Shown: piece after piece, positions 1 to 64,000 of the stretch | How the letters are laid out: the number at the start of each line of letters is the position of its first letter | Position numbering within the stretch: the first letter of the stretch is position 1 | IMG/VR virus record: IMGVR_UViG_3300043449_001497 | Span: 8,744 to 72,743 of that record | DNA from: a virus | DNA length: 64,000 bases | Strand: one strand, 5' to 3' | Made by a program: the position numbers and the translations under genes | The notes under the pieces: generated by a model | What the model was told of the DNA's origin: nothing | Database searches by the model: none | Seen by the model: the letters and a program-made list of their open reading frames with translations, nothing else

Positions 1-2364
1 TACGGTTCCGCGTCTCGCGCCAAGGCTGAGCTCGCGGAGCTGGGCCTGGTGCTCACGGCGGAAGAGAGGACTGCGTACAATAACTGGGCGCTAGGCTACG
101 GGGTCACTCCTGAGATGCGGCCCCGCATCGAGCAAGTGATGCGGAAGCTCGGTGCGAACACCACGTTCGAGCCCGACACCATCCTCGGAGCCGACGTCTA
201 CATTCCGAAGCAGGCCCGCGAGCGCATTGCGGACGCACTCAAGAAGGCTCAGTTCAGCGAGCAGAAGCTCACGAAGATGGGCGACATCTACCAGTCCATC
301 TTCGCCTTCATGAAGAAGCGCATGACCCGCGGCAACTTCCTACTGCGCCAGCGCTACTTCATGGTCAACACCATCGACCACTTCTTCCAGATGTCCCTCG
401 TCGTCGGGTACGCGCCCGCGTTCCAGTCGATGTCGCGCATCGCTCTCCAGAACGCGCTTACGTCTCCGTTCACGGGGCAAGCTCTCGAGATGGGCGTGCG
501 CGCGGTCAATCGTCTCGTTCCAGGCGCAAAGATCCCGCCCGACGTTGTGGAGAAGATCCGCGACTTCTTCAGCCGGGGCGGCGACAAGACGGCCGGGTTC
601 CTTCGCGAGATGATGGGAGGCTCGAAGTACCGCGTCGAGGTCAACCATGTCCTGGAGGGTCGCAACACCCCCATCGTGATCGGCGGACGAGTCACCACGG
701 GCAAGCGGCTCCGCGAGATCTTCGTCGCAGAAGGCATCCTCGAGAGCTACAACACCCGACGCCTCGGCGCGGTTCTCCGCAAGGAAGGTACGGCGTTCAT
801 CAGCGACGGTGACGGCATCATCGAGGCGGGCATCAATGACCGCTCGCTGGGCGGCAACGTGACCACTGCCTGGGCGCGGGTGAAGGACGCTGCAATCGAC
901 CTCTCGACCGACGTGGTCGACGACATCGGAGACGCCTGGGCCGAGCGCGAGCGCGTGGGCGCTGCCGTGACCCTCATCGAGAACGGCTACGAGCCGCGCG
1001 TGGCGTGCCGCCTCACCATCGACGCCCTCTACGACTACGCCCAGTCGATGACGAAGATGGACCGCAACTGGTTCGTCGGCCTGCTGTTCCCCTTCTGGGC
1101 CTTCCAGAAGAACGCGAACCAGCAGTTCATCAACGTCATCGCGACCCCCTACGGCGCGTACCGGATGATGGTCATGAAGCGGTTCCGGGACCGTAGCTCT
1201 GAGCTTCTCACGGAGCTCTACTACGACGAGGTCGGCGGCGAGTTGGGCCTCGACGTGAACTCGATGCCCCAGGACATGCAGGACATGTACTACGCGGTCA
1301 TGACCAAGGCGCACGAGGTGTACGGGGACGAGATCCCCGAAAACGCCAAGATGGCGCTCCGCATGGGGCTAACGGGCCGCGCTTCCGAGGTGCTCGACGG
1401 CAAGTACTACGAGCTCGATGCTGACCTGATCCGCATGCTGCGGTCGGGTGGTATCGGCGGTGTCGGCGGTGCAGGCATGAGCGACTACCTGATGCCGACC
1501 CCCAGCAAGTCCATCTTGCCTTCGTACATGCGCGAGCGACCCGGTGTGTTCCTGGCACCCCGCCGTGACGCCGCGGTTCGTCTCTACTCGGGTCTTCGCG
1601 CGAAGAACGACGAGATGTTCTACCTCATGCTGCCCCCGGCGAGCTTCGAGGATGCGTTCAAGCACACGGCGACGGTCATGTCGACGGCGCTCCTCATGGG
1701 GGCCAACCTGACTGCGATGACCCCGGCGGGCCCGCTCCTGGGTCTCGAGGCGCGCGGTCTCGAGGGCACCAAGATCGCGGCAGCCATCCGGCCTGTTCTC
1801 GACCTGGAGCGCTCCCCCATCGCCGGGCCTGTCATCGGCATGTACGCGGAGCGAGGCTACCCCCAGAAGCTCCACCCGCTCGTGGCGTCGTTCATCATGA
1901 ACACCACCGATGCTCCCATCTTGCGCGTTCCCGCGGTCAACGACCCGTTTGAAGGTGACAACTTCATGCTCGAGATGCAGAAGCTCACCGAGGAAGGGAA
2001 GGAGGCTGACATCGCGCAGATCCTTGGCGCCGACTATGTCCGCACGGTACAGGAGCTCAACAGCAAGGAGCTGGATCCCAACGAGATCTCGACGGTCCGC
2101 GACGAGCACTTCTACCTGCCGCCGGGTGGATACTCCATCGCCTTCGAGAACGCGCCGCTGCTCGGAGAGCTCAACAAGGAGCTCCTGCTCAAGTACGGAA
2201 AGACCGCACAGGAGAAGGCCGCTTCCTCGGATACGGCGAGCCTGGGCAACCTGCTCTACATTCTCCGCAACGCCACCGGACTCGAGGTTGCATCGGTCTC
2301 TGCTTCTCGGACGGCTCAACAGGAAGAGCCTGTCTTCTACACCAAGTCTCGCAAGCCCTTCTAG
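1..2364 (+). CDS. C-terminal part of a large internal virion/ejection-type protein (5' truncated)
   Basis: Frame is open from base 1. Strong GC3 codon bias, helical protein with an LFPFWAFQKN segment. Lies ahead of the tail genes. Confidence 0.55.
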   Translation, partial: YGSASRAKAELAELGLVLTAEERTAYNNWALGYGVTPEMRPRIEQVMRKLGANTTFEPDTILGADVYIPKQARERIADALKKAQFSEQKLTKMGDIYQSIFAFMKKRMTRGNFLLRQRYFMVNTIDHFFQMSLVVGYAPAFQSMSRIALQNALTSPFTGQALEMGVRAVNRLVPGAKIPPDVVEKIRDFFSRGGDKTAGFLREMMGGSKYRVEVNHVLEGRNTPIVIGGRVTTGKRLREIFVAEGILESYNTRRLGAVLRKEGTAFISDGDGIIEAGINDRSLGGNVTTAWARVKDAAIDLSTDVVDDIGDAWAERERVGAAVTLIENGYEPRVACRLTIDALYDYAQSMTKMDRNWFVGLLFPFWAFQKNANQQFINVIATPYGAYRMMVMKRFRDRSSELLTELYYDEVGGELGLDVNSMPQDMQDMYYAVMTKAHEVYGDEIPENAKMALRMGLTGRASEVLDGKYYELDADLIRMLRSGGIGGVGGAGMSDYLMPTPSKSILPSYMRERPGVFLAPRRDAAVRLYSGLRAKNDEMFYLMLPPASFEDAFKHTATVMSTALLMGANLTAMTPAGPLLGLEARGLEGTKIAAAIRPVLDLERSPIAGPVIGMYAERGYPQKLHPLVASFIMNTTDAPILRVPAVNDPFEGDNFMLEMQKLTEEGKEADIAQILGADYVRTVQELNSKELDPNEISTVRDEHFYLPPGGYSIAFENAPLLGELNKELLLKYGKTAQEKAASSDTASLGNLLYILRNATGLEVASVSASRTAQQEEPVFYTKSRKPF

Positions 2365-2373
2365 GAGGTCATC

Positions 2374-2802
2374 ATGAACGCACGGTACGGCGGGTTCAAC
2401 CACGCAGGCTTCAGCTACAAGCACCAGGCGGCGCTCACCACGACGCCCCAGGTCTTCCCCCTCACCCAGGACGCCACGAACAGCCCCTGCTCGTCGGCGA
2501 TCCCCACGTTCGCAGAGCTCAAGCAGGTCGTTGCCCAGGTCGACACCATCGCCTCGGGCGCGTCCTCGGTGACGTACTACATCGCGTCCGACGCGGCAGG
2601 CGACATCCCGCTCACGACCCAGGGGACGATGAGCATCCTGACCGGGAAGACGACGGCGACCAAGGGCTCGGCCATCGACTGCGTCGACGTCGACTACCAC
2701 TACCAGCGGCTCACGGCGGAGACGCTCGGCACGGTGTACATCGTGGCCTGGCTGAATGCGGGCACGGCGAACGCCAACATCCGCTTGCAGTGGCGGGCGT
2801 AG
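2374..2802 (+). CDS. Putative virion structural protein
   Basis: RBS ggagg; beta-rich, Thr/Ala-rich; structural gene context. Confidence 0.55.
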   Translation: MNARYGGFNHAGFSYKHQAALTTTPQVFPLTQDATNSPCSSAIPTFAELKQVVAQVDTIASGASSVTYYIASDAAGDIPLTTQGTMSILTGKTTATKGSAIDCVDVDYHYQRLTAETLGTVYIVAWLNAGTANANIRLQWRA

Positions 2803-2854
2803 TCTTCTAGCGTCACCTCCCGCGTCGTGATACGGTTACGGCGCGGGAGGCCCC

Positions 2855-3253
2855 ATGTCCTGTTGTGGTTCATCGAGTACGAGCACAGGTGCGTCGTTCG
2901 GCAACGTGAGGGTTGCCGCGAGCAGCGTCACCAACTTCGGGACAAGCACCCGGCAGAACATCGGTGTGGGCGGCGGCTTCACCTTCGTGAACATCATCCG
3001 CATCAAGCTGAAGCGGACGGCGGGCACGGCGGCCTCGTTCACGCCCCGTCTCTACGACGCTGTCGCGGCCCTCTCGGGTAGCATCGACCAGCAGTTCGTC
3101 GGCTCGGTGACCGCGGTGGCCGATCTGTTCGACGTGGCCTGCGTGGGCTGCGTGTTCCGCACCGACGCGACTGGCCAGTTCTACCTCGAGCCAGGTCCCA
3201 ACGCCGGGGCGGACAACGCCTTCGACTACGAGATCTACTACGAGGTGCTGTGA
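2855..3253 (+). CDS. Putative virion structural protein
   Basis: RBS gggagg; extended -10-like GTGATACGGT upstream; good codon bias. Confidence 0.55.
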   Translation: MSCCGSSSTSTGASFGNVRVAASSVTNFGTSTRQNIGVGGGFTFVNIIRIKLKRTAGTAASFTPRLYDAVAALSGSIDQQFVGSVTAVADLFDVACVGCVFRTDATGQFYLEPGPNAGADNAFDYEIYYEVL

Positions 3254-4137
3254 TGGCAGGCTCGCAAGTCTTCCCGTCCACTTCTGGGGGGCTGTCCTCG
3301 AACTACGGCCTCGGCATGTTCGGCGACGGGGCGGATGGGGACGCGACCATCGTTGGGTCCGTCACTCCGACCAAGGAGATGTACTACAACAACCTCACGG
3401 TCAGCTCGACTGGCGTGCTGAAGCCGTCGGGCTTTCGCATCTACGTGAAGGGGACGTTGACCGTCGACGCTGGTGGGTCCATCAACGACGACGGTAACGG
3501 CGGAACGGGCGGAACGGGCGGCCTCATCATCAGCGCACGCCAGACCCTCGGCTTCGGTGGCGGCAACGGCGGCAACGGCGGCGTTAACGCCGTCGGCACC
3601 GCTGGTGCGGGCCCTGGCGGCAACAGCTCGCTGAACGCAGCGGGCCTCGCACCCACGGGCGGAGCGGGCGGCACGGGCGGTGTCAACGCGGGTGGTGCGG
3701 GCGGCGCTGCGGCTCAACCCACGCAGAACCAGCGCTGGCATGGCGTGGCCTGGATGTACCAGGGGCGGCTGAGCTCCGGCACCACGCTGGCCCTCTGGAA
3801 CGGCGGCTCGGGTGGTGGCGGCGGCGGGTCCGACAACGCGCTCGCAACGGGCGGCGGCGGCGGTGGCGGAGCTGGCGGCGTGTGGCTCGCGGCGAAGACC
3901 GTGGTCAACAACGGCACCATCAGCGCGAACGGCGGCAAGGGCGCCAACGGCACGGGCACGGCGGGCAACGCTGGTGGCGGTGGTGGTGGCGGCGGCGGCC
4001 TGGTGTGCATCGCCACGCTGAGCTCCACCGTCGGTACGGTCCAGGCACTGGGCGGTTCCGGCGGCACGGGCTTCGGCACCGGGGCCACGGGGTCTGTTGG
4101 CCGTGATGGGTCTACTCTCACTGTGGTGCTCGCATGA
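3253..4137 (+). CDS. Glycine-rich tail-associated protein
   Basis: FGDGADGD start followed by many GGxGG repeats, as in phage glycine-rich tail domains. Confidence 0.65.
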   Translation: MAGSQVFPSTSGGLSSNYGLGMFGDGADGDATIVGSVTPTKEMYYNNLTVSSTGVLKPSGFRIYVKGTLTVDAGGSINDDGNGGTGGTGGLIISARQTLGFGGGNGGNGGVNAVGTAGAGPGGNSSLNAAGLAPTGGAGGTGGVNAGGAGGAAAQPTQNQRWHGVAWMYQGRLSSGTTLALWNGGSGGGGGGSDNALATGGGGGGGAGGVWLAAKTVVNNGTISANGGKGANGTGTAGNAGGGGGGGGGLVCIATLSSTVGTVQALGGSGGTGFGTGATGSVGRDGSTLTVVLA

Positions 4138-4334
4138 CGCAGACCTGGCTCGTGTTCCCTGTCCCGGCTCCGGCCGACGCAGTCGCAATCACCGTGGCGA
4201 ACGGTGCCGTCGGCTTCTACTCTGGGGTTCCCCCGGCGTGGTCCGGCGTCGCGGAAGAGCAGGGCTGGACCCTGCCCTGCAAGGTCGTCGAGGGTGAAGG
4301 CGGTGTCATCGAGTCCTGGACCCCGGTGGTCTAG
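4134..4334 (+). CDS. Small hypothetical protein (possible fibre chaperone)
   Basis: ATGA overlap with the upstream gene. Confidence 0.5.
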   Translation: MTQTWLVFPVPAPADAVAITVANGAVGFYSGVPPAWSGVAEEQGWTLPCKVVEGEGGVIESWTPVV

Positions 4335-5092
4335 TGTCGACGAACTACCGCTACGTCCTCCACCGCACCGTGCGGACGGCTCGACTCATCGAAGGGTCGA
4401 ACGTCACGATCACGGAGACGCCGAACGGCGACTTCCTCGACGTGGTCATCGCGTCGACGGGCGGTGGAGGTGGCGGCGGTGCGCCGACGAACGCCAAGTA
4501 CCTGACCCTGGGCACCGACGCGACGTTGACCCAAGAGCGCGTGTTCAGCCCTTCCGCTCGGTTCTCGTACACCGACGGAGGAGCAGGCGCTTCCTACGCT
4601 CTCGACCTCAATGTCTCTGGGGTCAGCGCTGGTTCCTACACGTACGCTAGTATCACGGTCGACGCGTACGGTCGAGTCACGGCAGCCTCGAGCGGCACAG
4701 CCCCGGCGACACCTCCATCCCCGGCCACTACGGTCGTCACGGAGACGAGCTACGGCCAGACCCAGGCGGTCGGGACTGCGACGACCTACGCACGCGAGGA
4801 CCACTCGCACGGCACGCCTGCGGTCCCGGCGCACAACACGCTGAGCAACCTCGCATGGATCAACGCAGGGCACACGGGGGCTGCGAACGCCGTGGCCGCC
4901 TGGAACGAGTTCGGCGTGTCGACCGTCTCCCAGGCTACGACCGACGAGACGATGCTGGTCCGGCGAGGCGGCACGCTCCAGTGGGTGCCCATCGTCGCAA
5001 GCGTCGTGTTCCTGCCGAGCAGTGACCTCATCATCGACGGCAAGACCTTCGAGATGAACGGTGCCGTCGTCTTCCCTGGGAGTGTCCTGTGA
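4334..5092 (+). CDS. Tail fibre-like protein
   Basis: GSYTYASITVDAYGRVTAASSG and YAREDHSH motifs typical of phage fibre shafts. Confidence 0.65.
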   Translation: MSTNYRYVLHRTVRTARLIEGSNVTITETPNGDFLDVVIASTGGGGGGGAPTNAKYLTLGTDATLTQERVFSPSARFSYTDGGAGASYALDLNVSGVSAGSYTYASITVDAYGRVTAASSGTAPATPPSPATTVVTETSYGQTQAVGTATTYAREDHSHGTPAVPAHNTLSNLAWINAGHTGAANAVAAWNEFGVSTVSQATTDETMLVRRGGTLQWVPIVASVVFLPSSDLIIDGKTFEMNGAVVFPGSVL

Positions 5093-6075
5093 GCCTCGTC
5101 GCACTGAAGCATCGTCGCCTTGCCACGGTGAACGCGTCTGCGTCGACCATCGCTGCGGTGCTCGATGCCTTCTGGGCAGCGGTCGACCCGACGGTCACTA
5201 CTTACTCGGACGGTTCAACGCGTTCGTTCTCCGGGGCAGGCGCGACCGGGTGGACCTGGACTCGCTACCAGAACGCGGGTGTGACCGAGGCCCTCTACGC
5301 CACGCCTCCCGGCGGGACGATGGACCAGCGGGTCATCATTGCTGGAAGGTCGGCTGCACCAACGCCGTCGCCGACGATGATTGCGCCCGACACATTCGCG
5401 TCGTCGTTGTCGCAGCTCCTCATCTCCCACCAGTTGCAGGCGGGCGCGTTCACAAGCTGGAACGCGGCGACTCCGTTCACGAACTCTCGCTTCATGGGCT
5501 ACACCCGTGTCATCCCGAACGTAACGGGGTTCACCACGCTTGCGTGCTGCGTGTACGAGACGCAAGAGACGATCATCGTCGAGCTCCTCGTGAACGGAAC
5601 CGCCGTCCACGTCGCGTTTGCCGGGGCTCTCTACGACCCGGAGACGACGGCCCCCGCCGCAGCAGAGACGGACGGGCGCCGCTATGGCGTCGTGGTGTGC
5701 GGTGGTCAGCTTGTGACCAACTTCCTCGGGTCAGCGGGTAACGGAACCATCTGGGTGCACGGAACGGGGGCGGGAGCGGGGCATACGTACATCTGGCGCC
5801 CTGGGGTGAACACCGTTGACACGGGTGCGCGTAACTGGCTGACCACAGGTGGGCAGACCACCGCGCAGATGACGGACCTTGCGGGACAGTACCCCGGCCA
5901 ACCCCTGTTCATCCCTGCGGCCAACGGATGGGCGGGCCGAGTTCGCGAGATGTTCTGGTCGCGGTCGATGCTCTACCACACGCGCGTCGAGTCGAGCCCC
6001 GGTGTCATCTCAGCCTACGGGTTGGGATGGTCCACGACCAGCGCAACGGGCGACTCCATGTTCTTGAAGTACTGA
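5089..6075 (+). CDS. Putative tail/receptor-binding protein
   Basis: Coupled to the fibre gene; Thr/Gly/Trp-rich 328 aa. Confidence 0.5.
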   Translation: MSLVALKHRRLATVNASASTIAAVLDAFWAAVDPTVTTYSDGSTRSFSGAGATGWTWTRYQNAGVTEALYATPPGGTMDQRVIIAGRSAAPTPSPTMIAPDTFASSLSQLLISHQLQAGAFTSWNAATPFTNSRFMGYTRVIPNVTGFTTLACCVYETQETIIVELLVNGTAVHVAFAGALYDPETTAPAAAETDGRRYGVVVCGGQLVTNFLGSAGNGTIWVHGTGAGAGHTYIWRPGVNTVDTGARNWLTTGGQTTAQMTDLAGQYPGQPLFIPAANGWAGRVREMFWSRSMLYHTRVESSPGVISAYGLGWSTTSATGDSMFLKY

Positions 6076-6082
6076 GGGAACC

Positions 6083-6277
6083 ATGAGCTACACCGACCAG
6101 ATCGAGCAGTATGTCGCGGCCTACCCGCTCACGTCCCTGGTGTCCGTCCCCTCCTGGTGTGGCGTCGCTGCCCTGCCCGCGTTTCCGTCCGTCGTCATCC
6201 AACCGTGGGCGGAGGATTACTGCGAGCTCGAGGATAGCGAAGGCATTGAGATCGCACGCTTCCGGCTGGTCGGTTAG
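6083..6277 (+). CDS. Hypothetical protein
   Basis: RBS gaggg; operon context. Confidence 0.5.
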   Translation: MSYTDQIEQYVAAYPLTSLVSVPSWCGVAALPAFPSVVIQPWAEDYCELEDSEGIEIARFRLVG

Positions 6278-6297
6278 GCCCGGCGAAGGAGAGCGCG

Positions 6298-6576
6298 ATG
6301 GAAGCCTTCATCACTGCGGTCACAGGACCCCTGGGTGCACTGGCGCTGTCCGTCGGCATCCTCTACTGGCTCGCCTCGAAGATTGTCCCGGTGCTCCAAG
6401 CGTATCTCGAGAGCCAGTCGGCTCAGCTCAAGGACATGGTGCACGCGCTCCAGAAGACCGTGGACGCCCATGAGATGGACCGGAAGACCTTCGAGGCCGC
6501 CCTGTCTCAGCTAGACTCGCGCCTCGACCGTGTGGAGACCGACATCCACGCGATCAAAAACAAGATCGTCGCATAG
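6298..6576 (+). CDS. Holin-like membrane protein
   Basis: N-terminal TM helix (GPLGALALSVGILYWL) plus coiled coil; RBS aaggag. Confidence 0.45.
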   Translation: MEAFITAVTGPLGALALSVGILYWLASKIVPVLQAYLESQSAQLKDMVHALQKTVDAHEMDRKTFEAALSQLDSRLDRVETDIHAIKNKIVA

Positions 6577-6584
6577 GAGGTCCC

Positions 6585-6770
6585 ATGCCCATCAGCCCCC
6601 AGGAAGCCATTGCCCTCGGTCTCGAGGCCGCAGAGCTTGCTGAGTTCATCGTGAAGGCACTCAAGCCTGGTGCCGATGGGCACAAGCGGCTCGACAAGGC
6701 TGAGGTCGGCGAGCTCCTCCGCCGCCTGGGCAGCCTGTCCATGCACGTCGCGCGCGACATGGTGGACTAG
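6585..6770 (+). CDS. Hypothetical protein
   Basis: RBS aggagg. Confidence 0.55.
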   Translation: MPISPQEAIALGLEAAELAEFIVKALKPGADGHKRLDKAEVGELLRRLGSLSMHVARDMVD

Positions 6771-6773
6771 CCC

Positions 6774-8267
6774 GTGGGCCAGCTCTACCCTGCGGTCCTG
6801 GGGCCCGCGGAGGTCGAAGTCGCCAGTCCGCTCAGCGGGTTTGGGGAACTCGAGGTCGTCTCTCCTGAGCCGACGTCCCAGGTCGCGTTCATCTACAACC
6901 TGAACCCGCTGCTGGTCACGACGCGGACCTACGGCGCGGGGTCGAGCGTCACGCTGGACAACGGCGAGGCCGTCCTTGCGAGCGGGACGGCCACCGACAG
7001 CTACGCGCGCCTCATCTCGAAGAAGGTGGCGAAGTACAGGCCAGGCCAGGCGACGATGTCGCAGTGGACCGACCGCTTCCCTGGCGGCGGGTTCGCAGGC
7101 AACCGCCGGATGGGCGGCCTCTACAACATCGAGGCGGGCTACCAGTTCGGGTACGACGGGGCGACGTTCGGCATCCTCTACACGGAAGCCGCGACGTGCG
7201 AGATCCAGACCCTGACCATCTCGGTGAAGGCATCATCGGCTACGAACGTCACGGTGACGCTGGACGGAGGGACGCCCGTCGTGGTGCCCGTGACCAACGG
7301 AGCCAACACCAGCGTGACGGCTGCGGAGATCGCGGCGGGCGACTACTCGCAGGCAGCGGGCGGCTGGGACGCCGCGGCCGTCGGCAATGTCGTCTACTTC
7401 GTGCGCCGCGTTGCAGGTCCCGCCGGGGCCTCGACGTTCTCGCCTGGGACGAGCGGCGCCGTGGGCACGTTCGCTACCCCTACGATGGGCGTGGCCCCCA
7501 CCGAGACGTTCATCCCGCAGACGGCCTGGAACATCGACCGCATGGACGGTACGGGCCCGAGCGCGATGACGGCCGACTGGACGAAGGGCAACATCTTCAA
7601 GGTGCAGTTCCAGTACCTGGGCTACGGCGATGCGTTCTTCTCCATCGTGAACGCCTTCGACGGGAAGTCGCAGCTCGTCCACGTCATCCGCAACGCGAAC
7701 GCTCGCACCAGCACGGTTCTCCGGAACCCCAACCTCTACGTGATGTGGGAGTCGAAGAACCTGGGCACAGGTACGTCGCGTGAGATGCGAGCCGTCTGCG
7801 GCTCAGCGTTCGTCGAGGGCAAGATCACCTTCCTGGGTGCGCAGTTCGGTGTGGTCGGAACCCGGACGCTAGGCGCTGGTGTAGAGACGGCGGTCCTCAC
7901 CCTGCGAGGCAGCACGACGGTCAACAACAAGCGGTCCTCGGCGCAGATCCAGATCGACCGATTCAGCGTGGCCTGCGACGGAACAAAGACCGTCGACTTC
8001 CGCATCTACAAGAACGCCACGCTCACAGCTCCGCAGTTCCAGCGCGTGAACGCCAGCACATCGGCAGCAGACTACGACTCGGCGGCTACTGGTGTCACGG
8101 GTGGCACGCAGGTCTATGCCTTCTCGGTCGGCAAGACGGGCAACGTGACGGAAAGCGTCACCGACCTCGCGCTGTTCATGCAGGCAGGCGACACGCTCAC
8201 CATCACGGCGACCAGCGTGAACGCCTCCGATGTGAGCGCGACCATCGTCTGGATCGAGGACGTCTAG
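6774..8267 (+). CDS. Virion structural protein (beta-sandwich type)
   Basis: KYRPGQ and QTAWNIDRMDGTGPS...FQYLGYG motifs, recalled from uncultured phage virion proteins. Confidence 0.55.
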   Translation: MGQLYPAVLGPAEVEVASPLSGFGELEVVSPEPTSQVAFIYNLNPLLVTTRTYGAGSSVTLDNGEAVLASGTATDSYARLISKKVAKYRPGQATMSQWTDRFPGGGFAGNRRMGGLYNIEAGYQFGYDGATFGILYTEAATCEIQTLTISVKASSATNVTVTLDGGTPVVVPVTNGANTSVTAAEIAAGDYSQAAGGWDAAAVGNVVYFVRRVAGPAGASTFSPGTSGAVGTFATPTMGVAPTETFIPQTAWNIDRMDGTGPSAMTADWTKGNIFKVQFQYLGYGDAFFSIVNAFDGKSQLVHVIRNANARTSTVLRNPNLYVMWESKNLGTGTSREMRAVCGSAFVEGKITFLGAQFGVVGTRTLGAGVETAVLTLRGSTTVNNKRSSAQIQIDRFSVACDGTKTVDFRIYKNATLTAPQFQRVNASTSAADYDSAATGVTGGTQVYAFSVGKTGNVTESVTDLALFMQAGDTLTITATSVNASDVSATIVWIEDV

Positions 8268-8458
8268 TGGAGCCGGACGACCCCGAGCCACTACAGCGAC
8301 CCGACTGCGCGCTAGACCAGGACGGCCGCATCTGGATCACTCTGGGTGCGGCCGAGCGCCTACGCGACTGCAACATCCCACCAGGAGCCATCCTGTCGCT
8401 CAGCTACGAAGCGGAGCGACCTCATCACAAGGCGCGCAAGCGCAAGGAGAAACGAACG

Positions 8459-9013
8459 ATGGAACCTCTCAAGTCTTCTGAAACCGCGGCCCCGTCTGCC
8501 TCTTCGACTATCCCGGCGGAGACGCCTGTGCAAGCAACCCCCGAGAAAGAGGCGGTTGTGGCGCAGGTTGTCGACGACGGCGCGGCCACCCCTGTCGAGG
8601 TGATCGAAGTCGTCGAGCAGCCCGCTGCCCCCGCTGGGTTCGACCCGATGGCGATGGCCCAGGAGAACCCGATGCTCGCGTTCGCCCTGGCGGCGCTCGC
8701 GGTTGTCGGCGGCGGTGCCGGGTTCAAGCTCTGGACGAAGATGTCCGAGCAGCGTCACGAGACGAAGATGAAGGAGCTCGAGCTCGAGGCGCAGAAGGCG
8801 GGCCTCAACGGCGCTCAGCCTCCGCCGTGCCAGGTCAAGCAGACCGAGACCGACGCCAAGCTCGCGTCGCTCGAGGCTCGCGTGAAGAAGGCGGAGAAGG
8901 CGGCGTCTGCGGTGCCCGCGGGCTTCGACGGCGAGGAGCTCGAGAAGCGCGTCGTGAAGCTCGAGGCCGCCATGAAGCGCATGGGCGTCAAGGCTCCTGG
9001 GGGTGACAAGTGA
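8459..9013 (+). CDS. Membrane protein with coiled coil (possible lysis accessory)
   Basis: RBS aaggag before ATG 8459; TM segment MLAFALAALAVVGGGAGF; coupled to the endolysin. Confidence 0.5.
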   Translation: MEPLKSSETAAPSASSTIPAETPVQATPEKEAVVAQVVDDGAATPVEVIEVVEQPAAPAGFDPMAMAQENPMLAFALAALAVVGGGAGFKLWTKMSEQRHETKMKELELEAQKAGLNGAQPPPCQVKQTETDAKLASLEARVKKAEKAASAVPAGFDGEELEKRVVKLEAAMKRMGVKAPGGDK

Positions 9014-9456
9014 CCCTCACCCCTCACTTCTCCTTCGAGGAGCTGACCCGCACGGGGCAGAAGGACCTCCAGGACGCCAACCGCAAGGAAGCGATGGCGT
9101 ACATCAAGTCGCTGACGGCGCTCGCGGAGATGCTCGAGGTCATCCGCGCGAAGTTCGGGCCGATCTCCGTGACGAGCGCCTTCAGGGGCCCCTCTGTGAA
9201 CGCTCGGGCAGGGGGCTCAAAAACCAGCCAACACCTCGTCGGTGAAGCCGCGGACATCGGCTGCGGCGCTTCCGACGAGGAGCTGCACAAGTGGATCGTG
9301 ACCGAGTCGGGGCTGAAGTTCGGCCAGTGCATCCTGGAGAAGCCGCCCGGCAAGTCCTGGGTCCACATCAGCTTGGGCGCTCCGTACCGTGACCCGAAGC
9401 GTTGCGGCGAGTCTCTGTACTTCGACGGGAAGTCCTACACGCCGAAGAAGTACTGA
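9010..9456 (+). CDS. Endolysin, peptidase M15 (D-Ala-D-Ala Zn peptidase fold)
   Basis: LTPHFSFEEL, TSAFR, SQHLVGEAADI and WVHIS zinc-ligand motifs. Confidence 0.9.
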   Translation: MTLTPHFSFEELTRTGQKDLQDANRKEAMAYIKSLTALAEMLEVIRAKFGPISVTSAFRGPSVNARAGGSKTSQHLVGEAADIGCGASDEELHKWIVTESGLKFGQCILEKPPGKSWVHISLGAPYRDPKRCGESLYFDGKSYTPKKY

Positions 9457-9541
9457 GATAGGAAGTCCCTGCGGGGACAACGCAAGGCTCGCGGCCCTGG
9501 CGACTCCGGCATGGTGTCGGAACCGTCAGGGCCGCGCGTCT

Positions 9542-9814
9542 CTACTCCTCGTCGGCAGGCGACCTGAACTGGTCCTGCACGTAGACGGGCGTCATCGGTC
9601 CCAGGTAGGCACAGAACGTGTTGTAGTCGTGCCACTCCTCGGCGTCCTCGTACGTCATCTCCTCATGGTCCACGCAGAGCTTGATGACCATGTCGGAGTC
9701 ATAGACGGCTCGCCCGTCGAAGGTCATGCCGATGACTGCGCCATCGTACGTCTCGCGCGGCTCCAGCAGCAGAGCGCCGGGGATGAGCGTGTCGAGCTTC
9801 GCGTTGAGAGCCAT
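9542..9814 (-). CDS. Conserved phage hypothetical protein
   Basis: DGAVIG...AVYD...EDAEEWHDYNTFCAYLGPMTP pattern common in phages. Confidence 0.65.
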   Translation of the reverse strand: MALNAKLDTLIPGALLLEPRETYDGAVIGMTFDGRAVYDSDMVIKLCVDHEEMTYEDAEEWHDYNTFCAYLGPMTPVYVQDQFRSPADEE

Positions 9815-10311
9815 CAGAGCACCACGCTCTCGGTGATGGTGCGCGTGACGTGGAGGCCATCGACGTCGAGCGTGATGCTCGAGATGCCGCGGTCACGCAT
9901 GAGCTTCTCGACGGGGCGGAGCAGCTCAGCGAGCGTCGGGGCCACGGGACCGTGGAACACGTTGATGCGCTCGTTGCCCGTGAAGATCCCCGTGGTCGAA
10001 GCTAGCGCGGCGTTCAGGGACCGAGTGGTCTCCGCCTCGATGGCCTTCATCTTTGCTTCGGCGGCAGCCTTGCGCTCGAGGGTCGCCTTGTTCTTCGAGC
10101 CCTTGGGACGGCCCAGCGTGGGCACGATGCCCAGCTCGGAGCGAGCCTTGGTGAACACGGAGTTGCTCATGCCCTCGCCGCGGAGAGGCGTGCCGAGGCG
10201 GGCCAGCTCCTGCTCAGCGAGACGTGCAAGCTCACCGTTGGGGGTCTTGGGTTCACGCTCGAGGATCTTCTTCGCGGCGTCGATCTGCTGCTGAAAGGTG
10301 GCGTAGCTCAT
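9814..10311 (-). CDS. Hypothetical, possibly DNA-binding protein
   Basis: Start overlaps the stop of the XRE gene; GRPKGSKNK AT-hook-like motif. Confidence 0.55.
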   Translation of the reverse strand: MSYATFQQQIDAAKKILEREPKTPNGELARLAEQELARLGTPLRGEGMSNSVFTKARSELGIVPTLGRPKGSKNKATLERKAAAEAKMKAIEAETTRSLNAALASTTGIFTGNERINVFHGPVAPTLAELLRPVEKLMRDRGISSITLDVDGLHVTRTITESVVL

Positions 10312-10637
10312 TGGGTCTTGGTCTCCTTGGCGGCGCGTGCGTCGCGCCGGGTACGGTCCGCCAGGTCGATGAGGGCGGACACCCATTGGGTGTAGTCGGT
10401 CGGTTCATCAACAACGCCAGATGCTGCCTCCGAGAAGGCTTGCGCCAGGCCGCGGACATGTCGCATGGTGGGCATGCGGATGCCGTGGATGACGCGGCTG
10501 ACCTCTGGCTGGGTCAGACCACCTCTGCGAGCCAGCTCCGCGAAGGACCAGTGACGGGCCTTGCGGTGTTGCTCGACGAGTAGGATGAAGGGATCGGTGG
10601 AAGGGTCCACGCTTGCTACTGGACCAGATTCGGTCAT
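10308..10637 (-). CDS. XRE-family HTH transcriptional regulator
   Basis: RKARHWSFAELARRGGLTQPEVSRVIHGIRMP; RBS aggagg. Confidence 0.85.
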   Translation of the reverse strand: MTESGPVASVDPSTDPFILLVEQHRKARHWSFAELARRGGLTQPEVSRVIHGIRMPTMRHVRGLAQAFSEAASGVVDEPTDYTQWVSALIDLADRTRRDARAAKETKTQ

Positions 10638-10656
10638 GATGTCCTCCTGCCTGGAG

Positions 10657-10720
10657 AGCATACCTCGACTCTACCGCGCCGTCAAATGTTCTTGACGCGG
10701 TGGTTGACGCGGGGTACTCC
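10657..10720. promoter_or_regulatory. Back-to-back sigma70-type promoters
   Basis: Leftward TTGACG-17-TATGCT (10685-10657); rightward TTGACG-17-TACTCC (10692-10720). Confidence 0.6.
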
Positions 10721-10742
10721 AATGACGCACCAAGGAGACACC

Positions 10743-12656
10743 ATGTGGGACCAGCCACACTACCGCTACCTCATCGACCCCTCGCTCGCTCAGCACGCCA
10801 TCGCCGTGGAGATGCACATCCCCGGCACGCTCGCCTGGGCCGTGCAGGGACGCCGCAAGTTCCGCCTGACGAAGAACCAGTGGCCCGAGCGCGGTGAGCC
10901 CAACGTCATTGAGATCTACGCTCCCGCGCACGCTGCGTTCGTGGTCGAGCACTTCTTCTCCGGATGGGGCGTCCCGTTCAGCGTCGAGCCTGTGAACGGC
11001 GCAGACCTCATCGAGCCGTGGCCCTCGACCCAGGAAGGGCTGGACCACCTCGAACGCAGCGGCGGCTCCCTGCTGGCCAGCGCCGTGAAGCGCGGCGAGT
11101 TGAAGCCCCACGTCGCCGACATGGCCACGCCCTACCAGAAGCGCAGTGCTGCGTGGGCGCGCAACCGCCCGTGGACGATGAACATCTGGCCGTGCGGCAG
11201 CGGGAAGACCGTCGGTGCCCTCATTGATGCGTTGACACGTCAAGGCACGGTGCTCGTCATCTGCCCCGCCAAGGCGCGGCACGTCTGGTGGACGCAGGTC
11301 CAGCAGTACACGAACATCCTACCCTGGCGCCTCACGCCCGTGTCCGAGCGCCGGAAGGGTGAGATGACCTGGCACCAGTACGTCGAGTACTGCGAGACCA
11401 ACAACCAGCGCCGCTTCATCGTCGTGGGCGCGGAGAGCCTGAACGACCACCTCGAGTTCGTGGCGGGCTTGAACCCAGAGGTCCTCATCCTCGACGAGCT
11501 CCACATCCACGGGCAGTCCAAGCGTTGGAAGGCAGTGCAGGAGAAGGACGGCTCCGTGGGCTTCCAGCGCCGCCAGACGGCCTCTGGAGACAAGGACGCA
11601 TGGGCGGTGGCCATCATGGACCTGAGCCGTCTGCCGAGCCTGTCGCTGCGTGTGGGGCTCACGGCGACGCCCCTGGACGACGGTCGTCCTCGTCGCCTCT
11701 GGGCGCAGCTGGACCTGCTCACTCCAGGCGGCTTCGCCCACAGCTACCGTCGCTTCGCAGAGCGGTACTGTGACGCCCAGGCCAACCCGTACGGCGGCCT
11801 CGACGACAAGGGCAGCAGCAACATCGACGAGCTTCGGATGCGGTGCGCCTACTTCACGCACGAGGTGCCCTACAGTGAGAGCCACTCGAGCCTGCCTCCG
11901 ACACGGGTTCAGGTCGTCTACCTACCCGTCGATGCCCAGGACAAGGCCGAGCGCTACGATGACGCACAAACTTTCGATCAAGCCATCAAACAGCTTGCAC
12001 GCCAAGCTCGAGGTGAGTATGAGGATGTGCCCGCGCGGGAACGTCTCATCGAGGCGCGTCTCGCGGAGGCTTGCAGTCGAAAGCGTGGCTACGTCGTTAC
12101 GGAGGCTCTTGAAGGGCTGAAGGGGGGCGGCAAGGTCATCGTGTTCACTGCTCGCCGACGGGAAGCTGAGCGCTGGGGTGAGGCTATCCGCAAGGCGGTC
12201 TCGACTGGTGACGAGGCGAAGGACGCGACGATCTGGGTTGGGCACGGCGGCGTAAGCGAGACCGAGCGCAACGACATGATCGACGGGTTCCGAAACAGTC
12301 CTGGCCCGTGCTGCCTGATCGGCACGGGCCAGGCGTTCGGGATCGCGGTGGACGGCATGCAAACTGCCGACCTCGCCATCTTCGCCATGCTTCCCTGGAA
12401 GCCGGGCGACTTCCTTCAGTGGCGTGGTCGGTTCGACCGTCATGGCGGACGGGCCACGCTGCTGAAGGTTGTCGTCGCCTCCGCGACCTACGATGAACGG
12501 GTCGTCGAGATCCTGACCGACAAGTTCGGACCCATCGAGCAGTTCCTCGCGGCAGACGAGCTGACTGGCATGGGCGAGAAGCTGCTCGGCATGGAAGACC
12601 GTGGCGCTATCGTTGACGACGTGGTATCGAAGCTCGTCATCCTGGACGACGAATGA
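10743..12656 (+). CDS. SNF2-like (SF2) helicase
   Basis: CGSGKT, ILDELH, GLTATP and QWRGRFDRHG motifs. Confidence 0.85.
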   Translation: MWDQPHYRYLIDPSLAQHAIAVEMHIPGTLAWAVQGRRKFRLTKNQWPERGEPNVIEIYAPAHAAFVVEHFFSGWGVPFSVEPVNGADLIEPWPSTQEGLDHLERSGGSLLASAVKRGELKPHVADMATPYQKRSAAWARNRPWTMNIWPCGSGKTVGALIDALTRQGTVLVICPAKARHVWWTQVQQYTNILPWRLTPVSERRKGEMTWHQYVEYCETNNQRRFIVVGAESLNDHLEFVAGLNPEVLILDELHIHGQSKRWKAVQEKDGSVGFQRRQTASGDKDAWAVAIMDLSRLPSLSLRVGLTATPLDDGRPRRLWAQLDLLTPGGFAHSYRRFAERYCDAQANPYGGLDDKGSSNIDELRMRCAYFTHEVPYSESHSSLPPTRVQVVYLPVDAQDKAERYDDAQTFDQAIKQLARQARGEYEDVPARERLIEARLAEACSRKRGYVVTEALEGLKGGGKVIVFTARRREAERWGEAIRKAVSTGDEAKDATIWVGHGGVSETERNDMIDGFRNSPGPCCLIGTGQAFGIAVDGMQTADLAIFAMLPWKPGDFLQWRGRFDRHGGRATLLKVVVASATYDERVVEILTDKFGPIEQFLAADELTGMGEKLLGMEDRGAIVDDVVSKLVILDDE

Positions 12657-13639
12657 ACAAGATCCTGATCGATGCAGGCAAGAGCTCTCGAGGCTGGAGC
12701 CGCATCGGCAACTACTTCCACTGCCCGCAGCTCTTCGCCTACCTCTGCCGCACCGAGCAGATGGCGGACGAGAGCGGGTACTTCCCCAACCTCGGACCGT
12801 CCATCGAGGCGCTCGCCAAGGGCAGCATCGGTCACACGATGCAGGCCCACCTCCACGCCATCTGGGGCGCAGCTCAGCCCCAGGGCGTCGTCGCTGACGA
12901 GACGCTCTACACCGACCCGTCGGTGTTCATGGACCCGGAAGACGCGGCGGATGCCTGGTGCGCCAAGTACGGCAGCGAGCATCTGCTCGACCAGATGAAG
13001 ACGGTCTTCCGCGCCTACCGGGCGAGGTTCCCGGAGTCGCCTGGGGATGTCATCGCCGTCGAGGCTCCGGTCACCGCGGTGCTCGGGAACCTGAACGGGA
13101 ACTGGGGTCTGTGGGTTGCCGAAGAGAGGGGCGGCGAGTGGCGCAGTCTCGATGGGACCAGCATCGAAGTGACGCCCTTGAACATGCCCGACCACAAAGA
13201 GCACGGACGTCCGATCACGCTCACTCGCCGCATCGACCTGGTAACCCGCGATCAGTCAGGCCGCTACTACATCTGGGACCACAAGCACCAGGCGAATGTG
13301 AACGCCAAACACAGCGCCACTGCGTACGCCATCGACGGTGGCTTCGCGGCGTTCCGCATCATGGGCAAGCAGCTCTACGGCGACGCCTTCGGCGGGGTGA
13401 CCATCAACCTCATCTCGAGCACCGAGCCGGGGAAGGTGGCGCGCGCCCAGGTCCCGGCGACCCCTCATCGGGATGCCCAGTTCGCCCAGCAACTCTGGCA
13501 GGCCGAGCATGCCATCGCTCAGCTCGACATGACCACCGACCCGTGGGAATGGCCGAAGGCTCAGAACGAGCTCTCGTGTTACGGGCGGTACGGTCCCTGC
13601 GCCGGGATCAACTTGTGCTCCCTCGGCCGCGCAGGCTGA
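12653..13639 (+). CDS. Cas4/RecB-like PD-(D/E)XK exonuclease
   Basis: HCPQ, RIDLV, IWDHK and C-terminal C..PC..LC (Fe-S staple pattern). Confidence 0.75.
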   Translation: MNKILIDAGKSSRGWSRIGNYFHCPQLFAYLCRTEQMADESGYFPNLGPSIEALAKGSIGHTMQAHLHAIWGAAQPQGVVADETLYTDPSVFMDPEDAADAWCAKYGSEHLLDQMKTVFRAYRARFPESPGDVIAVEAPVTAVLGNLNGNWGLWVAEERGGEWRSLDGTSIEVTPLNMPDHKEHGRPITLTRRIDLVTRDQSGRYYIWDHKHQANVNAKHSATAYAIDGGFAAFRIMGKQLYGDAFGGVTINLISSTEPGKVARAQVPATPHRDAQFAQQLWQAEHAIAQLDMTTDPWEWPKAQNELSCYGRYGPCAGINLCSLGRAG

Positions 13640-13706
13640 GCGGGGGTGCGTTTCGTCGTCTTCGGCCCTACGACGAGATGGTTTCACATGGGCCACCAGG
13701 ACCAGC

Positions 13707-14696
13707 ATGACCACAGAGAACCCGACCGTCATGGTCGCCGTGTACGGCAAGCCGAAGAAGAAGAAGACCAGCGACGTGCTGGCCGCCTTCCCGACGGCCC
13801 TGTGCATCGGCGTCCCCAGCGCCATCACGCTCGTTGCCCAGAACGAGCTGGGCTTCACCCCTGCCATCTACCCGACGCCGCCCCAGACGCTCCCTGAGCT
13901 CGTCGGGCTGCTCGAGTACCTGGGCCAGTCCGGCATGGCCGCGCAGTACGGCGCGGTCTTCATCGACGACGCCAGCCACATCTGCGACCGCAGCATCACG
14001 ATGTGGCACGACGAGGCGCCCGTCGGCAAGAGCGGGAAGAAGGACAAGTTCTACGCCTACCAGCAGCTGAACAAGTACCTGCTCGCGCTCTCGGGCATGG
14101 CCCGCCACATGGGCATCCACCTCATCTTCACCTTCCACGAGCGCGCTCCCGGCACCGACCAGGACGGGTTCTTCCAGCCGGGCGGTCCGTCGCTCGGCTC
14201 GAGGAAGCAGACCGAGTCCTTCCCCTCCTGGTGCGACATCAACGTCCGCGCCATGATCGACTCGAGCTACCCCGACCCGTGGTTCCCCGGCGTCTACTTC
14301 TGCGACCCCACGTCGCCGGAGTGGGTCACGGGTGACCGCACGGGCGTGTGCTGGACGAAGACCCCCGGCAACCTGCGCGAGATCCTCCGTGCCTCCGCCG
14401 GGGGCTACAAGCTCGCGCGCGTCGCGGGGCTCGAGTGGCAGGACGACATCGCGGACGAGCTGGCGAAGATGATCGTGGAGACCGGGGACATCAACGGCTC
14501 CATCAAAAATCTTTCCCAGTCAAATCCGCGGTTTACGGACGGGACGGAACAAATCCATCTCCGTTGGGCTTGCCAGGATGGTATTGCCCGCGCTACCTTC
14601 ATGAAGCGCAAGGCGAGGAACCTCTTCGACCTCGCGCCCAAGGAAGAGCCCAAGAAGGGTGGCGGCGTTCCGCTTCCTCCCCCTCCCACGGCCTGA
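13707..14696 (+). CDS. Sak4/AAA_24-like recombination ATPase with degenerate Walker A
   Basis: VAVYGKPKKKKTS, VFIDDAS and IFTFHE; lies between the nuclease and SSB. Confidence 0.65.
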   Translation: MTTENPTVMVAVYGKPKKKKTSDVLAAFPTALCIGVPSAITLVAQNELGFTPAIYPTPPQTLPELVGLLEYLGQSGMAAQYGAVFIDDASHICDRSITMWHDEAPVGKSGKKDKFYAYQQLNKYLLALSGMARHMGIHLIFTFHERAPGTDQDGFFQPGGPSLGSRKQTESFPSWCDINVRAMIDSSYPDPWFPGVYFCDPTSPEWVTGDRTGVCWTKTPGNLREILRASAGGYKLARVAGLEWQDDIADELAKMIVETGDINGSIKNLSQSNPRFTDGTEQIHLRWACQDGIARATFMKRKARNLFDLAPKEEPKKGGGVPLPPPPTA

Positions 14697-14748
14697 CCCT
14701 GGTCTCTCAGGACCGACCACCCACCAACAGCAGTAGAGGTACATCAGC

Positions 14749-15372
14749 ATGTCTTTCTCCATCAACGGCGCTTCCTTCAAGGGCATCGGCACTCTCGGCG
14801 CGGGTCAGCCTGACGCTGGCTACTACGAGGTCGAGGGCCTCCAGGTCGAGTACAAGCAGGGCGACAAGGCCGACGCTCGCCGCCTGCACGTTCAGTTCGC
14901 GAACGGGTTCAAGATGTTCACGTTCATCCACCTCCCGGTCGAGGGCCTCCCCGAGAAGTCCTTCAAGGGTCGTCTCGCCGCGCTCAAGACCATCCTCGTG
15001 AGCTTCGGCTTCAGCGACGAGCAGATCGAGACGGGCGACATCAGCGACGCCTGGTTCGTCACGGGCAGCAACGGCGGTCGCAAGGCGTACGTCGAGTTCG
15101 TCCCCGGCCAGCAGGGCGTGCAGGGCAGCTACGCCGAGATCACCAAGTTCATGGACAAGGCGGGCTTCGAGAAGGCCGTGGCGTCCGGCGTGAAGCCCGC
15201 GGCTCGCCAGAACAACGGTGGCGGCGTTCCCAAGACGGGCGCTCCGGTTGTCCCCGGCGCGGTCCCCGCGGCTCCGTCCTCGACGGTCGGCGGTGTGGTT
15301 GGCACTGTGGCTCCGGCCCCGGCTGGCGGTCTCCGTCTCCCGCCCCCGCCCGCTGTCGGCGTCGCTCGCTGA
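14749..15372 (+). CDS. Single-stranded DNA-binding protein (putative)
   Basis: PDAGYYEV start, OB-like core, disordered tail; follows the Sak4-like gene. Confidence 0.55.
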   Translation: MSFSINGASFKGIGTLGAGQPDAGYYEVEGLQVEYKQGDKADARRLHVQFANGFKMFTFIHLPVEGLPEKSFKGRLAALKTILVSFGFSDEQIETGDISDAWFVTGSNGGRKAYVEFVPGQQGVQGSYAEITKFMDKAGFEKAVASGVKPAARQNNGGGVPKTGAPVVPGAVPAAPSSTVGGVVGTVAPAPAGGLRLPPPPAVGVAR

Positions 15373-15388
15373 TCTAGCGTAGCGGTCG

Positions 15389-15428
15389 GGCACCCGTCCT
15401 GGTTCACGCCGGGGCGGGTGCCTTTCTG
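15389..15428 (+). terminator. Rho-independent terminator
   Basis: ggcacccgtcctgg...ccggggcgggtgcc stem followed by tttct. Confidence 0.65.
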
Positions 15429-15467
15429 CGTTGAATGTGATATCGTCGGAGCGTCACGAGGCTCACG

Positions 15468-15902
15468 ATGAACCCTCAACTCTCTGCCATGCTCCACCTC
15501 TGGGCGAAGCTCCGCATGGCACATCACCTGTACTGGACGCTGCACTGGCAGGCCAAGGGTCCGTCGTTCCAGGGCGACCACACGTTGTTCGGCGACCTGT
15601 ACGAGGCCCGCATCCACGAGATTGACGGCCTGGCTGAGCTCATCGCGGGCCACTTCGGCTCGGCGCAGCTCGACCCGGTTCGCGCCTGGGCGATGGCCCA
15701 GGAGTGCATCACGTCTGCGGTCTCGGCTCCGACCCCGGTGGCCATTGCGGAAATGGTCCTCGAGGCGGTCGAGGAGGCGAACGAGGCGTGCATGGAGGGC
15801 AAGTTCCCCGCAGGCACGACCAACTTCATCTCTGACGTGGGGACGCACCACCTCAAGGACCTGTACAAGCTCCAGCAGCGCTTCGGCGCTCTTTCCAAGT
15901 AG
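15468..15902 (+). CDS. Dps/ferritin-like protein
   Basis: HWQAKGPSFQGDHTLFGDLYE...IDGLAE matches the Dps signature HWxxxGxxFxxxHxxF...D..AE. Confidence 0.8.
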   Translation: MNPQLSAMLHLWAKLRMAHHLYWTLHWQAKGPSFQGDHTLFGDLYEARIHEIDGLAELIAGHFGSAQLDPVRAWAMAQECITSAVSAPTPVAIAEMVLEAVEEANEACMEGKFPAGTTNFISDVGTHHLKDLYKLQQRFGALSK

Positions 15903-15914
15903 GAGGAACGCCAC

Positions 15915-16556
15915 ATGGCCAGCTACGACGAGATGAAGGAAGCCGCCCGCCGCGAGGCGCTGGGCGAGCAGGCGAGCAAGTTCTACGAGATGGCCCGGCC
16001 CGCTCGTCTTCGCATGTCCGGCATGGACTCGGGCCCCGTCGAGACGCCCCCGTCGCGCGACCCGCTCGCGGGGCTGCCGACTGACCCGAGGTCCGCCGCC
16101 GAGCTCGACGCTCGGTACGCCCAGGTCGACCGTCACCTGGCTGCGGCGGAAGCTGCCCGTGCGCGTATCCCCGGTGGTGCGAAGCAGCACTACGGCATGA
16201 ACAGCACCCCCGACTACGGCGACAAGTACGGCGTCGGCACCGCCAGTGCCTACACACCGGGTGGGCTGACCAGCGACAGCCCGTACTCGCTTGATGACTC
16301 CTACAGTCAGCTGGAAGACCTGGAGCGGCGCGGTCTCATCTCGATCCAGCCCGGCATGCGCTCCGAGATCTCTCGCGTCCGCGGACTCGCGAAGGGCGAG
16401 GTCAAGGCCCGGAACGAAGCCGCGCGTGAGGTCAGCGCCGCCCGCAAGGTGAGTCCGATGCAAAGGTCTTATGGCCGAGACGGGCACTTTGATGAAGCGA
16501 CGCTTCGTCGTCCGCCCGGCGTTGGTCCGTACTCCGAGCCGAAGAAGAAGAAGTAG
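15915..16556 (+). CDS. Hypothetical protein
   Basis: RBS aggagg; good codon bias. Confidence 0.6.
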   Translation: MASYDEMKEAARREALGEQASKFYEMARPARLRMSGMDSGPVETPPSRDPLAGLPTDPRSAAELDARYAQVDRHLAAAEAARARIPGGAKQHYGMNSTPDYGDKYGVGTASAYTPGGLTSDSPYSLDDSYSQLEDLERRGLISIQPGMRSEISRVRGLAKGEVKARNEAAREVSAARKVSPMQRSYGRDGHFDEATLRRPPGVGPYSEPKKKK

Positions 16557-16588
16557 CGTCTGTCGCGGTGGTATGATATGCCCCGTGC

Positions 16589-19423
16589 ATGACCTACGAC
16601 CCTCGCAAGTGTGGCGCTCGCTGCGACGAGTGCCCCATCGGCCCGCACGGCAAGTTCCGTGACGGGCCGTGGATGCCTGTCCCGCCCGAGACGCACGACG
16701 GCGCGAAGATGCTGGCCGTGGCCGAGATCCCCCACATGGAGGATGCGAGCCACGGTCGTCCGATGTCGGGTCGTTCCGGCCAGGAGTGGAACAACGCGCT
16801 CATGGCGCTGGGCAAGAAGCGCACGGACATCGACCTGACGCACGTCGTCGCCTGCTCTGCCGGGACGCAGCAGAACGCCTGGGAGAAGCTGACCAAGTCC
16901 ATCGACAAGGAGAACCGTCGAAGGATTGCTCTAGCGCAGCCCGTGATGCCCGATCCTATCTCGTGCTGCCGTCCGAGGCTACTCAAGGAAGCAGATCGTT
17001 ACGAGAACATCTTCGCTCTCGGACGGTCCGCGGCCAACGCCCTGACGGCGAAGACGCAGTCCATCTTCGCCCTGCGTGGCGGTCCGGTGTGGGTCGACGA
17101 GAACTACAACGCCCTGATGCAGACGCCCCTGGCGGGCGAGGAGCTGCCCCCTGGTGCGGTCCGCAAGGTGTTCCCCACCTTCCATCCGGGCTTCGTGCAG
17201 AAGAGCCCAGGCTGGCGCAGCTACTGGCACTCCGACATCTCGAAGGCGTTGCGCTGGTTCAACGGTGCCCTGCGCTGGACGGAGCCTGCCCGCACGTTCA
17301 ACCCGACGCCGGATGAGCTCGAGGCGTTCCTCTCCCAGGCTGCTCCGTTCTACGCCTACGACTTGGAGACGGACGGCATCATCGCCCTGACCTGCCAGGT
17401 GCGGTCCATCGCCATCGCCATCCCCGACCTCAACGAGAACGGTCGTGCGCTGCGTGAGGGACAGGTCGAGGCGAAGCGCTGCGAGGTCATGGGTCTGAAC
17501 CTATTGAGCGGCGACGGTCATAGCAGGTTCTATAGCGCCGAGGACGAGGCTCGGATTCTCGAGGTTCTACGGACCTTCTTCCTCGACGAGTCTAAGACCA
17601 AGGTCGGTCATAACGCCGGGTACTATGACCGCCTTGTCGTTGAGCAGTGGCTCGGGGTCACACCGAAGCCGCTCATCGACACGCTCTTCGGTGCCCGGTT
17701 CCGCGCGCCGGACCTGCCCAAGGGGCTGAAGACGGTCGGCTCGGTCCTCACCGACGTGGACCGCTGGGAGACGACCGAGAAGGGCGAGAGCCTGGCGCAC
17801 GGCAACGTCGATGACTGGGACCGCCTCGCGTACAACTGCACCGACTCGTCCGTGAACGCGCGCATCGTCGTGCCGCTCATGGACTCGGCGGAGCAGGCGG
17901 GTGCGTTCCGCGACCTGCCCGAGGCGCTGCGTCCGAAGAGCTGGGCGAACCGTCGCTGGGACCTCCACGAGGTCGATCACGCCACGCAGGACATGTGCGT
18001 GAACATGCACAAGATGGGCGTCTACATCGACCAGGAAGCGCGCTGGAAGATGGAGATCGACACCAAGGCCAGCGTGCTGAAGCGGGAGAAGAACCTCTCC
18101 GTGCTGGCCGCGGAGGTCGGCATCGCTCGTCTCGACCTCAAGTCGGCAGGCGCCAACGACGAGAGCGATGAGACTGAGGGCATCAAGCCCGGCAGCGCCG
18201 ACCAGATCCGAGACCTCTTCTACGAGAACTGGAAGCTGGGCATCCCGCCCAACATGGAGCCCCGTGACTTCTACACGATGTCGGGGATGCCCGGCACCGG
18301 GGACAAGGTTCTCCGCGGTCACCTCGCAGGCGGGCGTCTCACGGCCGAGCAGGCAGCGTTCATCAAGGAGCTGCGCCTGTATCGCCGGGAGAAGAACAAG
18401 ATCCTGGGCACCGTGCTGCTGCCGTTGAACCTCACGGTGAACGACCCGAAGAAGGGCATCGTCTGGGCGCCGGACGGGCGCGTGCGCTCGACCTGGAACG
18501 CTCACGTCACGGCTCCTGGGCGGCTCTCGAGCTCAGGCCCCAACCTCCAGAACATCGGCAGCCGCAAGGGACAGGGCAAGCTGAAGACCCTGTTTGCCGC
18601 GCAGCCCGGCAACCTGCTCGTCGGAGCGGACCTGGACCAGGCGCACCTCCGCATCACGGCCTGCTACTGGCAGATCCCGCTGCTGCTCGAGTGCTTCAGC
18701 GAGGGCAAGGACCCGCACAACACGCTGGCCCTCCAGGTCTTCGGGGACAAGTTCCGGAACTCCGACGGCTGGGGACCGGACGGGTTCAGCCTCTACAAGA
18801 AGCCGCCGGGTGGAATGGCCAAGGCGATGCGTGACGTCATGAAGACGTTCCGCTACGCCTCCATCTACTGGGCCGACCCGATGACGGTCTGGCAGGTCCT
18901 CACCTCCACCGAGGCGGACAACGGCGAGATGCCCTACCTGCACATGACCTCGAAGGAGGTCCGTCACTTCCACGAGACGTGGCTGAAGACGGAGCCGGAG
19001 TGGATGACGGCATGGGAGACGATGCAGGCTCTCTTCCGCCACCAGGGGTACATGGAGGAGCCCGTGCTGGGCCGACGCTCCGGGAACCTGAGTGACGGGA
19101 AGAAGAACGAGGTCGTGAACTTCCCCATCCTCGCAGCCGAGACGAGCATCATGCGGATCGCCGAGCAGGCGCTCATCGAGGCGTTCCCCTGGGACTTCGA
19201 GCGCAAGCACGGTCTCATCCACCAGTGCCACGACTCCATCGCCATCGAGTTCCCGGCACCCCCAGGGCTCGAGAAGTGGGGGCCGAAGAAGGGCGAGCCG
19301 TTGCCCGCGGAGCTCGAGGCCATCCGCAAGCGGGTCGAGGAGCTCATGACCGTGCGCGTCCCTGGCTGGGAGGTCACGATGACGACCGAGGCATCCGTCG
19401 GAAGAAACCTCAAGGAAGCTTGA
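16589..19423 (+). CDS. polA: Family A DNA polymerase with N-terminal uracil-DNA-glycosylase-like domain and 3'-5' exonuclease
   Basis: UDG4-like CxxC, AEIP, GRSG and PTFHP; exonuclease YDLET, GHNAGYYD and YNCTD; polymerase GRLSS..PNLQN, ADLDQAHLRI, KTFRY and HDSI. Confidence 0.9.
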   Translation: MTYDPRKCGARCDECPIGPHGKFRDGPWMPVPPETHDGAKMLAVAEIPHMEDASHGRPMSGRSGQEWNNALMALGKKRTDIDLTHVVACSAGTQQNAWEKLTKSIDKENRRRIALAQPVMPDPISCCRPRLLKEADRYENIFALGRSAANALTAKTQSIFALRGGPVWVDENYNALMQTPLAGEELPPGAVRKVFPTFHPGFVQKSPGWRSYWHSDISKALRWFNGALRWTEPARTFNPTPDELEAFLSQAAPFYAYDLETDGIIALTCQVRSIAIAIPDLNENGRALREGQVEAKRCEVMGLNLLSGDGHSRFYSAEDEARILEVLRTFFLDESKTKVGHNAGYYDRLVVEQWLGVTPKPLIDTLFGARFRAPDLPKGLKTVGSVLTDVDRWETTEKGESLAHGNVDDWDRLAYNCTDSSVNARIVVPLMDSAEQAGAFRDLPEALRPKSWANRRWDLHEVDHATQDMCVNMHKMGVYIDQEARWKMEIDTKASVLKREKNLSVLAAEVGIARLDLKSAGANDESDETEGIKPGSADQIRDLFYENWKLGIPPNMEPRDFYTMSGMPGTGDKVLRGHLAGGRLTAEQAAFIKELRLYRREKNKILGTVLLPLNLTVNDPKKGIVWAPDGRVRSTWNAHVTAPGRLSSSGPNLQNIGSRKGQGKLKTLFAAQPGNLLVGADLDQAHLRITACYWQIPLLLECFSEGKDPHNTLALQVFGDKFRNSDGWGPDGFSLYKKPPGGMAKAMRDVMKTFRYASIYWADPMTVWQVLTSTEADNGEMPYLHMTSKEVRHFHETWLKTEPEWMTAWETMQALFRHQGYMEEPVLGRRSGNLSDGKKNEVVNFPILAAETSIMRIAEQALIEAFPWDFERKHGLIHQCHDSIAIEFPAPPGLEKWGPKKGEPLPAELEAIRKRVEELMTVRVPGWEVTMTTEASVGRNLKEA

Positions 19424-19448
19424 CGTGGTGGTAAGGTAGTGGTATGGT
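19420..19448 (+). promoter_or_regulatory. Sigma70-type promoter
   Basis: TTGACG-17-TATGGT with a TG extension. Confidence 0.6.
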
Positions 19449-19471
19449 TCTCTCGACCAAGGAGAGACCAC

Positions 19472-19552
19472 ATGACCGAGATGATCGACCTGACGATGTG
19501 GCTGCTGGACCGCTTCGCCGACCTGGCGCGGTGGGTCGGGAGGTGGCCGTGA
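19472..19552 (+). CDS. 26-aa small protein
   Basis: RBS aaggag; stop overlaps the next GTG start. Confidence 0.45.
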   Translation: MTEMIDLTMWLLDRFADLARWVGRWP

Positions 19553-19848
19553 GCACGAACCCAGACGCGGCGCAGGCGTACCTGAACATGCACCTCGCCT
19601 TGGCCATCGGGAAGGGCGTGCAACTCGACGCGACGCAGACCGCCGCCATCTTCGCGCTCATCACAGACCACCGCCACGAGATTGAGGAGCTTCGCGACCG
19701 TCTCCGCGACGCACAGAAGGAGCGCGCCGCCGTGGTGGCGTGGCTGCGCGAGCAAGCCGAGACAGGTGACCCGATGCGGGCCACGGGTCGTCGGCGCATG
19801 GCAGACCACATCGAGCGCGGCGAGCATCGCCGCGAGGAGGGGGCATGA
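19549..19848 (+). CDS. Small protein, GEHRREE family copy 1
   Basis: Ends ERAAVVAWLR...IERGEHRREEGA. Confidence 0.7.
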   Translation: MSTNPDAAQAYLNMHLALAIGKGVQLDATQTAAIFALITDHRHEIEELRDRLRDAQKERAAVVAWLREQAETGDPMRATGRRRMADHIERGEHRREEGA

Positions 19849-20060
19849 AGGAAGTCGGAGACCGCCCGGAAGGCGTGCTGCGGACGGTACGCGATGTGTC
19901 GCGATGCATGACAAGCGTGTACCTGAACGACGAACTCATCGGCGTCGTTTCAGATCTTCAGTTGATGCTCATGCCGCGCGACGGCGTGTCTATCGACTGG
20001 AGCGCGTGGCGTGCTGCGAAACTGACTGATGGCGAGCACCGCCGCGAGGAGGAGAAGTGA
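19845..20060 (+). CDS. Small protein, GEHRREE family copy 2
   Basis: Ends DGEHRREEEK. Confidence 0.65.
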   Translation: MKEVGDRPEGVLRTVRDVSRCMTSVYLNDELIGVVSDLQLMLMPRDGVSIDWSAWRAAKLTDGEHRREEEK

Positions 20061-20299
20061 GCCAGATTTCTGAAGATGCCGTCCGTCTCGCCCTCGCGAC
20101 CGTAAGGGAGCAGTTGGCAGCAGAGGTCACCGAGGCCATCGAGAAGGCCGTCCGCGAGGAGCGCAAAGCGACGGTGGCGTACTTGAGTGAGTGCGCGCAG
20201 GGCGGCGACACGTTCGGGCCGCGCGGTAGCGGCGACCACTTGCGGCTGCTCGCGACCAACATTCAGCGCGGCCAGCACCGCCGCGAGGAGGAAGAATGA
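20057..20299 (+). CDS. Small protein, GEHRREE family copy 3
   Basis: Ends ERKATVAYL...IQRGQHRREEEE. Confidence 0.7.
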   Translation: MSQISEDAVRLALATVREQLAAEVTEAIEKAVREERKATVAYLSECAQGGDTFGPRGSGDHLRLLATNIQRGQHRREEEE

Positions 20300-20589
20300 C
20301 CGTGAACGAAGGTTGTCCCATCTGCCAAGGCCGATGCTGCGAGTACGGCCTTGACGACTACCGGGGCGCACACCGGAGCGAAGCCTTCCACACCTGCCCC
20401 TACTGCACGAACGGGACGAAGCCGACCGTGTGGACTGCCGAACAAGAGCGCGCCGCCGTCGTGGCGTACCTGCGTGACTGTGCTCACAGGGATGCGTACC
20501 GAAACCACAACCGCAACCGCGCCGAAGCGTTGTGGGACGCTGCGAACATCGTAGAGAGCGGCGAGCACCGCCGCGAGGAGGAGAAGTGA
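20296..20589 (+). CDS. Zn-finger small protein, GEHRREE family copy 4
   Basis: CPICQG...CPYCTNG, then ERAAVVAYLR...GEHRREEEK. Confidence 0.7.
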   Translation: MTVNEGCPICQGRCCEYGLDDYRGAHRSEAFHTCPYCTNGTKPTVWTAEQERAAVVAYLRDCAHRDAYRNHNRNRAEALWDAANIVESGEHRREEEK

Positions 20590-20915
20590 GTGCGTATGGA
20601 TACTGCCCCCGTTGCGGGGGTCTTGGAATGAGCCGCGAACGTCGGCAAAACGGCAACGACCGTTGCGAGAACGGGCATGGCTACCCGTCCGTGTCTGCCG
20701 TCGCTAACCCCCTGCTGCCCGTGTCTGCCGACATCACCGCGCTCGTCGCGGAGGAGGAGCGTCTGCGCGAGGAAGGGGGCAGGGAGGAGCGCAAGGCGAC
20801 GGTGGCGTGGTTGCGCGACGCCGCAGATACGCCCGACAATCACGCACGGAGCCTCCTGCTTCGTATCGTTGATGGTCTTGAACGCGGCGAGCACCGCCGC
20901 GAGGAGGAGCGATGA
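20586..20915 (+). CDS. Zn-ribbon small protein, GEHRREE family copy 5
   Basis: YCPRCG...CENGH, then ERKATVAWLR...GEHRREEER. Confidence 0.7.
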   Translation: MSAYGYCPRCGGLGMSRERRQNGNDRCENGHGYPSVSAVANPLLPVSADITALVAEEERLREEGGREERKATVAWLRDAADTPDNHARSLLLRIVDGLERGEHRREEER

Positions 20916-21148
20916 ACGTGTGGGCGGCAACCTTCGCGCTGTTGGCGTGCGGGCTTGTGGCGTGGGTCTGGTGGACGGTCAAGCTCGACACGCAGCGCAT
21001 GATCGAGGACTTCCAGCGCATGTTTCCGGGACGCTGCGCGGTATGCGCGTTCCACCGCTGTGGCGTGATGGAGGGGCACGCGCGCGGCCCCGTTGAACCG
21101 CACAACTGCATCGAACGCGGAGACCACCACCGCGAGGAGGAGCCATGA
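20912..21148 (+). CDS. Membrane-anchored small protein, GEHRREE family copy 6
   Basis: N-terminal TM helix, CAVC, ends IERGDHHREEEP. Confidence 0.65.
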   Translation: MNVWAATFALLACGLVAWVWWTVKLDTQRMIEDFQRMFPGRCAVCAFHRCGVMEGHARGPVEPHNCIERGDHHREEEP

Positions 21149-21480
21149 CCGAGGAACAGATCGAGCTCGGGCGGCGCGCCGTGGCGTGCAAGGGCTGGAG
21201 GTGGATGGACGGTATGCTGACGGATGAGGGATGGCGTGTGCGTCCGTCGGATCTCCCGCTCGGATGCGTTGCGCTCCCCGACCTCACCGACCCCGCCACG
21301 CTGGGGTGCCTGCTCGCGCTGGTGCGTGAGGCGCACGGGCAGACGACGCTGTCTCCCGTGTCTCGCGGGCGGCGTCTATGGTGCCTCGCGGACTTCGGTA
21401 CGACGGCGTTGCAAGGGGAAACAGAAGCCGAACTGCTCGTCGCCGCGCTGGAGGCTGCGCCATGCACGACAACACCGTAA
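21145..21480 (+). CDS. Phage hypothetical protein
   Basis: WRWMDGM...PDLTDPATLGCLLALVREA motif recalled from phage proteins. Confidence 0.65.
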   Translation: MTEEQIELGRRAVACKGWRWMDGMLTDEGWRVRPSDLPLGCVALPDLTDPATLGCLLALVREAHGQTTLSPVSRGRRLWCLADFGTTALQGETEAELLVAALEAAPCTTTP

Positions 21481-21653
21481 GCGCGATCTTCTTCGGGTTC
21501 GTTGTCCTCTTCCTCATCGGCCTCGGCATCTGGGCGGGGTCGAGTTCGTACCACAAGGACACCTTCAAGTGTACGAACGCTTGCGCCGGGGCGCACAGCA
21601 TCGAGTTCAACAACGACTGCTACTGCCAGTTGGAGCCTCGTCATGAACCGTGA
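21462..21653 (+). CDS. Small membrane protein
   Basis: TM helix with a Cys-rich tail; RBS ggagg. Confidence 0.5.
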   Translation: MHDNTVSAIFFGFVVLFLIGLGIWAGSSSYHKDTFKCTNACAGAHSIEFNNDCYCQLEPRHEP

Positions 21654-22488
21654 AGAACTGCTGGCCAAGCACGGCCAGCCTGTCCAGGTGCTCGACCACG
21701 GTCACGTTCGCCTCGTCGACGTGATGGGCGACGACGAGCGCGTGGAACAGGTCGCTCGACTTTCCTACCAGCAGGGAACCCGCAAGGTGTCCGAAACCCG
21801 GAGCTTGCTGCGTTACCTCATCAGGCACCGCCACACGTCTCCGCTGGAACAGGCCGTCATCACGCTCGACATGAAGATGCCGATCTTCGTGGCGAGGCAG
21901 CTGGTGCGCCACAGGACGCAGAGCATCAACGAGCTGAGCGGTCGGTACTCCGAGATGCCGGAGGAGTTCTACGTCCCGGACGAGTTCTACTCGCAGTCGA
22001 CGACGAACAAGCAGGGCCGGGGCGAAGAGCTGGACCCACGCGTCTCGGTGTACTCGCGCCAGGACGCGCGCCAGTGTGCGGAGAACGCCTTCGACGCCTA
22101 CCGAGAGATGCGCGCACGCAACGTCGCCAGGGAGACGGCTCGCATGGTCCTGCCTCTCTCGACGTACACGCAGTGGTGCACGACGATGAACCTGCACAAC
22201 CTGCTCCACATGCTGGAGCTGCGCCTCGACCACCACGCCCAGTGGGAGTGCCGCATGTACGCGAATGCCATCGCGCTCATCGTGGCGGACTGGTGCCCCC
22301 TCATCTGGGAAGCGTTCATCGACTACCGCCTGGACGCGTGCACCTTCTCCCGTGAGGAGGTGAAGTACATCCGCGAGCGCATCGCGATGGACGGGCTGGA
22401 CCTGCCCAACGACGACGATCTGACCGCGAAGACGAACCTCTCCTACCGCGAACGCGGGGAGTTCCTACTCAAGCTGGGGGTAATATGA
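21643..22488 (+). CDS. thyX: FAD-dependent thymidylate synthase ThyX
   Basis: HTSPLE and PIFVARQLVRHRTQSINELSGRY (RHRx7SxR), plus HAQWE. Confidence 0.95.
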   Translation: MNREELLAKHGQPVQVLDHGHVRLVDVMGDDERVEQVARLSYQQGTRKVSETRSLLRYLIRHRHTSPLEQAVITLDMKMPIFVARQLVRHRTQSINELSGRYSEMPEEFYVPDEFYSQSTTNKQGRGEELDPRVSVYSRQDARQCAENAFDAYREMRARNVARETARMVLPLSTYTQWCTTMNLHNLLHMLELRLDHHAQWECRMYANAIALIVADWCPLIWEAFIDYRLDACTFSREEVKYIRERIAMDGLDLPNDDDLTAKTNLSYRERGEFLLKLGVI

Positions 22489-22631
22489 CGCCGAAGCCGT
22501 GGACGACGAAGGAGCTCGCCAAGCTCCATGAGATGAAGGCAGCTGGTGCCTCGCACGCCGAGGTCGCTGCCGCGCTGAACCGCACGCTGAAGTCGGTGAA
22601 GCACATGTACCTCAAGACGAAACCGGAATGA
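22485..22631 (+). CDS. Small Myb/HTH-like protein (48 aa)
   Basis: PWTTKELAKL...EVAAALNRTLKSV; ATGA-coupled at both ends. Confidence 0.6.
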   Translation: MTPKPWTTKELAKLHEMKAAGASHAEVAAALNRTLKSVKHMYLKTKPE

Positions 22632-23101
22632 AGACCAAGCACATCGAGGTCCGCATCGAGCAATGCATCGCCCTGGCCAAGCTGTCGCCGTGTCCGCGGC
22701 GGCAGTTCGGCGCCATGCTCATCGACCCGAAGACCAACTCCATCCTGGCAGACGGCTACAACGGCACGTCCAGGGGCAGCCCGCATCCCCTGTGCGGCGG
22801 GCAGACCTGCGAGCGGGAGGGCATCGTCTCGGGCACCCGGCTCGAGCTTGGCTGCCACCATGCCGAGAGCAACGCCCTGGCGAACGCCGCACGCCGCGGT
22901 GCCTCGACCGAGGGTGCGTGGCTCATCGTGTCGGGAGAGCCTTGTCTGATGTGCGCCAAGCAGCTATACCACGCTGGCATCGTCCGGGTATACTGCGTGA
23001 GAAACGGGTATGCCGGGGGCGGTGCAGGGCCAGACTTCTTGCTCTCGCAGAACGTCAGCCTCGTCTACATCAATGGACCCACAGACCCGAGACTCACATG
23101 A
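22628..23101 (+). CDS. dCMP deaminase
   Basis: GYNG, HAESNA and PCLMC zinc motifs. Confidence 0.9.
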   Translation: MKTKHIEVRIEQCIALAKLSPCPRRQFGAMLIDPKTNSILADGYNGTSRGSPHPLCGGQTCEREGIVSGTRLELGCHHAESNALANAARRGASTEGAWLIVSGEPCLMCAKQLYHAGIVRVYCVRNGYAGGGAGPDFLLSQNVSLVYINGPTDPRLT

Positions 23102-23541
23102 CCAGCCGCTGGTTCTTGGCGCACGCCAAGACGACTGAAGACGCCGACATCGATGCGTGGAAGGCGCAGCTCGAGGCCCGCATGGGCTACGACAGTGTCC
23201 CTGCCGAGGTGACCCCTGGGCGTGACGACTACAAGAAGCGCAGCCGTGCGCTCGGTGGTTGGCATGCCTGGTCCCGTGACGTGCCCGTCGCCGAGAACTG
23301 GGAGAGCGAGCCGCTCTTCCACGGCATCGTCGTGCCCGTCGGACACCTCGACGAGCCCAGCGTGGGCAGGGCAACCTCTGACCTCGTGACGGGGTTCCTG
23401 CGCCGGGGCAAGTACGCCTACGCCTGGGATGTTACGACGAGTGAGCTGGCCCGCATCGCTGACGTCCGCACCCTGGATAGCGACTCGTGGACCATGACGG
23501 CCACCCTTCTCCTGGAGCGCCAGCCTGTCCATGCCGCTTGA
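23098..23541 (+). CDS. Hypothetical protein
   Basis: ATGA overlap; codon bias. Confidence 0.6.
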   Translation: MTSRWFLAHAKTTEDADIDAWKAQLEARMGYDSVPAEVTPGRDDYKKRSRALGGWHAWSRDVPVAENWESEPLFHGIVVPVGHLDEPSVGRATSDLVTGFLRRGKYAYAWDVTTSELARIADVRTLDSDSWTMTATLLLERQPVHAA

Positions 23542-23812
23542 TATCGACGACCTTGAACGCTGCGCCGAGAAGGCTGGCGTGTGGCGTGCTGCCATCCTCT
23601 CCCTGGTGGCGGAGGTCCGTGACCTGCGGATGGTGAAGGACGAGCATCAGATGGACAACACGCACGCCTACGACGAAGGTGTGTGCGACGGCATCCTGAT
23701 GGAGCGGCGCGGGGTCGTGGCGTACCTTCGCCGGATGGAGGAGGGCTACTACGACATCCACATGACGGCAGGGTTCATCGAGAAGGGCGACCATCACGAG
23801 AGCTTGACGTGA
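23531..23812 (+). CDS. Small protein with a diverged GEHRREE-type tail
   Basis: ERRGVVAYLR...IEKGDH. Confidence 0.6.
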   Translation: MPLDIDDLERCAEKAGVWRAAILSLVAEVRDLRMVKDEHQMDNTHAYDEGVCDGILMERRGVVAYLRRMEEGYYDIHMTAGFIEKGDHHESLT

Positions 23813-24090
23813 GCCTCGAGGGCTACGACATCCTCGAGGTAGACCGCCACCGCTGGACCGTGGCGGGCTGGTGCACCTATGTCCGCATCCACCGGATGGA
23901 CATGGCGACGATGGGCTACCGCGAGCTCTGGACCGTGGTGCAGCAGCTCTACCCAGGCAAGTGGGCCATCCAGTCCTTCCCGCCTGCGGACGCGCTCATC
24001 GACCAGGCGAACAAGTACCACATGCTCGTCTTCGACCAGGAGCCTGACGGCTTCGACCTGTGGCCACCGAAGAAGCGACGCCACACTTGA
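23809..24090 (+). CDS. Phage hypothetical protein
   Basis: AIQSFPPADALIDQANKYH; GTGA overlap. Confidence 0.6.
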   Translation: MSLEGYDILEVDRHRWTVAGWCTYVRIHRMDMATMGYRELWTVVQQLYPGKWAIQSFPPADALIDQANKYHMLVFDQEPDGFDLWPPKKRRHT

Positions 24091-24142
24091 CACCGTGGTC
24101 ATGGTACACTACATGTGGAGGGCAACCCCACAGGAGTGCATC

Positions 24143-25924
24143 ATGGCAAAGAAGACCACGGCTCGTCCCTACGTCGAGCAGCTGACCACCAACCTCAAGT
24201 CCCCCGACGGCAAGTCCCGCACCGTCACCCTCGGCCCGAAGACGATCATCGTCGGCCCCAACGGCAGCGGCAAGAGCTCCGTCCAGCAGAGCCTCCAGCT
24301 CGCGCTGGTGGGTTCTGCCGACGACCTCTTCGGCCGCATGGGCGTGCGCGACAGTGGCCTGCTCATGAGCATGGTGAGCGACGACCGCCTCGCGGTGAAC
24401 GCCAAGCTCAACACGGGCAGCGACTACACCTTCCTCGCGAAGGAAGGTGGCCGCCCCGTGCACGACAGTGGTACGACCGCCAGCCTCCCCCTGCACCAGG
24501 TCCGTGAGGTCCTCGAGGGCAGCCCCGCCACCGCTCGCAAGGCGTTCCTTGGCTGGGCCGCATCCGACGTCACCGCGAACGACGTGGCTGACCAGGTGCC
24601 CGCCATCTACCGCGCCAAGTACCGCGACATCGCGGATGCGATGGGCCGTGGGAAGAACCCGGTCGACGCCCTGCTCACCGTCATCGAGTACGTCAGCAAG
24701 CGCCAGCGTGACGCGGCCAAGGAGGCCACGGGTGCCGAGACGCTGCTCACCAGCATGACCGATGACCTCGAGCCCTGCCCCACCGAGGAGCAGATGAAGG
24801 AAGCCGCGGCCCATGCGCTGAGGGCGGCAGCCGCCGCACAGTCCGCGAAGCGCCTCTCCGATGATCGGCAGTCCATGCTCGCGCAGGTCATGCACATCCA
24901 GGCGCTGCTCGCGAAGCCCGAGGTCTCCCCGGTCGACCCGACCGAGGTGGACTTCTACAAGGGCATGTCGTTCGCTGCGACGGTTGCCGTGGACCGCGGT
25001 CTCGAGTCGTGCCCCCTCTGCTCCAGCAACGTCGGAGCAGGGCACCTCGTCGCCTGCCGCAACTTCTACACCCAGGCGGCCAAGGAGCTCTCGACCCAGA
25101 GCGGCCCGGCCATCAACCGTCCGCTCCTGAAGCAGCAGCTCCAGGACATCAACACCCGGCTGGACCTCATCGGCCCCGTCGACCCTGACATGGTCGAGTG
25201 GACTGCGAAGAAGGCCGAGTCCGCGCAGGAGGAGAGCCTCCGGCTGCGCGTGCTGGCCGAGCGCTGGGGCAACCTCACCCGTGCGCGCGACACTGCGGCT
25301 GAGATGAGCCGCGAGAGCGAGACCTACAAGGGCATGAAGAAGGAACTCGAGATGGTCGTCGGCGGCCTGCTCAAGCGCGTGGCTGGCGGGTTCTGCGAGC
25401 GCGTCCAGGCGTACCTGCCCAAGGATTGGACCTTCAAGATGCAGCTCGAGGAGAACGGCAAGGAGGTCTTCCGCCTGGGTCTCATGCGCGACGGCAAGCT
25501 GCGCGCTGCTCTGTCCGGTGCCGAGTGGGCGACGGTGACCTGCGCCATCGCGATGGTCATCACCTCGACGCTCAAGCCCGAGCAGCCCGTGCTCGTCATG
25601 CCCGAGGACCGCGGCTGGGATGCCGTGACGCTGGGCAAGATCCTCAACTCCTGGTCGAGCTTCGACGGGCAGGTCGTCATCGGCACGACGACGAAGCCGA
25701 AGAAGGTCCCCGCTGGTTGGACGCTCATCGAGCTCTCGGTCAAGGCGGAGGTCGAGGTCGAAGCTGCACCTGTGGTCGAGGAGGCCGCGCCGTCTCCGCT
25801 CTCGACGACGCTGGTCACCATGCTGAAGACCCTCGGCTACCCGGAGGCGATGGTCCAGAACCTCACGGCTGAACAGGCCATTGACATCGTGCAGAACAAC
25901 CGCGTCTTCCTGGGGGGTGAGTGA
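24143..25924 (+). CDS. SbcC/Rad50-like ABC ATPase
   Basis: GPNGSGKS Walker A, coiled coils, CPLC zinc hook, LSGAE signature. Confidence 0.8.
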   Translation: MAKKTTARPYVEQLTTNLKSPDGKSRTVTLGPKTIIVGPNGSGKSSVQQSLQLALVGSADDLFGRMGVRDSGLLMSMVSDDRLAVNAKLNTGSDYTFLAKEGGRPVHDSGTTASLPLHQVREVLEGSPATARKAFLGWAASDVTANDVADQVPAIYRAKYRDIADAMGRGKNPVDALLTVIEYVSKRQRDAAKEATGAETLLTSMTDDLEPCPTEEQMKEAAAHALRAAAAAQSAKRLSDDRQSMLAQVMHIQALLAKPEVSPVDPTEVDFYKGMSFAATVAVDRGLESCPLCSSNVGAGHLVACRNFYTQAAKELSTQSGPAINRPLLKQQLQDINTRLDLIGPVDPDMVEWTAKKAESAQEESLRLRVLAERWGNLTRARDTAAEMSRESETYKGMKKELEMVVGGLLKRVAGGFCERVQAYLPKDWTFKMQLEENGKEVFRLGLMRDGKLRAALSGAEWATVTCAIAMVITSTLKPEQPVLVMPEDRGWDAVTLGKILNSWSSFDGQVVIGTTTKPKKVPAGWTLIELSVKAEVEVEAAPVVEEAAPSPLSTTLVTMLKTLGYPEAMVQNLTAEQAIDIVQNNRVFLGGE

Positions 25925-26208
25925 TGGAGCCGTTCGTCTGGACGGAGGAGGACTACCTCCGCAACGAAGCTGAGACTGAGAACTGCATCGACCTCATCGA
26001 GGCCGTGCTCAAGGACCGCACGTTGAGCGACTGGGTGAAGAGCAACGAGGCGGCTCGCTACTCCCCTGACATCGCGGCGGGTATCCAGGCAGTCATCATC
26101 GCGGGCGTCGAGGCCAACCTCCAGCAGGCGCTCCTTGCGCTCCGCAACCTCGCGGCTCTGGCCGAGGAGGCGCGGGTCGCAGCCAGCAATGGCATGGTGG
26201 ACAAGTGA
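25924..26208 (+). CDS. Hypothetical protein
   Basis: Coupled ORF. Confidence 0.55.
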   Translation: MEPFVWTEEDYLRNEAETENCIDLIEAVLKDRTLSDWVKSNEAARYSPDIAAGIQAVIIAGVEANLQQALLALRNLAALAEEARVAASNGMVDK

Positions 26209-27020
26209 GGAAGCCAGGTGAGCATGGTCCTGCCTGGACCAGGAAGCGGTTCGATGCCGTGTGGAAGCGCGTGCGGTCCGGCGTACCTGTGAAGGTCGTC
26301 GCGGGCGAGAACGGCTGCACGACGTCGAACATCTACAAGCGCCTGCGGAAGGTCGGCTACGACCTCGAGAAGGAGGCGAAGAAGGACAGTCGGCTCGAGC
26401 TCCAGGCGTCGCGCATCTACACCCTGCGGAAGCAGGGCAAGGAGTTCGGCGCCATCGCCAAGGCGCTGGGCATGGAGCCGTCGGACGCCACGACGCGCAA
26501 GCTCTACATGCGCCTGGTGAACTACTGCAAGCGGGCAGGCGTGCCGTACCCCTACGCTCCGAAGAAGCGGAAGGGTCCGTCGCGCCGCATCACCGCGGGC
26601 TGGCGTCCGTCAGACGCAGATGTGCTGAGAGCCATCTCGGTTCTCAAATCACACGCAGCCCTGGGACGCCCGACCAGTAACACGGACTTGGCGAGCGCGC
26701 TAGGTGTTTCTCTTCGAGTGGCGATGGGTATCGCGTCGGTGCTTCGCAAGCGTCGCATCGTTGGAGACGGACTCGTTCCATCCGTCGATGGAATAACTGC
26801 TGCACAAAACATGCAGTCGAGTTACTGTGCTGACCAGGTGCTCGCCCTCGTGGTGGATGCTTGGCTCACGGGCAGGTCGTGCGAGACGTTAGGTTCGCTC
26901 GACGGCTCAATGGCGCTGGACTTCTGCCGCTCTTCCATCAACGTCGCCATCATCGCCTTGCGTGAGAAGGGTCTCATCCTTCCTCGAGGCCACCTCTACC
27001 TTCGACCGGAGTTCGCATGA
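26205..27020 (+). CDS. Multi-HTH DNA-binding protein
   Basis: Several HTH-like segments (VKVVAGENGCTTSNIYK, FGAIAKALGM, NTDLASALGVS). Confidence 0.55.
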   Translation: MRKPGEHGPAWTRKRFDAVWKRVRSGVPVKVVAGENGCTTSNIYKRLRKVGYDLEKEAKKDSRLELQASRIYTLRKQGKEFGAIAKALGMEPSDATTRKLYMRLVNYCKRAGVPYPYAPKKRKGPSRRITAGWRPSDADVLRAISVLKSHAALGRPTSNTDLASALGVSLRVAMGIASVLRKRRIVGDGLVPSVDGITAAQNMQSSYCADQVLALVVDAWLTGRSCETLGSLDGSMALDFCRSSINVAIIALREKGLILPRGHLYLRPEFA

Positions 27021-29191
27021 CCGACCCCAACGACGACGGCGTCGACAGCTACAGTGAGGAGTTTCAGGCTGAGGACACCGTATCCACGGGCCTCGACCAT
27101 CTCCGCACGCTGGTGAACCAGCTGGCGTCTGCCGAGAAGACCAACCACCTTGCAGCCTGGGCAGCCATCCAGCGGCCTGAAGCCCTCTCCGCCATCGCGG
27201 ATGCGTGGGTGAAGGACGAGGCCCAGGTCTCTGCGCTGCTCGCTTCGGCGGAGACGATGCCGGGCCAGGTCGTGCGTACCCGTGCGCTCCGCTCTGCGCT
27301 CAAGCGTCTCGTCGCAGAGCGTCGTCGTGCTGCGCTGGACCGGGTCATCGGTGTGGCCCAGGACCCGTCGCTGCCCTCGCTGGGCATGTGCCTGGGTGTC
27401 GGTGCCCCTCCGGCTGAGCTCATCGACCCCAACCTGCTGGACCAGCTGCGGGTCCCCCGCGGCTACGCCATCGACCCGACCGGGGTGTTCAAGCTCTCGG
27501 TTACCCAGGATGGCAGCGCCAGCAGCACGCGCATCGCCACGGCTCCCATCTTCATCGTGGGCCGGACGCACGACGTGCTCACCGGGACGGCGAAGCGACA
27601 GGTCATGTGGCGCACGCCCGCCGGGTGGACGACGCGAGCCATCGACCGTGGCATCGTGATGAACAGTCAGAAGCTGGTCGGGCTCTCCGACCTCGAGGTC
27701 CCGGTCACCAGCAACACGGCGAGCACCCTCGTCGAGTGGCTCTCTGAGTTCGAGGCGGAGAACATGCACCGCTTCCGTGCGTCCCAGGCAGCCAGCCGGA
27801 TGGGCTGGATCAAGCAGGGCGCAGTGAAGGGGTTCCTCCTGCCTGACGGGTTCTACACTCTCTCCCAGGAGATGTCCGAGGAGAGCAGCGTGGAGCTCAT
27901 CCCGCCGACCGGGATGGAGAACGTGCTCGAGGGCTGGCGTCCTGGTGGGGAGTGGGAAGAGTGGTTGCGGGCGATGGAGATCATGCGCCCCTTCACCCCG
28001 ATGTGGATTGCCCTGTACGCCAGCGCGGCTGCCCCGCTGCTGGACATCCTGGGTACGCCCAGCTTCATCGTGGACTTCAACGGTGAGACGAGCAGCGGGA
28101 AGACGACTGCGCTGCGCGCCGGGGCTTCGGTGTGGGGTCGTCCCGGCGACAACCACCCGACGGCGATGTACTCCTGGGACACAACCAAGGTCTATGTCGA
28201 GCGCATCTGCGGGTTCCTCTGCAACCTCCCGGTCATCCTCGACGAGACGAAGCGGGCGAAGGACCAGAAGACCGTGCGCGATGTCATCTACGACTTCGCC
28301 AACGGACAGGGCAAGGGTCGCGGCTCTCCGGACGGGACGCGCGTCACGGCCAGCTGGCGCAGCGTCATGCTCACCTCAGGTGAGGCAGCAGCGACCAGCT
28401 TCAGCCAGGACGGAGGCACCCGTGCGCGTGTGCTCTCCATCACGGGCAAGCCGATGGGCAACGACCCGAAGGCTGGAGGTCCGACGGCCGAAGAGCTCAT
28501 CGCCCTGCTGACGGCGAACTACGGGCACCTCGGGCGCAAGATCATCCACTACCTTGCGAGCGTGGCGGACCAGCACGACCAGCTGCGGGACATCTGGAAG
28601 CAGACGAGGGAGCACTACGCGACCATCGCCCGCACCCCGGTGACCCGTCGTCACGCTGCCAACCTGGCAGCCTTGCACATCGCCGCGTCCATCATCCACG
28701 ACCTGGGCGTCCCTCTCCCGGAAGAGGACCCGATGGGCTACTGCATCGAAGCCATCGGCCGTCTCGAGGAAGAGCACGACCGTCCGCTCGCTGCGCTCAT
28801 CGAGACTGTGTCCTGGTGCAGCGCGAACCAGAACCGCTTCTGGGGTCGACACGAGGTCCGCACGGACATGAACTCGTCGAGGCCCGTCATCCCCGGCAAG
28901 GGTTGGGCTGGAGCGTGGGACCAGGACGAGGACTGGAAATACCTGGCCATCCTCCCCAACGTGCTCCGCGAGATCCTGGACCCCCAGGGCTTCCACGCTG
29001 ACGAGATCATCGACCGCTGGGCGGAGCGCGGCTGGCTCATCGTGAGCGAGCGGCGCAGCCACAACAAGACCGTGAAGAGCAAGACCACGTCGGCACGCAT
29101 CTACGGTGCACCGATGCGCGTGTACCTCATCAGTCGCTCCGCCGTCGACATCAACGTGGAGGCAGACGACCTCGAGGAAGACATCGAATGA
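27017..29191 (+). CDS. DUF927-type replicative helicase/ATPase
   Basis: RMGW, GETSSGKTT, LPVILDE, NGQGKGRG and NYGHLG. Confidence 0.8.
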   Translation: MTDPNDDGVDSYSEEFQAEDTVSTGLDHLRTLVNQLASAEKTNHLAAWAAIQRPEALSAIADAWVKDEAQVSALLASAETMPGQVVRTRALRSALKRLVAERRRAALDRVIGVAQDPSLPSLGMCLGVGAPPAELIDPNLLDQLRVPRGYAIDPTGVFKLSVTQDGSASSTRIATAPIFIVGRTHDVLTGTAKRQVMWRTPAGWTTRAIDRGIVMNSQKLVGLSDLEVPVTSNTASTLVEWLSEFEAENMHRFRASQAASRMGWIKQGAVKGFLLPDGFYTLSQEMSEESSVELIPPTGMENVLEGWRPGGEWEEWLRAMEIMRPFTPMWIALYASAAAPLLDILGTPSFIVDFNGETSSGKTTALRAGASVWGRPGDNHPTAMYSWDTTKVYVERICGFLCNLPVILDETKRAKDQKTVRDVIYDFANGQGKGRGSPDGTRVTASWRSVMLTSGEAAATSFSQDGGTRARVLSITGKPMGNDPKAGGPTAEELIALLTANYGHLGRKIIHYLASVADQHDQLRDIWKQTREHYATIARTPVTRRHAANLAALHIAASIIHDLGVPLPEEDPMGYCIEAIGRLEEEHDRPLAALIETVSWCSANQNRFWGRHEVRTDMNSSRPVIPGKGWAGAWDQDEDWKYLAILPNVLREILDPQGFHADEIIDRWAERGWLIVSERRSHNKTVKSKTTSARIYGAPMRVYLISRSAVDINVEADDLEEDIE

Positions 29192-29718
29192 GCTCGACGC
29201 CTCCGAAGAAGGGGGATATGACAGCTAGCACAAGTGGGGAACTATGCCCTGCTGATGTCGCTTTGAAGAGGTTCCGCCTCTCACTGCGGCTCGGCCAGCT
29301 CTGCGGGTTCTGGAGTCGAGACGTCGAGGACGCCTTGACCCGGACTGCGGAGCTGGTCGCAGCGGGCTTCGATGTCCCTGGTCGCCTGGTCTACGAGTCG
29401 GTCGCCCTCCTCCGTGCGAACGGGGAGATGGGCGCGCTCCGCCTGGGCGGTCACCTGATGAAGGCAGTGCGCGAGCAGCTCGAGGTCCCTGTCGTCCTCC
29501 GCGAGTTCCCGGAGGAGATGACCCCGCGCCTGGGGAAGAACGTCCACCTCTGCGCCTACATCATCGAGCCGTTCGGCAAGCTCCGGTGCCGCAACCGCGG
29601 CACGTACAATGTGGCTGGCCGCCAGGGATGCTACTGCGACCTGCACGCTCGTCGCGTCATCAAGGCAGACTCCTGGAAGGCTGAGCTCAAGTCGAGGCGC
29701 GCGGCGAAGCGCAAGTAG
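29188..29718 (+). CDS. Hypothetical protein with C-terminal Cys/His cluster
   Basis: Coupled ORF; C...C...CDLH. Confidence 0.5.
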   Translation: MSSTPPKKGDMTASTSGELCPADVALKRFRLSLRLGQLCGFWSRDVEDALTRTAELVAAGFDVPGRLVYESVALLRANGEMGALRLGGHLMKAVREQLEVPVVLREFPEEMTPRLGKNVHLCAYIIEPFGKLRCRNRGTYNVAGRQGCYCDLHARRVIKADSWKAELKSRRAAKRK

Positions 29719-29750
29719 CGGAAGCGAGGGGCTGAGGTTACCGTCCTGGC

Positions 29751-30338
29751 ATGCCTCACGAAGACAAGCCTGTACAACCCGGCCCCTCGTTCAACGCAGT
29801 CCAGCTTCCCGGCATGGCGAAGACCGACCATGCCGTCGCCCCCTCGACACCGACGACGACCGTTGCTCCCGTCATCCGGGTGGAGGCGTCGACGGAGGCG
29901 GAGGTTGTGGCCATGCTGGCCGACTCGACCCGCTTCTCCAGCGACCCGGAGCTACGCATGGTCGCCGGACAGTTGCTGGCAGCGGGCTACACCGTGCGCG
30001 AGGTGTGCCGGAAGCTGAAGCTCCGGCCGCACGTCGTGTGGTCTTGGGCGGAAGACCCGAACGTGAAGACCGCCATCGAGAAGGGCAAGGACCTGCGCCG
30101 GAAGAGCCTGGGCCAGGAGCTCGAGCACGCGGCGGAGAACGCCCTGGCCACGCTGGTGGACCTCATGGGCGACGAGGCCACGACCCCGAAGGACAGGCTG
30201 AAGGCGGCGGAGTTGATCCTCGACCGCTGCGGCCTGGTCGACATCAAGCAGGTCGCCCCGGTCGAGACGGCCATCAAGGTCGACGTGGACTTTGACGAGC
30301 GGCTCGCGCGCATCGTCGCGGGCAGTCGGACGGGCTGA
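29751..30338 (+). CDS. HTH protein, possible terminase small subunit
   Basis: HTH followed by ALATLVDLM...DRLKAAELILDRCG, a TerS-like pattern. Confidence 0.5.
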   Translation: MPHEDKPVQPGPSFNAVQLPGMAKTDHAVAPSTPTTTVAPVIRVEASTEAEVVAMLADSTRFSSDPELRMVAGQLLAAGYTVREVCRKLKLRPHVVWSWAEDPNVKTAIEKGKDLRRKSLGQELEHAAENALATLVDLMGDEATTPKDRLKAAELILDRCGLVDIKQVAPVETAIKVDVDFDERLARIVAGSRTG

Positions 30339-30344
30339 ACGCAC

Positions 30345-30385
30345 GAAAGCCCCGGAGGGGGTTAGCCTCCGGGGCGGGGTGTTTC
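30345..30385. terminator. Hairpin terminator between convergent blocks
   Basis: gccccggagg/cctccggggc stem flanked by gaaa and gtttc. Confidence 0.7.
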
Positions 30386-30453
30386 GTGGAAGAGCGACCG
30401 ACGCTGCTTCACTTTGTGGCGGTCCTGTTGACCATCCTGGTGCTGCTCTACCT

Positions 30454-30795
30454 CTAGAGCTTGCGCTCGGCGTAGTAGCGGATGTCGCGGATGACCTGCT
30501 CGAGCTCGAGAACACGCCGCTCCAGGGTGCGGATGCGGTTCTGGTACTCGGTCTCCCGGCTGAACCGCTCGTTGTTCTCGGCGTCGAGCCTGTCAGCGCG
30601 AGCATGGGCCTCGGCCAGCAGCTTCGGCACGGACGGGTCACACTTGATCCAGCCCCGTGGGTTGGACGGCGGCGGCTCGCAGGTGGTCCGGCACTCGCAG
30701 ATGTAGCCCGCCTCGTGGTGGAGGCAGCCATCGGAGCCGTGCAGCATCCAGTTGTGTCCGCAGCGCTGGCATTCGGAGAAGGGGTCAGGGGTCAT
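30454..30795 (-). CDS. Cys/His-rich protein with coiled coil
   Basis: CQRCGH...C...CEC; RBS ggagg. Confidence 0.55.
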   Translation of the reverse strand: MTPDPFSECQRCGHNWMLHGSDGCLHHEAGYICECRTTCEPPPSNPRGWIKCDPSVPKLLAEAHARADRLDAENNERFSRETEYQNRIRTLERRVLELEQVIRDIRYYAERKL

Positions 30796-31043
30796 TGTTC
30801 CTCCAGGGTCCAGCCGCAGCGGTGGATGCCGCTCATGGCGAAGTCGCGCATGAACGTGTCTTCCCGGTCCAAGTCGAACGCGCGGATGAACCACTGCTCC
30901 CCGTCATGGAACTCGGAGACGCCGTACCAGATGGACAACGGCTGGATGCGACGCACGCGGCGTTCCCCGCGCCAGTTGGTGTAGTCGACCAGGAGCGGGA
31001 CAACCACCTCGGTCTTCTCGACCTTGTCTTCCTCAGGCTTCAT
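30792..31043 (-). CDS. Stand-alone WYL-like domain protein
   Basis: YTNWRGERRVRRIQP...WFIRAFDLDR...RDF. Confidence 0.65.
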   Translation of the reverse strand: MKPEEDKVEKTEVVVPLLVDYTNWRGERRVRRIQPLSIWYGVSEFHDGEQWFIRAFDLDREDTFMRDFAMSGIHRCGWTLEEQ

Positions 31044-31461
31044 CGAAGTCCTCGCAGTCGTCCCGGAGGGACCAGCTGAAGGACTGGAACTCGCGACTGT
31101 CGTTGTCGTCCAGCGCGGCGCGCAGCCAGTCAGTCGAGAGGTCGAGGAGCTCCACGCCAGCGGCGCGGTTGCCTTCCATGACCTTCTCCTCGAGGGCGAC
31201 GGCGCGGTCGGCTTCAGCCTGGGGGACCTTGACGTCCACGTCCATCGAGACGCGGACCCAGGTCGTCTCGACGTTCTTCCTGGTCGTGTCCCGCCGACGA
31301 CTGTCGATGAGGTCAGCGAGGGCACGGAGGGTGGAGGCGAGTGCCTCCCGGTCGTCCTTCCCGTGGCGGGTGACGAGTGCCCCGGAGATGCCAGGGACCG
31401 TGAGCGCGGCGACGGCGCGGTTATCGGTGAGGGTCAGGTCGATCTTGGCGTTTGCCTTCAT
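31033..31461 (-). CDS. Hypothetical protein
   Basis: RBS ggag; tiles with its neighbours. Confidence 0.55.
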   Translation of the reverse strand: MKANAKIDLTLTDNRAVAALTVPGISGALVTRHGKDDREALASTLRALADLIDSRRRDTTRKNVETTWVRVSMDVDVKVPQAEADRAVALEEKVMEGNRAAGVELLDLSTDWLRAALDDNDSREFQSFSWSLRDDCEDFDEA

Positions 31462-31566
31462 GGCTACTCCGGTGGAGAGAGGTGAGCCCACAGGCCAAGG
31501 AGGCCGGGGATGACGATGCACTTGACTGCCATCGCGCAGAGAAACATGGCGAAGCCTTCTTCCATG

Positions 31567-32019
31567 TCAGTCCCCGCTATCGTGGGAGTCGAGGCGTCCG
31601 CAGTCAGGGCACTGCGCGGTGCGGTAGGTCGAGGAGTGCTCGGTCCACTGCATGTTGCGGTGCTCGCAGCGAGACACGTCGACGCGCCGGAACAGTGCGT
31701 GGCAGGGGCCGGGAGGGTCCATGACACCGGGGCGCGGCGTGCGCGCCGCCCAGCCGCCAAGGTCGCTGGTCCAGTACAGGGTCCAGAAACCCATGTCCCC
31801 GTTACCCCGGTGCTCGATGAGCATGGGCAGCTTGCCCTGGACGTACGCCAGGTCGGCGAGCTTGCCCGGCTTCGAGTCAGGACCGACCAACTCCCACTGC
31901 TGCGGGAAGATGCCCTGGCGGTTGCGGGGCTTGTCCAGTCCAGGAGGGCGGGTGCGGTCGACGAGCGCGGCGTCCACGTTGTCGGCGGCGGACGCGACGT
32001 GAGGGATGTAGATGGCCAT
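31567..32019 (-). CDS. Hypothetical protein with C-terminal Zn ribbon
   Basis: CEH...CPDCG; RBS ggag. Confidence 0.55.
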   Translation of the reverse strand: MAIYIPHVASAADNVDAALVDRTRPPGLDKPRNRQGIFPQQWELVGPDSKPGKLADLAYVQGKLPMLIEHRGNGDMGFWTLYWTSDLGGWAARTPRPGVMDPPGPCHALFRRVDVSRCEHRNMQWTEHSSTYRTAQCPDCGRLDSHDSGD

Positions 32020-32020
32020 C

Positions 32021-32416
32021 TCAGGACTCCTTGATGTTGCGGGCGTCGTGACGGTCGAAGGCGGCGACGAACTCGGGCCAACGCTGGCTGCTGGGGTGGT
32101 AGCCCGTGTCGCAGCTATCGAGCTCCGACCACAGGTCCTGGGGGATGTCGGCGACCGCCAGCTCGATGCGACGGGCGAGGTCGCGAGCCTGGGCGGGCTT
32201 GCCGGAGTCGACACGCCACGCCTTGCCGCCGACCACGACGGCGACCACGACCTCACGGGCGTTGCCCGTGCCGCGGTGGAGCACGATGCGCCCCGACAGG
32301 TGAACCCAGCCGTTGAAGCTGGGCAGAGAGGTGAACGTCCACGCGGGGTAGACGAGCCGCCCACTGTACGCGAGCGAGGGGCGCGCGGACATGGGCGGGA
32401 GCTTGGTGTTGTACAT
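32021..32416 (-). CDS. Hypothetical protein
   Basis: RBS ggag; tiles with its neighbours. Confidence 0.5.
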   Translation of the reverse strand: MYNTKLPPMSARPSLAYSGRLVYPAWTFTSLPSFNGWVHLSGRIVLHRGTGNAREVVVAVVVGGKAWRVDSGKPAQARDLARRIELAVADIPQDLWSELDSCDTGYHPSSQRWPEFVAAFDRHDARNIKES

Positions 32417-32811
32417 CAGGACTCCAGGTTGAGGCGCGCTTCGTCGAGGGCTTCGTCGCCGTCGTCGAACCAGCCAAGGTGGACGTGAGGGAAGCGGGGC
32501 TTGCCGCGCTTGAACATCTCCGCCCGTGGGATGAAGTTGTTGGAGCCGACCAGGGTCAGGCCGCGCAGCTTGGCGGCCCAACGCTGGCGCGTCTCGAGGT
32601 CGACCCCTTCCTCGAACTCGAGGACGGTGTCGAGCTTGTCGACGTAGGTGAGGACCGGAGGGGTCTCGAACAGACCTCCCGTGTTCGTCAGGACGAGCTT
32701 CACGTCGGGCGTCACGATGACGCGCTCGACGATGCGCGAAGGACGCACCGTCTCGTCCAGGAGGCGCGCGTGTTCGGTGACGTCGCACGTCACCATGTAG
32801 TAGCTGTTCAT
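32416..32811 (-). CDS. Hypothetical protein
   Basis: RBS ggag; codon bias. Confidence 0.55.
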   Translation of the reverse strand: MNSYYMVTCDVTEHARLLDETVRPSRIVERVIVTPDVKLVLTNTGGLFETPPVLTYVDKLDTVLEFEEGVDLETRQRWAAKLRGLTLVGSNNFIPRAEMFKRGKPRFPHVHLGWFDDGDEALDEARLNLES

Positions 32812-32812
32812 G

Positions 32813-33118
32813 TCAGGACTCCCACGGCCAGCCGTCGCGGTCGACGGGCTCGAGGCCAGCGGCGCGGGCCTGCTCGCGCGCCTCGAACTCGTCCTCGGTG
32901 TGCGACGGACTGTCTTCCACGTCGGCGTCACCGACGGCTGCGAGGGCGATGCGCTCGGCCACGATGTCGGCCGCCTTGTCGAACGCAGCAGCGTGGCCGC
33001 GGACGAAGTCGACGCCGACGCCAGCGCCGGGGCCTGACGACCATTCGGTGGCGAGGCGGCGTTGGTCCTCGGCGATCTTGCGGAACAGGGTTTCGAGGAA
33101 GGTGAGGTCGTCGTTCAT
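32813..33118 (-). CDS. Acidic hypothetical protein
   Basis: RBS gagg; promoter-like TTGACT...TGGTAAGACT upstream (33145-33173). Confidence 0.6.
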   Translation of the reverse strand: MNDDLTFLETLFRKIAEDQRRLATEWSSGPGAGVGVDFVRGHAAAFDKAADIVAERIALAAVGDADVEDSPSHTEDEFEAREQARAAGLEPVDRDGWPWES

Positions 33119-33329
33119 GTTGTTGGTCCTCGGGGTGACGTGGCAGTCTTACCACGGTGGTTGACGGAGTCAAGGGCAGCCCGACGGATTGTCGGCAGCC
33201 TGCGAAGAGAGCGGTCCCGCTGCAACCCGGAGTGGGGAGAAGCATGAAGAAGAGCCACGCCAAGGAGCGGGACCGCCAAGGGAAAGGGGGCCAGCCCATT
33301 ATCCGGGGCTGGCGGCGGAGCGCGACCGT

Positions 33330-34763
33330 CTAGTTGACGGCGCGGCTGGCGAGGACCGGGAGCAGCGCACCAGCGGCACGCTCGACGCGCCAACGCTGGA
33401 TGTCGTCGAGCATGCCTTCGTGGGCAGCCCGCGTCACGGCGTTGAACACGTCGGCGAGCGTCTCGCCCTGCTCCGCATCGAAGCCGCGGAGGAGCGACTC
33501 GACCATGACGTCGCGAGCGATGTCGGCGTCAAGGTCACCCGACGAGACGAGCGCACGGAGCATGGCACGCGGGTCGGTGTACCGCTTGCCGCCGACCGTG
33601 ACCTTGTTGATGGGCGTCTCACGGAGCACGCTCCAGGAGTCCAGGAAGAACTTGGCCGCGTCGCCGGACTGCACGACGAGGGTCTGCACATCCTGGCGGA
33701 TGCGCTCGAGCCCCTGGGCGGTCAGGTCTTCCTTGCGGCTGCCCTTGTGGACACGCCGCATCGAGTCGCCGCCGAACGTGCCCGTCGTGCAGTTGATGCA
33801 GATGACACGGGTGAAGGACTGTCCGCCCATGTGCGAACCCAGCCCTGCGTCGTTCGTCTTTCCGGTGATACCTGACTCGAAGACGTCGCCAACCGACGGC
33901 CGGAAGGTTACAGGCGCATGCCACGACGCCCGAATGGTGACGTCGGTGGTCTCGCCGTTGTAGGCAATCGCTCCGCGGGGGTCCGGCAGACCCAAGCGGT
34001 CGAACGCCTCGACGTAGGTGCTCAACACCTTGTCGGCGTCCATCGGCATGTAGCTGGGGGACACGGCTGCGAACGCCTGCCACGTGCCGTTCAGCTGGCG
34101 GCACCGCAGCCGCAGGTTGCGCTCGTCGTCCCCGTAGAACTCATGCAGCCGGGAGAGCTGGGCGTTGACCACCTCAGCACGGTCGTCGGCGTGGAGCAGC
34201 GACAGGAACTGCCAAGCTCCGGGGAACGCCTTGGGGAAGCGGGAGACGAGGCCCTTGAGGGCGTTCGGCTCCAGCCACAGTGCGCCACTGCCACGGCTCA
34301 GGGTGCCGTCAGGCAGAAGGCGGAGAGCCTTCGCGTCGCCGACCTGCGCGTCGGTGCGCTGCTCTGCGCGGATGGTACGGACCACCTCGCGCGCGGCCTC
34401 GCGGAAGGAGGGGAGCTCGTCGTGCCGCTTGGCGAGCGAGCCGAACTTGGCCCGCCCTTCAGGCAGCATCTCCGTGCCCGCCGCGAACCAGGGAGGGGGA
34501 GCGGCGAAACCACGGGCAGCCAGGAATGCCTCGGCCGCCTTGATGCGACGCTCGGCTTCCGGGTCCATGTCCACCCCAGGACGAAGCTCGGGCTTCGCCA
34601 CGGGAGCGGGAGCGGTGTCGACGGGAACGAGCGAACCCGTGAACCCAGCGGCAGCGTACTGCCGCATGATGGACTCACGGTCGCCCTCGACAGGGTCCCC
34701 GTCGGTGCGCCGCCACAGAAGGCGAGCGGGGAGAGCGGGGGTGTTGTCGTTGTCGGTATTCAT
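33330..34763 (-). CDS. DUF932-like protein
   Basis: AVSPSY, RVICINC..G, RRVH and TLADVFNAVTRAAH. Confidence 0.65.
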   Translation of the reverse strand: MNTDNDNTPALPARLLWRRTDGDPVEGDRESIMRQYAAAGFTGSLVPVDTAPAPVAKPELRPGVDMDPEAERRIKAAEAFLAARGFAAPPPWFAAGTEMLPEGRAKFGSLAKRHDELPSFREAAREVVRTIRAEQRTDAQVGDAKALRLLPDGTLSRGSGALWLEPNALKGLVSRFPKAFPGAWQFLSLLHADDRAEVVNAQLSRLHEFYGDDERNLRLRCRQLNGTWQAFAAVSPSYMPMDADKVLSTYVEAFDRLGLPDPRGAIAYNGETTDVTIRASWHAPVTFRPSVGDVFESGITGKTNDAGLGSHMGGQSFTRVICINCTTGTFGGDSMRRVHKGSRKEDLTAQGLERIRQDVQTLVVQSGDAAKFFLDSWSVLRETPINKVTVGGKRYTDPRAMLRALVSSGDLDADIARDVMVESLLRGFDAEQGETLADVFNAVTRAAHEGMLDDIQRWRVERAAGALLPVLASRAVN

Positions 34764-34796
34764 GTCTTCCTCTCGATGTTGACGGGTGACTCGGTA

Positions 34797-34848
34797 CTAG
34801 ACCGACTCAGACGCACCGTCGTTGAACGATGCGCCTGCGGCGAGCTAG
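34797..34848. repeat. CTAG-bounded intergenic palindrome, copy 1
   Basis: CTAG-acCG-ACTCAG-ACGC...GCGC-CTGCGG-CGag-CTAG. Confidence 0.8.
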
Positions 34849-35105
34849 CGTTGGTTGAGGTTGGCCTCGTCGAGCTCGAAGGCTCGAACGAGGGCGGCGG
34901 CTACAAGGTCCGCCTGCAAGTTGCGGAGGTCTGCTGCCTGCGTGTCGCGGGAGCTGAAGTAGACAGCCTGCCCGTCCATGACGACGGTGTGGAAGTCCAC
35001 GTCGAGGGCTTCCAGCGCACGCCACACGGCAGTCCGCTGGATGTGCGTGAGGTTGTCGAACACGATCACGGTGTCGCCCGTGGGACCAGGAATGACTGCG
35101 GACAT
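34845..35105 (-). CDS. Hypothetical protein
   Basis: RBS gagg. Confidence 0.55.
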   Translation of the reverse strand: MSAVIPGPTGDTVIVFDNLTHIQRTAVWRALEALDVDFHTVVMDGQAVYFSSRDTQAADLRNLQADLVAAALVRAFELDEANLNQR

Positions 35106-35115
35106 GGTGTGCCTC

Positions 35116-35418
35116 TCAGTAGATGGTGATGCGGGCGTCCCGCAGCTTGAACCGGACGGGCTCACCCTTGAAGTCGGTGACCCAGCTTTCCTCTTCGTAG
35201 CGGTGGCCCGTGACGTAGACCGGGAAGTCGTTGTACGGGTCGTCGGGGCACTCGAAGCCAGCGATGATGGCGTCCCCGGTGAAGTCGACGCTCTCGACGT
35301 GGACGGTCCACCCGACGAGCCGGGAGAGCGTCGCACGCACGGTGTCGAGGTCGGGCCCGTCGACGGCGAACCCAAGGTTGAACCCGAACCAGCGGGCGGG
35401 CGCGGTGTTGTCGGTCAT
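35116..35418 (-). CDS. Hypothetical protein
   Basis: ggaggcaagcATG start. Confidence 0.6.
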   Translation of the reverse strand: MTDNTAPARWFGFNLGFAVDGPDLDTVRATLSRLVGWTVHVESVDFTGDAIIAGFECPDDPYNDFPVYVTGHRYEEESWVTDFKGEPVRFKLRDARITIY

Positions 35419-35633
35419 GCTTGCCTCCTAGCTGGCTGGCTGCCAGCCATGTTGATGTAGTCTGAGGTTGACACGGTGTCAAGACCCTGCGCGTCGAGGT
35501 TCCGGGCAGCCTGGTACATGATGGCTGCGTGCGGGTTCCCCAACAGGTCGACGACGAGGACGAAGTCCACGTCGCGGATGGTCATGCCCCGGCACTGCTC
35601 GAAGATGCGTTCCAGCGCGTCCTCGTAGGTCAT
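35415..35633 (-). CDS. Hypothetical protein
   Basis: ATGA-coupled. Confidence 0.45.
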   Translation of the reverse strand: MTYEDALERIFEQCRGMTIRDVDFVLVVDLLGNPHAAIMYQAARNLDAQGLDTVSTSDYINMAGSQPARRQA

Positions 35634-35914
35634 GCCACACCCCCACGCATCACTGCGACGAGGTCGAGGGTCGCGGGGTCCGCTGCCAGCGCGGCGAGCC
35701 GCTTGGCGTTGAACCGGGTCGCCTTCTCGAGGCTCTTCCACTCTGCTGCCCCCAAGGGGTAGCCTCGCACGCCGCCGCCAAGGTCGCGGTACGGGGCCAC
35801 GAACACCGCGTACACACCGTGACGGTAGGTCAGGTAGGCGTGGACGTGAGTCGTGTCGTGCTGGTCGTTGACCTGCTCTTCGTCGAGCAGGTTGATGGAT
35901 CGATTGTCGTTCAT
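35630..35914 (-). CDS. Hypothetical protein
   Basis: ggaggcaagtATG start. Confidence 0.6.
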   Translation of the reverse strand: MNDNRSINLLDEEQVNDQHDTTHVHAYLTYRHGVYAVFVAPYRDLGGGVRGYPLGAAEWKSLEKATRFNAKRLAALAADPATLDLVAVMRGGVA

Positions 35915-35930
35915 ACTTGCCTCCTTCGGT

Positions 35931-35989
35931 CTAGACCGACTCTGATGCCGCGAGAGAGGCTGTCCCTCGCGGCACCAGCGGCGAACTAG
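35931..35989. repeat. CTAG-bounded intergenic palindrome, copy 2 (59 bp)
   Basis: CTAG-acCG-ACTCTG-ATGC...GCAC-CAGCGG-CGaa-CTAG. Confidence 0.8.
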
Positions 35990-36189
35990 CCCAGCACGTC
36001 GCGGAGGATGGGGTCTTCCTCCGCGCGGCGGTTGCTCTCAGTGTCGAGGTCGCGGGCTGCCTGAAGCAACCGCGCGAGGTTCCCATCCATGCCCGCCTCG
36101 TCGGCGAGGTCGGGGTCCACCTTGTGGAAGGTGGAGTAGCTGGCGGCGCGCTCCACGATGCGCCCCAGCGTCTTCAGGTGTCGGCTCAT
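35986..36189 (-). CDS. Hypothetical protein
   Basis: RBS ggagg. Confidence 0.55.
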   Translation of the reverse strand: MSRHLKTLGRIVERAASYSTFHKVDPDLADEAGMDGNLARLLQAARDLDTESNRRAEEDPILRDVLG

Positions 36190-36557
36190 GCTGCACCTCC
36201 CGGAAGGGCGGCGACAATCGCACGAACCGCGGCGACGACTACGGGGACGTCGTCGTGAACGTCGGCACGAAGCTCGCCTAGGCTCACGGCGTGGAGCGGG
36301 TCGAACCACAGTCGGCGCTCCCCGTTGTAGGGGTCCAGCTCCAGCTTGCGGTCGAGGACGAGGTCCACGACTACGGGACTCTCGTCGAGCTCTGCGCCGG
36401 ACCCACGGGGCCACACGCGAAGCTCCCAGCCCTCGTCCCCGTAGACGGAGACGACGCCGTCGGAGTCGTCGCTTGCGTCGATGCCCGCTGCGTTGAGGGC
36501 GTGGGCGATGACCTCACCCGCTGCCAAGATGGCGGCGTCCAAGTCTTCCGCGCTCAC
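36186..36557 (-). CDS. Hypothetical protein
   Basis: GTGA-coupled. Confidence 0.55.
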   Translation of the reverse strand: MSAEDLDAAILAAGEVIAHALNAAGIDASDDSDGVVSVYGDEGWELRVWPRGSGAELDESPVVVDLVLDRKLELDPYNGERRLWFDPLHAVSLGELRADVHDDVPVVVAAVRAIVAALPGGAA

Positions 36558-36697
36558 GGGGTCACCCCCACCAGCGTCCAATCGAGAGCCAGGAGGAAGA
36601 GACCCCCCGCCACGATGAACACCCAGGCTACCACCTCGACGAGAGGCCAATCGATGGGGGACGGCCGCCCCATCCGGGTTACTCTGTACTTTGCCAT
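36554..36697 (-). CDS. Small membrane protein (47 aa)
   Basis: RBS ggagg; TM segment VVAWVFIVAGGLFLLAL. Confidence 0.5.
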   Translation of the reverse strand: MAKYRVTRMGRPSPIDWPLVEVVAWVFIVAGGLFLLALDWTLVGVTP

Positions 36698-36721
36698 GTT
36701 GTCCTCCGGGTTGTTGATGTT

Positions 36722-36780
36722 CTAGGTCGACTCAGATGCAGCGAGAGGTGTTGCCCCTCGCTGCACCTGCGGCGGTCTAG
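36722..36780. repeat. CTAG-bounded intergenic palindrome, copy 3 (59 bp)
   Basis: CTAG-gtCG-ACTCAG-ATGC...GCAC-CTGCGG-CGgt-CTAG. Confidence 0.8.
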
Positions 36781-37082
36781 TACAGTCCAGCCTCTGCCAG
36801 CTTGGCAGCCAGCTTCTCGAGCCGCTCCATGGTGCGGACCGGGATGGGCCGCTCCCAAGGGTCGCTAAACGTGCCCTCGTTCAGGGCGAGCGTGAGGCTC
36901 GCGCTGAAGCAGTGCACCTCGCTTCCGTCGCGCAGGTCTGCGCTCACGAACCAATCCTGTCGCCAGCCGGGCTGGCCCTCAGGACCCACGTCTCGACCGT
37001 CGGGCAGGGGCCCGTCGGGCTCGACGTTGTACACCCCGATGCGATGCACCTTGACCAGCGGGTGCGGATGCTCGCCCGTCAT
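36777..37082 (-). CDS. Hypothetical protein
   Basis: Coupled ORF. Confidence 0.55.
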   Translation of the reverse strand: MTGEHPHPLVKVHRIGVYNVEPDGPLPDGRDVGPEGQPGWRQDWFVSADLRDGSEVHCFSASLTLALNEGTFSDPWERPIPVRTMERLEKLAAKLAEAGLY

Positions 37083-37315
37083 GCGACCACCACGACGGAC
37101 TCGCCGTCCACGGTGTAGTCGCCCGCCGCCAGCTTCCTCACTGCCTTCTCAGGCAGCGAGGGAAACATGGCGAGGATGAAGTGCCGCTTCGCTCCAAGGT
37201 CGGAGCGCGCGCCCTTCACGTCACTGCGGCGCAGATGCCGGACCCAACTGACCACACCCGGAGTGTAAACCATCGGGTTGCTGGCCAGCGTGTAGGTCGT
37301 CTTCTCGCTCTTCAT
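37079..37315 (-). CDS. Hypothetical protein
   Basis: RBS gagg. Confidence 0.55.
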   Translation of the reverse strand: MKSEKTTYTLASNPMVYTPGVVSWVRHLRRSDVKGARSDLGAKRHFILAMFPSLPEKAVRKLAAGDYTVDGESVVVVA

Positions 37316-37322
37316 GTGAACC

Positions 37323-37544
37323 TCAGTCGTTGAAGGTGGTGAGCTTGGCGGCGCGCTCTTCAGCTTCCGCCACCTGTGCGGACGTGAGCGTCTCCCGGAT
37401 GTCGCATGCGAGCATCCCGAAGCAGCACCACTCCTCGATGCTCTCGAACTGCTTCTCCGCGCAGATGTTCGCGGTGAGCACCTCCTGAGCGATGCGGACG
37501 AGCCGCTCGTACAGGTCACGGTTCACGGTGATTGTGTCTTCCAT
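37323..37544 (-). CDS. Hypothetical protein
   Basis: ggaggacaagcATG start. Confidence 0.55.
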   Translation of the reverse strand: MEDTITVNRDLYERLVRIAQEVLTANICAEKQFESIEEWCCFGMLACDIRETLTSAQVAEAEERAAKLTTFND

Positions 37545-37682
37545 GCTTGTCCTCCAGCGGGGCAGCGTTCCGTTCGCCCCTGTGCCCATCCATGCAGGAC
37601 ACGACGTCCCAAGCGCGCTGCGCGCCGGGATGGGGGCCACTCAGGGCTGGCCGCTTCACCCAGGGGGAGACGGCTCCCCCGT

Positions 37683-38285
37683 TCACTCGTCGTGCGCCGC
37701 CTTGAGAATGCCGCGCACCCTGTCCACGACCTCGCTCAGGGGGAGGTCGAGGGCCAACTCGTCGACGTACTCGTACGCTCCGCCATCGTACCGCAGGGTC
37801 ACGATGTCAGCGGTGAGCGCGTTGCGCTCGTCGAGGTCGATGCTCACCCGCAGTTCGCAGGTCTCGAACCCCCACAGGACGCGCACCCGACCGTCACCGT
37901 AGTGCGTGCAGGGGATGCCCGCACGCTGCATCTCCACGGCCAGCGTGGCACCCGCACTGTGACAGAGCACGTCGTGCTTCTCCGCCTCGCTGATGGCCTC
38001 ACGGAGGGCCGCGGCGGGCTCGAGTTCCGGGATGGGGAACTCACGCAGGTAGCGGGCGAGGAACACCTCGACCTCTTCCATCCAATCGTGCGTCTCGCCC
38101 CACTCGACGTCGGCGTACACCCGCTGGAAGGCGAGCGTGCACCCGACCACGTAGTCGGCGAACTCCACGACCGGGAGGTCGACGCCCGATGCGCTCAGCA
38201 TCCCCCACAGTTCGCGGGAGAACGCCGCCGCCGTCGCGCCATCCACGGGACGCACCCACGCCGGGGTGATGTCGTTCGTCTTCAT
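37683..38285 (-). CDS. Hypothetical protein
   Basis: ggaggcaagcATG start. Confidence 0.6.
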   Translation of the reverse strand: MKTNDITPAWVRPVDGATAAAFSRELWGMLSASGVDLPVVEFADYVVGCTLAFQRVYADVEWGETHDWMEEVEVFLARYLREFPIPELEPAAALREAISEAEKHDVLCHSAGATLAVEMQRAGIPCTHYGDGRVRVLWGFETCELRVSIDLDERNALTADIVTLRYDGGAYEYVDELALDLPLSEVVDRVRGILKAAHDE

Positions 38286-38364
38286 GCTTGCCTCCGTGGC
38301 AGACTCTGAGCGCTCGCCGCCGGGCCTGCCAGCCGGACGGCACGCCGCACCACCGGGGTACAGG

Positions 38365-38394
38365 ATTGTACCACCGTGGCACGCAATGAAGCAA
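38365..38394 (-). promoter_or_regulatory. Sigma70-type promoter
   Basis: TTGCTT-18-TACAAT with a TG extension. Confidence 0.55.
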
Positions 38395-38749
38395 ACATAC
38401 CATGCACTCACGACGTTTCGCTTAGTCCCACCGAACCGGGCTTTCGCAGTCACGGCACGGGTTTACGCGGCAACTAGGCGTATCGCACTGTCGCACATGG
38501 TAGACCCCCTTTACATGTAGATGCACTTACATGTAGGGGCTACACGAGGGAGATGCAGGTAGGGTATATGCACTAGGTGGATACAACCGTATGTCTCTCT
38601 ATGCTCTCGTCATCGTTCAGCTTTCGCCGAACGGTGGGTCTAGCGATAGCTGGAGGCTATCGCAGAGGCGGGACCCATAGGCCCAGCCTATCGAACGGTC
38701 GACCCATACCGACCCACCGCGTGAACGGTGAGCCGGGATTGAACGGCCG

Positions 38750-39571
38750 TCACACGACGGGCGCACCCGTCTGAGCGTCGCGGACGAACCCGCTACGGTC
38801 CGTGCGCGCCTTGCCCTTGGCACGGAGCAACACCACGTGACCGGGAGGGTCAAGGTGGCGCAGGTCCGTCTCGTCGCCATCCACAGTCGGATAGCCCATG
38901 AACGTCGACGGCACAGGCTTGCCCGCCTTCACGTTCACGACGACGGCGACGTTGCCGCCAGCCGCCAGCACGCTGCGAGCGATGGCCTCGCGACCCGTGC
39001 CGCGGTCGAGGCTGTACGTGTACCGCACGCCGTCGACCGTGCCCGCACGCCCACGTGCCGGGTCTTTCGTGTAGTCGTACCGCACGGCCTGAGACGGCAC
39101 GCGCAAGCCGGGGAACACGGACTCCCAATGAACGTCGCTCGTACCGTTGAGCCGGAACGAGACCGATAGCTCGAGGCTATCGGCCCACGCTGCGACGTGC
39201 GCCATGTCCCGTTCGAGGTGAGCGCGGAAGGCTTCCGGCTCGCGGTCGAACATGCGCGTCCGCTTGTAGCGGCCGTGCTGCACGTTGTTGGCGAACGCGC
39301 GGCCTGCGTAGCTGGACATCGGGATGCCCCCACGGCCAGCCGTGTTGAGACACGACGCAGCGCACGCACCAGCCCACGGGCACAGGTTGCCCAGCCCAGG
39401 CACCTCGCCGTTCAACACGGCGAGCCGGGCGTACTCACGCGCCGGGAGCAGATGCAGGACCGCCGTCACCTCGCCGCGCTTCCCACCCTTGGCAACCTTG
39501 GGGTTGTCCAGCGTGAGCAGCTTGAGCTTGGACTTACAGGCGTTGAACCCTGCGAACTCGTACGTCTTCAT
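38750..39571 (-). CDS. GP88-like protein (radical-SAM-like Cys motif)
   Basis: CPWAGACAASC, RLNGTSD, YDYTK, DGDETDLR and LRAKGKA. Confidence 0.7.
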   Translation of the reverse strand: MKTYEFAGFNACKSKLKLLTLDNPKVAKGGKRGEVTAVLHLLPAREYARLAVLNGEVPGLGNLCPWAGACAASCLNTAGRGGIPMSSYAGRAFANNVQHGRYKRTRMFDREPEAFRAHLERDMAHVAAWADSLELSVSFRLNGTSDVHWESVFPGLRVPSQAVRYDYTKDPARGRAGTVDGVRYTYSLDRGTGREAIARSVLAAGGNVAVVVNVKAGKPVPSTFMGYPTVDGDETDLRHLDPPGHVVLLRAKGKARTDRSGFVRDAQTGAPVV

Positions 39572-39584
39572 GCTTTCCTCCTGA

Positions 39585-40100
39585 GATGCTGGCAGCCCAG
39601 CGTATTGCTGGCTGCCCCGGATATCCGGGCTCAACCCAACGACGCGGTAGCCCCGCTGGGTTGAACGCGAATATCCGCGCGTACACGGACCGTGGCTGTG
39701 CTCACACGGGCGGGCACCACATGCCCGCGGGGGCAACGGTGCGGCTTTCGCTAAGCGGCTGCGAGGATGCCACGCATACAGGCGTACGCGCTGATATTCG
39801 GGGAGGTGTGGAGCCTATCGGCACGGGGTCCGCATTGCCATGTCCGGGCAACCGGGCGGCCTTCTTCCCGACGGTTTCAGTCGGGGGCTAGGTGTCCACT
39901 GCCTAGCTGCGAGGGATGCGCGCGTCTCACGACGTGACGCGCTCGCAGCTAGTGCTACCATCTGTATGCGAATGTGAAAGACACGGGCGACACGCTGCCT
40001 TGAAACCGACCTTGCAGCCGGGGCACCGTGCCGGGTTTCCCCGTCACACTGCTAGCATACCATGACGGTATGAACCCGTCAAGGGACGCTAGCGGTCTAA
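39585..40100 (-). ncRNA. Candidate large structured RNA or leader
   Basis: About 500 nt without a credible ORF; many stems, GNRA loops on the minus strand, directly downstream of a promoter. Confidence 0.5.
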
Positions 40101-40174
40101 GCTCTGAAAGAGCGGGGCCGGGGCCCCTGAGGGCCTGAGCCCCCGTGGTCGGCGTTTCCGCTTCCCACGCTTTC

Positions 40175-40203
40175 AATATGCCCCGTTCCTACCACGGCGT
40201 CAA
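40175..40203 (-). promoter_or_regulatory. Early promoter C
   Basis: TTGACG-17-CATATT, followed by a boxA-like CGCTCTTTCAGA at 40103-40114. Confidence 0.7.
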
Positions 40204-40511
40204 GGTCTCACGGGCTGCCCGTCACACGGGCGCGCGACGCACGCCTGACCCGGCCGCGGGCCCGCTGGCGGCCGCTGCCCCTCAGGCGGCGGGCCGCCCT
40301 CTGGAGCCGCCGCACTCCACCCCTCCCTCCTCCACCCTCTCCGGCTGTTCCACCCTCTCCGGCTATACAGGGTCCCCTGACGGGGACCATTGAAGAGACG
40401 CACTGAGAAGCCCCAGGAGCTCGACGCCAGGGGGAGGGGCTACCTGGGTAGCACCCTGTCCTAGATCGTTGCTCCTGGGGCTTCCCAGTGCGGTTCCTGC
40501 GGGGTCCAATG

Positions 40512-40547
40512 GAAAGGCCCCCGAGGAGAGGTTCCTCGGGGGCCGGG
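40512..40547 (-). terminator. Terminator of unit A
   Basis: GC stem followed by ctttc on the minus strand. Confidence 0.6.
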
Positions 40548-40552
40548 ATGAG

Positions 40553-40750
40553 TCAGAGACTGTGGAACTTGGCTTCGGATTCGACCAGCTGGTTGAACCG
40601 AGCCCGGTCGGGCTCGGCTGCGCCCTCGAGGAAGAGTTCCCCGGTGACGACACCGCGGTCGCGGGTCAGGGTGGCGGCGATGATGAAGTAGCCCTTGCTC
40701 TTGTAGTTGTAGACGAGGTAAGCCCCGTCGTCGAACCGATGAATGAACAT
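40553..40750 (-). CDS. Unit A ORF3, hypothetical
   Basis: ggagacaagcATG start. Confidence 0.6.
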   Translation of the reverse strand: MFIHRFDDGAYLVYNYKSKGYFIIAATLTRDRGVVTGELFLEGAAEPDRARFNQLVESEAKFHSL

Positions 40751-40811
40751 GCTTGTCTCCAGAGAGTGGGAGACGGGCCAGGCCGAGGGCACCTGACCCG
40801 TCTCGAGTGGG

Positions 40812-41036
40812 CTAGCTGATGTAGCGGATGACCACGATGCGGGTACCATCTGCGCGGCGAATCACGAGGCGCTTCTTGTAGCCGCGACCGATGTTGATCG
40901 CGCTGTAGTAGAACCCTGCCTGTTGCGGCGTGTCGAGCGTGAAGCGGGGCTTGTATGCACCGCGGTAGCGTCCGACCTCGACGTGATAGGTGTCGCCGTC
41001 TTCCCACTTGGTGATCTTGCCATCGATGTTGAACAT
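40812..41036 (-). CDS. Unit A ORF2, hypothetical
   Basis: ggagacaggcATG start; YSAINIGRGYKKRL. Confidence 0.65.
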   Translation of the reverse strand: MFNIDGKITKWEDGDTYHVEVGRYRGAYKPRFTLDTPQQAGFYYSAINIGRGYKKRLVIRRADGTRIVVIRYIS

Positions 41037-41085
41037 GCCTGTCTCCGATTGAAAGCGGGGGCCACGGGCACCCCCATTGATTGAA

Positions 41086-41301
41086 CTAGACCGAACCGTA
41101 GGTGCTGTGAATCAGCGTGCCGCAGTCGCATTCGATGGGATCGCCTTCCGCGAACTCACCGCACCGCACGGTCTCGCCGTTGCGGAAAGCGTCCTTAGCG
41201 CAGGCCACGCAGACCGGGGCGTGCCGCACGATATGCAGGACGTTGACGATACCGTAGTGGACATTCTTAATGTGCTGAATGTCCGTGATAACTTCGAGCA
41301 T
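41086..41301 (-). CDS. Unit A ORF1, Cys-rich hypothetical
   Basis: ggagtcaagcATG start; CVAC...CDCG. Confidence 0.6.
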   Translation of the reverse strand: MLEVITDIQHIKNVHYGIVNVLHIVRHAPVCVACAKDAFRNGETVRCGEFAEGDPIECDCGTLIHSTYGSV

Positions 41302-41444
41302 GCTTGACTCCACTAGAGTGAGGGGGAGACACGCTAGGCGACGCTTGCCGCACGCGGGGCGTCGTCACTACCATGCTATGGGGTTGTGAAAGAGCGGCGG
41401 GACCGAGGCCCCCCGTCAGGTCCGCTTCCGTTCCTGACATCTAC

Positions 41445-41473
41445 AGTATGCCCCGTCTAGTGCATGGTGTCAA
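41445..41473 (-). promoter_or_regulatory. Early promoter A
   Basis: TTGACA-17-CATACT; boxA-like CGCTCTTTCACAAC at 41383-41396. Confidence 0.75.
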
Positions 41474-41678
41474 GGTGGGAACGCTACAGGCCCGGATAGG
41501 GCGCGTGACGGCCCGGCGCACGGGTCCGGCCCCGCTTGCGCGCGGGCTCGCTCATGCGACGCCCCGCCCTCCAGCCGTGTCGCCACCCTCTCCGGTACTA
41601 CCACCCTCTCCGGCATACAGAGCCCCCTGACGGGGGCTGCTAGAAGAAGAGCTCGAGACCAGGACCGAGCGGACATGA

Positions 41679-41716
41679 GAAAGCCCCCGAGATCCTGGGG
41701 GGACCTCGGGGGCGGG
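41679..41716 (-). terminator. Terminator of unit B
   Basis: GC stem followed by ctttc on the minus strand; homologous to 40512-40547. Confidence 0.6.
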
Positions 41717-41721
41717 ATGAT

Positions 41722-41925
41722 CTAGCCGACGATGAACTCGTCGCGGCCACGGTAGACGAAGCCGGAGAGGAACTCAGGGCTGACGAGCTTGTAGAGCGGG
41801 GTCGTCTCGTCGGGGACAGCCCCGACCGTGCAGACCATGTCGAACTCGTTCTTCTTGAACGCCGTGCTGTAGGTGCGGACCTTGCGACCGACCGTGACGC
41901 GGCAGAGAGGCGGGTAGAACCGCAT
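41722..41925 (-). CDS. Unit B ORF3, hypothetical
   Basis: RBS ggag. Confidence 0.6.
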   Translation of the reverse strand: MRFYPPLCRVTVGRKVRTYSTAFKKNEFDMVCTVGAVPDETTPLYKLVSPEFLSGFVYRGRDEFIVG

Positions 41926-41987
41926 GTGAACTCCGAAGAGAAGAGAGACGGGCCGGGCCAGAGGGCGCCCGACCCGTCTCGTGTTGG

Positions 41988-42266
41988 TCAGCTGAAGTCG
42001 AGGATGTACGTGAGGAACGCGAGCAGGATCATGGCGCCGATGTTGAGCATCACGATGCACTGCGTGATGGCGGTGCGAAGTTCACGGCGGCGGCGACCGG
42101 GGCGACGAGCCGTGTAGGTCTGAGGGCCGACGATGGGGGCGAACACGAGGGCTTCCAGTTCCGCGTCGTACTTGCGAACGTAGCGGTAACCTTCGACCAT
42201 GATGCCGGGCTCAGTGGGACGGTCGGCGTTGAGGCAGATTCCGTCGCGGCAGTTGTTGCAGTCCAT
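41988..42266 (-). CDS. Unit B ORF2, C-terminal TM protein
   Basis: ggagtagaagcATG start. Confidence 0.6.
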   Translation of the reverse strand: MDCNNCRDGICLNADRPTEPGIMVEGYRYVRKYDAELEALVFAPIVGPQTYTARRPGRRRRELRTAITQCIVMLNIGAMILLAFLTYILDFS

Positions 42267-42314
42267 GCTTCTACTCCGAGTGAAAGTGGGGCCACGGGCG
42301 CCCCTTGAGGTTGA

Positions 42315-42500
42315 CTAGTTACCAGCCTTGACGCTGAGCTTGTGAAGCTTCCGGGCGAGCCGGAAAGCGTGCCGGGTTGCGGCCTTGAGCGCCACGCGCT
42401 TAGCGTTAGCGCGGTTGCCCCACGCCTCGTCGAGGGTCGGGCCCACGGTGAGCCCGACGACGAGAGCGACGAGGTACAGGTACATCAGAGTATCGAACAT
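42315..42500 (-). CDS. Unit B ORF1, N-terminal TM protein
   Basis: ggagatgaagcATG start. Confidence 0.6.
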   Translation of the reverse strand: MFDTLMYLYLVALVVGLTVGPTLDEAWGNRANAKRVALKAATRHAFRLARKLHKLSVKAGN

Positions 42501-42635
42501 GCTTCATCTCCGAGAGTAGGGTGAGGGTCGCACGGCGTACCTGCTAGGGCAGGGGCCGGGTGACCGAACCAGCGTATGGGGTTGTCAGAGAGCGGGGCGG
42601 GGAGGGCGTTTCCGTCGTTCCCTTTCCGTGCATAC

Positions 42636-42664
42636 AGTATGCCCTGTCTAGTGACAGGTGTCAA
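42636..42664 (-). promoter_or_regulatory. Early promoter B
   Basis: TTGACA-17-CATACT; boxA-like CGCTCTCTGACAAC at 42581-42594. Confidence 0.75.
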
Positions 42665-43002
42665 GCGTCAATGCGATAGCCCCCGAATAGACATGGCTCG
42701 CGGGCGCGACGCCCTTCCGACGACGCCGACGCCCCCGTGCGACCGCGCTTCTCGCTGGCGACGCCCCGCCCTATAGTAGTGGCGCCACCAACATCATCAA
42801 CAACCCCCTACACCCCAACAACAACCATCATGGGACCCAACTCCCCCTGTCCTCTTCCTGGCGAGTAAAAAATCCCAAATCCCCATACCACCGGGGTACG
42901 CCCACTACGTGGCCGCACCATGCGTGGATGACGCGAGGTCCGCGATGGCGTGGCCACTCACAGGGACCGACGTTATACCCCCTTGGTCTACCAGGAGCCC
43001 CC

Positions 43003-44061
43003 ATGAACAACGACACGAAGACCCAGGACCTCCCACTTGCCCTCCGAACCCGCAACGCCCTCCTCAAGGCGGGCCTCACGACCTGGGGACAGGTCAAGAG
43101 CATCGAGCTCACGAACGTGGAGGGCCTCGGTGCCCGAAGCATCGACGCCATCCAGGCCCTCTGGAGCGAGGAAGAAGGCCTTCCGCGACTGGTGCCGATG
43201 CCGGAGGAGGCGGAAACGCCCGAGGAGACCATCGCTCGAGGCCAGAAGCGGCACGAAGTCACGTCGATGATCGACCACGCGATGCGCGGCGGGCTCGACC
43301 GGATGACCGGAGACGTCGAGAGCCTCGAGGAACGGCGTCACCTGGACGAGGTGAAGGCCATCCACAAGCGCCAGTTCGACGCCGCGGCCGAGAAGGAGCT
43401 CAGTCGGAGCTTCGCGATGGCCGGAACGGGCAGTTTTGGGGACCCGGACGCCGAAATCCGTCGTCGCGGCGAGGCGTTTCGCGCCCAGGGCGGCTCGGTT
43501 GTGGCCGGAGACGGTCGCGGACTGCTTGCTCTTCGGCTCGAAGCCGATGTACAGGCACGAGTCTCGGCTCTTATACCCCTTATCAAGGCCCTCCCGCATG
43601 TCAAGGAGTTGGGCGTAGATGTTTCAGCGGAGATCGTGGGTCGAATGGCGCTGATTCGGGGCCTGGATGCCCTCGAGAGGGCCCACGGAGGGTCGAAATC
43701 GACCTCCAAGACCTCGGAAAACGGCGAAAACCGCGCAACCGCACCCGAAAACGCCGACGCGCCGCTCCCGACGGGCGATGAAGAGGTCTACGACACCCCT
43801 GAAGGGTGGACGAAGGTCGGTTTGGGCGAGACGATCCCGGTTCCGGAGGCCGTTTTGCACGATTACTACACCCAGAACGGCTGGGTGCGGTACTGGGGCA
43901 AGGCCAACGACCAGGTGATCTACTTCTACTGGTCTCCGGAGCGCCGTTTGCAGGACCTCAAGCCCTTCCCAGGCACCGACAAGAGCGGTCGGTCGGTCGC
44001 AGTGCAGGAAACGCCCTGGGGACCGGGCCATGTGGTCCCCTCGAGGTGGGCGAACAGCTGA
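43003..44061 (+). CDS. Protein with N-terminal RNA polymerase alpha-CTD-like (HhH) domain
   Basis: LPLALRTRNALLKAGLTT...LTNVEGLGARSIDAI; RBS aggag. Confidence 0.7.
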   Translation: MNNDTKTQDLPLALRTRNALLKAGLTTWGQVKSIELTNVEGLGARSIDAIQALWSEEEGLPRLVPMPEEAETPEETIARGQKRHEVTSMIDHAMRGGLDRMTGDVESLEERRHLDEVKAIHKRQFDAAAEKELSRSFAMAGTGSFGDPDAEIRRRGEAFRAQGGSVVAGDGRGLLALRLEADVQARVSALIPLIKALPHVKELGVDVSAEIVGRMALIRGLDALERAHGGSKSTSKTSENGENRATAPENADAPLPTGDEEVYDTPEGWTKVGLGETIPVPEAVLHDYYTQNGWVRYWGKANDQVIYFYWSPERRLQDLKPFPGTDKSGRSVAVQETPWGPGHVVPSRWANS

Positions 44062-44123
44062 ACGACGAGGGCCAGGAGTGAGGCGAACCCCGCTCCTGGC
44101 CCTGTCCGGCCTGTCAGTCTAGA

Positions 44124-44627
44124 TCAGTCGGCCTTCGCGAGCTGAAGGTAGAGGCGGAACGGAGCCACGTTCGCCGCCGTCGCCTTCAGGACCGTGATGG
44201 TCAGACTCTCGACGTCCGCCGCGAGCGGGTTGATGGTCTCCGCCTCGGGGACGTGCGTCGCGAAGACGCGCGGGGTGTTGTCCGTGTTCACCGCAGCCGA
44301 GGTCGCCTGGATGGCGGTCGCGCCAGCGATGGGAGCCGACTTGCCGATGGTCACGGTGACGTTGCCAGCGGTCGTCTCGGTCGGCACGATGCGCGTGTCG
44401 GGGAGAACGCGCATCTTGTACGGCAGCTTGATCGTGTAGACGGTGCTCGCCACGTTCAGGTTGTCGGGGACGCTGAACACAGCGCTGACGTACGCCGTGG
44501 AGTCAGCCGTGGCGAGCGTGGGCGAGACCCCGACCACGAGCGGCTGCACCGCCTGGCCAGAGAAGTGCTCCGGGATGACTTCCCCGTAGCGAATGAACTT
44601 CCGAACGATGTATCCGTACGCAGCCAT
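44124..44627 (-). CDS. Putative virion decoration/structural protein
   Basis: RBS aggagg; beta-rich, Ala/Thr/Val-rich. Confidence 0.5.
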   Translation of the reverse strand: MAAYGYIVRKFIRYGEVIPEHFSGQAVQPLVVGVSPTLATADSTAYVSAVFSVPDNLNVASTVYTIKLPYKMRVLPDTRIVPTETTAGNVTVTIGKSAPIAGATAIQATSAAVNTDNTPRVFATHVPEAETINPLAADVESLTITVLKATAANVAPFRLYLQLAKAD

Positions 44628-44707
44628 GCCTACCTCCTATCTCAGGCCAGGCGAGATTGCCTGGACCTCATGGCGGTGCTATCATAGCACAACCTCTGGG
44701 GTTCCTC

Positions 44708-45100
44708 ATGCACGGAAGCATCCTCGTCATCGCGAAGAAGAAGGCCGCCGGGCCTGGTGGCTACTTCGACCCCATGATGGGTCACCCTGGCATGGCCCAG
44801 GGTCCCATGATGTTCGAGATGGCGAACGAGGAGGAGTGCTGCGAGGAGCCTCCGATGCACGAGCCGATGATGCACGGCGACATGGGCAACCGTGACGTGC
44901 GCGACATCATCGCCGACCTCCGTGCAGCGGCTCAGCGCCTCGAGGACCTCCACGGCATGGGCGCCGAGGACGAGGACACCGAAGAGGAAGAGCCCGAGGA
45001 AGAGGAGGCCCCCGAAGAGGAGCCCGCCGAGGAAGAGCCCAAGGCCAAGACCAAGAAGCCCTTCCCAGGCTTCGGCCCCAAGAAGGAGATGAAGTACTGA
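44708..45100 (+). CDS. Acidic, Met-rich hypothetical protein
   Basis: Poly-Glu tract; codon bias. Confidence 0.55.
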   Translation: MHGSILVIAKKKAAGPGGYFDPMMGHPGMAQGPMMFEMANEEECCEEPPMHEPMMHGDMGNRDVRDIIADLRAAAQRLEDLHGMGAEDEDTEEEEPEEEEAPEEEPAEEEPKAKTKKPFPGFGPKKEMKY

Positions 45101-45276
45101 TGGCCACCTACCGCAGCGGCTACTACAGCCACCTCGATGCGATGAAGAAGAAGGCCGAGATGGAAGACGCGGAAGCCCGCGGCGAGAAGCTCAAGAAGGA
45201 GGGCAAGGTCGCGGACGTGTCCGCCCTCATCAAGAAGCCCGTCGTGAAGGTCGCCGTCAAGATCGGCAAGCACTAG
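45100..45276 (+). CDS. Small basic protein (58 aa)
   Basis: TGATG overlap; MATYRSGYY...KIGKH. Confidence 0.55.
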   Translation: MATYRSGYYSHLDAMKKKAEMEDAEARGEKLKKEGKVADVSALIKKPVVKVAVKIGKH

Positions 45277-45382
45277 AGCATCTACGCATCACGACGCGGC
45301 CGTGAACGCCTGCCCCGTCGTGTGAGCCCCGGCGGCATGGTGTCGTCGGGGCTCTTCTATGCCTGGCCGGATAGCCGCGCAT

Positions 45383-45416
45383 AGAAAACGCCGGGGCAGA
45401 TTGCTCCACCCCGGCG
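45383..45416 (-). terminator. Rho-independent terminator
   Basis: cgccgggg/ccccggcg stem followed by ttttct on the minus strand. Confidence 0.7.
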
Positions 45417-45504
45417 CCGACCAAGCACACACGCACCCGTAACAGCAGGCAGCACCGACCCTGCTACACGGGAGTGTACACCACCCCCGTGGCAGAGTCA
45501 ACAG

Positions 45505-46377
45505 CTATCGACGCGGGTTGTAGAACTGCGCCTCGTCCGACTGCGCCAGGCGGCGCATCGAGTCCATGATCTCCTTGTAGGAGCGGTTGTCCGTCGCGTT
45601 GGTCGTCGCCGTGCGTCCAGGGCCCATGTTCATGAGCTCCATCGCGTCGGGGACGGGCTCCGCCTGGGGAGGCGTAGGCGGAGCGAACTTCGCGCGCACC
45701 ATCGAGACGGCGTCTTCAGGGTCGATGCCACCCGTGAGGAGCACCGAGAAGGCGTAGAAGGCGTCGTCGTTGCTGTAGATGTCGTTCGCCTCCGACTTCA
45801 TCCAGTTCTCGACCTCGTCCACGGCAGCCTCGAGCTGACGCGCCTCGGCCTGCTGGGACTCGTACTCGAACGCCTCGAGGCGCTGACGAAGCTCGTCACG
45901 CTCGCGCTCGGCCGTTCCGTACTTGCCCGTCCACTCGTCAGCCGCCCGGCGCTGGGCCTGCTCGAACTCGTCACGAAGAGCCGAGAGGGCTGCGTCGTGC
46001 ATCGTCTTCAGGCGGTCGATCTCCGCCTGCTTCTCGGCCATCGGGTCCGCGTCACCCGTGAGCCACTTCTGGATCTTGAGCTCCTGCTCTCGAAGCGCGG
46101 CTTCCTTCCGGTCCAGGTCGCGCTTGCGGCCAGCGGTGTCCTGGAAAGCCTTCGTGAAGCCGCGCTCGAAGTTCTTGTACTTGTTCTCCACACCACGGAC
46201 GAGCGTGTTGCGGGTCGGCTCGTCGATGCGGCTGAACCAGTCAGCCTTCGACAGGGCGTCCAGCTCTCCGTTCCAGTCGAAGACTTGCGGTGGCGCGTCT
46301 TCCGCGGGAGCAGCCTCTTCAGAGGCCACTTCCTCGTTGGTCTGGGGGTTCTCTTCTTCCGTGGTGGGGTCGAACAT
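45505..46377 (-). CDS. Putative capsid scaffolding protein
   Basis: Acidic N-terminus, KNFERGFTKAFQ, long coiled coil; in the portal operon. Confidence 0.65.
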   Translation of the reverse strand: MFDPTTEEENPQTNEEVASEEAAPAEDAPPQVFDWNGELDALSKADWFSRIDEPTRNTLVRGVENKYKNFERGFTKAFQDTAGRKRDLDRKEAALREQELKIQKWLTGDADPMAEKQAEIDRLKTMHDAALSALRDEFEQAQRRAADEWTGKYGTAERERDELRQRLEAFEYESQQAEARQLEAAVDEVENWMKSEANDIYSNDDAFYAFSVLLTGGIDPEDAVSMVRAKFAPPTPPQAEPVPDAMELMNMGPGRTATTNATDNRSYKEIMDSMRRLAQSDEAQFYNPRR

Positions 46378-46395
46378 GTTGGCTCCTGGGGTTGA

Positions 46396-46830
46396 CTAGG
46401 GCATCGGAGGAGGAACGGGCTTGGCCATCTCCTCCTTCATCTTCATGTCCTCGCCTGCGCCCATGTTCTTCTCGAGCTGCATGCGGAGGTTCATGTCTTT
46501 GCTGAGCATGTCGGCGATCTCGGCGGCCGACTTGTCGGCGAACCGGGGCATCGCCTTGGCCGCGTCGAGAAGCTGCTGGGCCTTCTCGACGGAGACGCCG
46601 AGGACGTCAGCGACCATCTGCGCGTCGCCTTCACCACCCGCCGTGCCCTCGGCACCGACGGAGGCGCCAGCCTCGTTGGGCTTGGGGCCCACGCCGGGAC
46701 CACCCTCGCCGCCACCAGCCATCATGGCCTGGATCTCTTCGACCAGGGGCTTGATGTCCTGATCGACGGAGATGGGCTGTCCAGGCTGCTTGGGGGCGGG
46801 CATGCCACCCGGCTTCATCATTTCGGCCAT
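46396..46830 (-). CDS. Hypothetical head-operon protein
   Basis: RBS aggagg. Confidence 0.6.
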   Translation of the reverse strand: MAEMMKPGGMPAPKQPGQPISVDQDIKPLVEEIQAMMAGGGEGGPGVGPKPNEAGASVGAEGTAGGEGDAQMVADVLGVSVEKAQQLLDAAKAMPRFADKSAAEIADMLSKDMNLRMQLEKNMGAGEDMKMKEEMAKPVPPPMP

Positions 46831-46893
46831 GTTGACCTCCTAACGTGGTTGAACAGAACCGGGAGGGTAGAAGAAGAGTGACGGCCCGGCCCG

Positions 46894-47133
46894 CTACTCT
46901 TCATCGAGATCAGGTTGCTCATCCGCGAAGGTAGGGTCCGCGGGTGCGAGCTCGAACGCGACTGCGGGGTCACTGTTCGCGAACAGCATGAACTTGTTGG
47001 GCACTCGTCGGCGCTCGCCCGTGTTCCGGTTCTCGAGAACCGTGATGTCGTAGGACGGGAGCGTGCCGACGACGCGGATGCTCGCTGCCCGCTTCCGCGC
47101 CATGCGCTTGGCCTGGGCGATGTCGACGCTCAT
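46894..47133 (-). CDS. Hypothetical protein
   Basis: Coupled ORF. Confidence 0.55.
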   Translation of the reverse strand: MSVDIAQAKRMARKRAASIRVVGTLPSYDITVLENRNTGERRRVPNKFMLFANSDPAVAFELAPADPTFADEQPDLDEE

Positions 47134-47621
47134 ACGTCCACCGACTGCCCTGGAGTCTTCATCTTCGGCGGCGTCGGGTCGAGGTTCTTCTTCTCCCGGA
47201 ACGCCGCGACCTCGGCCTTCTTCACCTTGTCCTCGGTGCGAAGCTCGCCGACGATCTTCTCGTCGACGCCGTGTGCCCGCTTGGTGAGGTAGTTCTTGTG
47301 CTTCAACTCCTCGACTCGCTGGGTCTTCTTCTCCTTCGTCTCGCTCTCCAGCTCGATGTGGTGGCCGGGGAAGCGCTGCTCGATGATGCCCTTCATGCGG
47401 TCGAAGTCTTCCTTCGTCTCCGCCTTGCCGAGCACACCCATGTCGATGGGCACGAAGGAGCCATAGCCCTGTCCGCGAACGGACGGGGCCTGGCCGCTGC
47501 TCCAGTCAGCGACACGGGCACCGCCGCACACGGCACACGGGGGCTTCTCCCCGTTCATGCTGATGAACACGTTCGCTTCGGTCACGGCGCACGACGGGCA
47601 CCGCAGGTCAAGGATCGCCAT
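47130..47621 (-). CDS. FmdB-like zinc-ribbon protein
   Basis: MAILDLRCPSC...CAVCG; immediately after the portal gene. Confidence 0.6.
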   Translation of the reverse strand: MAILDLRCPSCAVTEANVFISMNGEKPPCAVCGGARVADWSSGQAPSVRGQGYGSFVPIDMGVLGKAETKEDFDRMKGIIEQRFPGHHIELESETKEKKTQRVEELKHKNYLTKRAHGVDEKIVGELRTEDKVKKAEVAAFREKKNLDPTPPKMKTPGQSVDV

Positions 47622-47635
47622 GTGGTCTACTCCAG

Positions 47636-49357
47636 TCAGACTCGAACGGGGGAAGGTCCACCAGCCGCCAGGCTGGCCTCAGCGGGCTGCTGTTCGCCAG
47701 CAGTCGTGGTCTCGGTGCCAGGGACGCCGCCCTGGGCCAAAGCCGCAAGCTCAGGAGGCAGACCACCAGGAGCCGCGGGGGCTGCCCCCTGAGCCGCGGC
47801 CATCTGCTCCATCATCGCCTGCTTCTGAGCGTCGACTTCCTCCTGCGGGATGACGAGCTTCGCCGGGAGACCCGCACCGTTGACGAGCTCCTCGTCGAGG
47901 AGGCGCTTGTTGATGTTCTCGCTCTGCGCGAACACCGGGTACAGCTTGAGCAGCGTCTCGGCCATGACCGAGGGGTTCTGACGGATGGGGTTGTAGGAGA
48001 CCATCGAGAAGTTGACGTCCACCCCGTGGATGTCGGGGAGGCTCACTTCCTCCCAGCCCTCGTGCCCAGAGACCTGGACGAGCTTGGGCTGCTGCATGTA
48101 CTTCTTCGAGAGGTAGAAGCACTTCTCGGCGACGGACTCGAGAGCGGTGTTGATGTGCCCTTCGCGGGTGGCGAGACGGGTCCGCATCTGGGCGTCGATG
48201 ATGGCCATCTCGGTGGCGGTGCGGGCGCCAGCGACCTGACCACGGGCAGCCTCTGCGAGAGCGCTGATGAACGCCGCGTCGGCCTCCTGGCGGGCGATGA
48301 AGTTCTCCACGCCGACCGGGACCTGGGGCATCGGCATCTCGTAGAAGAGGGCCGCCAGGGTGCGGAGACCCTCGGCGTTGGTCGGGCTGATACCGACGAA
48401 CGCGCCCGTCGCAGCCTCAACTGCCTTGTTGAGGTCTTCTTCGGTGATGAGCTCGCTGTTGTACAGGATGCGCGGGATCATCAGGTAGACGATCTGCTTC
48501 ATGTGCGTGAGCAGGTCGTTCATCGTCTCCTGCTGGTTCAGGACCAGCTGGACCTCGGAGAGACCGAGGCAGTCGACGGCGCTCTGGTTGAGCGAGAACA
48601 TCGAGTAGGGGATGAAGTCCAGGGGACCCTGGAACACCACGGCGTCAGCCTGCCGGACGTAGTGCGTGACCGTCCCGGAGTCGACGTCGTAGTACTCCCA
48701 CACCGTCACCCACTCGAACGCATCGCGGAGGGGGCCCGCATCGTTGGTCTTGTAGGTGTCCGAGATCCACTTCGGGTAGCGGTCGGGGGTGACGTCGGCG
48801 ATCTTGTCGCTCTTGTAGCGACCCGACTTCACTCGGCGCTGAAACTCACCCCAGGGGATGACGGAAGCCTCGAGCCAGTAGCGGATGTCGTCCGGGTCAC
48901 GGACGGTCTGGTCGAAGAACACGGCACCCGGCTCGAGGACACGCACCATCGGGCGGTCCTCCTTCGCGTTCCAGCCGACCTTGAACACGCCACGCTTGCA
49001 GAGGACCGCATCGATGAGAGCGGTCGCCGCACGACGGCGCATGTTGTTGGAGTCGAAGACGTACTCCATCAGGCCGTTGACCAGGGGGACAGCAGCCTGG
49101 CTTTCCTTGTTGCGCGGGTTGGCCGCGACCTGCGGGTTGGGGCCCAGGAGCGCGCTGACCGCCGTGTCGGCGATGGCGTAGATCATGTTCTTCGAGCAGA
49201 GGAAGCTGGGGATGGCTCCGTCCGCCAGGTTCACGTCGTTGCGGCTCGTGTAGAACTCGCCACGGTAGTACCGCCGCGCCTTGTCGAAGTTCTTCTTCTC
49301 GACCCGCTCGTAGTAGCGACGATGGCGGTCGATGAGGTTGGCGAGGTTCATGTCCAC
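47636..49357 (-). CDS. Portal protein
   Basis: 573 aa after TerL; RTATE motif, Gln/Met/Ala-rich C-terminus. Confidence 0.8.
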   Translation of the reverse strand: MDMNLANLIDRHRRYYERVEKKNFDKARRYYRGEFYTSRNDVNLADGAIPSFLCSKNMIYAIADTAVSALLGPNPQVAANPRNKESQAAVPLVNGLMEYVFDSNNMRRRAATALIDAVLCKRGVFKVGWNAKEDRPMVRVLEPGAVFFDQTVRDPDDIRYWLEASVIPWGEFQRRVKSGRYKSDKIADVTPDRYPKWISDTYKTNDAGPLRDAFEWVTVWEYYDVDSGTVTHYVRQADAVVFQGPLDFIPYSMFSLNQSAVDCLGLSEVQLVLNQQETMNDLLTHMKQIVYLMIPRILYNSELITEEDLNKAVEAATGAFVGISPTNAEGLRTLAALFYEMPMPQVPVGVENFIARQEADAAFISALAEAARGQVAGARTATEMAIIDAQMRTRLATREGHINTALESVAEKCFYLSKKYMQQPKLVQVSGHEGWEEVSLPDIHGVDVNFSMVSYNPIRQNPSVMAETLLKLYPVFAQSENINKRLLDEELVNGAGLPAKLVIPQEEVDAQKQAMMEQMAAAQGAAPAAPGGLPPELAALAQGGVPGTETTTAGEQQPAEASLAAGGPSPVRV

Positions 49358-51003
49358 TCCCTGGCAACGGGCTTGAAGGGGTTCCGCGACGAGGCGCGCT
49401 CTTGATTCTTGAAGCGGTCGAGGTCCGCTATGGTAACCCGCGGACCGTCTCCCTGCGTGTAGTCGGACGCCTGCACCTGTACTTGCGGTTCATCGGAAGT
49501 GAAGCGCCGTCGACTCAGGATGTCGGCGGCCATGACCGCAGTGCGGGCAAGGTCGAAGTGGTGCGTCGTTCCGTCGCTGTTCGACGCGCGCTTGGTGCGG
49601 CTGCCGTCGTAGTTCTTCAGCTGGTGGAGCAGCGTCTTCGACTTGATGGTGATGTCCCGGTCGCGAAGCATGCGAACGAGTCGAGCTTCGCCCTCCTGGA
49701 CACGCTTCTCCGTCGCGTACCAACCAGGGTGGTTGCGGTCCGTCCACAGGAGGTTCTTCGCACCCTTGTCCTTCAGCATGGCGATGCACGCTGCGGCGTT
49801 GGACTCGACTGCCAGGAGGGCGTTGTTGAAGAAGCGCTGGAGCTTCAGCAGGCGCTCGGCGAACTTGCCTGGGTCCTCTCGACCTTCCCAGACTGCGACC
49901 TCTCGGCGCTCGACAGCGTCCCACACCGTCACGGCGCTGTTGTCACCGACAGAGCCAAAGCCAGCGGGGTCACCGCAGATGAGGTAGCTCCGGCCTTGGA
50001 CCGGACGCTCGAGCAGTGACGCGCCGCCAGGGACAGGTTCGGGCGGTGCGACGGACGAGAGCAGGCAACGCTCCAACGCCTCAAGCGGCATGACCGGACT
50101 GCCGCCACCAAGCCAGCCGTCGAGCTCATGGGACGGGTACTTCGAGGTGAAGAGACGCTCGTCCTCGCCCATTTCCGTCTGGAGAGACAGGCGGCGGAAC
50201 GCCAGGTTGTGGAGGTCCATCCCAGGATGGCGGCTCATGTACTCGAGCTCGACCTCCGTCGGCTTCACCCCAGCCGGGTCAGCTCGACAGCTCGGGTCCA
50301 GCCACCACTCGAGGAACACAGGATGGAAGCGGCCCTTTCCCTCGAGAGCGTTCTGCCACATCGTCTCGTGGTGGCTACCCGCCGAACCAGGCGTCGACTC
50401 GAGGATGACACGAGCGTTCACACGCTTGTTGACCGCGGGGAAGATGTTCGCGGCAGCCTTGCGCTGCCACTGTGCTTCACCGAACTCGGTGATGAGCAGG
50501 CGGTCGATGGAACGACCGACGGCCGGAGACTTGCCGCCCGCGGTGAGGACCTTGATGCCCCCGCCGTGGATGAAGTGGATCTGGGTCGTGCCCGGCTTGC
50601 GGCCCACCTCGGTCGGAACCTTCACGTCATCGGGCAGGTTCTTGTAGGCGAACAGGATGCGCTCGAAGATGTCTTCGGCCGTGTCCTGGCGCTCGGCGAT
50701 GAGCACGCCCTTCACGCCCTCCAGGTACATGCAGTCCCGCAGGAGCAGCATGACCGACGGCGTGGTGATCTTCGCCTGGCGGAACTTGTCGCACAGGACC
50801 CAGCGGTGGTCGGCACACGCCTGGAGGAACTTCATCTGGATGTTGGTCGGTTCGAGGTAGCCGATGGACTCGTCCTCGCGGACGATCTGGCACATCGACA
50901 CGAAGGCCCAGGGCGTGCTGAACATCGCCTCGACCTTCCGCATGTTCATGCCTGGGAAGACTGCGAGCTTCGCACCTCCCGGTAGACTTGCAGGCGCACT
51001 CAC
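49348..51003 (-). CDS. terL: Terminase large subunit
   Basis: KFRQAKITT, LLITEFGE, ILESTPG, nuclease GDPAG...DNSA, AVESN. Confidence 0.85.
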   Translation of the reverse strand: MSAPASLPGGAKLAVFPGMNMRKVEAMFSTPWAFVSMCQIVREDESIGYLEPTNIQMKFLQACADHRWVLCDKFRQAKITTPSVMLLLRDCMYLEGVKGVLIAERQDTAEDIFERILFAYKNLPDDVKVPTEVGRKPGTTQIHFIHGGGIKVLTAGGKSPAVGRSIDRLLITEFGEAQWQRKAAANIFPAVNKRVNARVILESTPGSAGSHHETMWQNALEGKGRFHPVFLEWWLDPSCRADPAGVKPTEVELEYMSRHPGMDLHNLAFRRLSLQTEMGEDERLFTSKYPSHELDGWLGGGSPVMPLEALERCLLSSVAPPEPVPGGASLLERPVQGRSYLICGDPAGFGSVGDNSAVTVWDAVERREVAVWEGREDPGKFAERLLKLQRFFNNALLAVESNAAACIAMLKDKGAKNLLWTDRNHPGWYATEKRVQEGEARLVRMLRDRDITIKSKTLLHQLKNYDGSRTKRASNSDGTTHHFDLARTAVMAADILSRRRFTSDEPQVQVQASDYTQGDGPRVTIADLDRFKNQERASSRNPFKPVAREWT

Positions 51004-51054
51004 GATAGGATGGTCCTCGAGCCTATGCTATCACGGTATGGGTCGGGAGGACAC

Positions 51055-51279
51055 ATGGCCGAGAAGTGGATCCAGGGCGCGATCAAGAACCCAGGCGCGC
51101 TTCACGAGAAGCTGGGCGTGAAGAAGGGCGAGAAGATCCCCGAAGGTCAGATCGCCTCGAAGATCTCGCAGCTCCAGGGCGAGGCCGAAGGGGACAAGAA
51201 GCTCTCCGCGGCCAAGCGCACGCTCCTGAAGGAGCTCGTCCTCGCTCGTACTCTCGGCAAGATGAACAAGGGGAAGTGA
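51055..51279 (+). CDS. Conserved small basic phage protein
   Basis: KWIQGAIKNPGALHEKLG...LARTL. Confidence 0.7.
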   Translation: MAEKWIQGAIKNPGALHEKLGVKKGEKIPEGQIASKISQLQGEAEGDKKLSAAKRTLLKELVLARTLGKMNKGK

Positions 51280-51280
51280 C

Positions 51281-51448
51281 ATGATCGGCAACGACGTGAA
51301 GAACACCACCCGCTCCGACCTCCGCGGCGGCAACGCCGGGATGAAGCAGACGGCGAAGCAGGCTCCGACGGGCGAGAACTTCAGCCGCGACATGCGCCGC
51401 GAGATGCTGAAGCAGCTCATCGTCGACCGCATGTCGAAGAAGGGCTGA
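51281..51448 (+). CDS. Small protein (55 aa)
   Basis: Fills the gap in the operon; codon bias. Confidence 0.55.
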   Translation: MIGNDVKNTTRSDLRGGNAGMKQTAKQAPTGENFSRDMRREMLKQLIVDRMSKKG

Positions 51449-51449
51449 C

Positions 51450-51821
51450 ATGGCCGACACCAGCTTCAAGCCACCTCCGTCCGTCGCGTCGGCCGCAGCT
51501 CGTGGCCTGGAGCTGCGTCAGCAGCAGGCGCCGAGCCAGAAGGCAGGACTCGACACCAAGCAGGCCGCGGCCCAGGGCATCGGCTCGGGTGTCCAACGCG
51601 CGTCGAACCTGAAGTCGGGCGCCGCGTTGAGTGAGTCCACGGTGCGTCGCATGAAGAACTACTTCACGCGGCATGCCAGCAACTACAAGCTCGACCCCGG
51701 CAAGTCCCCCAAGGAAGACAAGGGGTACGTAGCGGGCCTCTTGTGGGGCGGAGAAGCCGGGAAGTCCTGGGCTACGAGCCTCGTTGCACGCCTCGATGCG
51801 AGGCGAAAGGCAGGCAAGTGA
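51450..51821 (+). CDS. Conserved phage head-region protein
   Basis: AARGLELR...TVRRMKNYFTRH...LLWGGEAGKSWA. Confidence 0.7.
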   Translation: MADTSFKPPPSVASAAARGLELRQQQAPSQKAGLDTKQAAAQGIGSGVQRASNLKSGAALSESTVRRMKNYFTRHASNYKLDPGKSPKEDKGYVAGLLWGGEAGKSWATSLVARLDARRKAGK

Positions 51822-52243
51822 TGGACAAGCGCGAGACCCTCAAGCAGGTCTACTCGGACCCTGAGCTCCGGGAGAGCATCAAGGACCGCATCATGGCGGG
51901 GAGCAAGGGCGGTGCGCCTGGACAGTGGTCCGCGCGCAAGGCCCAGATGGTCGCCCAGGAGTACAAGGCCAAGGGCGGCGGCTATGAGGGCGGTCCGTCG
52001 AAGCAGCAGACGAGCCTCAAGCGCTGGACCAAGCAGGACTGGACCACGCCCTCGGGAAAGCCCAGCACCCAGGGACCGAAGGCCACGGGCGAGGTCTACG
52101 CGCCGCGTCGTGCCATCGAGAAGCTCCGCTCGAGCCCTGGCGGGATGGCGAAGTTGGCCGCCGCTACCCAGAAGAAGCGCGAGGCTAGCCGCCAGGGCAA
52201 GCAGTTCGCTCGTCACGGTCTGCACGAGGGCAAGGATCGCTAG
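51821..52243 (+). CDS. DUF5872-like basic protein
   Basis: GQWSARKAQMVAQEYKAKGGGY...LKRWTKQDW. Confidence 0.7.
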   Translation: MDKRETLKQVYSDPELRESIKDRIMAGSKGGAPGQWSARKAQMVAQEYKAKGGGYEGGPSKQQTSLKRWTKQDWTTPSGKPSTQGPKATGEVYAPRRAIEKLRSSPGGMAKLAAATQKKREASRQGKQFARHGLHEGKDR

Positions 52244-52609
52244 ACCGCGCATCGAGCTGACGCAGCCGCCGCCGAGCGAGGCGGCGTGTCTTCTGCTTGT
52301 CCGAGAGGACGGCGCAGCATGGGCAGGTCTGGCCGCCCTTGTGCCATCCTGTGATGCCACGCTTGAAGTCATCCATACGTGGACCCTCTCACACCCGTTC
52401 CCTAACCTGAAAAAATCTTCGTGCAACCCCTTGCACCGAGATAACCACAGCGGTATCTAGACCGTGCACCCCTCCAAGTGCATCGGGTAGCCCGCAAGGG
52501 TCCGTAGCTACGAAGAGCGGGCAGGCGCAGCCCCAGAACCTCAACCGTTCCTTCGACCCCGCCGGGTTGGAGTCGCTAGCGCGTCTGCCCCCCGGCTACG
52601 GAGTGCCCA

Positions 52610-53665
52610 ATGGCTATCTCTACCGAAATCCTGAACACCACGTTCGCGGACCTCCGCGGCCCCCTGATCAACTCGTTCATCCGCTCGAACGAGCTCCTCG
52701 ACGCGCTCATGAGCAAGGCCCGCATGCCCTCCGAGGGCGGCAGCCTCATCGAGCGTTCCTTCGCTGGTGGCGCCCCCGCCCGCGGCGTTGGCGTGTTCGT
52801 TGGCGATGAGCTCCTCAACATGACGCGCCGTCAGCAGACCAAGCGCTTCCAGGTTGAGCCGCACCGCATCGTCGCGGCGATCAACATCCCGAAGAAGGAA
52901 CTCCTCTTCAACAGCGGCAAGCTCGCTGTCATCCGCCTCATCGAGGAGTACCCCCAGACCACGCTCGAGGGCGCGAAGGCCGACCTCAACGCCTTCCTCC
53001 TCACCGGGCAGAGCCGCGGTCTCGTCTTCCAGACGGCCGACCTCGCGGGCTTCCTGAGCCTCAACGGCGACTTCGCCGCGGGCTCCGGCACGGGCGTCAC
53101 CAACGGTCTTCTCGACTTCCAGGCGATTGGTTCCCAGAACCAGGTCGTCCAGAACGTCCAGAAGAGCTCGGCGTACTACCACTTCAACCAGTACAACAAC
53201 ATCACCAGCTGGGCCACGGACGGTCTCCCCACCCTCCGCAAGACCTACCGCCAGTGCGCCCACTACGCGGGCGGCATGGGCAAGGGTCCGGACCTGGTGA
53301 TCATGGACGACGACACCTACACGAACTTCGAGGACAGCCGTCTCTCGCTCGTTCGCGTGACGCTCGTCGAGGACAAGACCGAGAAGAGCAACACCCTCGG
53401 CCTCGACCTCGGCGTCGCCAAGGTGTACAGCTCCATCGACCTCAACCGCGCTGGCGGCGGGTTCGGTGTGGCGGCTCAGCAGGGCGTCACCTACATCCTC
53501 AACACGGACTTCCTCGAGATGCCCCTCATGGAGGCCCCGAGCATCACCCCGTTCACCGAGCGCGTCGGCGACCAGGACGTGGTCACGGCCATCTTCTCGA
53601 TGCAGGGCAACCTCATCTGCACGAAGACCCCGGCCCAGGGCTGCGTCTCCGGCGGCGCGTCCTGA
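52610..53665 (+). CDS. Major capsid protein
   Basis: 351 aa with extreme codon bias; EGGSLIE and PDLVIMD; followed by decoration and adaptor genes. Confidence 0.75.
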   Translation: MAISTEILNTTFADLRGPLINSFIRSNELLDALMSKARMPSEGGSLIERSFAGGAPARGVGVFVGDELLNMTRRQQTKRFQVEPHRIVAAINIPKKELLFNSGKLAVIRLIEEYPQTTLEGAKADLNAFLLTGQSRGLVFQTADLAGFLSLNGDFAAGSGTGVTNGLLDFQAIGSQNQVVQNVQKSSAYYHFNQYNNITSWATDGLPTLRKTYRQCAHYAGGMGKGPDLVIMDDDTYTNFEDSRLSLVRVTLVEDKTEKSNTLGLDLGVAKVYSSIDLNRAGGGFGVAAQQGVTYILNTDFLEMPLMEAPSITPFTERVGDQDVVTAIFSMQGNLICTKTPAQGCVSGGAS

Positions 53666-53706
53666 TCCAGGTCGCTCGGTAACCTCAACCTCTAGGAGAT
53701 TCTCAC

Positions 53707-54249
53707 ATGTCTTCCGCAAACAACATGGTCTTCGGCAACGACGTCACCGTTGTCGACGCCACTCAGGTCTACCCCCTCGGCACCGAGCGCCTCGTCCTCG
53801 CGTCGCAGTCCGGCACGGGCAGCGACCAGGTCTGGCGCTACGTCCTCAACAACACCGGGTCCGCGTTCACGCAGGGCCAGGTGGTGATGGCGACCGTGGC
53901 GACGCAGTCCGCGGGCAGCGGCGTCCTCGCGACGCAGGACGTCCCCAAGCTCCGCGTTCTCGGTGTGGCGCAGACCTACACCACGGCGGGCAGCGCCCTC
54001 ACCACGTTCGGCGCTGGCGCCTACGGCTGGGTTCTCGCCCACGGCTACGGCTCGGTGCTCACCGCGGCTGCTGGTGTGGCTGCTGACTCCACCATCGCGG
54101 TCAGCGCGACGGCGGGTTCGGTCTACGCCAGCCCGGCTCCCGGCTCGGCCGCTGCGGCGCAGGCGAACGCCCTCGCGGTCATCGGCTACAACCACGTCGC
54201 GACTGCGGCGGCGGCTGTCGTCACGACCGCCTGGATCGACTGCCGCTGA
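53707..54249 (+). CDS. Capsid decoration protein
   Basis: YPLGT...WRYV...YGWV motifs; directly after MCP. Confidence 0.6.
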   Translation: MSSANNMVFGNDVTVVDATQVYPLGTERLVLASQSGTGSDQVWRYVLNNTGSAFTQGQVVMATVATQSAGSGVLATQDVPKLRVLGVAQTYTTAGSALTTFGAGAYGWVLAHGYGSVLTAAAGVAADSTIAVSATAGSVYASPAPGSAAAAQANALAVIGYNHVATAAAAVVTTAWIDCR

Positions 54250-54285
54250 TGTAGCGAGTCCGGCGTAACCGGATAGGAGGCGGGC

Positions 54286-55770
54286 ATGGACACTTCTCGT
54301 GGGGCGCTCCGTGCCCGCCTCTTCAGCTTCCGCTCGTGGGACTCGACTGGGTCCACGCTGAACGCCAGGGTCGACCAGGCGATCAACTCAGCGCTCGAGC
54401 GCATCTCCGGTGATGTGCCGGAGGCCGTCGTCCCCGACGACGAGCACATCGTCCTCCAGAAGGACGCTATCGGGTCGGATGCCAGTGTCGCGGCGCGCAT
54501 CAGCACGACCTCCGACGACCGGGTGCTGGAGTTCACGGACGAGAGCAACAACCCGCTCACGTCGTCCAGCCCCTGGGTGCCCGAGACGGACGGGACCTAC
54601 GACGGCATCATGCACCTCGAGCTGACCGACTCCAAGGGTGAGCGCCATCGGCGCCAGTGCCTGGAGTTCTGGATCGCCAAGGCCAGCGGCTCGCCTGATC
54701 GCTACTACGTCTCCATCGACCGCCCCTGGGAATGGGGCACGGACGTGGGGATGACCTTCCGGCTCTACCAGCCGGAGTTCTTCGTTACCGACGACGTGAC
54801 GAAGGTGCTCGAGCCTGCGCGCATCTACGACGAGACGCGCCAGCAGGTCTGGGCCATCGACACGGGCGGTGCCTACCGCCAGGACATGATCGACTGGAAC
54901 GGCGAGAACGTCGCGCGCCCCTACCGCTTCTGGCGTGGACGTCACTTCCAGATTCCGGCTCCGTCGACCGCACCGACTGTGGCTGCTGCTGAGCAGGCGG
55001 CCTGGGCGGGTCCTGAGCAGGAAGGCACGTTCACCTTCGTCTACACCTACGTCTGGGGTCGCAAGGACCTGGAGTGGCAGTCCGCTCCAGGCGGCATCCG
55101 CGACCCGCAGTGGGAGAGTGCCCCGTCCCCGGTCAGCGCGACCTTCTCCCACACGACGAACCCCGGTGATGCCATCGTTCTCACGGGCACCAACATCGAT
55201 GCGATGATGGGCTTCGGCGAGTCGGCGACGCTCCGCTACAGCCGCAGCGGCATGCGTCTCCGTTTCTACGTCGCGCGGACAGCCGTCCGCACGGCGGGAG
55301 CTGGACTTGCTGCGTTCAACCGGGTGGAGACGAACGGCAAGTACTACCTCCTCGCCGAGGTGGAACCTGTCTCTGGGACCTACACCTGGGACGGCTCGGC
55401 CATCCCAGACTACCAGCGTCCGCTCAAGCACAGCACAGGCTACTACGCCTACTTGTGCTACCCCCACCAGGACGACCGCTACCAGCTGGATCTCCGGGTG
55501 CAGCGGCTGCCCAGGGCTCTCCTCAACGACCAGGATACCGCGCCCATCCAGCGTGACGCGGTGCTGGCGTTCGTCGAGCTCTCGCTCTACTACATGTGCT
55601 TGATGGACGGGGTGGACCAGACGGGGGCCGAGCGACATCTCTCGCGGTACAACGAGCTCGCTCGCCACTTCCGCAAGCGGTATGCGAACCCCGGTGGTGT
55701 AGTCGAACCTGTGCCGATCACGGGCTACCAGATTCGGTTCCGCTACGGGACATTCCGCAGCGGGACCTAG
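54286..55770 (+). CDS. Head-tail adaptor-like protein
   Basis: N-terminal INSALERI helix, C-terminal YPHQD...LSRYNE; position in the operon. Confidence 0.55.
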   Translation: MDTSRGALRARLFSFRSWDSTGSTLNARVDQAINSALERISGDVPEAVVPDDEHIVLQKDAIGSDASVAARISTTSDDRVLEFTDESNNPLTSSSPWVPETDGTYDGIMHLELTDSKGERHRRQCLEFWIAKASGSPDRYYVSIDRPWEWGTDVGMTFRLYQPEFFVTDDVTKVLEPARIYDETRQQVWAIDTGGAYRQDMIDWNGENVARPYRFWRGRHFQIPAPSTAPTVAAAEQAAWAGPEQEGTFTFVYTYVWGRKDLEWQSAPGGIRDPQWESAPSPVSATFSHTTNPGDAIVLTGTNIDAMMGFGESATLRYSRSGMRLRFYVARTAVRTAGAGLAAFNRVETNGKYYLLAEVEPVSGTYTWDGSAIPDYQRPLKHSTGYYAYLCYPHQDDRYQLDLRVQRLPRALLNDQDTAPIQRDAVLAFVELSLYYMCLMDGVDQTGAERHLSRYNELARHFRKRYANPGGVVEPVPITGYQIRFRYGTFRSGT

Positions 55771-55812
55771 CCGCATCGTGTTATACCGATGTGGCAACCC
55801 CAGGAGCCCATC

Positions 55813-56235
55813 ATGGCACATACCAACGTGTTCCCCGTCCCCGCACTCGGAGACATCTTCGTCCGCAAGAACCTGAACAGCCTCGAGGAAGAGTCCATGA
55901 TCCTCTCGGTCATGTTCAACCCCAAGGCCCCTGCTCTCTGGCAGGCGACCATGCAGACGAAGAACGGCATCGAGTTCGTGACCGGAGACCGCGAGCACCG
56001 CAACATCCACGACTGGCGGCCGAAGGGCTGGGTCTTCGACGAGATCAACAACAACTGGTACTCGGTCGCGGACAAGGCGAAGCTCGATGCAGATCGGGCG
56101 GCTGAAGAGGCGAAGGCTGCTGCGAAGGAGCCCGAGCACAAGGAAGACTTCATCGTGGCGGACGCTGCGGCCATCCCGAACGCCTTCACCAAGAAGAAGT
56201 CTGGGCTGCCCAAGGTGGACCTGCCCACCATCTAG
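55813..56235 (+). CDS. Hypothetical protein
   Basis: RBS aggag. Confidence 0.55.
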   Translation: MAHTNVFPVPALGDIFVRKNLNSLEEESMILSVMFNPKAPALWQATMQTKNGIEFVTGDREHRNIHDWRPKGWVFDEINNNWYSVADKAKLDADRAAEEAKAAAKEPEHKEDFIVADAAAIPNAFTKKKSGLPKVDLPTI

Positions 56236-56244
56236 GAGTAGCGC

Positions 56245-58365
56245 ATGGCAGGGCCCGACAACCAGAGGAACCAGCAGCTCGTCATTCCGGCTGGAGAGTC
56301 GGAGATCAGCTACACCTCCCGTACGCTGACCCAGAAGATCGTCAACTTCGAGTTCACGGTCAAGCGAACGCTGGCAACCACCCTCGGGCCCACCATCTAC
56401 GAGCCTGACCGCCCTGCAACGTCCGACCCGGCTGACGTCTTCGCGACGAGCGGGAAGGGCGGCACCTTCGGAAAGATGCACGGCATCTTCCACACGCTGC
56501 TACTGGGCGGTCAGGCTGACATCCTCCTGGTGCGCTGCGGCACCAAGCTCTTCCGCCACGCTGGCTGGCAGCGTGGTTGGGAGGAGCTCTACTCGGGTCT
56601 CACCGACGACTCGCGCGCCGGGACCTACCCTGACCAGTTCGTCGTGATGAACGACAAGATCATCTGGACGAACGGTATCGACGGGCCCTTGGTCATCGAC
56701 TCCCACGGCGCGGTTGACCCGCTTGGGTTCAACTCGCCTCCGTCTGCCCCCAACATCTACGGCCCCTCGCAGTTCGGGGACAAGCGGTTCTTCTACCCGA
56801 ACGCGGGCGGGTACACCTGGCGCGGTGACATCGGCACGCCGGGTGACGTGCTGAGCGGCATGTCGGGGTCCGTGCTTGACGGCTCGTGGACCTACTACAC
56901 GGTCCTCGAGGACATCTACGGCAACCTCTCGGCACCGTCGGCACCGTCCTCGGTGGCGGTCATCAAGACCATCCAGGCCGACCCCGTCATCGTCGGAGAC
57001 GGCGACACGCAGATGGGCGCCTTGATCGAGGACCTCACTCGACAGTTCCTCCTGCGCCTGACGGCCAAGGGTCCACCCCACACGGTGGCGGCGCACGTCT
57101 ACCGCACGCCAGACACGCGACGCGGGAGCACGATCCCGCAGCTGCTCGCGCGCATCCCAGGCCGGGAGCAGAGCATCTTCGGGGACCGCCGCGCGGACAG
57201 TGACCTCGGCGATGCGATGCAACGGACCGTCAGCGTCCCGACCTTTCGGACGATGTGCGTGCACCAGGGTCGCTTGGTCATCGCCAACACGCCGGAAGAC
57301 CCTGGACTTGTCCGGCTCTCCGACGCGGGGTTCCCAGGTACCTTCCTCGCCGACGACTACATCTACCCCGACAGCGGAGGGGCCGAGATCACTGCGGTGG
57401 TCTCGCACATGGGCCGTCTGCTGGCGTTCTCCGAGCGCGCGGCCTACGAGATCATCATCGACCCGCAGACGGGGACGCCGACCAGCGCAGTGACGTTTGC
57501 CCAGGGTGTCGGGTGTTCCTCTCCGCGAAGCATCCAGGCTCTGCCGGACGGCATCCTGGTGTGGCTCTCGCGCGACGGCTTCTACGGCGCGAGCCCCACG
57601 GGCCGTGTTGTCCGCATCAGCGACGACATCCACAAGCAGCTCTTCTACGACATGAACACCTCGCGTTACCGTCGCGCGGTGGCCTGCCTCGACCCCATCA
57701 GTCGCGAGTACCACTGCGCCATCGCTCCGGCAGGCGAGGCCGACAACAAGATCATCTTCTGCTACGACGGGCAGAACTGGCGTCGGCACGACTTCGGAGC
57801 CATGTCGATCAGCGACATCTGCACGACGGACGACTACCGCCAGATCGTCATGTTTGCGGGCGACAACACGGTCACGGGCAGCCCGGTGAGCAACGTCTTC
57901 GTGAAGGACCACGAGACGCAGAACTTCAACCCGCCCCCGCGCACGGCGCTCTACCGCTCGGGCTGGTACTACGGCGACACGACGGGTTCGACGCCCCTCC
58001 ATCTCCGGTCCATCTACCTGGGCATGATGGACGCTTACAACGAGCCATTCACCATCCGGTTCTTCCGGAACAACTCCTGGAAGCCGTTCCTGGAGATGAC
58101 CGACGTGCTCGCCATCGGTGTCGACGACGACAGCGATGTGGTGCGCGACGTGGCCGGAGACGCCGTTGTCGGCACCGCCCGCACCCACGAGCCTCGCCTC
58201 TTCTGGCGCATGGTCCCGGCTGGCCTGGAGAACGTCTACTCCTGGGCCTTCGAGATCGAGGTCAACTACCCCACCCGCATCAACATCGCCGCCATCTCGT
58301 TCGACCAGAGCATCGCGACGGGCGGCAACATCCGCGGGCGCTTCCCGCTGCGAGCTGACGTATGA
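56245..58365 (+). CDS. Tail nozzle/stabilisation (beta-propeller) protein
   Basis: HQGRLVIA, GVGCSSPRSI and VWLSRDGFY propeller-blade motifs. Confidence 0.65.
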   Translation: MAGPDNQRNQQLVIPAGESEISYTSRTLTQKIVNFEFTVKRTLATTLGPTIYEPDRPATSDPADVFATSGKGGTFGKMHGIFHTLLLGGQADILLVRCGTKLFRHAGWQRGWEELYSGLTDDSRAGTYPDQFVVMNDKIIWTNGIDGPLVIDSHGAVDPLGFNSPPSAPNIYGPSQFGDKRFFYPNAGGYTWRGDIGTPGDVLSGMSGSVLDGSWTYYTVLEDIYGNLSAPSAPSSVAVIKTIQADPVIVGDGDTQMGALIEDLTRQFLLRLTAKGPPHTVAAHVYRTPDTRRGSTIPQLLARIPGREQSIFGDRRADSDLGDAMQRTVSVPTFRTMCVHQGRLVIANTPEDPGLVRLSDAGFPGTFLADDYIYPDSGGAEITAVVSHMGRLLAFSERAAYEIIIDPQTGTPTSAVTFAQGVGCSSPRSIQALPDGILVWLSRDGFYGASPTGRVVRISDDIHKQLFYDMNTSRYRRAVACLDPISREYHCAIAPAGEADNKIIFCYDGQNWRRHDFGAMSISDICTTDDYRQIVMFAGDNTVTGSPVSNVFVKDHETQNFNPPPRTALYRSGWYYGDTTGSTPLHLRSIYLGMMDAYNEPFTIRFFRNNSWKPFLEMTDVLAIGVDDDSDVVRDVAGDAVVGTARTHEPRLFWRMVPAGLENVYSWAFEIEVNYPTRINIAAISFDQSIATGGNIRGRFPLRADV

Positions 58366-60050
58366 GCTACATCTTCCCCCGCCGTAGGCTGCGCGACCCC
58401 GACGTTCTCGATCCCATCGAGCTCACCCAGGACCTGTCTCCCGCTGCTGAGCGCCTGAGCGGGCGCCTGAACGCGCACAACTTCAACGAGAACATCTCCT
58501 CGACGGTCGACCTCGAACCGGAGGCCGTGACCGACACCTGGATTTACCGCCTGGCGGTGCCGTTCGGTGATCTCCACCCGGCAACGGCTCTCGAGCCCTG
58601 GACGGGAATGCCGGACGAGCTGGTGCCCGCGGTAGGCACGGCGAACGAGGACGCTTACCTCGTCCAGAACACGTTCGAGTGGCAGGCCATTGCAGACGTG
58701 AACGGAGCGACGGCCGTCGTCACCGTCGACACGGGCTCCGCGGTGCTCTGGGTCCACGCCTTCGCGCAGTACCTCTGGTACGGGTTCCAGCTTCAGCTCG
58801 ACAGCCCCGCCGACTACCCGAACTGGCAGCACGCCAGCAACGCAGACGAGCGAGGCGTGAACCTCCAGTTCGCCATCCGGTTCGACGGCAGCGTTCTCGA
58901 GGACACCATCACGGGGATCGACGACCCGGTCTACCAGGCGTCGATGCCGCTGAAGCCGCTCATCCAGCGCGACACCACGGCAGCCAACACCCCGCTGCCG
59001 GGTCCGCAGGACATCCGGAGCCCGCAGATCTGCGCCATCGGCCCGGCCGCTGGAGGACCGCGCATCAGCGCGTGCATCCCGGTCCAGGCGGGCGAGCACA
59101 CCATCGAGATCGTGGTGCGGCGGGTTCCCCTGTACGTCATCGCGGGCAACTACACGGCGGGCGAGGTGGTCGACTCCATGCCCGAGTACACGAGCGTCGA
59201 CAACGTGTACATCATGAGCCGTCAGGTCATCGTCACCGAGCTCAAGACGTTCCCTGTCGATAGCGTGGTCTCGGCCGACCTCTCGGTGCCTGCCTTCGAG
59301 GAGGAAGACCCGGTCTCGAACACGACGATGTACGTCGAGCGTGTGCAGCCGCTCATCGCGGCCTACAACGACGTGGCCGAGGGCAACCTCCAGCGCGGCG
59401 CGCTGATGCACTACCACCTCCCCAACGTCCTCCGTGACCAGGACACGGAGCGGGCAGTCCTGACGACCGCGTTCCCCGGCGAGCTCTACAACTGCGTGTA
59501 CCCAGGCTTCAGCAGCGCCACCATCGCTTCGGCCAAGTACGACGCGGCGACCCCGAAGGTCGGCTGGTTCATGATCACCGACGGTACGCAGGACATCATG
59601 GTCAAGAACATCAGCATCGCCTTGCAGCGACGCATGCTGGTCATGGCCAACCTCCAGATCGTGGACATCGACGGGAGCCAGGTCGAGGTCTATATCTCAG
59701 GCGGTCCGCCCTCCACGGTCAACCAGGAGTACTGCGGCGGGTTCGCCGTCTTCCGCCTCATGTGGCGCGTTACCGGGACGGGCAACCAGGCGTGGCAGCC
59801 CCTCACCGAGTCGACGGCGATGGTCAACTCCTACTCCTGGAAGGCGGCGAGCCGGAACCAGCCGTACGAGTTTGCCGAGGTCATGCTCCAGGCCGAGTTC
59901 CCCATCGGTCCGCTGGCCGCGACGACCATCGACATCGCCGTCTTCGGTGCCGTGATGAACGGCAACGACGGCACGTTGAACCCCAACCAGCAGAAGACGG
60001 AGTTCGCGGTCAAGCGCGGAAGCATCGTCGCACTCAGCTTGAGGGACTGA
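58362..60050 (+). CDS. Putative tail protein
   Basis: Coupled to the nozzle gene. Confidence 0.5.
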   Translation: MSYIFPRRRLRDPDVLDPIELTQDLSPAAERLSGRLNAHNFNENISSTVDLEPEAVTDTWIYRLAVPFGDLHPATALEPWTGMPDELVPAVGTANEDAYLVQNTFEWQAIADVNGATAVVTVDTGSAVLWVHAFAQYLWYGFQLQLDSPADYPNWQHASNADERGVNLQFAIRFDGSVLEDTITGIDDPVYQASMPLKPLIQRDTTAANTPLPGPQDIRSPQICAIGPAAGGPRISACIPVQAGEHTIEIVVRRVPLYVIAGNYTAGEVVDSMPEYTSVDNVYIMSRQVIVTELKTFPVDSVVSADLSVPAFEEEDPVSNTTMYVERVQPLIAAYNDVAEGNLQRGALMHYHLPNVLRDQDTERAVLTTAFPGELYNCVYPGFSSATIASAKYDAATPKVGWFMITDGTQDIMVKNISIALQRRMLVMANLQIVDIDGSQVEVYISGGPPSTVNQEYCGGFAVFRLMWRVTGTGNQAWQPLTESTAMVNSYSWKAASRNQPYEFAEVMLQAEFPIGPLAATTIDIAVFGAVMNGNDGTLNPNQQKTEFAVKRGSIVALSLRD

Positions 60051-60051
60051 A

Positions 60052-60810
60052 ATGGCAACCATCACTCCGCAGACGACCTACCCCGACGGCTCCGTGCTGG
60101 ACGTGGCGAACCACAACGCCAACATCTACTCGGTGACGCCGGGTCGCGGCATCATGTCCGAACCGAACGGCGGTCTCGAGCAGGCGAACCTCGTCACGGG
60201 GTTCACTGTCCGCGCCGAGCACATCATGACCGAAGAGGCCGTGATCGCCCGCGCCGAAAGCCTGACTGTCCCGATGGACATCTACAGCAACGGCTTCGGG
60301 GTGGTGACGGACTCTGAGACCAACTACGTCGCCGTAGCAGGGCTCTGCCAAAGGGCCTATATCCCGTTCGACATCAGTGCGCTTGTCTGGGAGTGGAGTT
60401 TCTTCATCGCGGCATTCCGGCCTGCAATCGGCATCGGTGACGCCAACACCCGGTACGCGCTGGACATGCGCGTGTTCATCGACGGCGTGGAATACCCCTC
60501 GATGCGACGAGCTGCCCCCATCTCGGTGGACTGTCTGGCTGGAACGTCGACGCTCTACGACTTCGAGCAGGTCGCAGCGAACTGGTACGACTTCGCGCTG
60601 CTCCAGGAGAACGTGACCCAGGGGTTCCACGAGATTGCGGTCAAGCTGTTCATGGAGCGGCCCATCGACGAGACGACCAACACCGCGCCCACGCTGGACG
60701 TGGCTGGCGCTCTCTTCGGACCCGACCAGGCCGCCGACAACTACGAGTGCAAGCTGCACACGCGCATCACCTACGGTACCCGCAGTTCACGGGCCATCAT
60801 GTTCAAGTAG
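60052..60810 (+). CDS. Putative tail protein
   Basis: Operon context. Confidence 0.5.
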   Translation: MATITPQTTYPDGSVLDVANHNANIYSVTPGRGIMSEPNGGLEQANLVTGFTVRAEHIMTEEAVIARAESLTVPMDIYSNGFGVVTDSETNYVAVAGLCQRAYIPFDISALVWEWSFFIAAFRPAIGIGDANTRYALDMRVFIDGVEYPSMRRAAPISVDCLAGTSTLYDFEQVAANWYDFALLQENVTQGFHEIAVKLFMERPIDETTNTAPTLDVAGALFGPDQAADNYECKLHTRITYGTRSSRAIMFK

Positions 60811-60846
60811 CCGGAACTGCGATATACTCGCCTCGATGAGGTGCGT

Positions 60847-61563
60847 ATGGCTGTAGGGTCTGCTCTCGCTGCTGCAAAGCCAGTCGTCCAGGGGGTGCTC
60901 CAGGGAGCTCTCCCGACGGTAGCCAAGGTTGCTGGCGGCTTCCTGGGCGGTCCTGTCGGAGGCGCGCTCGCGGGTCTGGGCGGTCAGTACATCGCGGGCC
61001 GCATCGACCCTGCGATGAAGGCTCAGCGTGCCCAGCAGGCCAAGGACATCGCGGCGCTCCAGGCAGGCAAGCTCGGTCTCTCGGAGACCGAGAAGCGCAC
61101 GATGCTCGCAGGCGCGGCTCGTGGTCTCCAGGCACAGACGGCTGGGATGGAAGCGAACCTTCGCCGCCAGGCCGCCGCGCAGGGTGGCTTCGGTCGCTCG
61201 GGCGCCCAGCAGAAGGCCATCGGCAACCTCGCAGCTCAGCGCGGCGAGCAGCTCACCCAGTACGCGGGCAAGGTCGATGACCTGTCCCAGCAGACCGCCG
61301 AGCGGCGCAAGGCCGAGATCATGAACCGTCTCGAGCTCCGTCGCCAGGAAGCCCTCCGCGCGGGAGAGGCCGTCGGCAGCGCGCTCTCGCAGGCCCCGGC
61401 AGAGGGCGCGGTCGTCGCCAAGAAGGTGAGCGAGGCCGAGACGCGGCGCATGGACGACGAGGCGGAGGCGCGGGCCGCGTACTACGCGGAGAAGGCTCGC
61501 CTCGACGCGGTGGCGCGAGAGAAGGCTCAGCAGGCGGCTCTGCCCGCCGGAGGGAGTAAGTGA
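60847..61563 (+). CDS. Putative ejection (internal virion) protein
   Basis: Gly/Ala-rich amphipathic N-terminus (GGFLGGPVGGALAG), GGFGRSG, coiled coil. Confidence 0.55.
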   Translation: MAVGSALAAAKPVVQGVLQGALPTVAKVAGGFLGGPVGGALAGLGGQYIAGRIDPAMKAQRAQQAKDIAALQAGKLGLSETEKRTMLAGAARGLQAQTAGMEANLRRQAAAQGGFGRSGAQQKAIGNLAAQRGEQLTQYAGKVDDLSQQTAERRKAEIMNRLELRRQEALRAGEAVGSALSQAPAEGAVVAKKVSEAETRRMDDEAEARAAYYAEKARLDAVAREKAQQAALPAGGSK

Positions 61564-64000
61564 TGGCTCGTACGACCTACTTCGCGGGTGACGCCTTCCT
61601 CGACAGCCTGTACGGCACCTACGGCGCAGACCCTACGACTGACCCCGAGATGGCGAAGGTCTACCGTGGGCTGGTTGAGGCTCACCAGAAGCTCTACGCG
61701 GGACTGAACAAGGCTGAGATCGACCGCGAGCTTCGGACGCTCACGGAACAGGTCAAGATGTTCAAGACCGCCAGGGAGACCGCGGCAGCCCTGGCCGAGA
61801 CGCGCGGGAAGAGCCAGCGTGTCACCTCGCAGAACATCACCAAGCTGAAGACGACGCTCATCGACGCGAGCACTGAGATCTCGAAGGCGATGAACGCCAA
61901 GGGTCCGGCCTACACCACTGCGATGCAGGCCGCCGAATCGGCGGGCACCGACAACACGGCCCGGTACGTTGCGGCGATGACCCGGCTCGCGGCCTGGAGG
62001 GACTCCTTCGGCAAGCCTCTCGCGCCGGACAGCGCCGACAACATGCCCGTCATGAACCAGATGGCGATGGAGCTGTTCAAGAAGCCGCTCAACGAGGTTT
62101 CCGAGGCCGAGATGGTGGCCGCGCTCGGCAGCGCTGCACAGGGTCAGGTGGGTGACTTTGCCCGCAACAACATCCGCGCGGCAAAGATGCGGTACGACGA
62201 GATCCTTTCCCAGGGCCAGGTCCTCGCGCAAGGTCTGGAGAAGGTGAACAAGTACGACAGCCTGATGAACAACCTGGCCGCAGGGGCTCCAGGCGCCAAG
62301 AAGCTGAACGACGAACTGGCGGACCTGGCGGACCAGCTTCAGCCCGCGCTCATGCGTGCGACGGGCCGTTCGGCTGCGGACATCGAGGCGCAGCGCGAGC
62401 TGACGGTGAACCAGAACGCCGAGATCGAGGCGAGCCAGGCTCGTATCGACCGTGCGGAGCAGCGCGCGTACGGCACTACGACCAGCAAGCCTGGGGAGAA
62501 GATGGGCCGCCTCATGGCGACTCCGCAGTTCCAGGAATGGGCCAAGGGCAACGGCTACGAGATTGGAGACTACCTCATCACGGATGCGGGTAAGCTCGTC
62601 TCGCTTCCGGGTCCGGATGACCGCGCCGCGATGCGGATGTTCCTGTACCAGGCGAAGAACCCAGGCAAGTACGGTCCCATGCTGGCCAGCAAGTCCACGG
62701 GTGTGCTCGTCAAGGTGACCGCCCAGGACCCAGAGGAGAAGGCCCGCGTCATGGCCTCCTACAAGGGTGTGGGCGACAAGTACTATCTCGATGCCCAGGG
62801 TAACCTGGTTAAGCCCGCGGACGCCCTGGACCGTCTCGAGCGCGGCGGCTACGTCCCGTCGGTCGAGATCGACCTGGCTAGCGGAACCTTCCGGAAGCCG
62901 GATGGCTCGATGGTGGACGTCGATGGCAACCCTGTCGCGGCGGCTCCGGCCGGGGCGAAGTTCGTGCCCGCGTACCTCAACGACGCGAGCGGAAAGCCTG
63001 AGCGCTACCTGACGGTCGGGGACATCAGCGATGCCGAGAAGGTCAAGGCGCTGACCACGGTGCCCCAGGGCGCTCCCGACAAGATGGGAGGGGCCGCGTC
63101 TCCTGAGGAGGAGGCCCCCCTCGAAGCGCGTGCTCAGGCTGCACCGTACCGTGTAGCGACGGAGGACCAGGTCAAGCAGACCTGGACGGGGACCTACACG
63201 GGCTACCTCGACCGCCCGCACGCGAACGACGCGCTCTCCGGGAAGGCGGGCGCCAGCACCATCTCGCTCAACGGCGGACAGGTCCGGATCCCCGGCGGAC
63301 GTCCGGCTACCATCGAGGTGCTCGAGGAGCGTGAACCTGGCGTCATCCCCAGCGTTGTGCGTGCGTTCCACAAGCTCATGCCCGAGGAGCACGTCAAGGC
63401 GCTCAAGGAAAAGAACCTGATCCAAGAGCTGCCCCAGGAAGAGGCGAACCGTCTTGCCGAAGAGCAGAACGCGCGCTTCTTCGCGGCACCGCCGCCTGCG
63501 CCCGAAGCTCCGACCCTGGCGGTGACGACGGTCACCACGTCGGGTGGAGAGCAGCAGAACGTGGCCCTGCCCATCGGCAGCCAGGCGATCAACGTGGCGC
63601 AGGCCGAGGGCCGCCCTGTCATCACCGTTGGCGAGGAGGCAGTCGCTGAGCAGAAGGCTAAGGCCGACGCCGCTCAGGGCAAGGCTCCTGCCGCTGCCGC
63701 GGCCCCGGCTGCGGCTCCCGCTGCGGCCCCTGCGGCTCCCGCGACGAAGTCCGCTCCGGGGGCTGCCCCCTCCGCGGCGAAGACCATTCGCGTGAAGGAC
63801 GATGAAGGTAACGTCTTCGACGTGTCGGACGAAAAGATCACGCTGGTGAGCCAGCCCCCCGGTGCGAGGAAGTCGACGAAGACGGAGTGGTCCGCCATCA
63901 AGGACAAGGCCGTGAACGCGCAAGTTGTGGAGCCGGAAGCCAAGGCCGAGACCAAGCCTGCCCCATCTGCGCTGCCGAAGGCTGGGGCCAAGACGCAGAT
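61563..64000 (+). CDS. Large putative ejection protein (3' truncated, absent from the ORF track)
   Basis: TGATG-coupled ATG, MARTTYFAGDAFLDS...; appears open to the window end; Ala/Pro linker at about 63660-63780. Confidence 0.65.
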   Translation, partial: MARTTYFAGDAFLDSLYGTYGADPTTDPEMAKVYRGLVEAHQKLYAGLNKAEIDRELRTLTEQVKMFKTARETAAALAETRGKSQRVTSQNITKLKTTLIDASTEISKAMNAKGPAYTTAMQAAESAGTDNTARYVAAMTRLAAWRDSFGKPLAPDSADNMPVMNQMAMELFKKPLNEVSEAEMVAALGSAAQGQVGDFARNNIRAAKMRYDEILSQGQVLAQGLEKVNKYDSLMNNLAAGAPGAKKLNDELADLADQLQPALMRATGRSAADIEAQRELTVNQNAEIEASQARIDRAEQRAYGTTTSKPGEKMGRLMATPQFQEWAKGNGYEIGDYLITDAGKLVSLPGPDDRAAMRMFLYQAKNPGKYGPMLASKSTGVLVKVTAQDPEEKARVMASYKGVGDKYYLDAQGNLVKPADALDRLERGGYVPSVEIDLASGTFRKPDGSMVDVDGNPVAAAPAGAKFVPAYLNDASGKPERYLTVGDISDAEKVKALTTVPQGAPDKMGGAASPEEEAPLEARAQAAPYRVATEDQVKQTWTGTYTGYLDRPHANDALSGKAGASTISLNGGQVRIPGGRPATIEVLEEREPGVIPSVVRAFHKLMPEEHVKALKEKNLIQELPQEEANRLAEEQNARFFAAPPPAPEAPTLAVTTVTTSGGEQQNVALPIGSQAINVAQAEGRPVITVGEEAVAEQKAKADAAQGKAPAAAAAPAAAPAAAPAAPATKSAPGAAPSAAKTIRVKDDEGNVFDVSDEKITLVSQPPGARKSTKTEWSAIKDKAVNAQVVEPEAKAETKPAPSALPKAGAKTQ

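What the first reader, a model, noticed from the sequence alone, without database searches (positions are those of the whole stretch)
39585..40100. Candidate ~500-nt highly structured ncRNA driven by the third early promoter
Seen: no credible ORF between promoter C/boxA and the GP88-like gene. The minus strand has dense helices: GCTAGC...GCTAGC, gggGAAAccc, AGCTGCGAG...CTCGCAGCT with a gtcGTGAgac apex, CCCGAC/GTCGGG, long-range CGAATATC-CGCGTAC paired with GTACGCG-GATATTCG enclosing gcGAAAgc, TCAACCCA/TGGGTTGA, CCCGGATATCCGGG and GGCAGCC/GGCTGCC. GNRA tetraloops read on the transcribed strand. Known: phages carry large structured RNAs (GOLLD, ROOL) and ribozymes. Inference: an unclassified large ncRNA, ribozyme or riboswitch-like leader sitting where the sister units have ORFs.
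Basis: partly seen in the sequence, partly recalled or inferred. Interest (0 to 1): 0.8.

Follow-up and report, generated by a model that had tools for sequence, protein, structure and literature searches.

The report
Large structured phage leader RNA
An uncultured freshwater phage carries a roughly 525-base, protein-free stretch in front of an early gene that folds into at least nine conserved RNA helices and fits no catalogued RNA family, so it looks like a new large structured RNA of unknown job.

Summary
That strand folds far better than shuffles (z -6.9, 0 of 100). I found two homologues (L002, L122; 63-65% identical to the window), and both fold the same way. A three-sequence consensus fold beats column shuffles (z -9.5). 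In the conserved core, 98% of pair cells are standard pairs and 7 of 36 pairs show compensatory changes (0 of 500 shuffles). G-U pairs and GNRA loops mark the transcribed strand as the folded one.

The stretch is non-coding: substitutions show no codon periodicity and there are 11-13 indel events, against 0-1 in the adjacent gene. Rfam 15 gives no match.

It lies between a sigma-70-like promoter with a boxA-like box and the ribosome-binding site of a GP88-family gene, with no terminator in between. An invariant CCUCCCCG is predicted to mask that ribosome-binding site.

Best reading, at moderate confidence: a new, clade-restricted 5' leader RNA, transcribed under boxA-type antitermination, that controls translation of the GP88 gene. 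A processed, stand-alone RNA is the main rival. Only three full sequences could be fetched, and there are no RNA data.

The parts
40175..40203 (-). Promoter-like site C: TTGACG, 17 nt, CATATT. One of three sister early promoters.
   Evidence: One search found 4 sites against 0.5 expected. One search gives the repeat family 40172-40204 / 41442-41474 / 42633-42665. The site is kept in L002 and L122.
40114..40168 (-). Promoter-proximal module shared with the sister units: a GCG-GAAA-CGC hairpin (40161-40152) and a GC-rich hairpin (40143-40114).
40097..40113 (-). BoxA-like box, GCUCUUUCAGAGCUUAG. Units B and A have CCGCUCUUUCACAAC and CCGCUCUCUGACAAC.
   Evidence: Likeness to the E. coli/lambda boxA consensus is recalled, not tested.
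40051..40093 (-). P1: long hairpin. The base covaries (GCUAGC/GCUAGC in the window, GCGCUG/CAGCGU in L002, CCAG/CUGG in L122). The apex CCCUUGACGG..UCAUACCG is conserved. It also reads as a promoter-like site in the window only.
   Evidence: for the promoter-like site at 40082-40054; for strain X2 changes.
40032..40045 (-). P2: invariant GACGGGGAAACCCG. It is either a GAAA-capped hairpin or a G-run pairing with downstream CCCC or CCCGU. The partner is not resolved.
39988..40033 (-). P3: hairpin with an internal loop and a GCAA loop (UCAA in L002). 4 of its 10 pairs show compensatory changes.
   Evidence: (helices 2-4).
39955..39981 (-). Conserved junction: UCUUUCAC (39981-39974) ... AUGGUAG (39961-39955).
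39903..39952 (-). P4: 11-bp stem with an invariant CGUC-GUGA-GACG apex.
   Evidence: helices 6-7, 100% paired, 3 compensatory pairs. Also.
39813..39899 (-). P5 region: two hairpins (P5a 39867-39885, P5b 39827-39862) followed by the conserved CCCGU. In L002 and L122 it is a clean three-way junction. The window's version is too diverged for the model to align.
39799..39806 (-). Invariant CCUCCCCG. CCUCC is predicted to pair with the ribosome-binding site GGAGG.
39668..39800 (-). P6: the basal 8 bp are shared by all three sequences, with one A-U to G-C exchange. A window-specific extension of about 100 nt (39677-39791) forms its own three-way junction with a GC-GAAA-GC hairpin.
39629..39666 (-). 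P7: 14-bp hairpin.
   Evidence: helices 1-2, 100% paired, 2 compensatory pairs. Also.
39617..39628 (-). P8: palindromic hairpin, CCGG-AUAU-CCGG. L002 and L122 have CCCGGG-UAU-CCCGGG.
39591..39616 (-). P9: hairpin GGCAGCC...GGCUGCC, with an A-U to U-A flip in L002 and L122. No U-tract follows it.
39569..39581 (-). Ribosome-binding site GGAGGA (39581-39576) and the ATG (39571-39569) of the GP88-family gene.
38750..39571 (-). GP88-family gene (273 aa), the first gene after the RNA.
   Evidence: Pfam PF17338, E 9.5e-25. phrog_1617, E 4.4e-53.

Best explanation
The stretch 39572-40096 (minus strand) is the main body of a 5' untranslated leader of about 600 nt belonging to an early phage operon. It is a new, multi-domain structured RNA.

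Shown:
- It is non-coding.
- It folds into at least nine helices (P1-P9), with GNRA loops on the transcribed strand.
- The same fold is kept, through compensatory changes, in the only two relatives that could be fetched.
- It matches no Rfam family.
- No terminator-like site separates it from the GP88-family gene.

Inferred:
- Transcription starts at the sigma-70-like promoter C.
- The boxA-like box recruits host Nus factors. The polymerase can then cross about 525 nt of untranslated, highly structured RNA without Rho-dependent or hairpin-induced termination, as in rRNA operons.
- The folded leader then acts in cis on translation. An invariant CCUCCCCG (or, in L002, the conserved UCUUUC junction) pairs with the ribosome-binding site of the GP88 gene and closes the 3' domain (P6-P9).
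- The large 5' domain (P1-P5) would be the part that senses or binds something, such as a protein (perhaps GP88 itself), a ligand or the folding state, and so sets how often the site is open.
For: Structure.
- Single-sequence z-scores are -6.93 (window) and -5.93 (L002), with 0 of 100 shuffles as good in each.
- The three-sequence alifold energy is -147.7 kcal/mol against -88.4 +/- 6.2 for 60 column shuffles: z -9.5 sense, -7.1 antisense.
- The consensus fold has 130 pairs, 29 of them with both sides changed and the pair kept.
- A covariance model built from L002 and L122 alone finds the window's core at 90.9 bits, E 1e-21.
- On that alignment, 105 of 107 pair cells (98.1%) are standard pairs, against 36-45% when partners are slid. 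7 of 36 pairs are compensatory, reached by 0 of 500 shuffles.
- For P7-P9, 97% of 66 cells are paired against 21-46% slid, with 3 of 22 pairs compensatory, reached by 15 of 500 shuffles.
- 17 of 173 pair cells are G-U. The GAAA, GCAA and GUGA loops read as GNRA only on the minus strand.
- P1, P6 and P7-P9 fold to equivalent hairpins when each sequence is folded alone.

Non-coding.
- Substitutions by codon position are 58/51/50 in the leader and 49/39/111 in the GP88 gene (window against L002).
- There are 11-13 gap events in the leader and 0-1 in the gene.
- No frame is kept open and conserved across all three sequences.

Leader rather than separate gene.
- No terminator-like site lies between 40175 and 38750, while units A and B end in clear ones.
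- P9 is followed within 10-25 nt by GGAGGA and the ATG in all three sequences.
- The ribosome-binding site is predicted paired with P 0.95-0.99, against 0.57-0.77 for shuffled leaders. The native value is reached by 0 of 20, 0 of 20 and 3 of 20 shuffles.
- Opening the site costs 4.0, 6.6 and 7.4 kcal/mol.

Linkage.
- The RNA is upstream of the gene in 3 of 3 fetched contigs whose GP88 is at least 78% identical.
- It is in none of about 160 loci with GP88 at 58% identity or less, by nhmmer or by model R1.

Antitermination.
- The boxB-boxA-boxC order, resistance to Rho and an RNA-chaperone role of the boxA complex in rRNA leaders are described in PMC10250234 (passages read).
- All three early units here carry a hairpin followed by CCCCGCUCU(U/C)U(C/G)A.
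Against: - Only three full sequences exist, and two of them are 78% identical to each other. Covariation therefore rests on few independent events and has no R-scape-grade statistics.
- The anti-RBS and the ribosome-binding site are both invariant, so their pairing has no covariation support. The predicted partner also differs between sequences: CCUCC in the window and L122, UCUUUC in L002.
- In G+C-rich shuffled leaders the site is already 57-77% paired.
- The masking energy is modest, at 4-7 kcal/mol.
- No alternative 'open' pairing for CCUCCCCG is predicted.
- The P5 model built from L002 and L122 does not find the window's P5, even with filters off. That part of the fold is therefore conserved only loosely.
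- A near strain (run X2) carries one change that breaks a P5a pair (39869) and one double change in P1 that gives G.A (40078/40066).
- Nothing shows that the RNA is made, where it starts or ends, or that boxA works in the unknown host.
- About 450-540 nt is far larger than any leader needs merely to mask a ribosome-binding site.
Confidence: 0.45

Rival explanations
1. A stand-alone, stable non-coding RNA. It would be cut out of the early transcript and act in trans, for example as a decoy or scaffold for a host or phage protein, or as an RNA-only assembly in the manner of ROOL or GOLLD. Its place in front of the GP88 gene would be incidental.
For: - Its size (about 430-540 nt), many helices and three to four GNRA-type loops are typical of compactly folded 'ornate' RNAs, not of simple operators.
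- The 5' core is highly conserved: invariant GUGACGGGGAAA, CAAGGUCGG and CGUCGUGAGACGCGC.
- In strain X2, at most 2 differences fall in the 232 nt of the 3' domain, against 22 listed in the 822-nt gene.
- Masking of the ribosome-binding site is weak.
- A boxA-type complex is what cells use to make structured, untranslated RNA (PMC10250234).
Against: - There is no terminator-like site or conserved 3' end signal after P9.
- The RNA is found only directly upstream of one clade of GP88 genes, in 3 of 3 contigs.
- No Rfam match to ROOL, GOLLD or any other family.
- There are no RNA data.
Confidence: 0.3
2. A self-cleaving or otherwise catalytic RNA that processes the early transcript.
For: Only its size, conserved unpaired stretches and GNRA loops.
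Against: - No match to any ribozyme family of Rfam 15 at E<=10 in 39300-40700, or at E<=5 in L002 and L122.
- No signature motif was recognised.
Confidence: 0.05
3. A structured spacer without a specific function. It would be G+C-rich untranslated RNA whose hairpins merely stabilise the mRNA 5' end or arose by drift.
For: - The distribution is narrow.
- The P5 region is poorly conserved.
- The window holds a lineage-specific insertion of about 100 nt.
- P1 is hypervariable in strain X2.
Against: - Between L002 and L122 the leader is as conserved as the coding sequence (78.3% against 79.0%).
- Helices are kept by compensatory changes.
- Long invariant unpaired blocks are present.
Confidence: 0.1
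4. A DNA-level element, such as a replication or packaging site, operator array or internal promoter, and not an RNA.
For: - The plus strand also folds better than shuffles (z -5.09).
- P1 contains a promoter-like TTGACG-17-TATGCT with a TG extension.
- P8 is a DNA palindrome.
Against: - 17 of 173 pair cells are G-U, which would be C-A on the other strand.
- Sense z is -9.5 against -7.1 antisense.
- GNRA loops occur only on the minus strand.
- The -10 of the internal promoter-like site is not kept in L002 or L122, and its -35 is changed in strain X2, while the P1 stem covaries.
Confidence: 0.05
5. A small protein-coding gene hidden in the leader.
For: A stop-free frame of 72-77 codons spans the first ~220 nt in all three sequences. 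The translations are 56-66% identical over 43-47 residues.
Against: - That identity is what ~85% nucleotide identity gives without selection.
- Frame-shifting indels interrupt the frame.
- Substitutions show no codon-position bias.
- The only start codon of the window's ORF lies in the -10 hexamer.
Confidence: 0.02

Closest known systems
rRNA operon leaders with boxB-boxA-boxC (rrn antitermination complex)
   Same: - A promoter is followed by a hairpin and then a boxA-like GCUCUUU box.
- A long, untranslated, highly structured RNA follows.
- The boxA complex is known to resist Rho and to help long-range RNA folding (PMC10250234, passages read).
   Different: - Here the structured RNA is a phage leader in front of a protein gene, not rRNA.
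- BoxA function and Nus binding are untested.
- The two sister units have the same box but ordinary short leaders.
Large 'ornate' bacterial and phage RNAs (GOLLD, ROOL, OLE)
   Same: - Several hundred nucleotides long, with many helices.
- Carried by phages or found in environmental sequence.
- Function unknown at discovery (PMC12286853: search listing and abstract seen).
   Different: - No covariance-model match.
- This RNA is smaller than GOLLD.
- It is fixed directly in front of a ribosome-binding site with no terminator.
- It is known from three sequences only.
Long 5' leaders and translational operators that mask the ribosome-binding site (for example the rpoS leader and the T4 gene 32 operator; recalled)
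   Same: An upstream pyrimidine-rich segment is predicted to pair with the ribosome-binding site. Candidate RNAs directly upstream of phage gene 32 are reported in PMC10690425 (passages read).
   Different: - It is 5-10 times larger than known phage operators.
- The effector is unknown.
- The pairing is not supported by covariation.
Phage antitermination RNAs (lambda nut, HK022 put; recalled)
   Same: They are promoter-proximal RNA elements of early phage operons that modify the transcribing polymerase.
   Different: - nut and put are short, at one or two stem-loops.
- The candidate equivalent here is the shared hairpin-plus-boxA module (40097-40168), not the 525-nt RNA. The RNA is unique to unit C.

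Membership tests
Any Rfam 15 family (including GOLLD, ROOL, riboswitches, ribozymes, RNase P, tmRNA, 6S) | Score at or above the family's gathering threshold with its covariance model | tested here: not met
   - 0 matches in the 64-kb window.
- At E<=10 in 39300-40700 there are 12 rows, all far below threshold.
- L002 and L122 give 3 unrelated sub-threshold rows.
- ARAGORN finds no tRNA or tmRNA.
Riboswitch | Conserved aptamer that binds a small ligand | not testable with these tools
   The 5' domain is conserved and structured, but no ligand can be inferred. The function of GP88 is unknown.
Riboswitch or translational operator | Expression platform: the ribosome-binding site or a terminator is drawn into alternative pairing | tested here: inconclusive
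   - The site is predicted paired at 0.95-0.99 against 0.57-0.77 in shuffles.
- Opening costs 4-7 kcal/mol and no alternative partner is predicted.
- The partner differs between sequences.
- There is no covariation.
boxA/Nus-dependent antitermination leader (rrn or nut type) | BoxA sequence shortly after the promoter, with a hairpin beside it | tested here: inconclusive
   CCCCGCUCU(U/C)U(C/G)A follows a hairpin in all 3 units and in L002 and L122. Likeness to the consensus is judged from memory. The host and its boxA are unknown.
boxA/Nus-dependent antitermination leader (rrn or nut type) | Binding of NusB/NusE and terminator read-through | not testable with these tools
   No experiment or RNA data.
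Self-cleaving ribozymes | Family core motif and site-specific cleavage | tested here: not met
   No motif match. Cleavage itself is not testable.
Protein-coding gene | Conserved open frame with a third-position excess of substitutions and in-frame indels | tested here: not met
Independent ncRNA gene | Own 3' end (terminator or processing site) | tested here: not met
   No terminator-like site lies between 40175 and 38750. Processing is not testable.

The most novel reading that the evidence does not exclude
This is the founding member of a new class of large, compactly folded phage RNA. It would be made like rRNA, under a boxA antitermination complex. Its 5' domain (P1-P5, with GNRA loops and long invariant junctions) would be a sensor, a catalytic core or a self-assembling core. 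That makes it a new ribozyme, a giant riboswitch or an RNA-only machine that an uncultured freshwater phage deploys early in infection.
Probability: 0.25. Interest if true: 0.85.

Novelty: new variant of a known kind. Interest (0 to 1): 0.62.

Why it matters
Large structured RNAs of bacteria and phages are rare, and each new class has so far revealed unexpected biology.

This candidate has three useful properties:
- A defined genetic setting: an early operon, a boxA-like box and a single downstream gene family of unknown function.
- A domain organisation that invites direct tests.
- A natural insertion variant.

It also suggests that phages may use rRNA-style antitermination to produce a long untranslated RNA. 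About 17 further clusters of closely related GP88 genes exist in public assemblies. The family can probably be enlarged enough for rigorous covariation analysis.

Tried and rejected
Searches for more homologues.
- blastn of 39571-40560 against 50,697 phage records: no match.
- Five motif or peptide-pattern scans of IMG/VR found only the contig of L002/L003.
- A 15-mer scan was non-specific: at least 119 chance stretches, loci L004-L083 ignored.
In the metagenome collection, 583 relatives were found and the best 80 kept, of which only L122 is close. In IMG/VR, 588 relatives were found and the best 80 kept, none close and not even L002.
- Genome collection: 0 hits, then 3 chance hits (L282-L284) with no nhmmer match.

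Sequencing runs.
- No RNA holder is listed.
- Runs X17 and X20, labelled RNA-Seq, are probably DNA and hold small parts only.
- Parts of the stretch without cover in X3, X7 and X17 say nothing.

Ideas tested and dropped.
- P5 model R3 on the window: no significant hit. The best, at E 0.22, falls in the window-specific P6 extension. The idea that this extension is a duplicated P5 module is not supported by sequence comparison (z about 1).
- A riboswitch-like exchange between CCUCCCCG and the invariant G-run of P2 was suggested by the two-sequence fold. Constrained folding does not reproduce it.
- An internal promoter in P1 is rejected as the main role of P1.

Side questions.
- Function of GP88: only Pfam PF17338 and phrog_1617 match. 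There is no NCBIfam family, and the AlphaFold model (pLDDT 87.6) has no PDB match at E<=1e-3.
- Host: the terminase is at most 26% identical to that of any cultured phage.

Literature.
- Three searches found no paper describing this RNA.
- PMC10690425 reports candidate RNAs of 29-151 nt from IMG/VR that needed at least 3 regions. 'GP88' and 'PF17338' occur 0 times in its main text. Its supplementary tables could not be opened and might list a fragment of this RNA.
Full report
SETTING

The window is bases 8744-72743 of a 72,743-bp IMG/VR virus record that is rated complete. It encodes a DNA polymerase, primase-helicase, helicase, portal and terminase. The terminase is at most 26% identical to that of any cultured phage, so lineage and host are unknown. 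The public runs that hold this DNA are freshwater or aquatic metagenomes.

On the minus strand, three sister early units follow one another. Each has these parts:
- A sigma-70-like promoter: TTGAC(A/G), 17 nt, CATA(C/T)T, at 42664-42636, 41473-41445 and 40203-40175. Four such sites were found in 38600-42800, against 0.5 expected. They also form a repeat family.
- A small GNRA-capped hairpin.
- A GC-rich hairpin.
- A box CCCCGCUCU(U/C)U(C/G)A, which resembles boxA (the consensus is recalled).

Units A and B go on to short ORFs within about 70 nt and end in clear terminator-like hairpins at 41713-41683 and 40544-40516. In unit C the box (40113-40097) is followed by about 525 nt before the next credible gene. 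That gene is a 273-aa GP88-family protein at 38750-39571 (PF17338, E 9.5e-25; phrog_1617, E 4.4e-53).

- The minus strand of 39571-40110 folds at -267.3 kcal/mol. One hundred dinucleotide shuffles average -222.2 +/- 6.5, giving z -6.93, with none as good.
- The plus strand gives z -5.09.
- Rfam 15 has no match at gathering score anywhere in the window.
- At E<=10 it gives only rows far below threshold.

HOMOLOGUES

Only two could be fetched.
- L002/L003 is the start of a 51-kb IMG/VR contig. Its GP88 is 78% identical to the window's.
- L122 is a 4.4-kb metagenome contig. Its GP88 is 79% identical.

In both, the same promoter and box precede a leader of about 435-450 nt that aligns with the window's. 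Leader identity is 62.9% and 64.6% to the window, and 78.3% between L002 and L122. The GP88 coding sequence is 75.8%, 73.2% and 79.0% identical in the same comparisons. L002's leader folds with z -5.93.

An nhmmer profile of the three sequences found nothing else in 284 fetched loci. A covariance model of the core found nothing at E<=0.01 in about 160 loci that carry more distant GP88 genes, at 58% identity or less. The RNA is therefore linked to one narrow GP88 clade: 3 of 3 contigs with upstream sequence have it.

A protein search shows about 17 more clusters at 67-88% identity in public assemblies. Their DNA could not be reached.

IT IS NOT CODING

Between the window and L002, substitutions fall 58/51/50 over the three phases in the leader, against 49/39/111 in the gene. 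The leader has 11-13 gap events per pair of sequences. The gene has 0-1, and those are in frame.

Short translated similarities appear in all six frames and change frame along the region. A stop-free frame of 72-77 codons at the 5' end is 56-66% identical over 43-47 residues. That is what about 85% nucleotide identity yields without selection. Frame-shifting indels also break it.

THE FOLD IS CONSERVED BY COMPENSATORY CHANGE

- The three-sequence consensus fold has 130 pairs, 29 of them with both sides changed and the pair kept.
- Its energy is -147.7 kcal/mol, against -88.4 +/- 6.2 for 60 column shuffles that keep gap and conservation patterns. That is z -9.5, and -7.1 for the reverse complement.

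To avoid fitting the structure to the window, I built models from L002 and L122 only.

Core model R1 (P2-P4; 154 positions, 36 pairs) finds the window at 39898-40048 with 90.9 bits, E 1e-21. On the resulting alignment:
- 98.1% of 107 pair cells are standard pairs, against 36-45% when partners are slid by 1-3 columns.
- 7 of 36 pairs have changes on both sides, reached by 0 of 500 shuffles.

The 3' model R2 finds the window at 44.9 bits, E 3e-11. For P7-P9:
- 97% of 66 cells pair, against 21-46% slid.
- 3 of 22 pairs are compensatory, reached by 15 of 500 shuffles.

P6 could not be aligned by the model, because the window has an extension of about 100 nt at its tip. Folding P6 alone shows the same basal 8-bp stem in all three sequences, with an A-U to G-C exchange. 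P1 likewise keeps a long hairpin with a covarying base: GCUAGC/GCUAGC, GCGCUG/CAGCGU and CCAG/CUGG.

The weakest part is P5. L002 and L122 have a clean three-way junction there. The window keeps two hairpins and the following CCCGU, but it is too diverged for model R3, even with filters off.

These alignments are fitted to the model and rest on three sequences. The counts are therefore suggestive, not definitive.

WHICH STRAND, AND RNA OR DNA

- 17 of 173 pair cells are G-U, which would be C-A mismatches on the other strand.
- The conserved GAAA, GCAA and GUGA loops are GNRA only on the minus strand.
- The sense strand scores better, both singly and in the alignment.

This points to an RNA read in the direction of the early promoters.

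P1 also matches a promoter pattern in the window: TTGACG, 17 nt, TATGCT. Its -10 is not kept in L002 or L122. A strain about 97% identical to the window, in run X2, changes the -35. The stem, by contrast, covaries. I read P1 as an RNA hairpin.

STRAIN-LEVEL VARIATION (RUN X2, CONTIGS ONLY)

- 22 listed differences fall in the 822-nt gene.
- At most 2 fall in the 232 nt of the RNA's 3' domain covered by the same contig.
- In the 5' part, 10 of 13 differences are packed into P1 (40063-40096).

Reading these against the fold:
- 40079/40065 turns A-U into C-G.
- 40063 turns U-A into U-G.
- 40078/40066 turns C-G into G.A.
- 40026/39995 turns a G.G mismatch into A.A, at a position that is A-U in L002 and G-C in L122.
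- 39869 breaks a C-G pair in P5a.

This is mixed evidence. It is mostly compatible with the fold, with two exceptions.

HOW IT PROBABLY WORKS

No terminator-like site lies between the promoter and the end of the GP88 gene. P9 is followed within 10-25 nt by GGAGGA and the ATG in all three sequences. The RNA is thus most simply the 5' leader of the unit-C mRNA.

In all three sequences the ribosome-binding site is predicted to be paired, with P 0.95-0.99. In the window and L122 the partner is CCUCC, within an invariant CCUCCCCG just 5' of P6, so the helix closes the P6-P9 domain. In L002 the partner is the conserved UCUUUC junction.

Shuffled leaders give 0.57-0.77. The native value is reached by 0 of 20, 0 of 20 and 3 of 20 shuffles. 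Opening the site costs 4.0-7.4 kcal/mol. That is a modest, reversible mask, not a lock. Both partners are invariant, so covariation cannot test the pairing.

The boxA-like box fits this picture. About 525 nt of untranslated RNA is an obvious target for Rho. The boxA/Nus complex of rRNA operons resists Rho and is thought to chaperone long-range folding (PMC10250234, passages read). This step is inferred.

What the large 5' domain senses or binds is unknown. The function of GP88 is also unknown. It has invariant Cys 64, 70 and 74. Its confident AlphaFold model has no PDB match at E<=1e-3.

RIVALS

- Stand-alone RNA. The size and ornateness of the RNA, its strongly conserved core and the weak mask leave real room for a processed, trans-acting RNA. 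I put this at about 0.3.
- Ribozyme. Nothing supports it beyond size, and no family motif was found.
- DNA-level element. The G-U and strand evidence contradicts this.
- Protein-coding gene. contradict this.
- Spacer without function. This is unlikely, given compensatory changes and invariant unpaired blocks.

COMPARISON AND NOVELTY

It works most like an rRNA-type boxA leader joined to a translational operator. In size and complexity it resembles the ornate RNAs GOLLD and ROOL. It is a member of none of these families by the only membership test available, the covariance models.

Three literature searches found no description of it. A survey of IMG/VR for structured RNAs (PMC10690425) reports candidates of 29-151 nt that needed at least three regions, and its main text does not mention GP88.

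I rate it a new variant of a known kind: a large structured leader or non-coding RNA. It is real with high confidence, about 0.9. The mechanism has moderate to low confidence.

LIMITS

- There are three full sequences, two of them close to each other.
- There are no RNA data.
- The host is unknown.
- All collection scans are exhausted.

Noticed in passing
window 40394-40498 (minus strand); L002:813-925; L122:1621-1731: A near-perfect hairpin of about 105 nt (-75.9 kcal/mol for 40390-40502) sits between the unit-B terminator and promoter C. It is 91% identical in L002 and 85% in L122, better kept than its flanks. Rfam gives only sub-threshold microRNA-precursor rows. It could be an RNase III-type processing site for read-through early transcripts (an idea recalled from T7) or a DNA-level site.
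   Followed up: partly
window 40332-40363 and 41583-41614: Direct repeats of GCCGGAGAGGGTGG(A) lie upstream of promoters C and B. They may be regulator binding sites.
   Followed up: no
window 40097-40203, 41370-41474, 42568-42665: Three tandem early units share a promoter, a GNRA-capped hairpin, a GC hairpin and a boxA-like CCCCGCUCU(U/C)U(C/G)A. This suggests Nus-type antitermination across the whole early region.
   Followed up: partly
window 39677-39791: A window-specific extension of about 100 nt at the tip of P6 folds as its own three-way junction with a GC-GAAA-GC hairpin. It is absent from L002 and L122. The weak hit of the P5 model there (E 0.22) is not backed by sequence similarity.
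   Followed up: yes
window 40063-40096: In a ~97% identical strain (run X2), 10 of 13 differences in the 5' part of the RNA cluster in hairpin P1, while the 3' domain is almost unchanged.
   Followed up: partly
window 38750-39571: The GP88-family protein has three invariant cysteines (64, 70, 74) across 44 relatives. Its confident AlphaFold model (pLDDT 87.6) has no PDB fold match at E<=1e-3, only weak TIM-barrel-like rows. In several cultured podoviruses the homologue is among the first genes of the genome.
   Followed up: partly
window 40082-40054: A promoter-like site (TTGACG, 17 nt, TATGCT, with TG extension) is embedded in hairpin P1. If used, it would start transcripts right at the conserved core. 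It is not conserved in the relatives.
   Followed up: yes

What the first reader, a model, noticed from the sequence alone, without database searches (positions are those of the whole stretch)
40204..42664. Two tandem ~1.2-kb expression units with matching regulatory scaffolds but unrelated ORFs
Seen: on the minus strand, units B (42664-41474) and A (41473-40204) carry the same ordered parts. These are a TTGACA-17-CATACT promoter, a CG-GAAR-CG hairpin, boxA-like CGCTCT..ACAACCCCATA, ORF1, hairpin X (GGGGCCACGGGC at about 42288 and 41058), ORF2, hairpin Y (GAGACGGGCC...GACCCGTCTC at 41945-41980 and 40770-40804), ORF3, a terminator, a CCCCTGACGGGG hairpin and two CCACCCTCTCCGG. The ORFs in matching slots show no protein similarity by eye. 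A third promoter-hairpin-boxA head sits at 40203. Known: mobile promoter/stem-loop cassettes shuffle genes in T4-type hyperplastic regions, and SPO1 has a repetitive host-takeover module. Inference: a three-slot gene-swapping scaffold in which slot-specific hairpins act as recombination or processing landmarks for exchanging small early (anti-host or anti-defence) genes.
Basis: partly seen in the sequence, partly recalled or inferred. Interest (0 to 1): 0.85.

Follow-up and report, generated by a model that had tools for sequence, protein, structure and literature searches.

The report
Tandem phage early-gene units swapping ORFs
An uncultivated freshwater phage begins its early operon with two back-to-back three-gene units that share promoters, RNA hairpins and terminators but carry unrelated small genes. 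Related phages keep this framework while changing the genes, much as promoter/stem-loop cassettes do in T4-like phages.

Summary
On the minus strand, units B (42664-41474) and A (41473-40204) carry the same ordered parts: sigma70-type promoter, GNRA hairpin, CCGCTCTYTSACA leader motif, ORF1, hairpin X, ORF2, hairpin Y, ORF3, terminator, GUCA-loop hairpin and two 13-mers. A third head (40203) and a fourth promoter (40082) precede a GP88-family gene.

Scaffold parts are 74-83% identical between the units. Slot-matched ORFs show no protein similarity (Smith-Waterman z 0.3, -0.2, -0.1).

- The one close IMG/VR relative keeps the X module (96%) and the terminator plus long hairpin (89%), but has different ORF2 and ORF3.
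- Contigs from four freshwater studies join across single ORFs at their borders, and one joins across a whole unit.
- The A2 family occurs in 15 unrelated phage contigs without the scaffold.

Some "replacements" are diverged homologues (an A1 variant). The hairpins look like RNA elements that also serve as islands of homology, with no sign of dedicated recombination sites: the genome has no integrase, but it has a Sak4-like annealase. The boxA reading is only suggestive.

The closest known system is the PeSL cassettes of T4-type phages, so this is a new variant of a known kind. Host and expression are unknown.

The parts
42636..42664 (-). Promoter of unit B (TTGACA-17-CATACT)
   Evidence: 10 of 12 consensus positions
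42600..42622 (-). Leader hairpin of unit B with GAAA tetraloop
   Evidence: minimum-free-energy fold; sequence
42575..42595 (-). Leader motif CCGCTCTCTGACAACCCCATA (boxA-like), unit B
   Evidence: 18 nt identical in relative L015
42315..42500 (-). ORF B1, 61 aa; hydrophobic N-terminal stretch, read by eye as a membrane helix
   Evidence: GC3 0.84; called gene in the protein collection; no Pfam or PHROG hit
42267..42314 (-). X module of unit B: stop codon, hairpin X (core 42288-42304), GGAG ribosome-binding site
41988..42266 (-). ORF B2, 92 aa; Cys-rich N-terminus and hydrophobic C-terminal stretch read by eye as a membrane helix
41945..41980 (-). Hairpin Y of unit B: 14-bp stem, one U-G pair
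   Evidence: -34.3 kcal/mol, z -4.4
41722..41925 (-). ORF B3, 67 aa
   Evidence: AlphaFold model of low confidence
41683..41713 (-). Terminator of unit B: 13-bp stem followed by TTTCTC
41621..41638 (-). Z hairpin of unit B: 7-bp stem, GUCA loop
   Evidence: two compensatory changes against unit A
41583..41613 (-). Two direct 13-mers CCGGAGAGGGTGG, 18 nt start to start, upstream of promoter A
41445..41473 (-). Promoter of unit A (TTGACA-17-CATACT)
41415..41438 (-). Leader hairpin of unit A: two tiers, GAAG tetraloop
41377..41397 (-). Leader motif CCGCTCTTTCACAACCCCATA (boxA-like), unit A
41086..41301 (-). ORF A1, 71 aa, Cys-rich
   Evidence: 90% cluster of 4 members
41037..41085 (-). X module of unit A (core 41058-41074)
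   Evidence: (96% identical to L004)
40812..41036 (-). ORF A2, 74 aa, family with invariant INIG.GYKKRL
40770..40804 (-). Hairpin Y of unit A: 14-bp stem, two U-G pairs
   Evidence: -29.7 kcal/mol, z -2.5
40553..40750 (-). ORF A3, 65 aa
   Evidence: (90% cluster of 3 members)
40516..40544 (-). Terminator of unit A: 12-bp stem followed by TTTCC
40384..40507 (-). Long hairpin present only in unit A, conserved in L004
   Evidence: I1; -84.8 kcal/mol, z -9.2; 89% identity
40371..40388 (-). Z hairpin of unit A
40332..40362 (-). Two direct 13-mers CCGGAGAGGGTGG upstream of promoter 3
40175..40203 (-). Third promoter (TTGACG-17-CATATT)
40103..40169 (-). Third leader: two-tier GAAA hairpin, second hairpin, CCGCTCTTTCAGA
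   Evidence: (z -3.7)
40054..40082 (-). Fourth promoter (TTGACG-17-TATGCT)
38750..39568 (-). GP88-family gene (PF17338), first conserved gene after the units

Best explanation
These are two tandem immediate-early transcription units, followed by a third bare head, at the start of the leftward early operon of a 72.7-kb, 65% G+C, probably virulent freshwater phage.

Layout of each unit:
- a host-type (sigma70-like) promoter;
- a structured RNA leader (two-tier GNRA hairpin, then the CCGCTCTYTSACA motif);
- three small genes, each with its own GGAG ribosome-binding site;
- two intercistronic stem-loop modules (X and Y, sharing one core);
- an intrinsic terminator;
- the upstream element of the next promoter (Z hairpin plus two 13-mers).

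The modules are conserved because they are working cis-elements, most likely at the RNA level. They would set 5' and 3' ends, stability, partial termination or read-through, and translation start.

Because the modules stay alike while the genes between them do not, they also act as short patches of homology. General or annealing recombination can occur at them, between co-infecting relatives and between the two units. The phage encodes a Sak4-like annealase that could do this. The result is replacement of single ORFs in register, and loss or gain of whole units.

Shown: the anatomy, the lack of ORF homology, the conservation of the framework in relatives with different ORFs, the breakpoints at ORF borders, and the wide spread of one slot gene.

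Inferred: promoter and terminator activity, the RNA roles, the recombination pathway, and the early anti-host role of the ORFs.
For: Anatomy and statistics.

No similarity between slot-matched ORFs.
- Searches find none.
- By eye (translations), B1 has a hydrophobic N-terminal stretch and B2 a hydrophobic C-terminal one. A1 and A2 have neither.

The ORFs look real.
- GC3 is 0.79-0.84 for five of them (B1, B2, A1, A2 and the longer open frame holding A3). B3 was not listed there.
- All six exact products are called genes in the protein collection.
- A2 has 12 homologue clusters with an invariant motif.

Close relative L004 compared with unit A.
- X module: 96% identical.
- Terminator plus long hairpin: 89%.
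- GP88 coding sequence: 77.5%.
- ORF2 and ORF3 are not alignable.
- tblastn of the six ORFs against 60 related loci gave 0 hits.

Gene families in different places.
- The L004 slot-2 gene belongs to family F4.
- Its member in this genome lies at 35630-35914, behind a different hairpin family.

Metagenome contigs from 4 runs of 4 studies.
- Of 15 listed joints, 8 skip one complete unit ORF. Seven of these have both ends within 25 nt of its start and stop. The eighth also takes the X module.
- 2 skip part of an ORF, 1 skips a whole unit (40544 to 41722, 1177 nt), 3 skip promoter-upstream or head segments, and 1 lies in the GP88 leader.
- One joint (42270 to 42525) carries 270 other letters in place of 254.
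- Contigs of two studies bridge the B-to-A junction (X2 41368-41700, X3 41445-41716).

RNA-level structure.
- U-G pairs in the Y stems pair only on the transcribed strand.
- The Y inner stem and the Z stem show compensatory changes.
- The leader outer stems are CGUGG/CCACG, GUGUC/GACGC and GUCAGG/CCUGAC on one shared fold.

Recombination machinery: a Sak4-like annealase is at 13707-14696 (PHROG 124, E 2.4e-10). There is no tyrosine or serine recombinase.

An analogous layout occurs in the more distant relative L031. One 100-nt module, two copies 100% identical, precedes two different ORFs, and a shorter related ribosome-binding-site motif (88% over 26 nt) precedes the first ORF.
Against: - Only one close relative is held in IMG/VR, and its contig begins inside the unit, so slot 1 and any second unit there are unseen.
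- Joints were laid at 80% likeness, and most read 'between: not known'. They cannot separate replacement from divergence beyond 20%.
- By eye, the ORF1 variant in run X2 keeps the C-terminal CDCG stretch of A1. It is a diverged homologue, not a replacement.
- B2 and A2 have the highest DNA score of 28 ORF pairs under a codon-shuffle null (z 3.4). A very old common origin of that pair is therefore not excluded.
- The A2 homologues in 15 unrelated phage contigs have no X or Y module next to them. The first entry of such a gene into a slot needs something other than recombination at the modules.
- Hairpin X is not more stable than shuffled sequence. Its conservation is not explained by folding energy.
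- There are no expression data, and the host is unknown.
Confidence: 0.6

Rival explanations
1. A plain old tandem duplication. One three-gene unit doubled, the regulatory parts stayed under purifying selection, and the six ORFs diverged beyond recognition under diversifying selection, without any cassette exchange.
For: - The A and B scaffolds are only 74-83% alike, so the duplication is old.
- The ORF1 variant in run X2 is a diverged homologue of A1 (read by eye).
- B2/A2 DNA z is 3.4, the highest of 28 pairs.
- AlphaFold models of B3 and A3 were too poor to compare.
Against: - By eye, the hydrophobic, probably membrane-spanning stretch sits at the N-terminus in B1 and the C-terminus in B2, and is absent from A1 and A2.
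- The A2 family keeps an invariant motif down to 41% identity in phages of 39-58% G+C. It does not evolve beyond recognition quickly.
- L004 has 96% and 89% identical modules around ORFs that cannot be aligned.
- The L004 slot-2 gene has its relative elsewhere in this genome.
- In run X3 a B3-like body lies between an A-type Y module and an A-type terminator.
Confidence: 0.2
2. A dedicated site-specific cassette platform, integron-like, in which hairpins X and Y are recombination sites cut and joined by a specific recombinase.
For: - Imperfect hairpins lie just after each ORF's stop codon.
- The ORFs are promoterless within a unit.
- Breakpoints fall at the ORF borders.
Against: - No Phage_integrase or Resolvase match was found in the whole 72.7-kb record, while the controls responded in 14 and 12 of 14 genomes.
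- G-U pairs work only on the transcribed strand.
- Breakpoints scatter over about 25 nt rather than falling at one position.
- The X stem has only 5 bp.
Confidence: 0.04
3. An assembly artefact: two strain alleles of a single unit were stitched in tandem through the shared repeats.
For: The record is a metagenome assembly, and variants with other ORFs co-occur in freshwater samples.
Against: - By eye, the longest exact matches between A and B are about 12-13 nt. That is too short for assembler k-mers.
- Contigs from two other studies bridge the B tail to the A head (X2 41368-41700, X3 41445-41716).
- The two scaffolds differ by 17-26%.
Confidence: 0.03
4. The main job of the repeated heads is processive antitermination of the rrn type: a hairpin, then boxA, which loads host Nus factors. 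On this reading X, Y and the terminators are obstacles to be read through, and gene exchange is incidental.
For: - A GNRA hairpin followed by GCTCTTTCACA or GCTCTTTCAGA matches 10 of 11 positions of the pattern GYTCTTTAANA used for gamma-proteobacterial boxA (PMC5725501 methods passage).
- The element has the same position in three heads, and also in L004 and L015.
- Three to four such heads stand before a 12-kb operon with many hairpins.
Against: - Two matches with at most 1 mismatch against 0.75 expected, with 19 of 100 shuffles reaching 2.
- Unit B and L015 carry C at consensus position 6. That position was one of two mutated (C4T/T6C) in the double mutant that lost SuhB association, used there as the read-out of a functional BoxA, in E. 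coli (passage).
- The host and its own boxA are unknown.
- No N-like protein was identified.
Confidence: 0.3

Closest known systems
PeSL (promoter-early stem-loop) cassettes of T4-type phages (Arbiol et al. 2010, PMC2839356, abstract and section 13 read; Comeau et al. 2014, PMC4122927, abstract read)
   Same: - Repeated regulatory motifs (sigma70-like early promoter, stem-loop, Shine-Dalgarno) flank small ORFs of unknown function.
- Insertions, deletions and replacements between relatives have their ends in these motifs.
- Recombination between nearby copies deletes what lies between them.
   Different: - Here there is one promoter per three genes.
- The intercistronic modules X and Y carry no promoter.
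- The region is G+C-rich, with no A+T-rich upstream tract.
- The units hold an ordered set of different modules (leader, X, Y, terminator, Z plus repeats) instead of one cassette type.
- The phage lineage is unrelated to any phage in the INPHARED copy by DNA or portal protein.
- Mini-circles were not tested.
Lambda nut sites and the rrn boxB-boxA-boxC leader (processive antitermination; order of the boxes recalled, pattern from PMC5725501)
   Same: - A small GNRA-type hairpin and a boxA-like single-stranded motif lie in the leader just behind a strong promoter.
- Terminator-like hairpins lie downstream.
   Different: - The match to the boxA pattern is 9-10 of 11 and is not significant by count.
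- No N-like protein was found.
- Nus binding is untested and the host is unknown.
RNase III processing hairpins between the early genes of T7 (recalled, no call)
   Same: Conserved hairpins sit between the cistrons of a host-polymerase early operon.
   Different: - Y is a perfect 14-bp stem and X has only 5 bp.
- No cleavage data exist.
- The hairpins here coincide with gene-exchange borders.
Integron gene cassettes
   Same: Promoterless small ORFs, each followed by an imperfect palindrome, lie in an array behind a common promoter with variable gene content.
   Different: - There is no integrase of either family in the genome.
- The hairpins read as RNA elements.
- Breakpoints are not at one fixed position.
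SPO1 host-takeover module, and the start-associated sequences of Cluster K mycobacteriophages (both recalled, no call)
   Same: Repeated promoter, ribosome-binding-site or hairpin motifs stand before many small early genes.
   Different: No evidence was recalled for in-register ORF swapping between tandem units. There is no sequence relation.

Membership tests
PeSL cassettes (T4-type phages) | Composite motif in which a sigma70-like early promoter and a stem-loop occur together before nearly every small ORF | tested here: not met
   Only 4 promoter-like sites in 34000-44000, all at unit heads. X and Y carry no promoter.
PeSL cassettes (T4-type phages) | A+T-rich tract upstream of the -35 box | tested here: not met
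   The upstream regions are G+C-rich with G-tract repeats.
PeSL cassettes (T4-type phages) | Indel and replacement ends between close relatives fall in the motifs | tested here: met
   L004 comparison. 8 of 15 listed joints bracket one whole ORF.
PeSL cassettes (T4-type phages) | Mini-circles formed by recombination between neighbouring motifs | not testable with these tools
   Only Logan contigs were available. Two back-joints (41910 to 40748, 42594 to 41429) carry 12 foreign letters each and fit relatives with mixed scaffolds.
PeSL cassettes (T4-type phages) | Host genome is a T4-type myovirus | tested here: not met
   No DNA or portal match to any of 50,697 phage records. The genome is 72.7 kb.
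nut / rrn-type antitermination leader | boxA matching the consensus bound by NusB/NusE of the host | tested here: inconclusive
   10 of 11 positions (heads A and 3) and 9 of 11 (head B) against GYTCTTTAANA. 2 hits against 0.75 expected. Host unknown.
nut / rrn-type antitermination leader | boxB-type hairpin with a GNRA-like loop next to boxA in the leader | tested here: met
   GAAA, GAAG and GCAA tetraloops sit on one shared two-tier fold with different outer stems.
nut / rrn-type antitermination leader | Read-through of downstream terminators that depends on the site | not testable with these tools
   No RNA run holds the stretch.
Integron cassette array | Tyrosine recombinase (IntI) with an attI site next to the array | tested here: not met
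   PF00589 gave 0 matches in the whole record; controls responded in 14 of 14 genomes.
Integron cassette array | attC-type imperfect palindrome that is recombined as single-stranded DNA | tested here: inconclusive
   Hairpins follow each stop codon, but G-U pairs, the shared loop core and the closeness to the ribosome-binding site fit RNA elements.
GP88 family (PF17338), for the flanking gene | Score above Pfam's gathering cut-off | tested here: met
   87.4 bits against a cut-off of 24.4.

The most novel reading that the evidence does not exclude
The ordered modules (leader, X, Y, terminator) form a standardised expression socket. It would be an integrase-free, phage-borne counterpart of an integron. 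Slot-specific RNA hairpins would both govern expression, through rrn-like Nus-dependent read-through and intercistronic processing, and keep incoming small anti-host genes in register. A population of co-infecting freshwater phages could then trade single early genes combinatorially.
Probability: 0.2. Interest if true: 0.8.

Novelty: new variant of a known kind. Interest (0 to 1): 0.55.

Why it matters
Small early genes are where phages keep most of their unknown host-takeover and counter-defence functions, and how they turn over so fast is only partly understood. Regulatory-cassette-mediated shuffling has been documented for T4-type phages.

This locus shows the same principle in an unrelated, uncultivated, high-G+C freshwater lineage, with a richer layout. 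It has multi-gene units with distinct modules per junction and natural variants that differ gene by gene.

The conserved modules give ready primer sites for sampling the pool of early genes directly from water samples. They also offer a compact set of candidate RNA elements to test: a GNRA leader hairpin with a boxA-like motif, the shared X/Y loop core, and a 124-nt long hairpin.

Tried and rejected
**Searches that found nothing useful**
- A megablast of the region and a tblastn of the portal against the INPHARED phage copy found nothing. The DNA polymerase has only matches of 20-25% identity.
- The Rfam evalue scan of 36000-46000 gave one sub-threshold miRNA-family hit (27.8 bits against a gathering score of 73). 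It lies on the long hairpin and I take it as chance.
- IMG/VR pattern scans: the X hairpin gave 46 loci, the leader motif at least 119, the long hairpin 1, and the promoter pattern 3.
  - Blast with the scaffold pieces kept only the L004 contig (as L079) and L015 (as L157).
  - L444 was read and is a chance hit in a terminase/portal region. L445 had no blast hit.
- The profile search with GP88 returned 80 distant loci (33-42% identity). None holds a scaffold piece.

The contigs behind the 17 GP88 relatives of 63-88% identity and behind the A2 homologues could not be read.
- AlphaFold gave low-confidence models for B3 (pLDDT 45.8) and A3 (59.8). No fold comparison was made.

**Expression**
- No RNA holder is listed.
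- Parts of the stretch without cover are not used as evidence. Only joints and loose ends are.

**Rejected or limited readings**
- An N4-like reading (hairpin promoters for a virion polymerase) was considered and dropped. The heads are plain sigma70-type sites, and I did not test for a virion polymerase.
- The arginine-rich stretch of B2 was considered as an N-like RNA-binding motif and dropped, because it abuts a hydrophobic, probably membrane-spanning stretch.
- Host identification was not achieved.
Supplementary Table 2 of PMC5725501 (boxA consensus) and the PeSL supplements were not seen.

Full report
**What is there**

The window is bases 8744-72743 of a 72,743-base IMG/VR virus record with 64-67% G+C, rated complete by CheckV.

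On the minus strand, from 42664 down to 40204, two units of 1191 and 1270 bases carry the same parts in the same order. A third head follows at 40203 and a fourth promoter at 40082. After a leader of about 480 nt comes a GP88-family gene (38750-39568; PF17338, 87.4 bits).

Each unit reads as follows:
- promoter TTGACA-17-CATACT;
- a small hairpin with a GAAA or GAAG tetraloop;
- the motif CCGCTCT(C/T)T(G/C)ACAACCCCATA;
- ORF1;
- hairpin X and a GGAG ribosome-binding site;
- ORF2;
- hairpin Y and GGAG;
- ORF3;
- a terminator (12-13-bp stem, then TTTC);
- a 7-bp hairpin with a GUCA loop (Z);
- two copies of CCGGAGAGGGTGG, 18 nt start to start;
- about 110 G+C-rich bases, then the next promoter.

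**Is it more than chance**

- The promoter pattern has 3 hits in the window against 0.32 expected, and 0 of 100 shuffles reach 3.
- The general sigma70 scan of 34000-44000 finds 4 sites, all of them these heads, against 0.7 expected.
- The 13-mer, the Z hairpin and the X and Y patterns occur nowhere else in the whole genome.
- The core GGYGCCC-N2-3-GGCC, shared by X and Y, has exactly four occurrences in 72.7 kb. These are the four hairpins, all on the minus strand. A first-order Markov null gives 0.89.
- Aligned segment by segment, B and A share 28 of 37 columns in the promoter, 43 of 55 in the X module, 49 of 66 in the Y module and 48 of 58 in Z plus the repeats. Each has z 9-13, with 0 of 300 shuffles as good.

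**The ORFs**

The six ORFs are B1 (61 aa), B2 (92), B3 (67), A1 (71), A2 (74) and A3 (65).

- GC3 is 0.79-0.84 for five of them (B1, B2, A1, A2 and the longer open frame that holds A3). B3 was not listed in that call.
- Each has a GGAG 7-10 nt before its ATG.
- All six exact products are called genes in the public protein collection.
- None has a Pfam or PHROG match worth naming.

Slot-matched pairs show no protein similarity.
- Local alignment z-scores are 0.3, -0.2 and -0.1.
- blastp gives nothing better than E 0.3 in a database of nine peptides.
- By eye, B1 has a hydrophobic stretch at its N-terminus and B2 at its C-terminus. These are probably membrane helices. A1 is Cys-rich and A2 has no such stretch.

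Two cautions apply. At the DNA level, B2/A2 has the highest score of 28 pairs under a codon-shuffle null (z 3.4). AlphaFold models of B3 and A3 were of low confidence (pLDDT 46 and 60). A very remote common origin of some pairs therefore cannot be ruled out.

**Context**

- The units open a run of minus-strand genes, mostly small, that extends to about 30450. Other stop-to-ribosome-binding-site hairpins occur there.
- This run converges on a plus-strand replication block: helicase, family A polymerase, primase-helicase, thymidylate synthase and a Sak4-like annealase.
- A divergent conserved gene (42928-44061) lies upstream.
- No integrase or resolvase is present, so the phage is probably virulent.
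- No cultured relative exists in the INPHARED copy.
- 59 IMG/VR loci share the portal at 60-100% identity.
- Runs from freshwater metagenomes hold parts of the stretch.

**Relatives**

The six ORFs have no tblastn hit in the 60 related loci.

The only close relative held is L004. Its GP88 protein is 78% identical. Its contig starts inside the unit next to GP88. Compared with unit A:
- X module: 96% identical.
- Terminator plus long hairpin: 89%.
- Third head: 79%.
- GP88 coding sequence: 77.5%.
- The ORFs behind X and behind Y (101 and 103 aa) cannot be aligned with A2 and A3.

The L004 slot-2 gene belongs to a small family called F4.
- It links to L018 at E 5e-8 and to L031 at E 2e-5.
- The member of this family in the present genome links to L018 at E 1e-6. 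It lies at 35630-35914, 5 kb further down the operon, behind a different hairpin family.
- L004 has another ORF at that place.

More distant relatives show the theme with other sequences.
- L031 has an early promoter and three gene slots. One 100-nt hairpin-plus-ribosome-binding-site module, two copies 100% identical, precedes the second and third slots. A shorter related motif (88% over 26 nt) precedes the first. An octamer array follows, then the same promoter again before its GP88 gene.
- L015 has one head, with 18 nt of the leader motif identical to unit B, directly before GP88 and no units.
- L011 has repeated promoters about 900 nt apart, with three small ORFs between them.

A2 has 12 homologue clusters with an invariant INIG.GYKKRL block. 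Fifteen IMG/VR contigs of 39-58% G+C encode it among unrelated neighbours and without X or Y modules.

**Natural variants**

Contigs of four freshwater runs from four studies were laid at 80% likeness. The probable source run was left out.

Of the 15 joints listed:
- 8 skip one complete unit ORF:
  - A3: 40547 to 40748;
  - A2: 40805 to 41034, and 40807 to 41050;
  - A1: 41106 to 41318;
  - B3: 41700 to 41931, and 41726 to 41931;
  - B1: 42312 to 42525, and 42270 to 42525. The last also takes X and carries 270 other letters.
- 2 skip part of an ORF.
- 1 skips a whole unit (40544 to 41722, 1177 nt).
- 3 skip head or promoter-upstream segments.
- 1 lies in the GP88 leader.

Contigs of two studies bridge the B tail to the A head, so the tandem arrangement is not peculiar to this assembly.

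Reading the printed loose ends by eye gives four observations:
- In run X3 the B3 slot has other N- and C-termini.
- Also in X3, a B3-like body lies between an A-type Y module and an A-type terminator.
- In X4 an A2-like end is followed directly by a terminator.
- In X2 the ORF1 variant keeps the CDCG stretch of A1. It is a diverged homologue.

There are limits. Most joints say 'between: not known', so divergence beyond 20% and true replacement are not always told apart. These are contigs, some of low depth.

**What the modules are**

Hairpin Y.
- It folds into 14-bp stems (-34.3 and -29.7 kcal/mol; z -4.4 and -2.5).
- It has one or two U-G pairs that would be A-C mismatches on the other strand.
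- One inner pair changes from G-C to A-U between the two copies.

Hairpin Z keeps 7 pairs through two compensatory changes.

The leader hairpin keeps one two-tier fold in head A, head 3 and the L004 head. The fold has an outer stem, a purine-rich internal loop, a 2-4-bp inner stem and a GNRA loop. The three outer-stem sequences are unrelated.

These features speak for RNA structures.

Hairpin X is weak (5 bp, z about 0). It shares its loop core with Y, which hints at a bound factor rather than stability.

The long hairpin in unit A (-84.8 kcal/mol, z -9.2) is kept in L004 (-82.2 kcal/mol, z -8.0).

The boxA reading rests on 9-10 of 11 matches to the pattern GYTCTTTAANA (passage) and on a constant position in the leader. 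By count it is not significant: 2 hits against 0.75 expected, with 19 of 100 shuffles reaching 2. Head B has C at position 6, one of the two positions whose combined mutation abolished SuhB association with the suhB leader in E. coli.

**How it most likely works**

The heads are host-polymerase early promoters with a structured leader. X, Y and the terminators shape the RNA through 3' ends, stability, and partial stops or read-through. They also present each ribosome-binding site.

These modules are held constant by that function while the genes between them are dispensable and diverse. The modules are therefore the only stretches alike between co-infecting relatives and between the two units. 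General or annealing recombination at them swaps single ORFs in register and deletes or duplicates units. The Sak4-like protein is a candidate enzyme.

The first capture of a foreign gene such as A2 needs another route, since its homologues elsewhere lack the modules.

I put this model at 0.6, a plain old duplication with divergence at 0.2, and a dedicated site-specific system and an assembly artefact at a few percent each.

**Comparison with what is known**

The principle is that of the PeSL cassettes of T4-type phages (PMC2839356, PMC4122927). This locus is not a member of that family.
- The intercistronic modules lack promoters.
- There is no A+T-rich tract.
- The lineage is unrelated.

It resembles the nut or rrn leader in form only. 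It is a new variant of a known kind of system.

The same stretch was also noted by first readers of this scan under three other titles: the hairpin core, the promoter-boxA cassettes and the upstream element. Those notes are unchecked and add no independent support.

Noticed in passing
window 40384-40507 (minus); L004 800-935: A 124-nt, almost perfect long hairpin (22-bp uninterrupted lower stem, -84.8 kcal/mol, z -9.2) lies just after the terminator of unit A only. It is 89% conserved in L004. It could be an insulating terminator, an RNase III substrate or a small RNA. Rfam's weak miRNA hit lies on it.
   Followed up: partly
window 42928-44061 (plus): The divergent 377-aa gene next to the units has a weak N-terminal match to the RNA polymerase alpha C-terminal domain (PF03118, E 0.008, below cut-off). 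It is conserved in 25 related loci. It is a candidate regulator of the repeated upstream elements.
   Followed up: no
L028 17113-17279; L031 19449-19574; L015 about 10990-11090; window 40332-40362 and 41583-41613: Arrays of short direct repeats sit upstream of the early promoters in several relatives. Examples are the octamer CCGGCGGA at up to about 14 copies, GAGCCG-type repeats, and here two 13-mers. The sequences differ by lineage but the position is the same.
   Followed up: no
L031 17975-18074 and 18517-18616: Two 100-nt intergenic modules (two hairpins plus a ribosome-binding site) are 100% identical in front of different ORFs. This suggests recent conversion or spread of the module within that genome.
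   Followed up: partly
window 34840-36790 (minus): A third hairpin family lies between stop codons and ribosome-binding sites further down the early operon (three copies seen). One copy precedes the F4-family gene at 35630-35914.
   Followed up: partly
window 41988-42266 (B2): Residues 30-66 of B2 match repeated stretches of large proteins that carry bacterial Ig-like domains such as Big_13, Y_Y_Y and cadherin-like (E 4.7e-17 for an 829-aa protein, over 5 stretches). The meaning is unclear.
   Followed up: partly
window 13707-14696 (plus): A Sak4-like single-strand annealing protein (PHROG 124, E 2.4e-10) lies in the replication block.
   Followed up: no
window 39569-40053 (minus): About 480 nt without a credible ORF lie between the fourth promoter and the GP88 start. 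They contain a second copy of the TCTTTCACA...ATGGTAG leader motif, also found in L004 (1340-1385).
   Followed up: no
L429-L443: The A2 family (about 75 aa, invariant INIG.GYKKRL) occurs in phage contigs of 39-58% G+C and up to 106 kb, with unrelated neighbours. It is a widespread small phage gene that had no PHROG match.
   Followed up: partly
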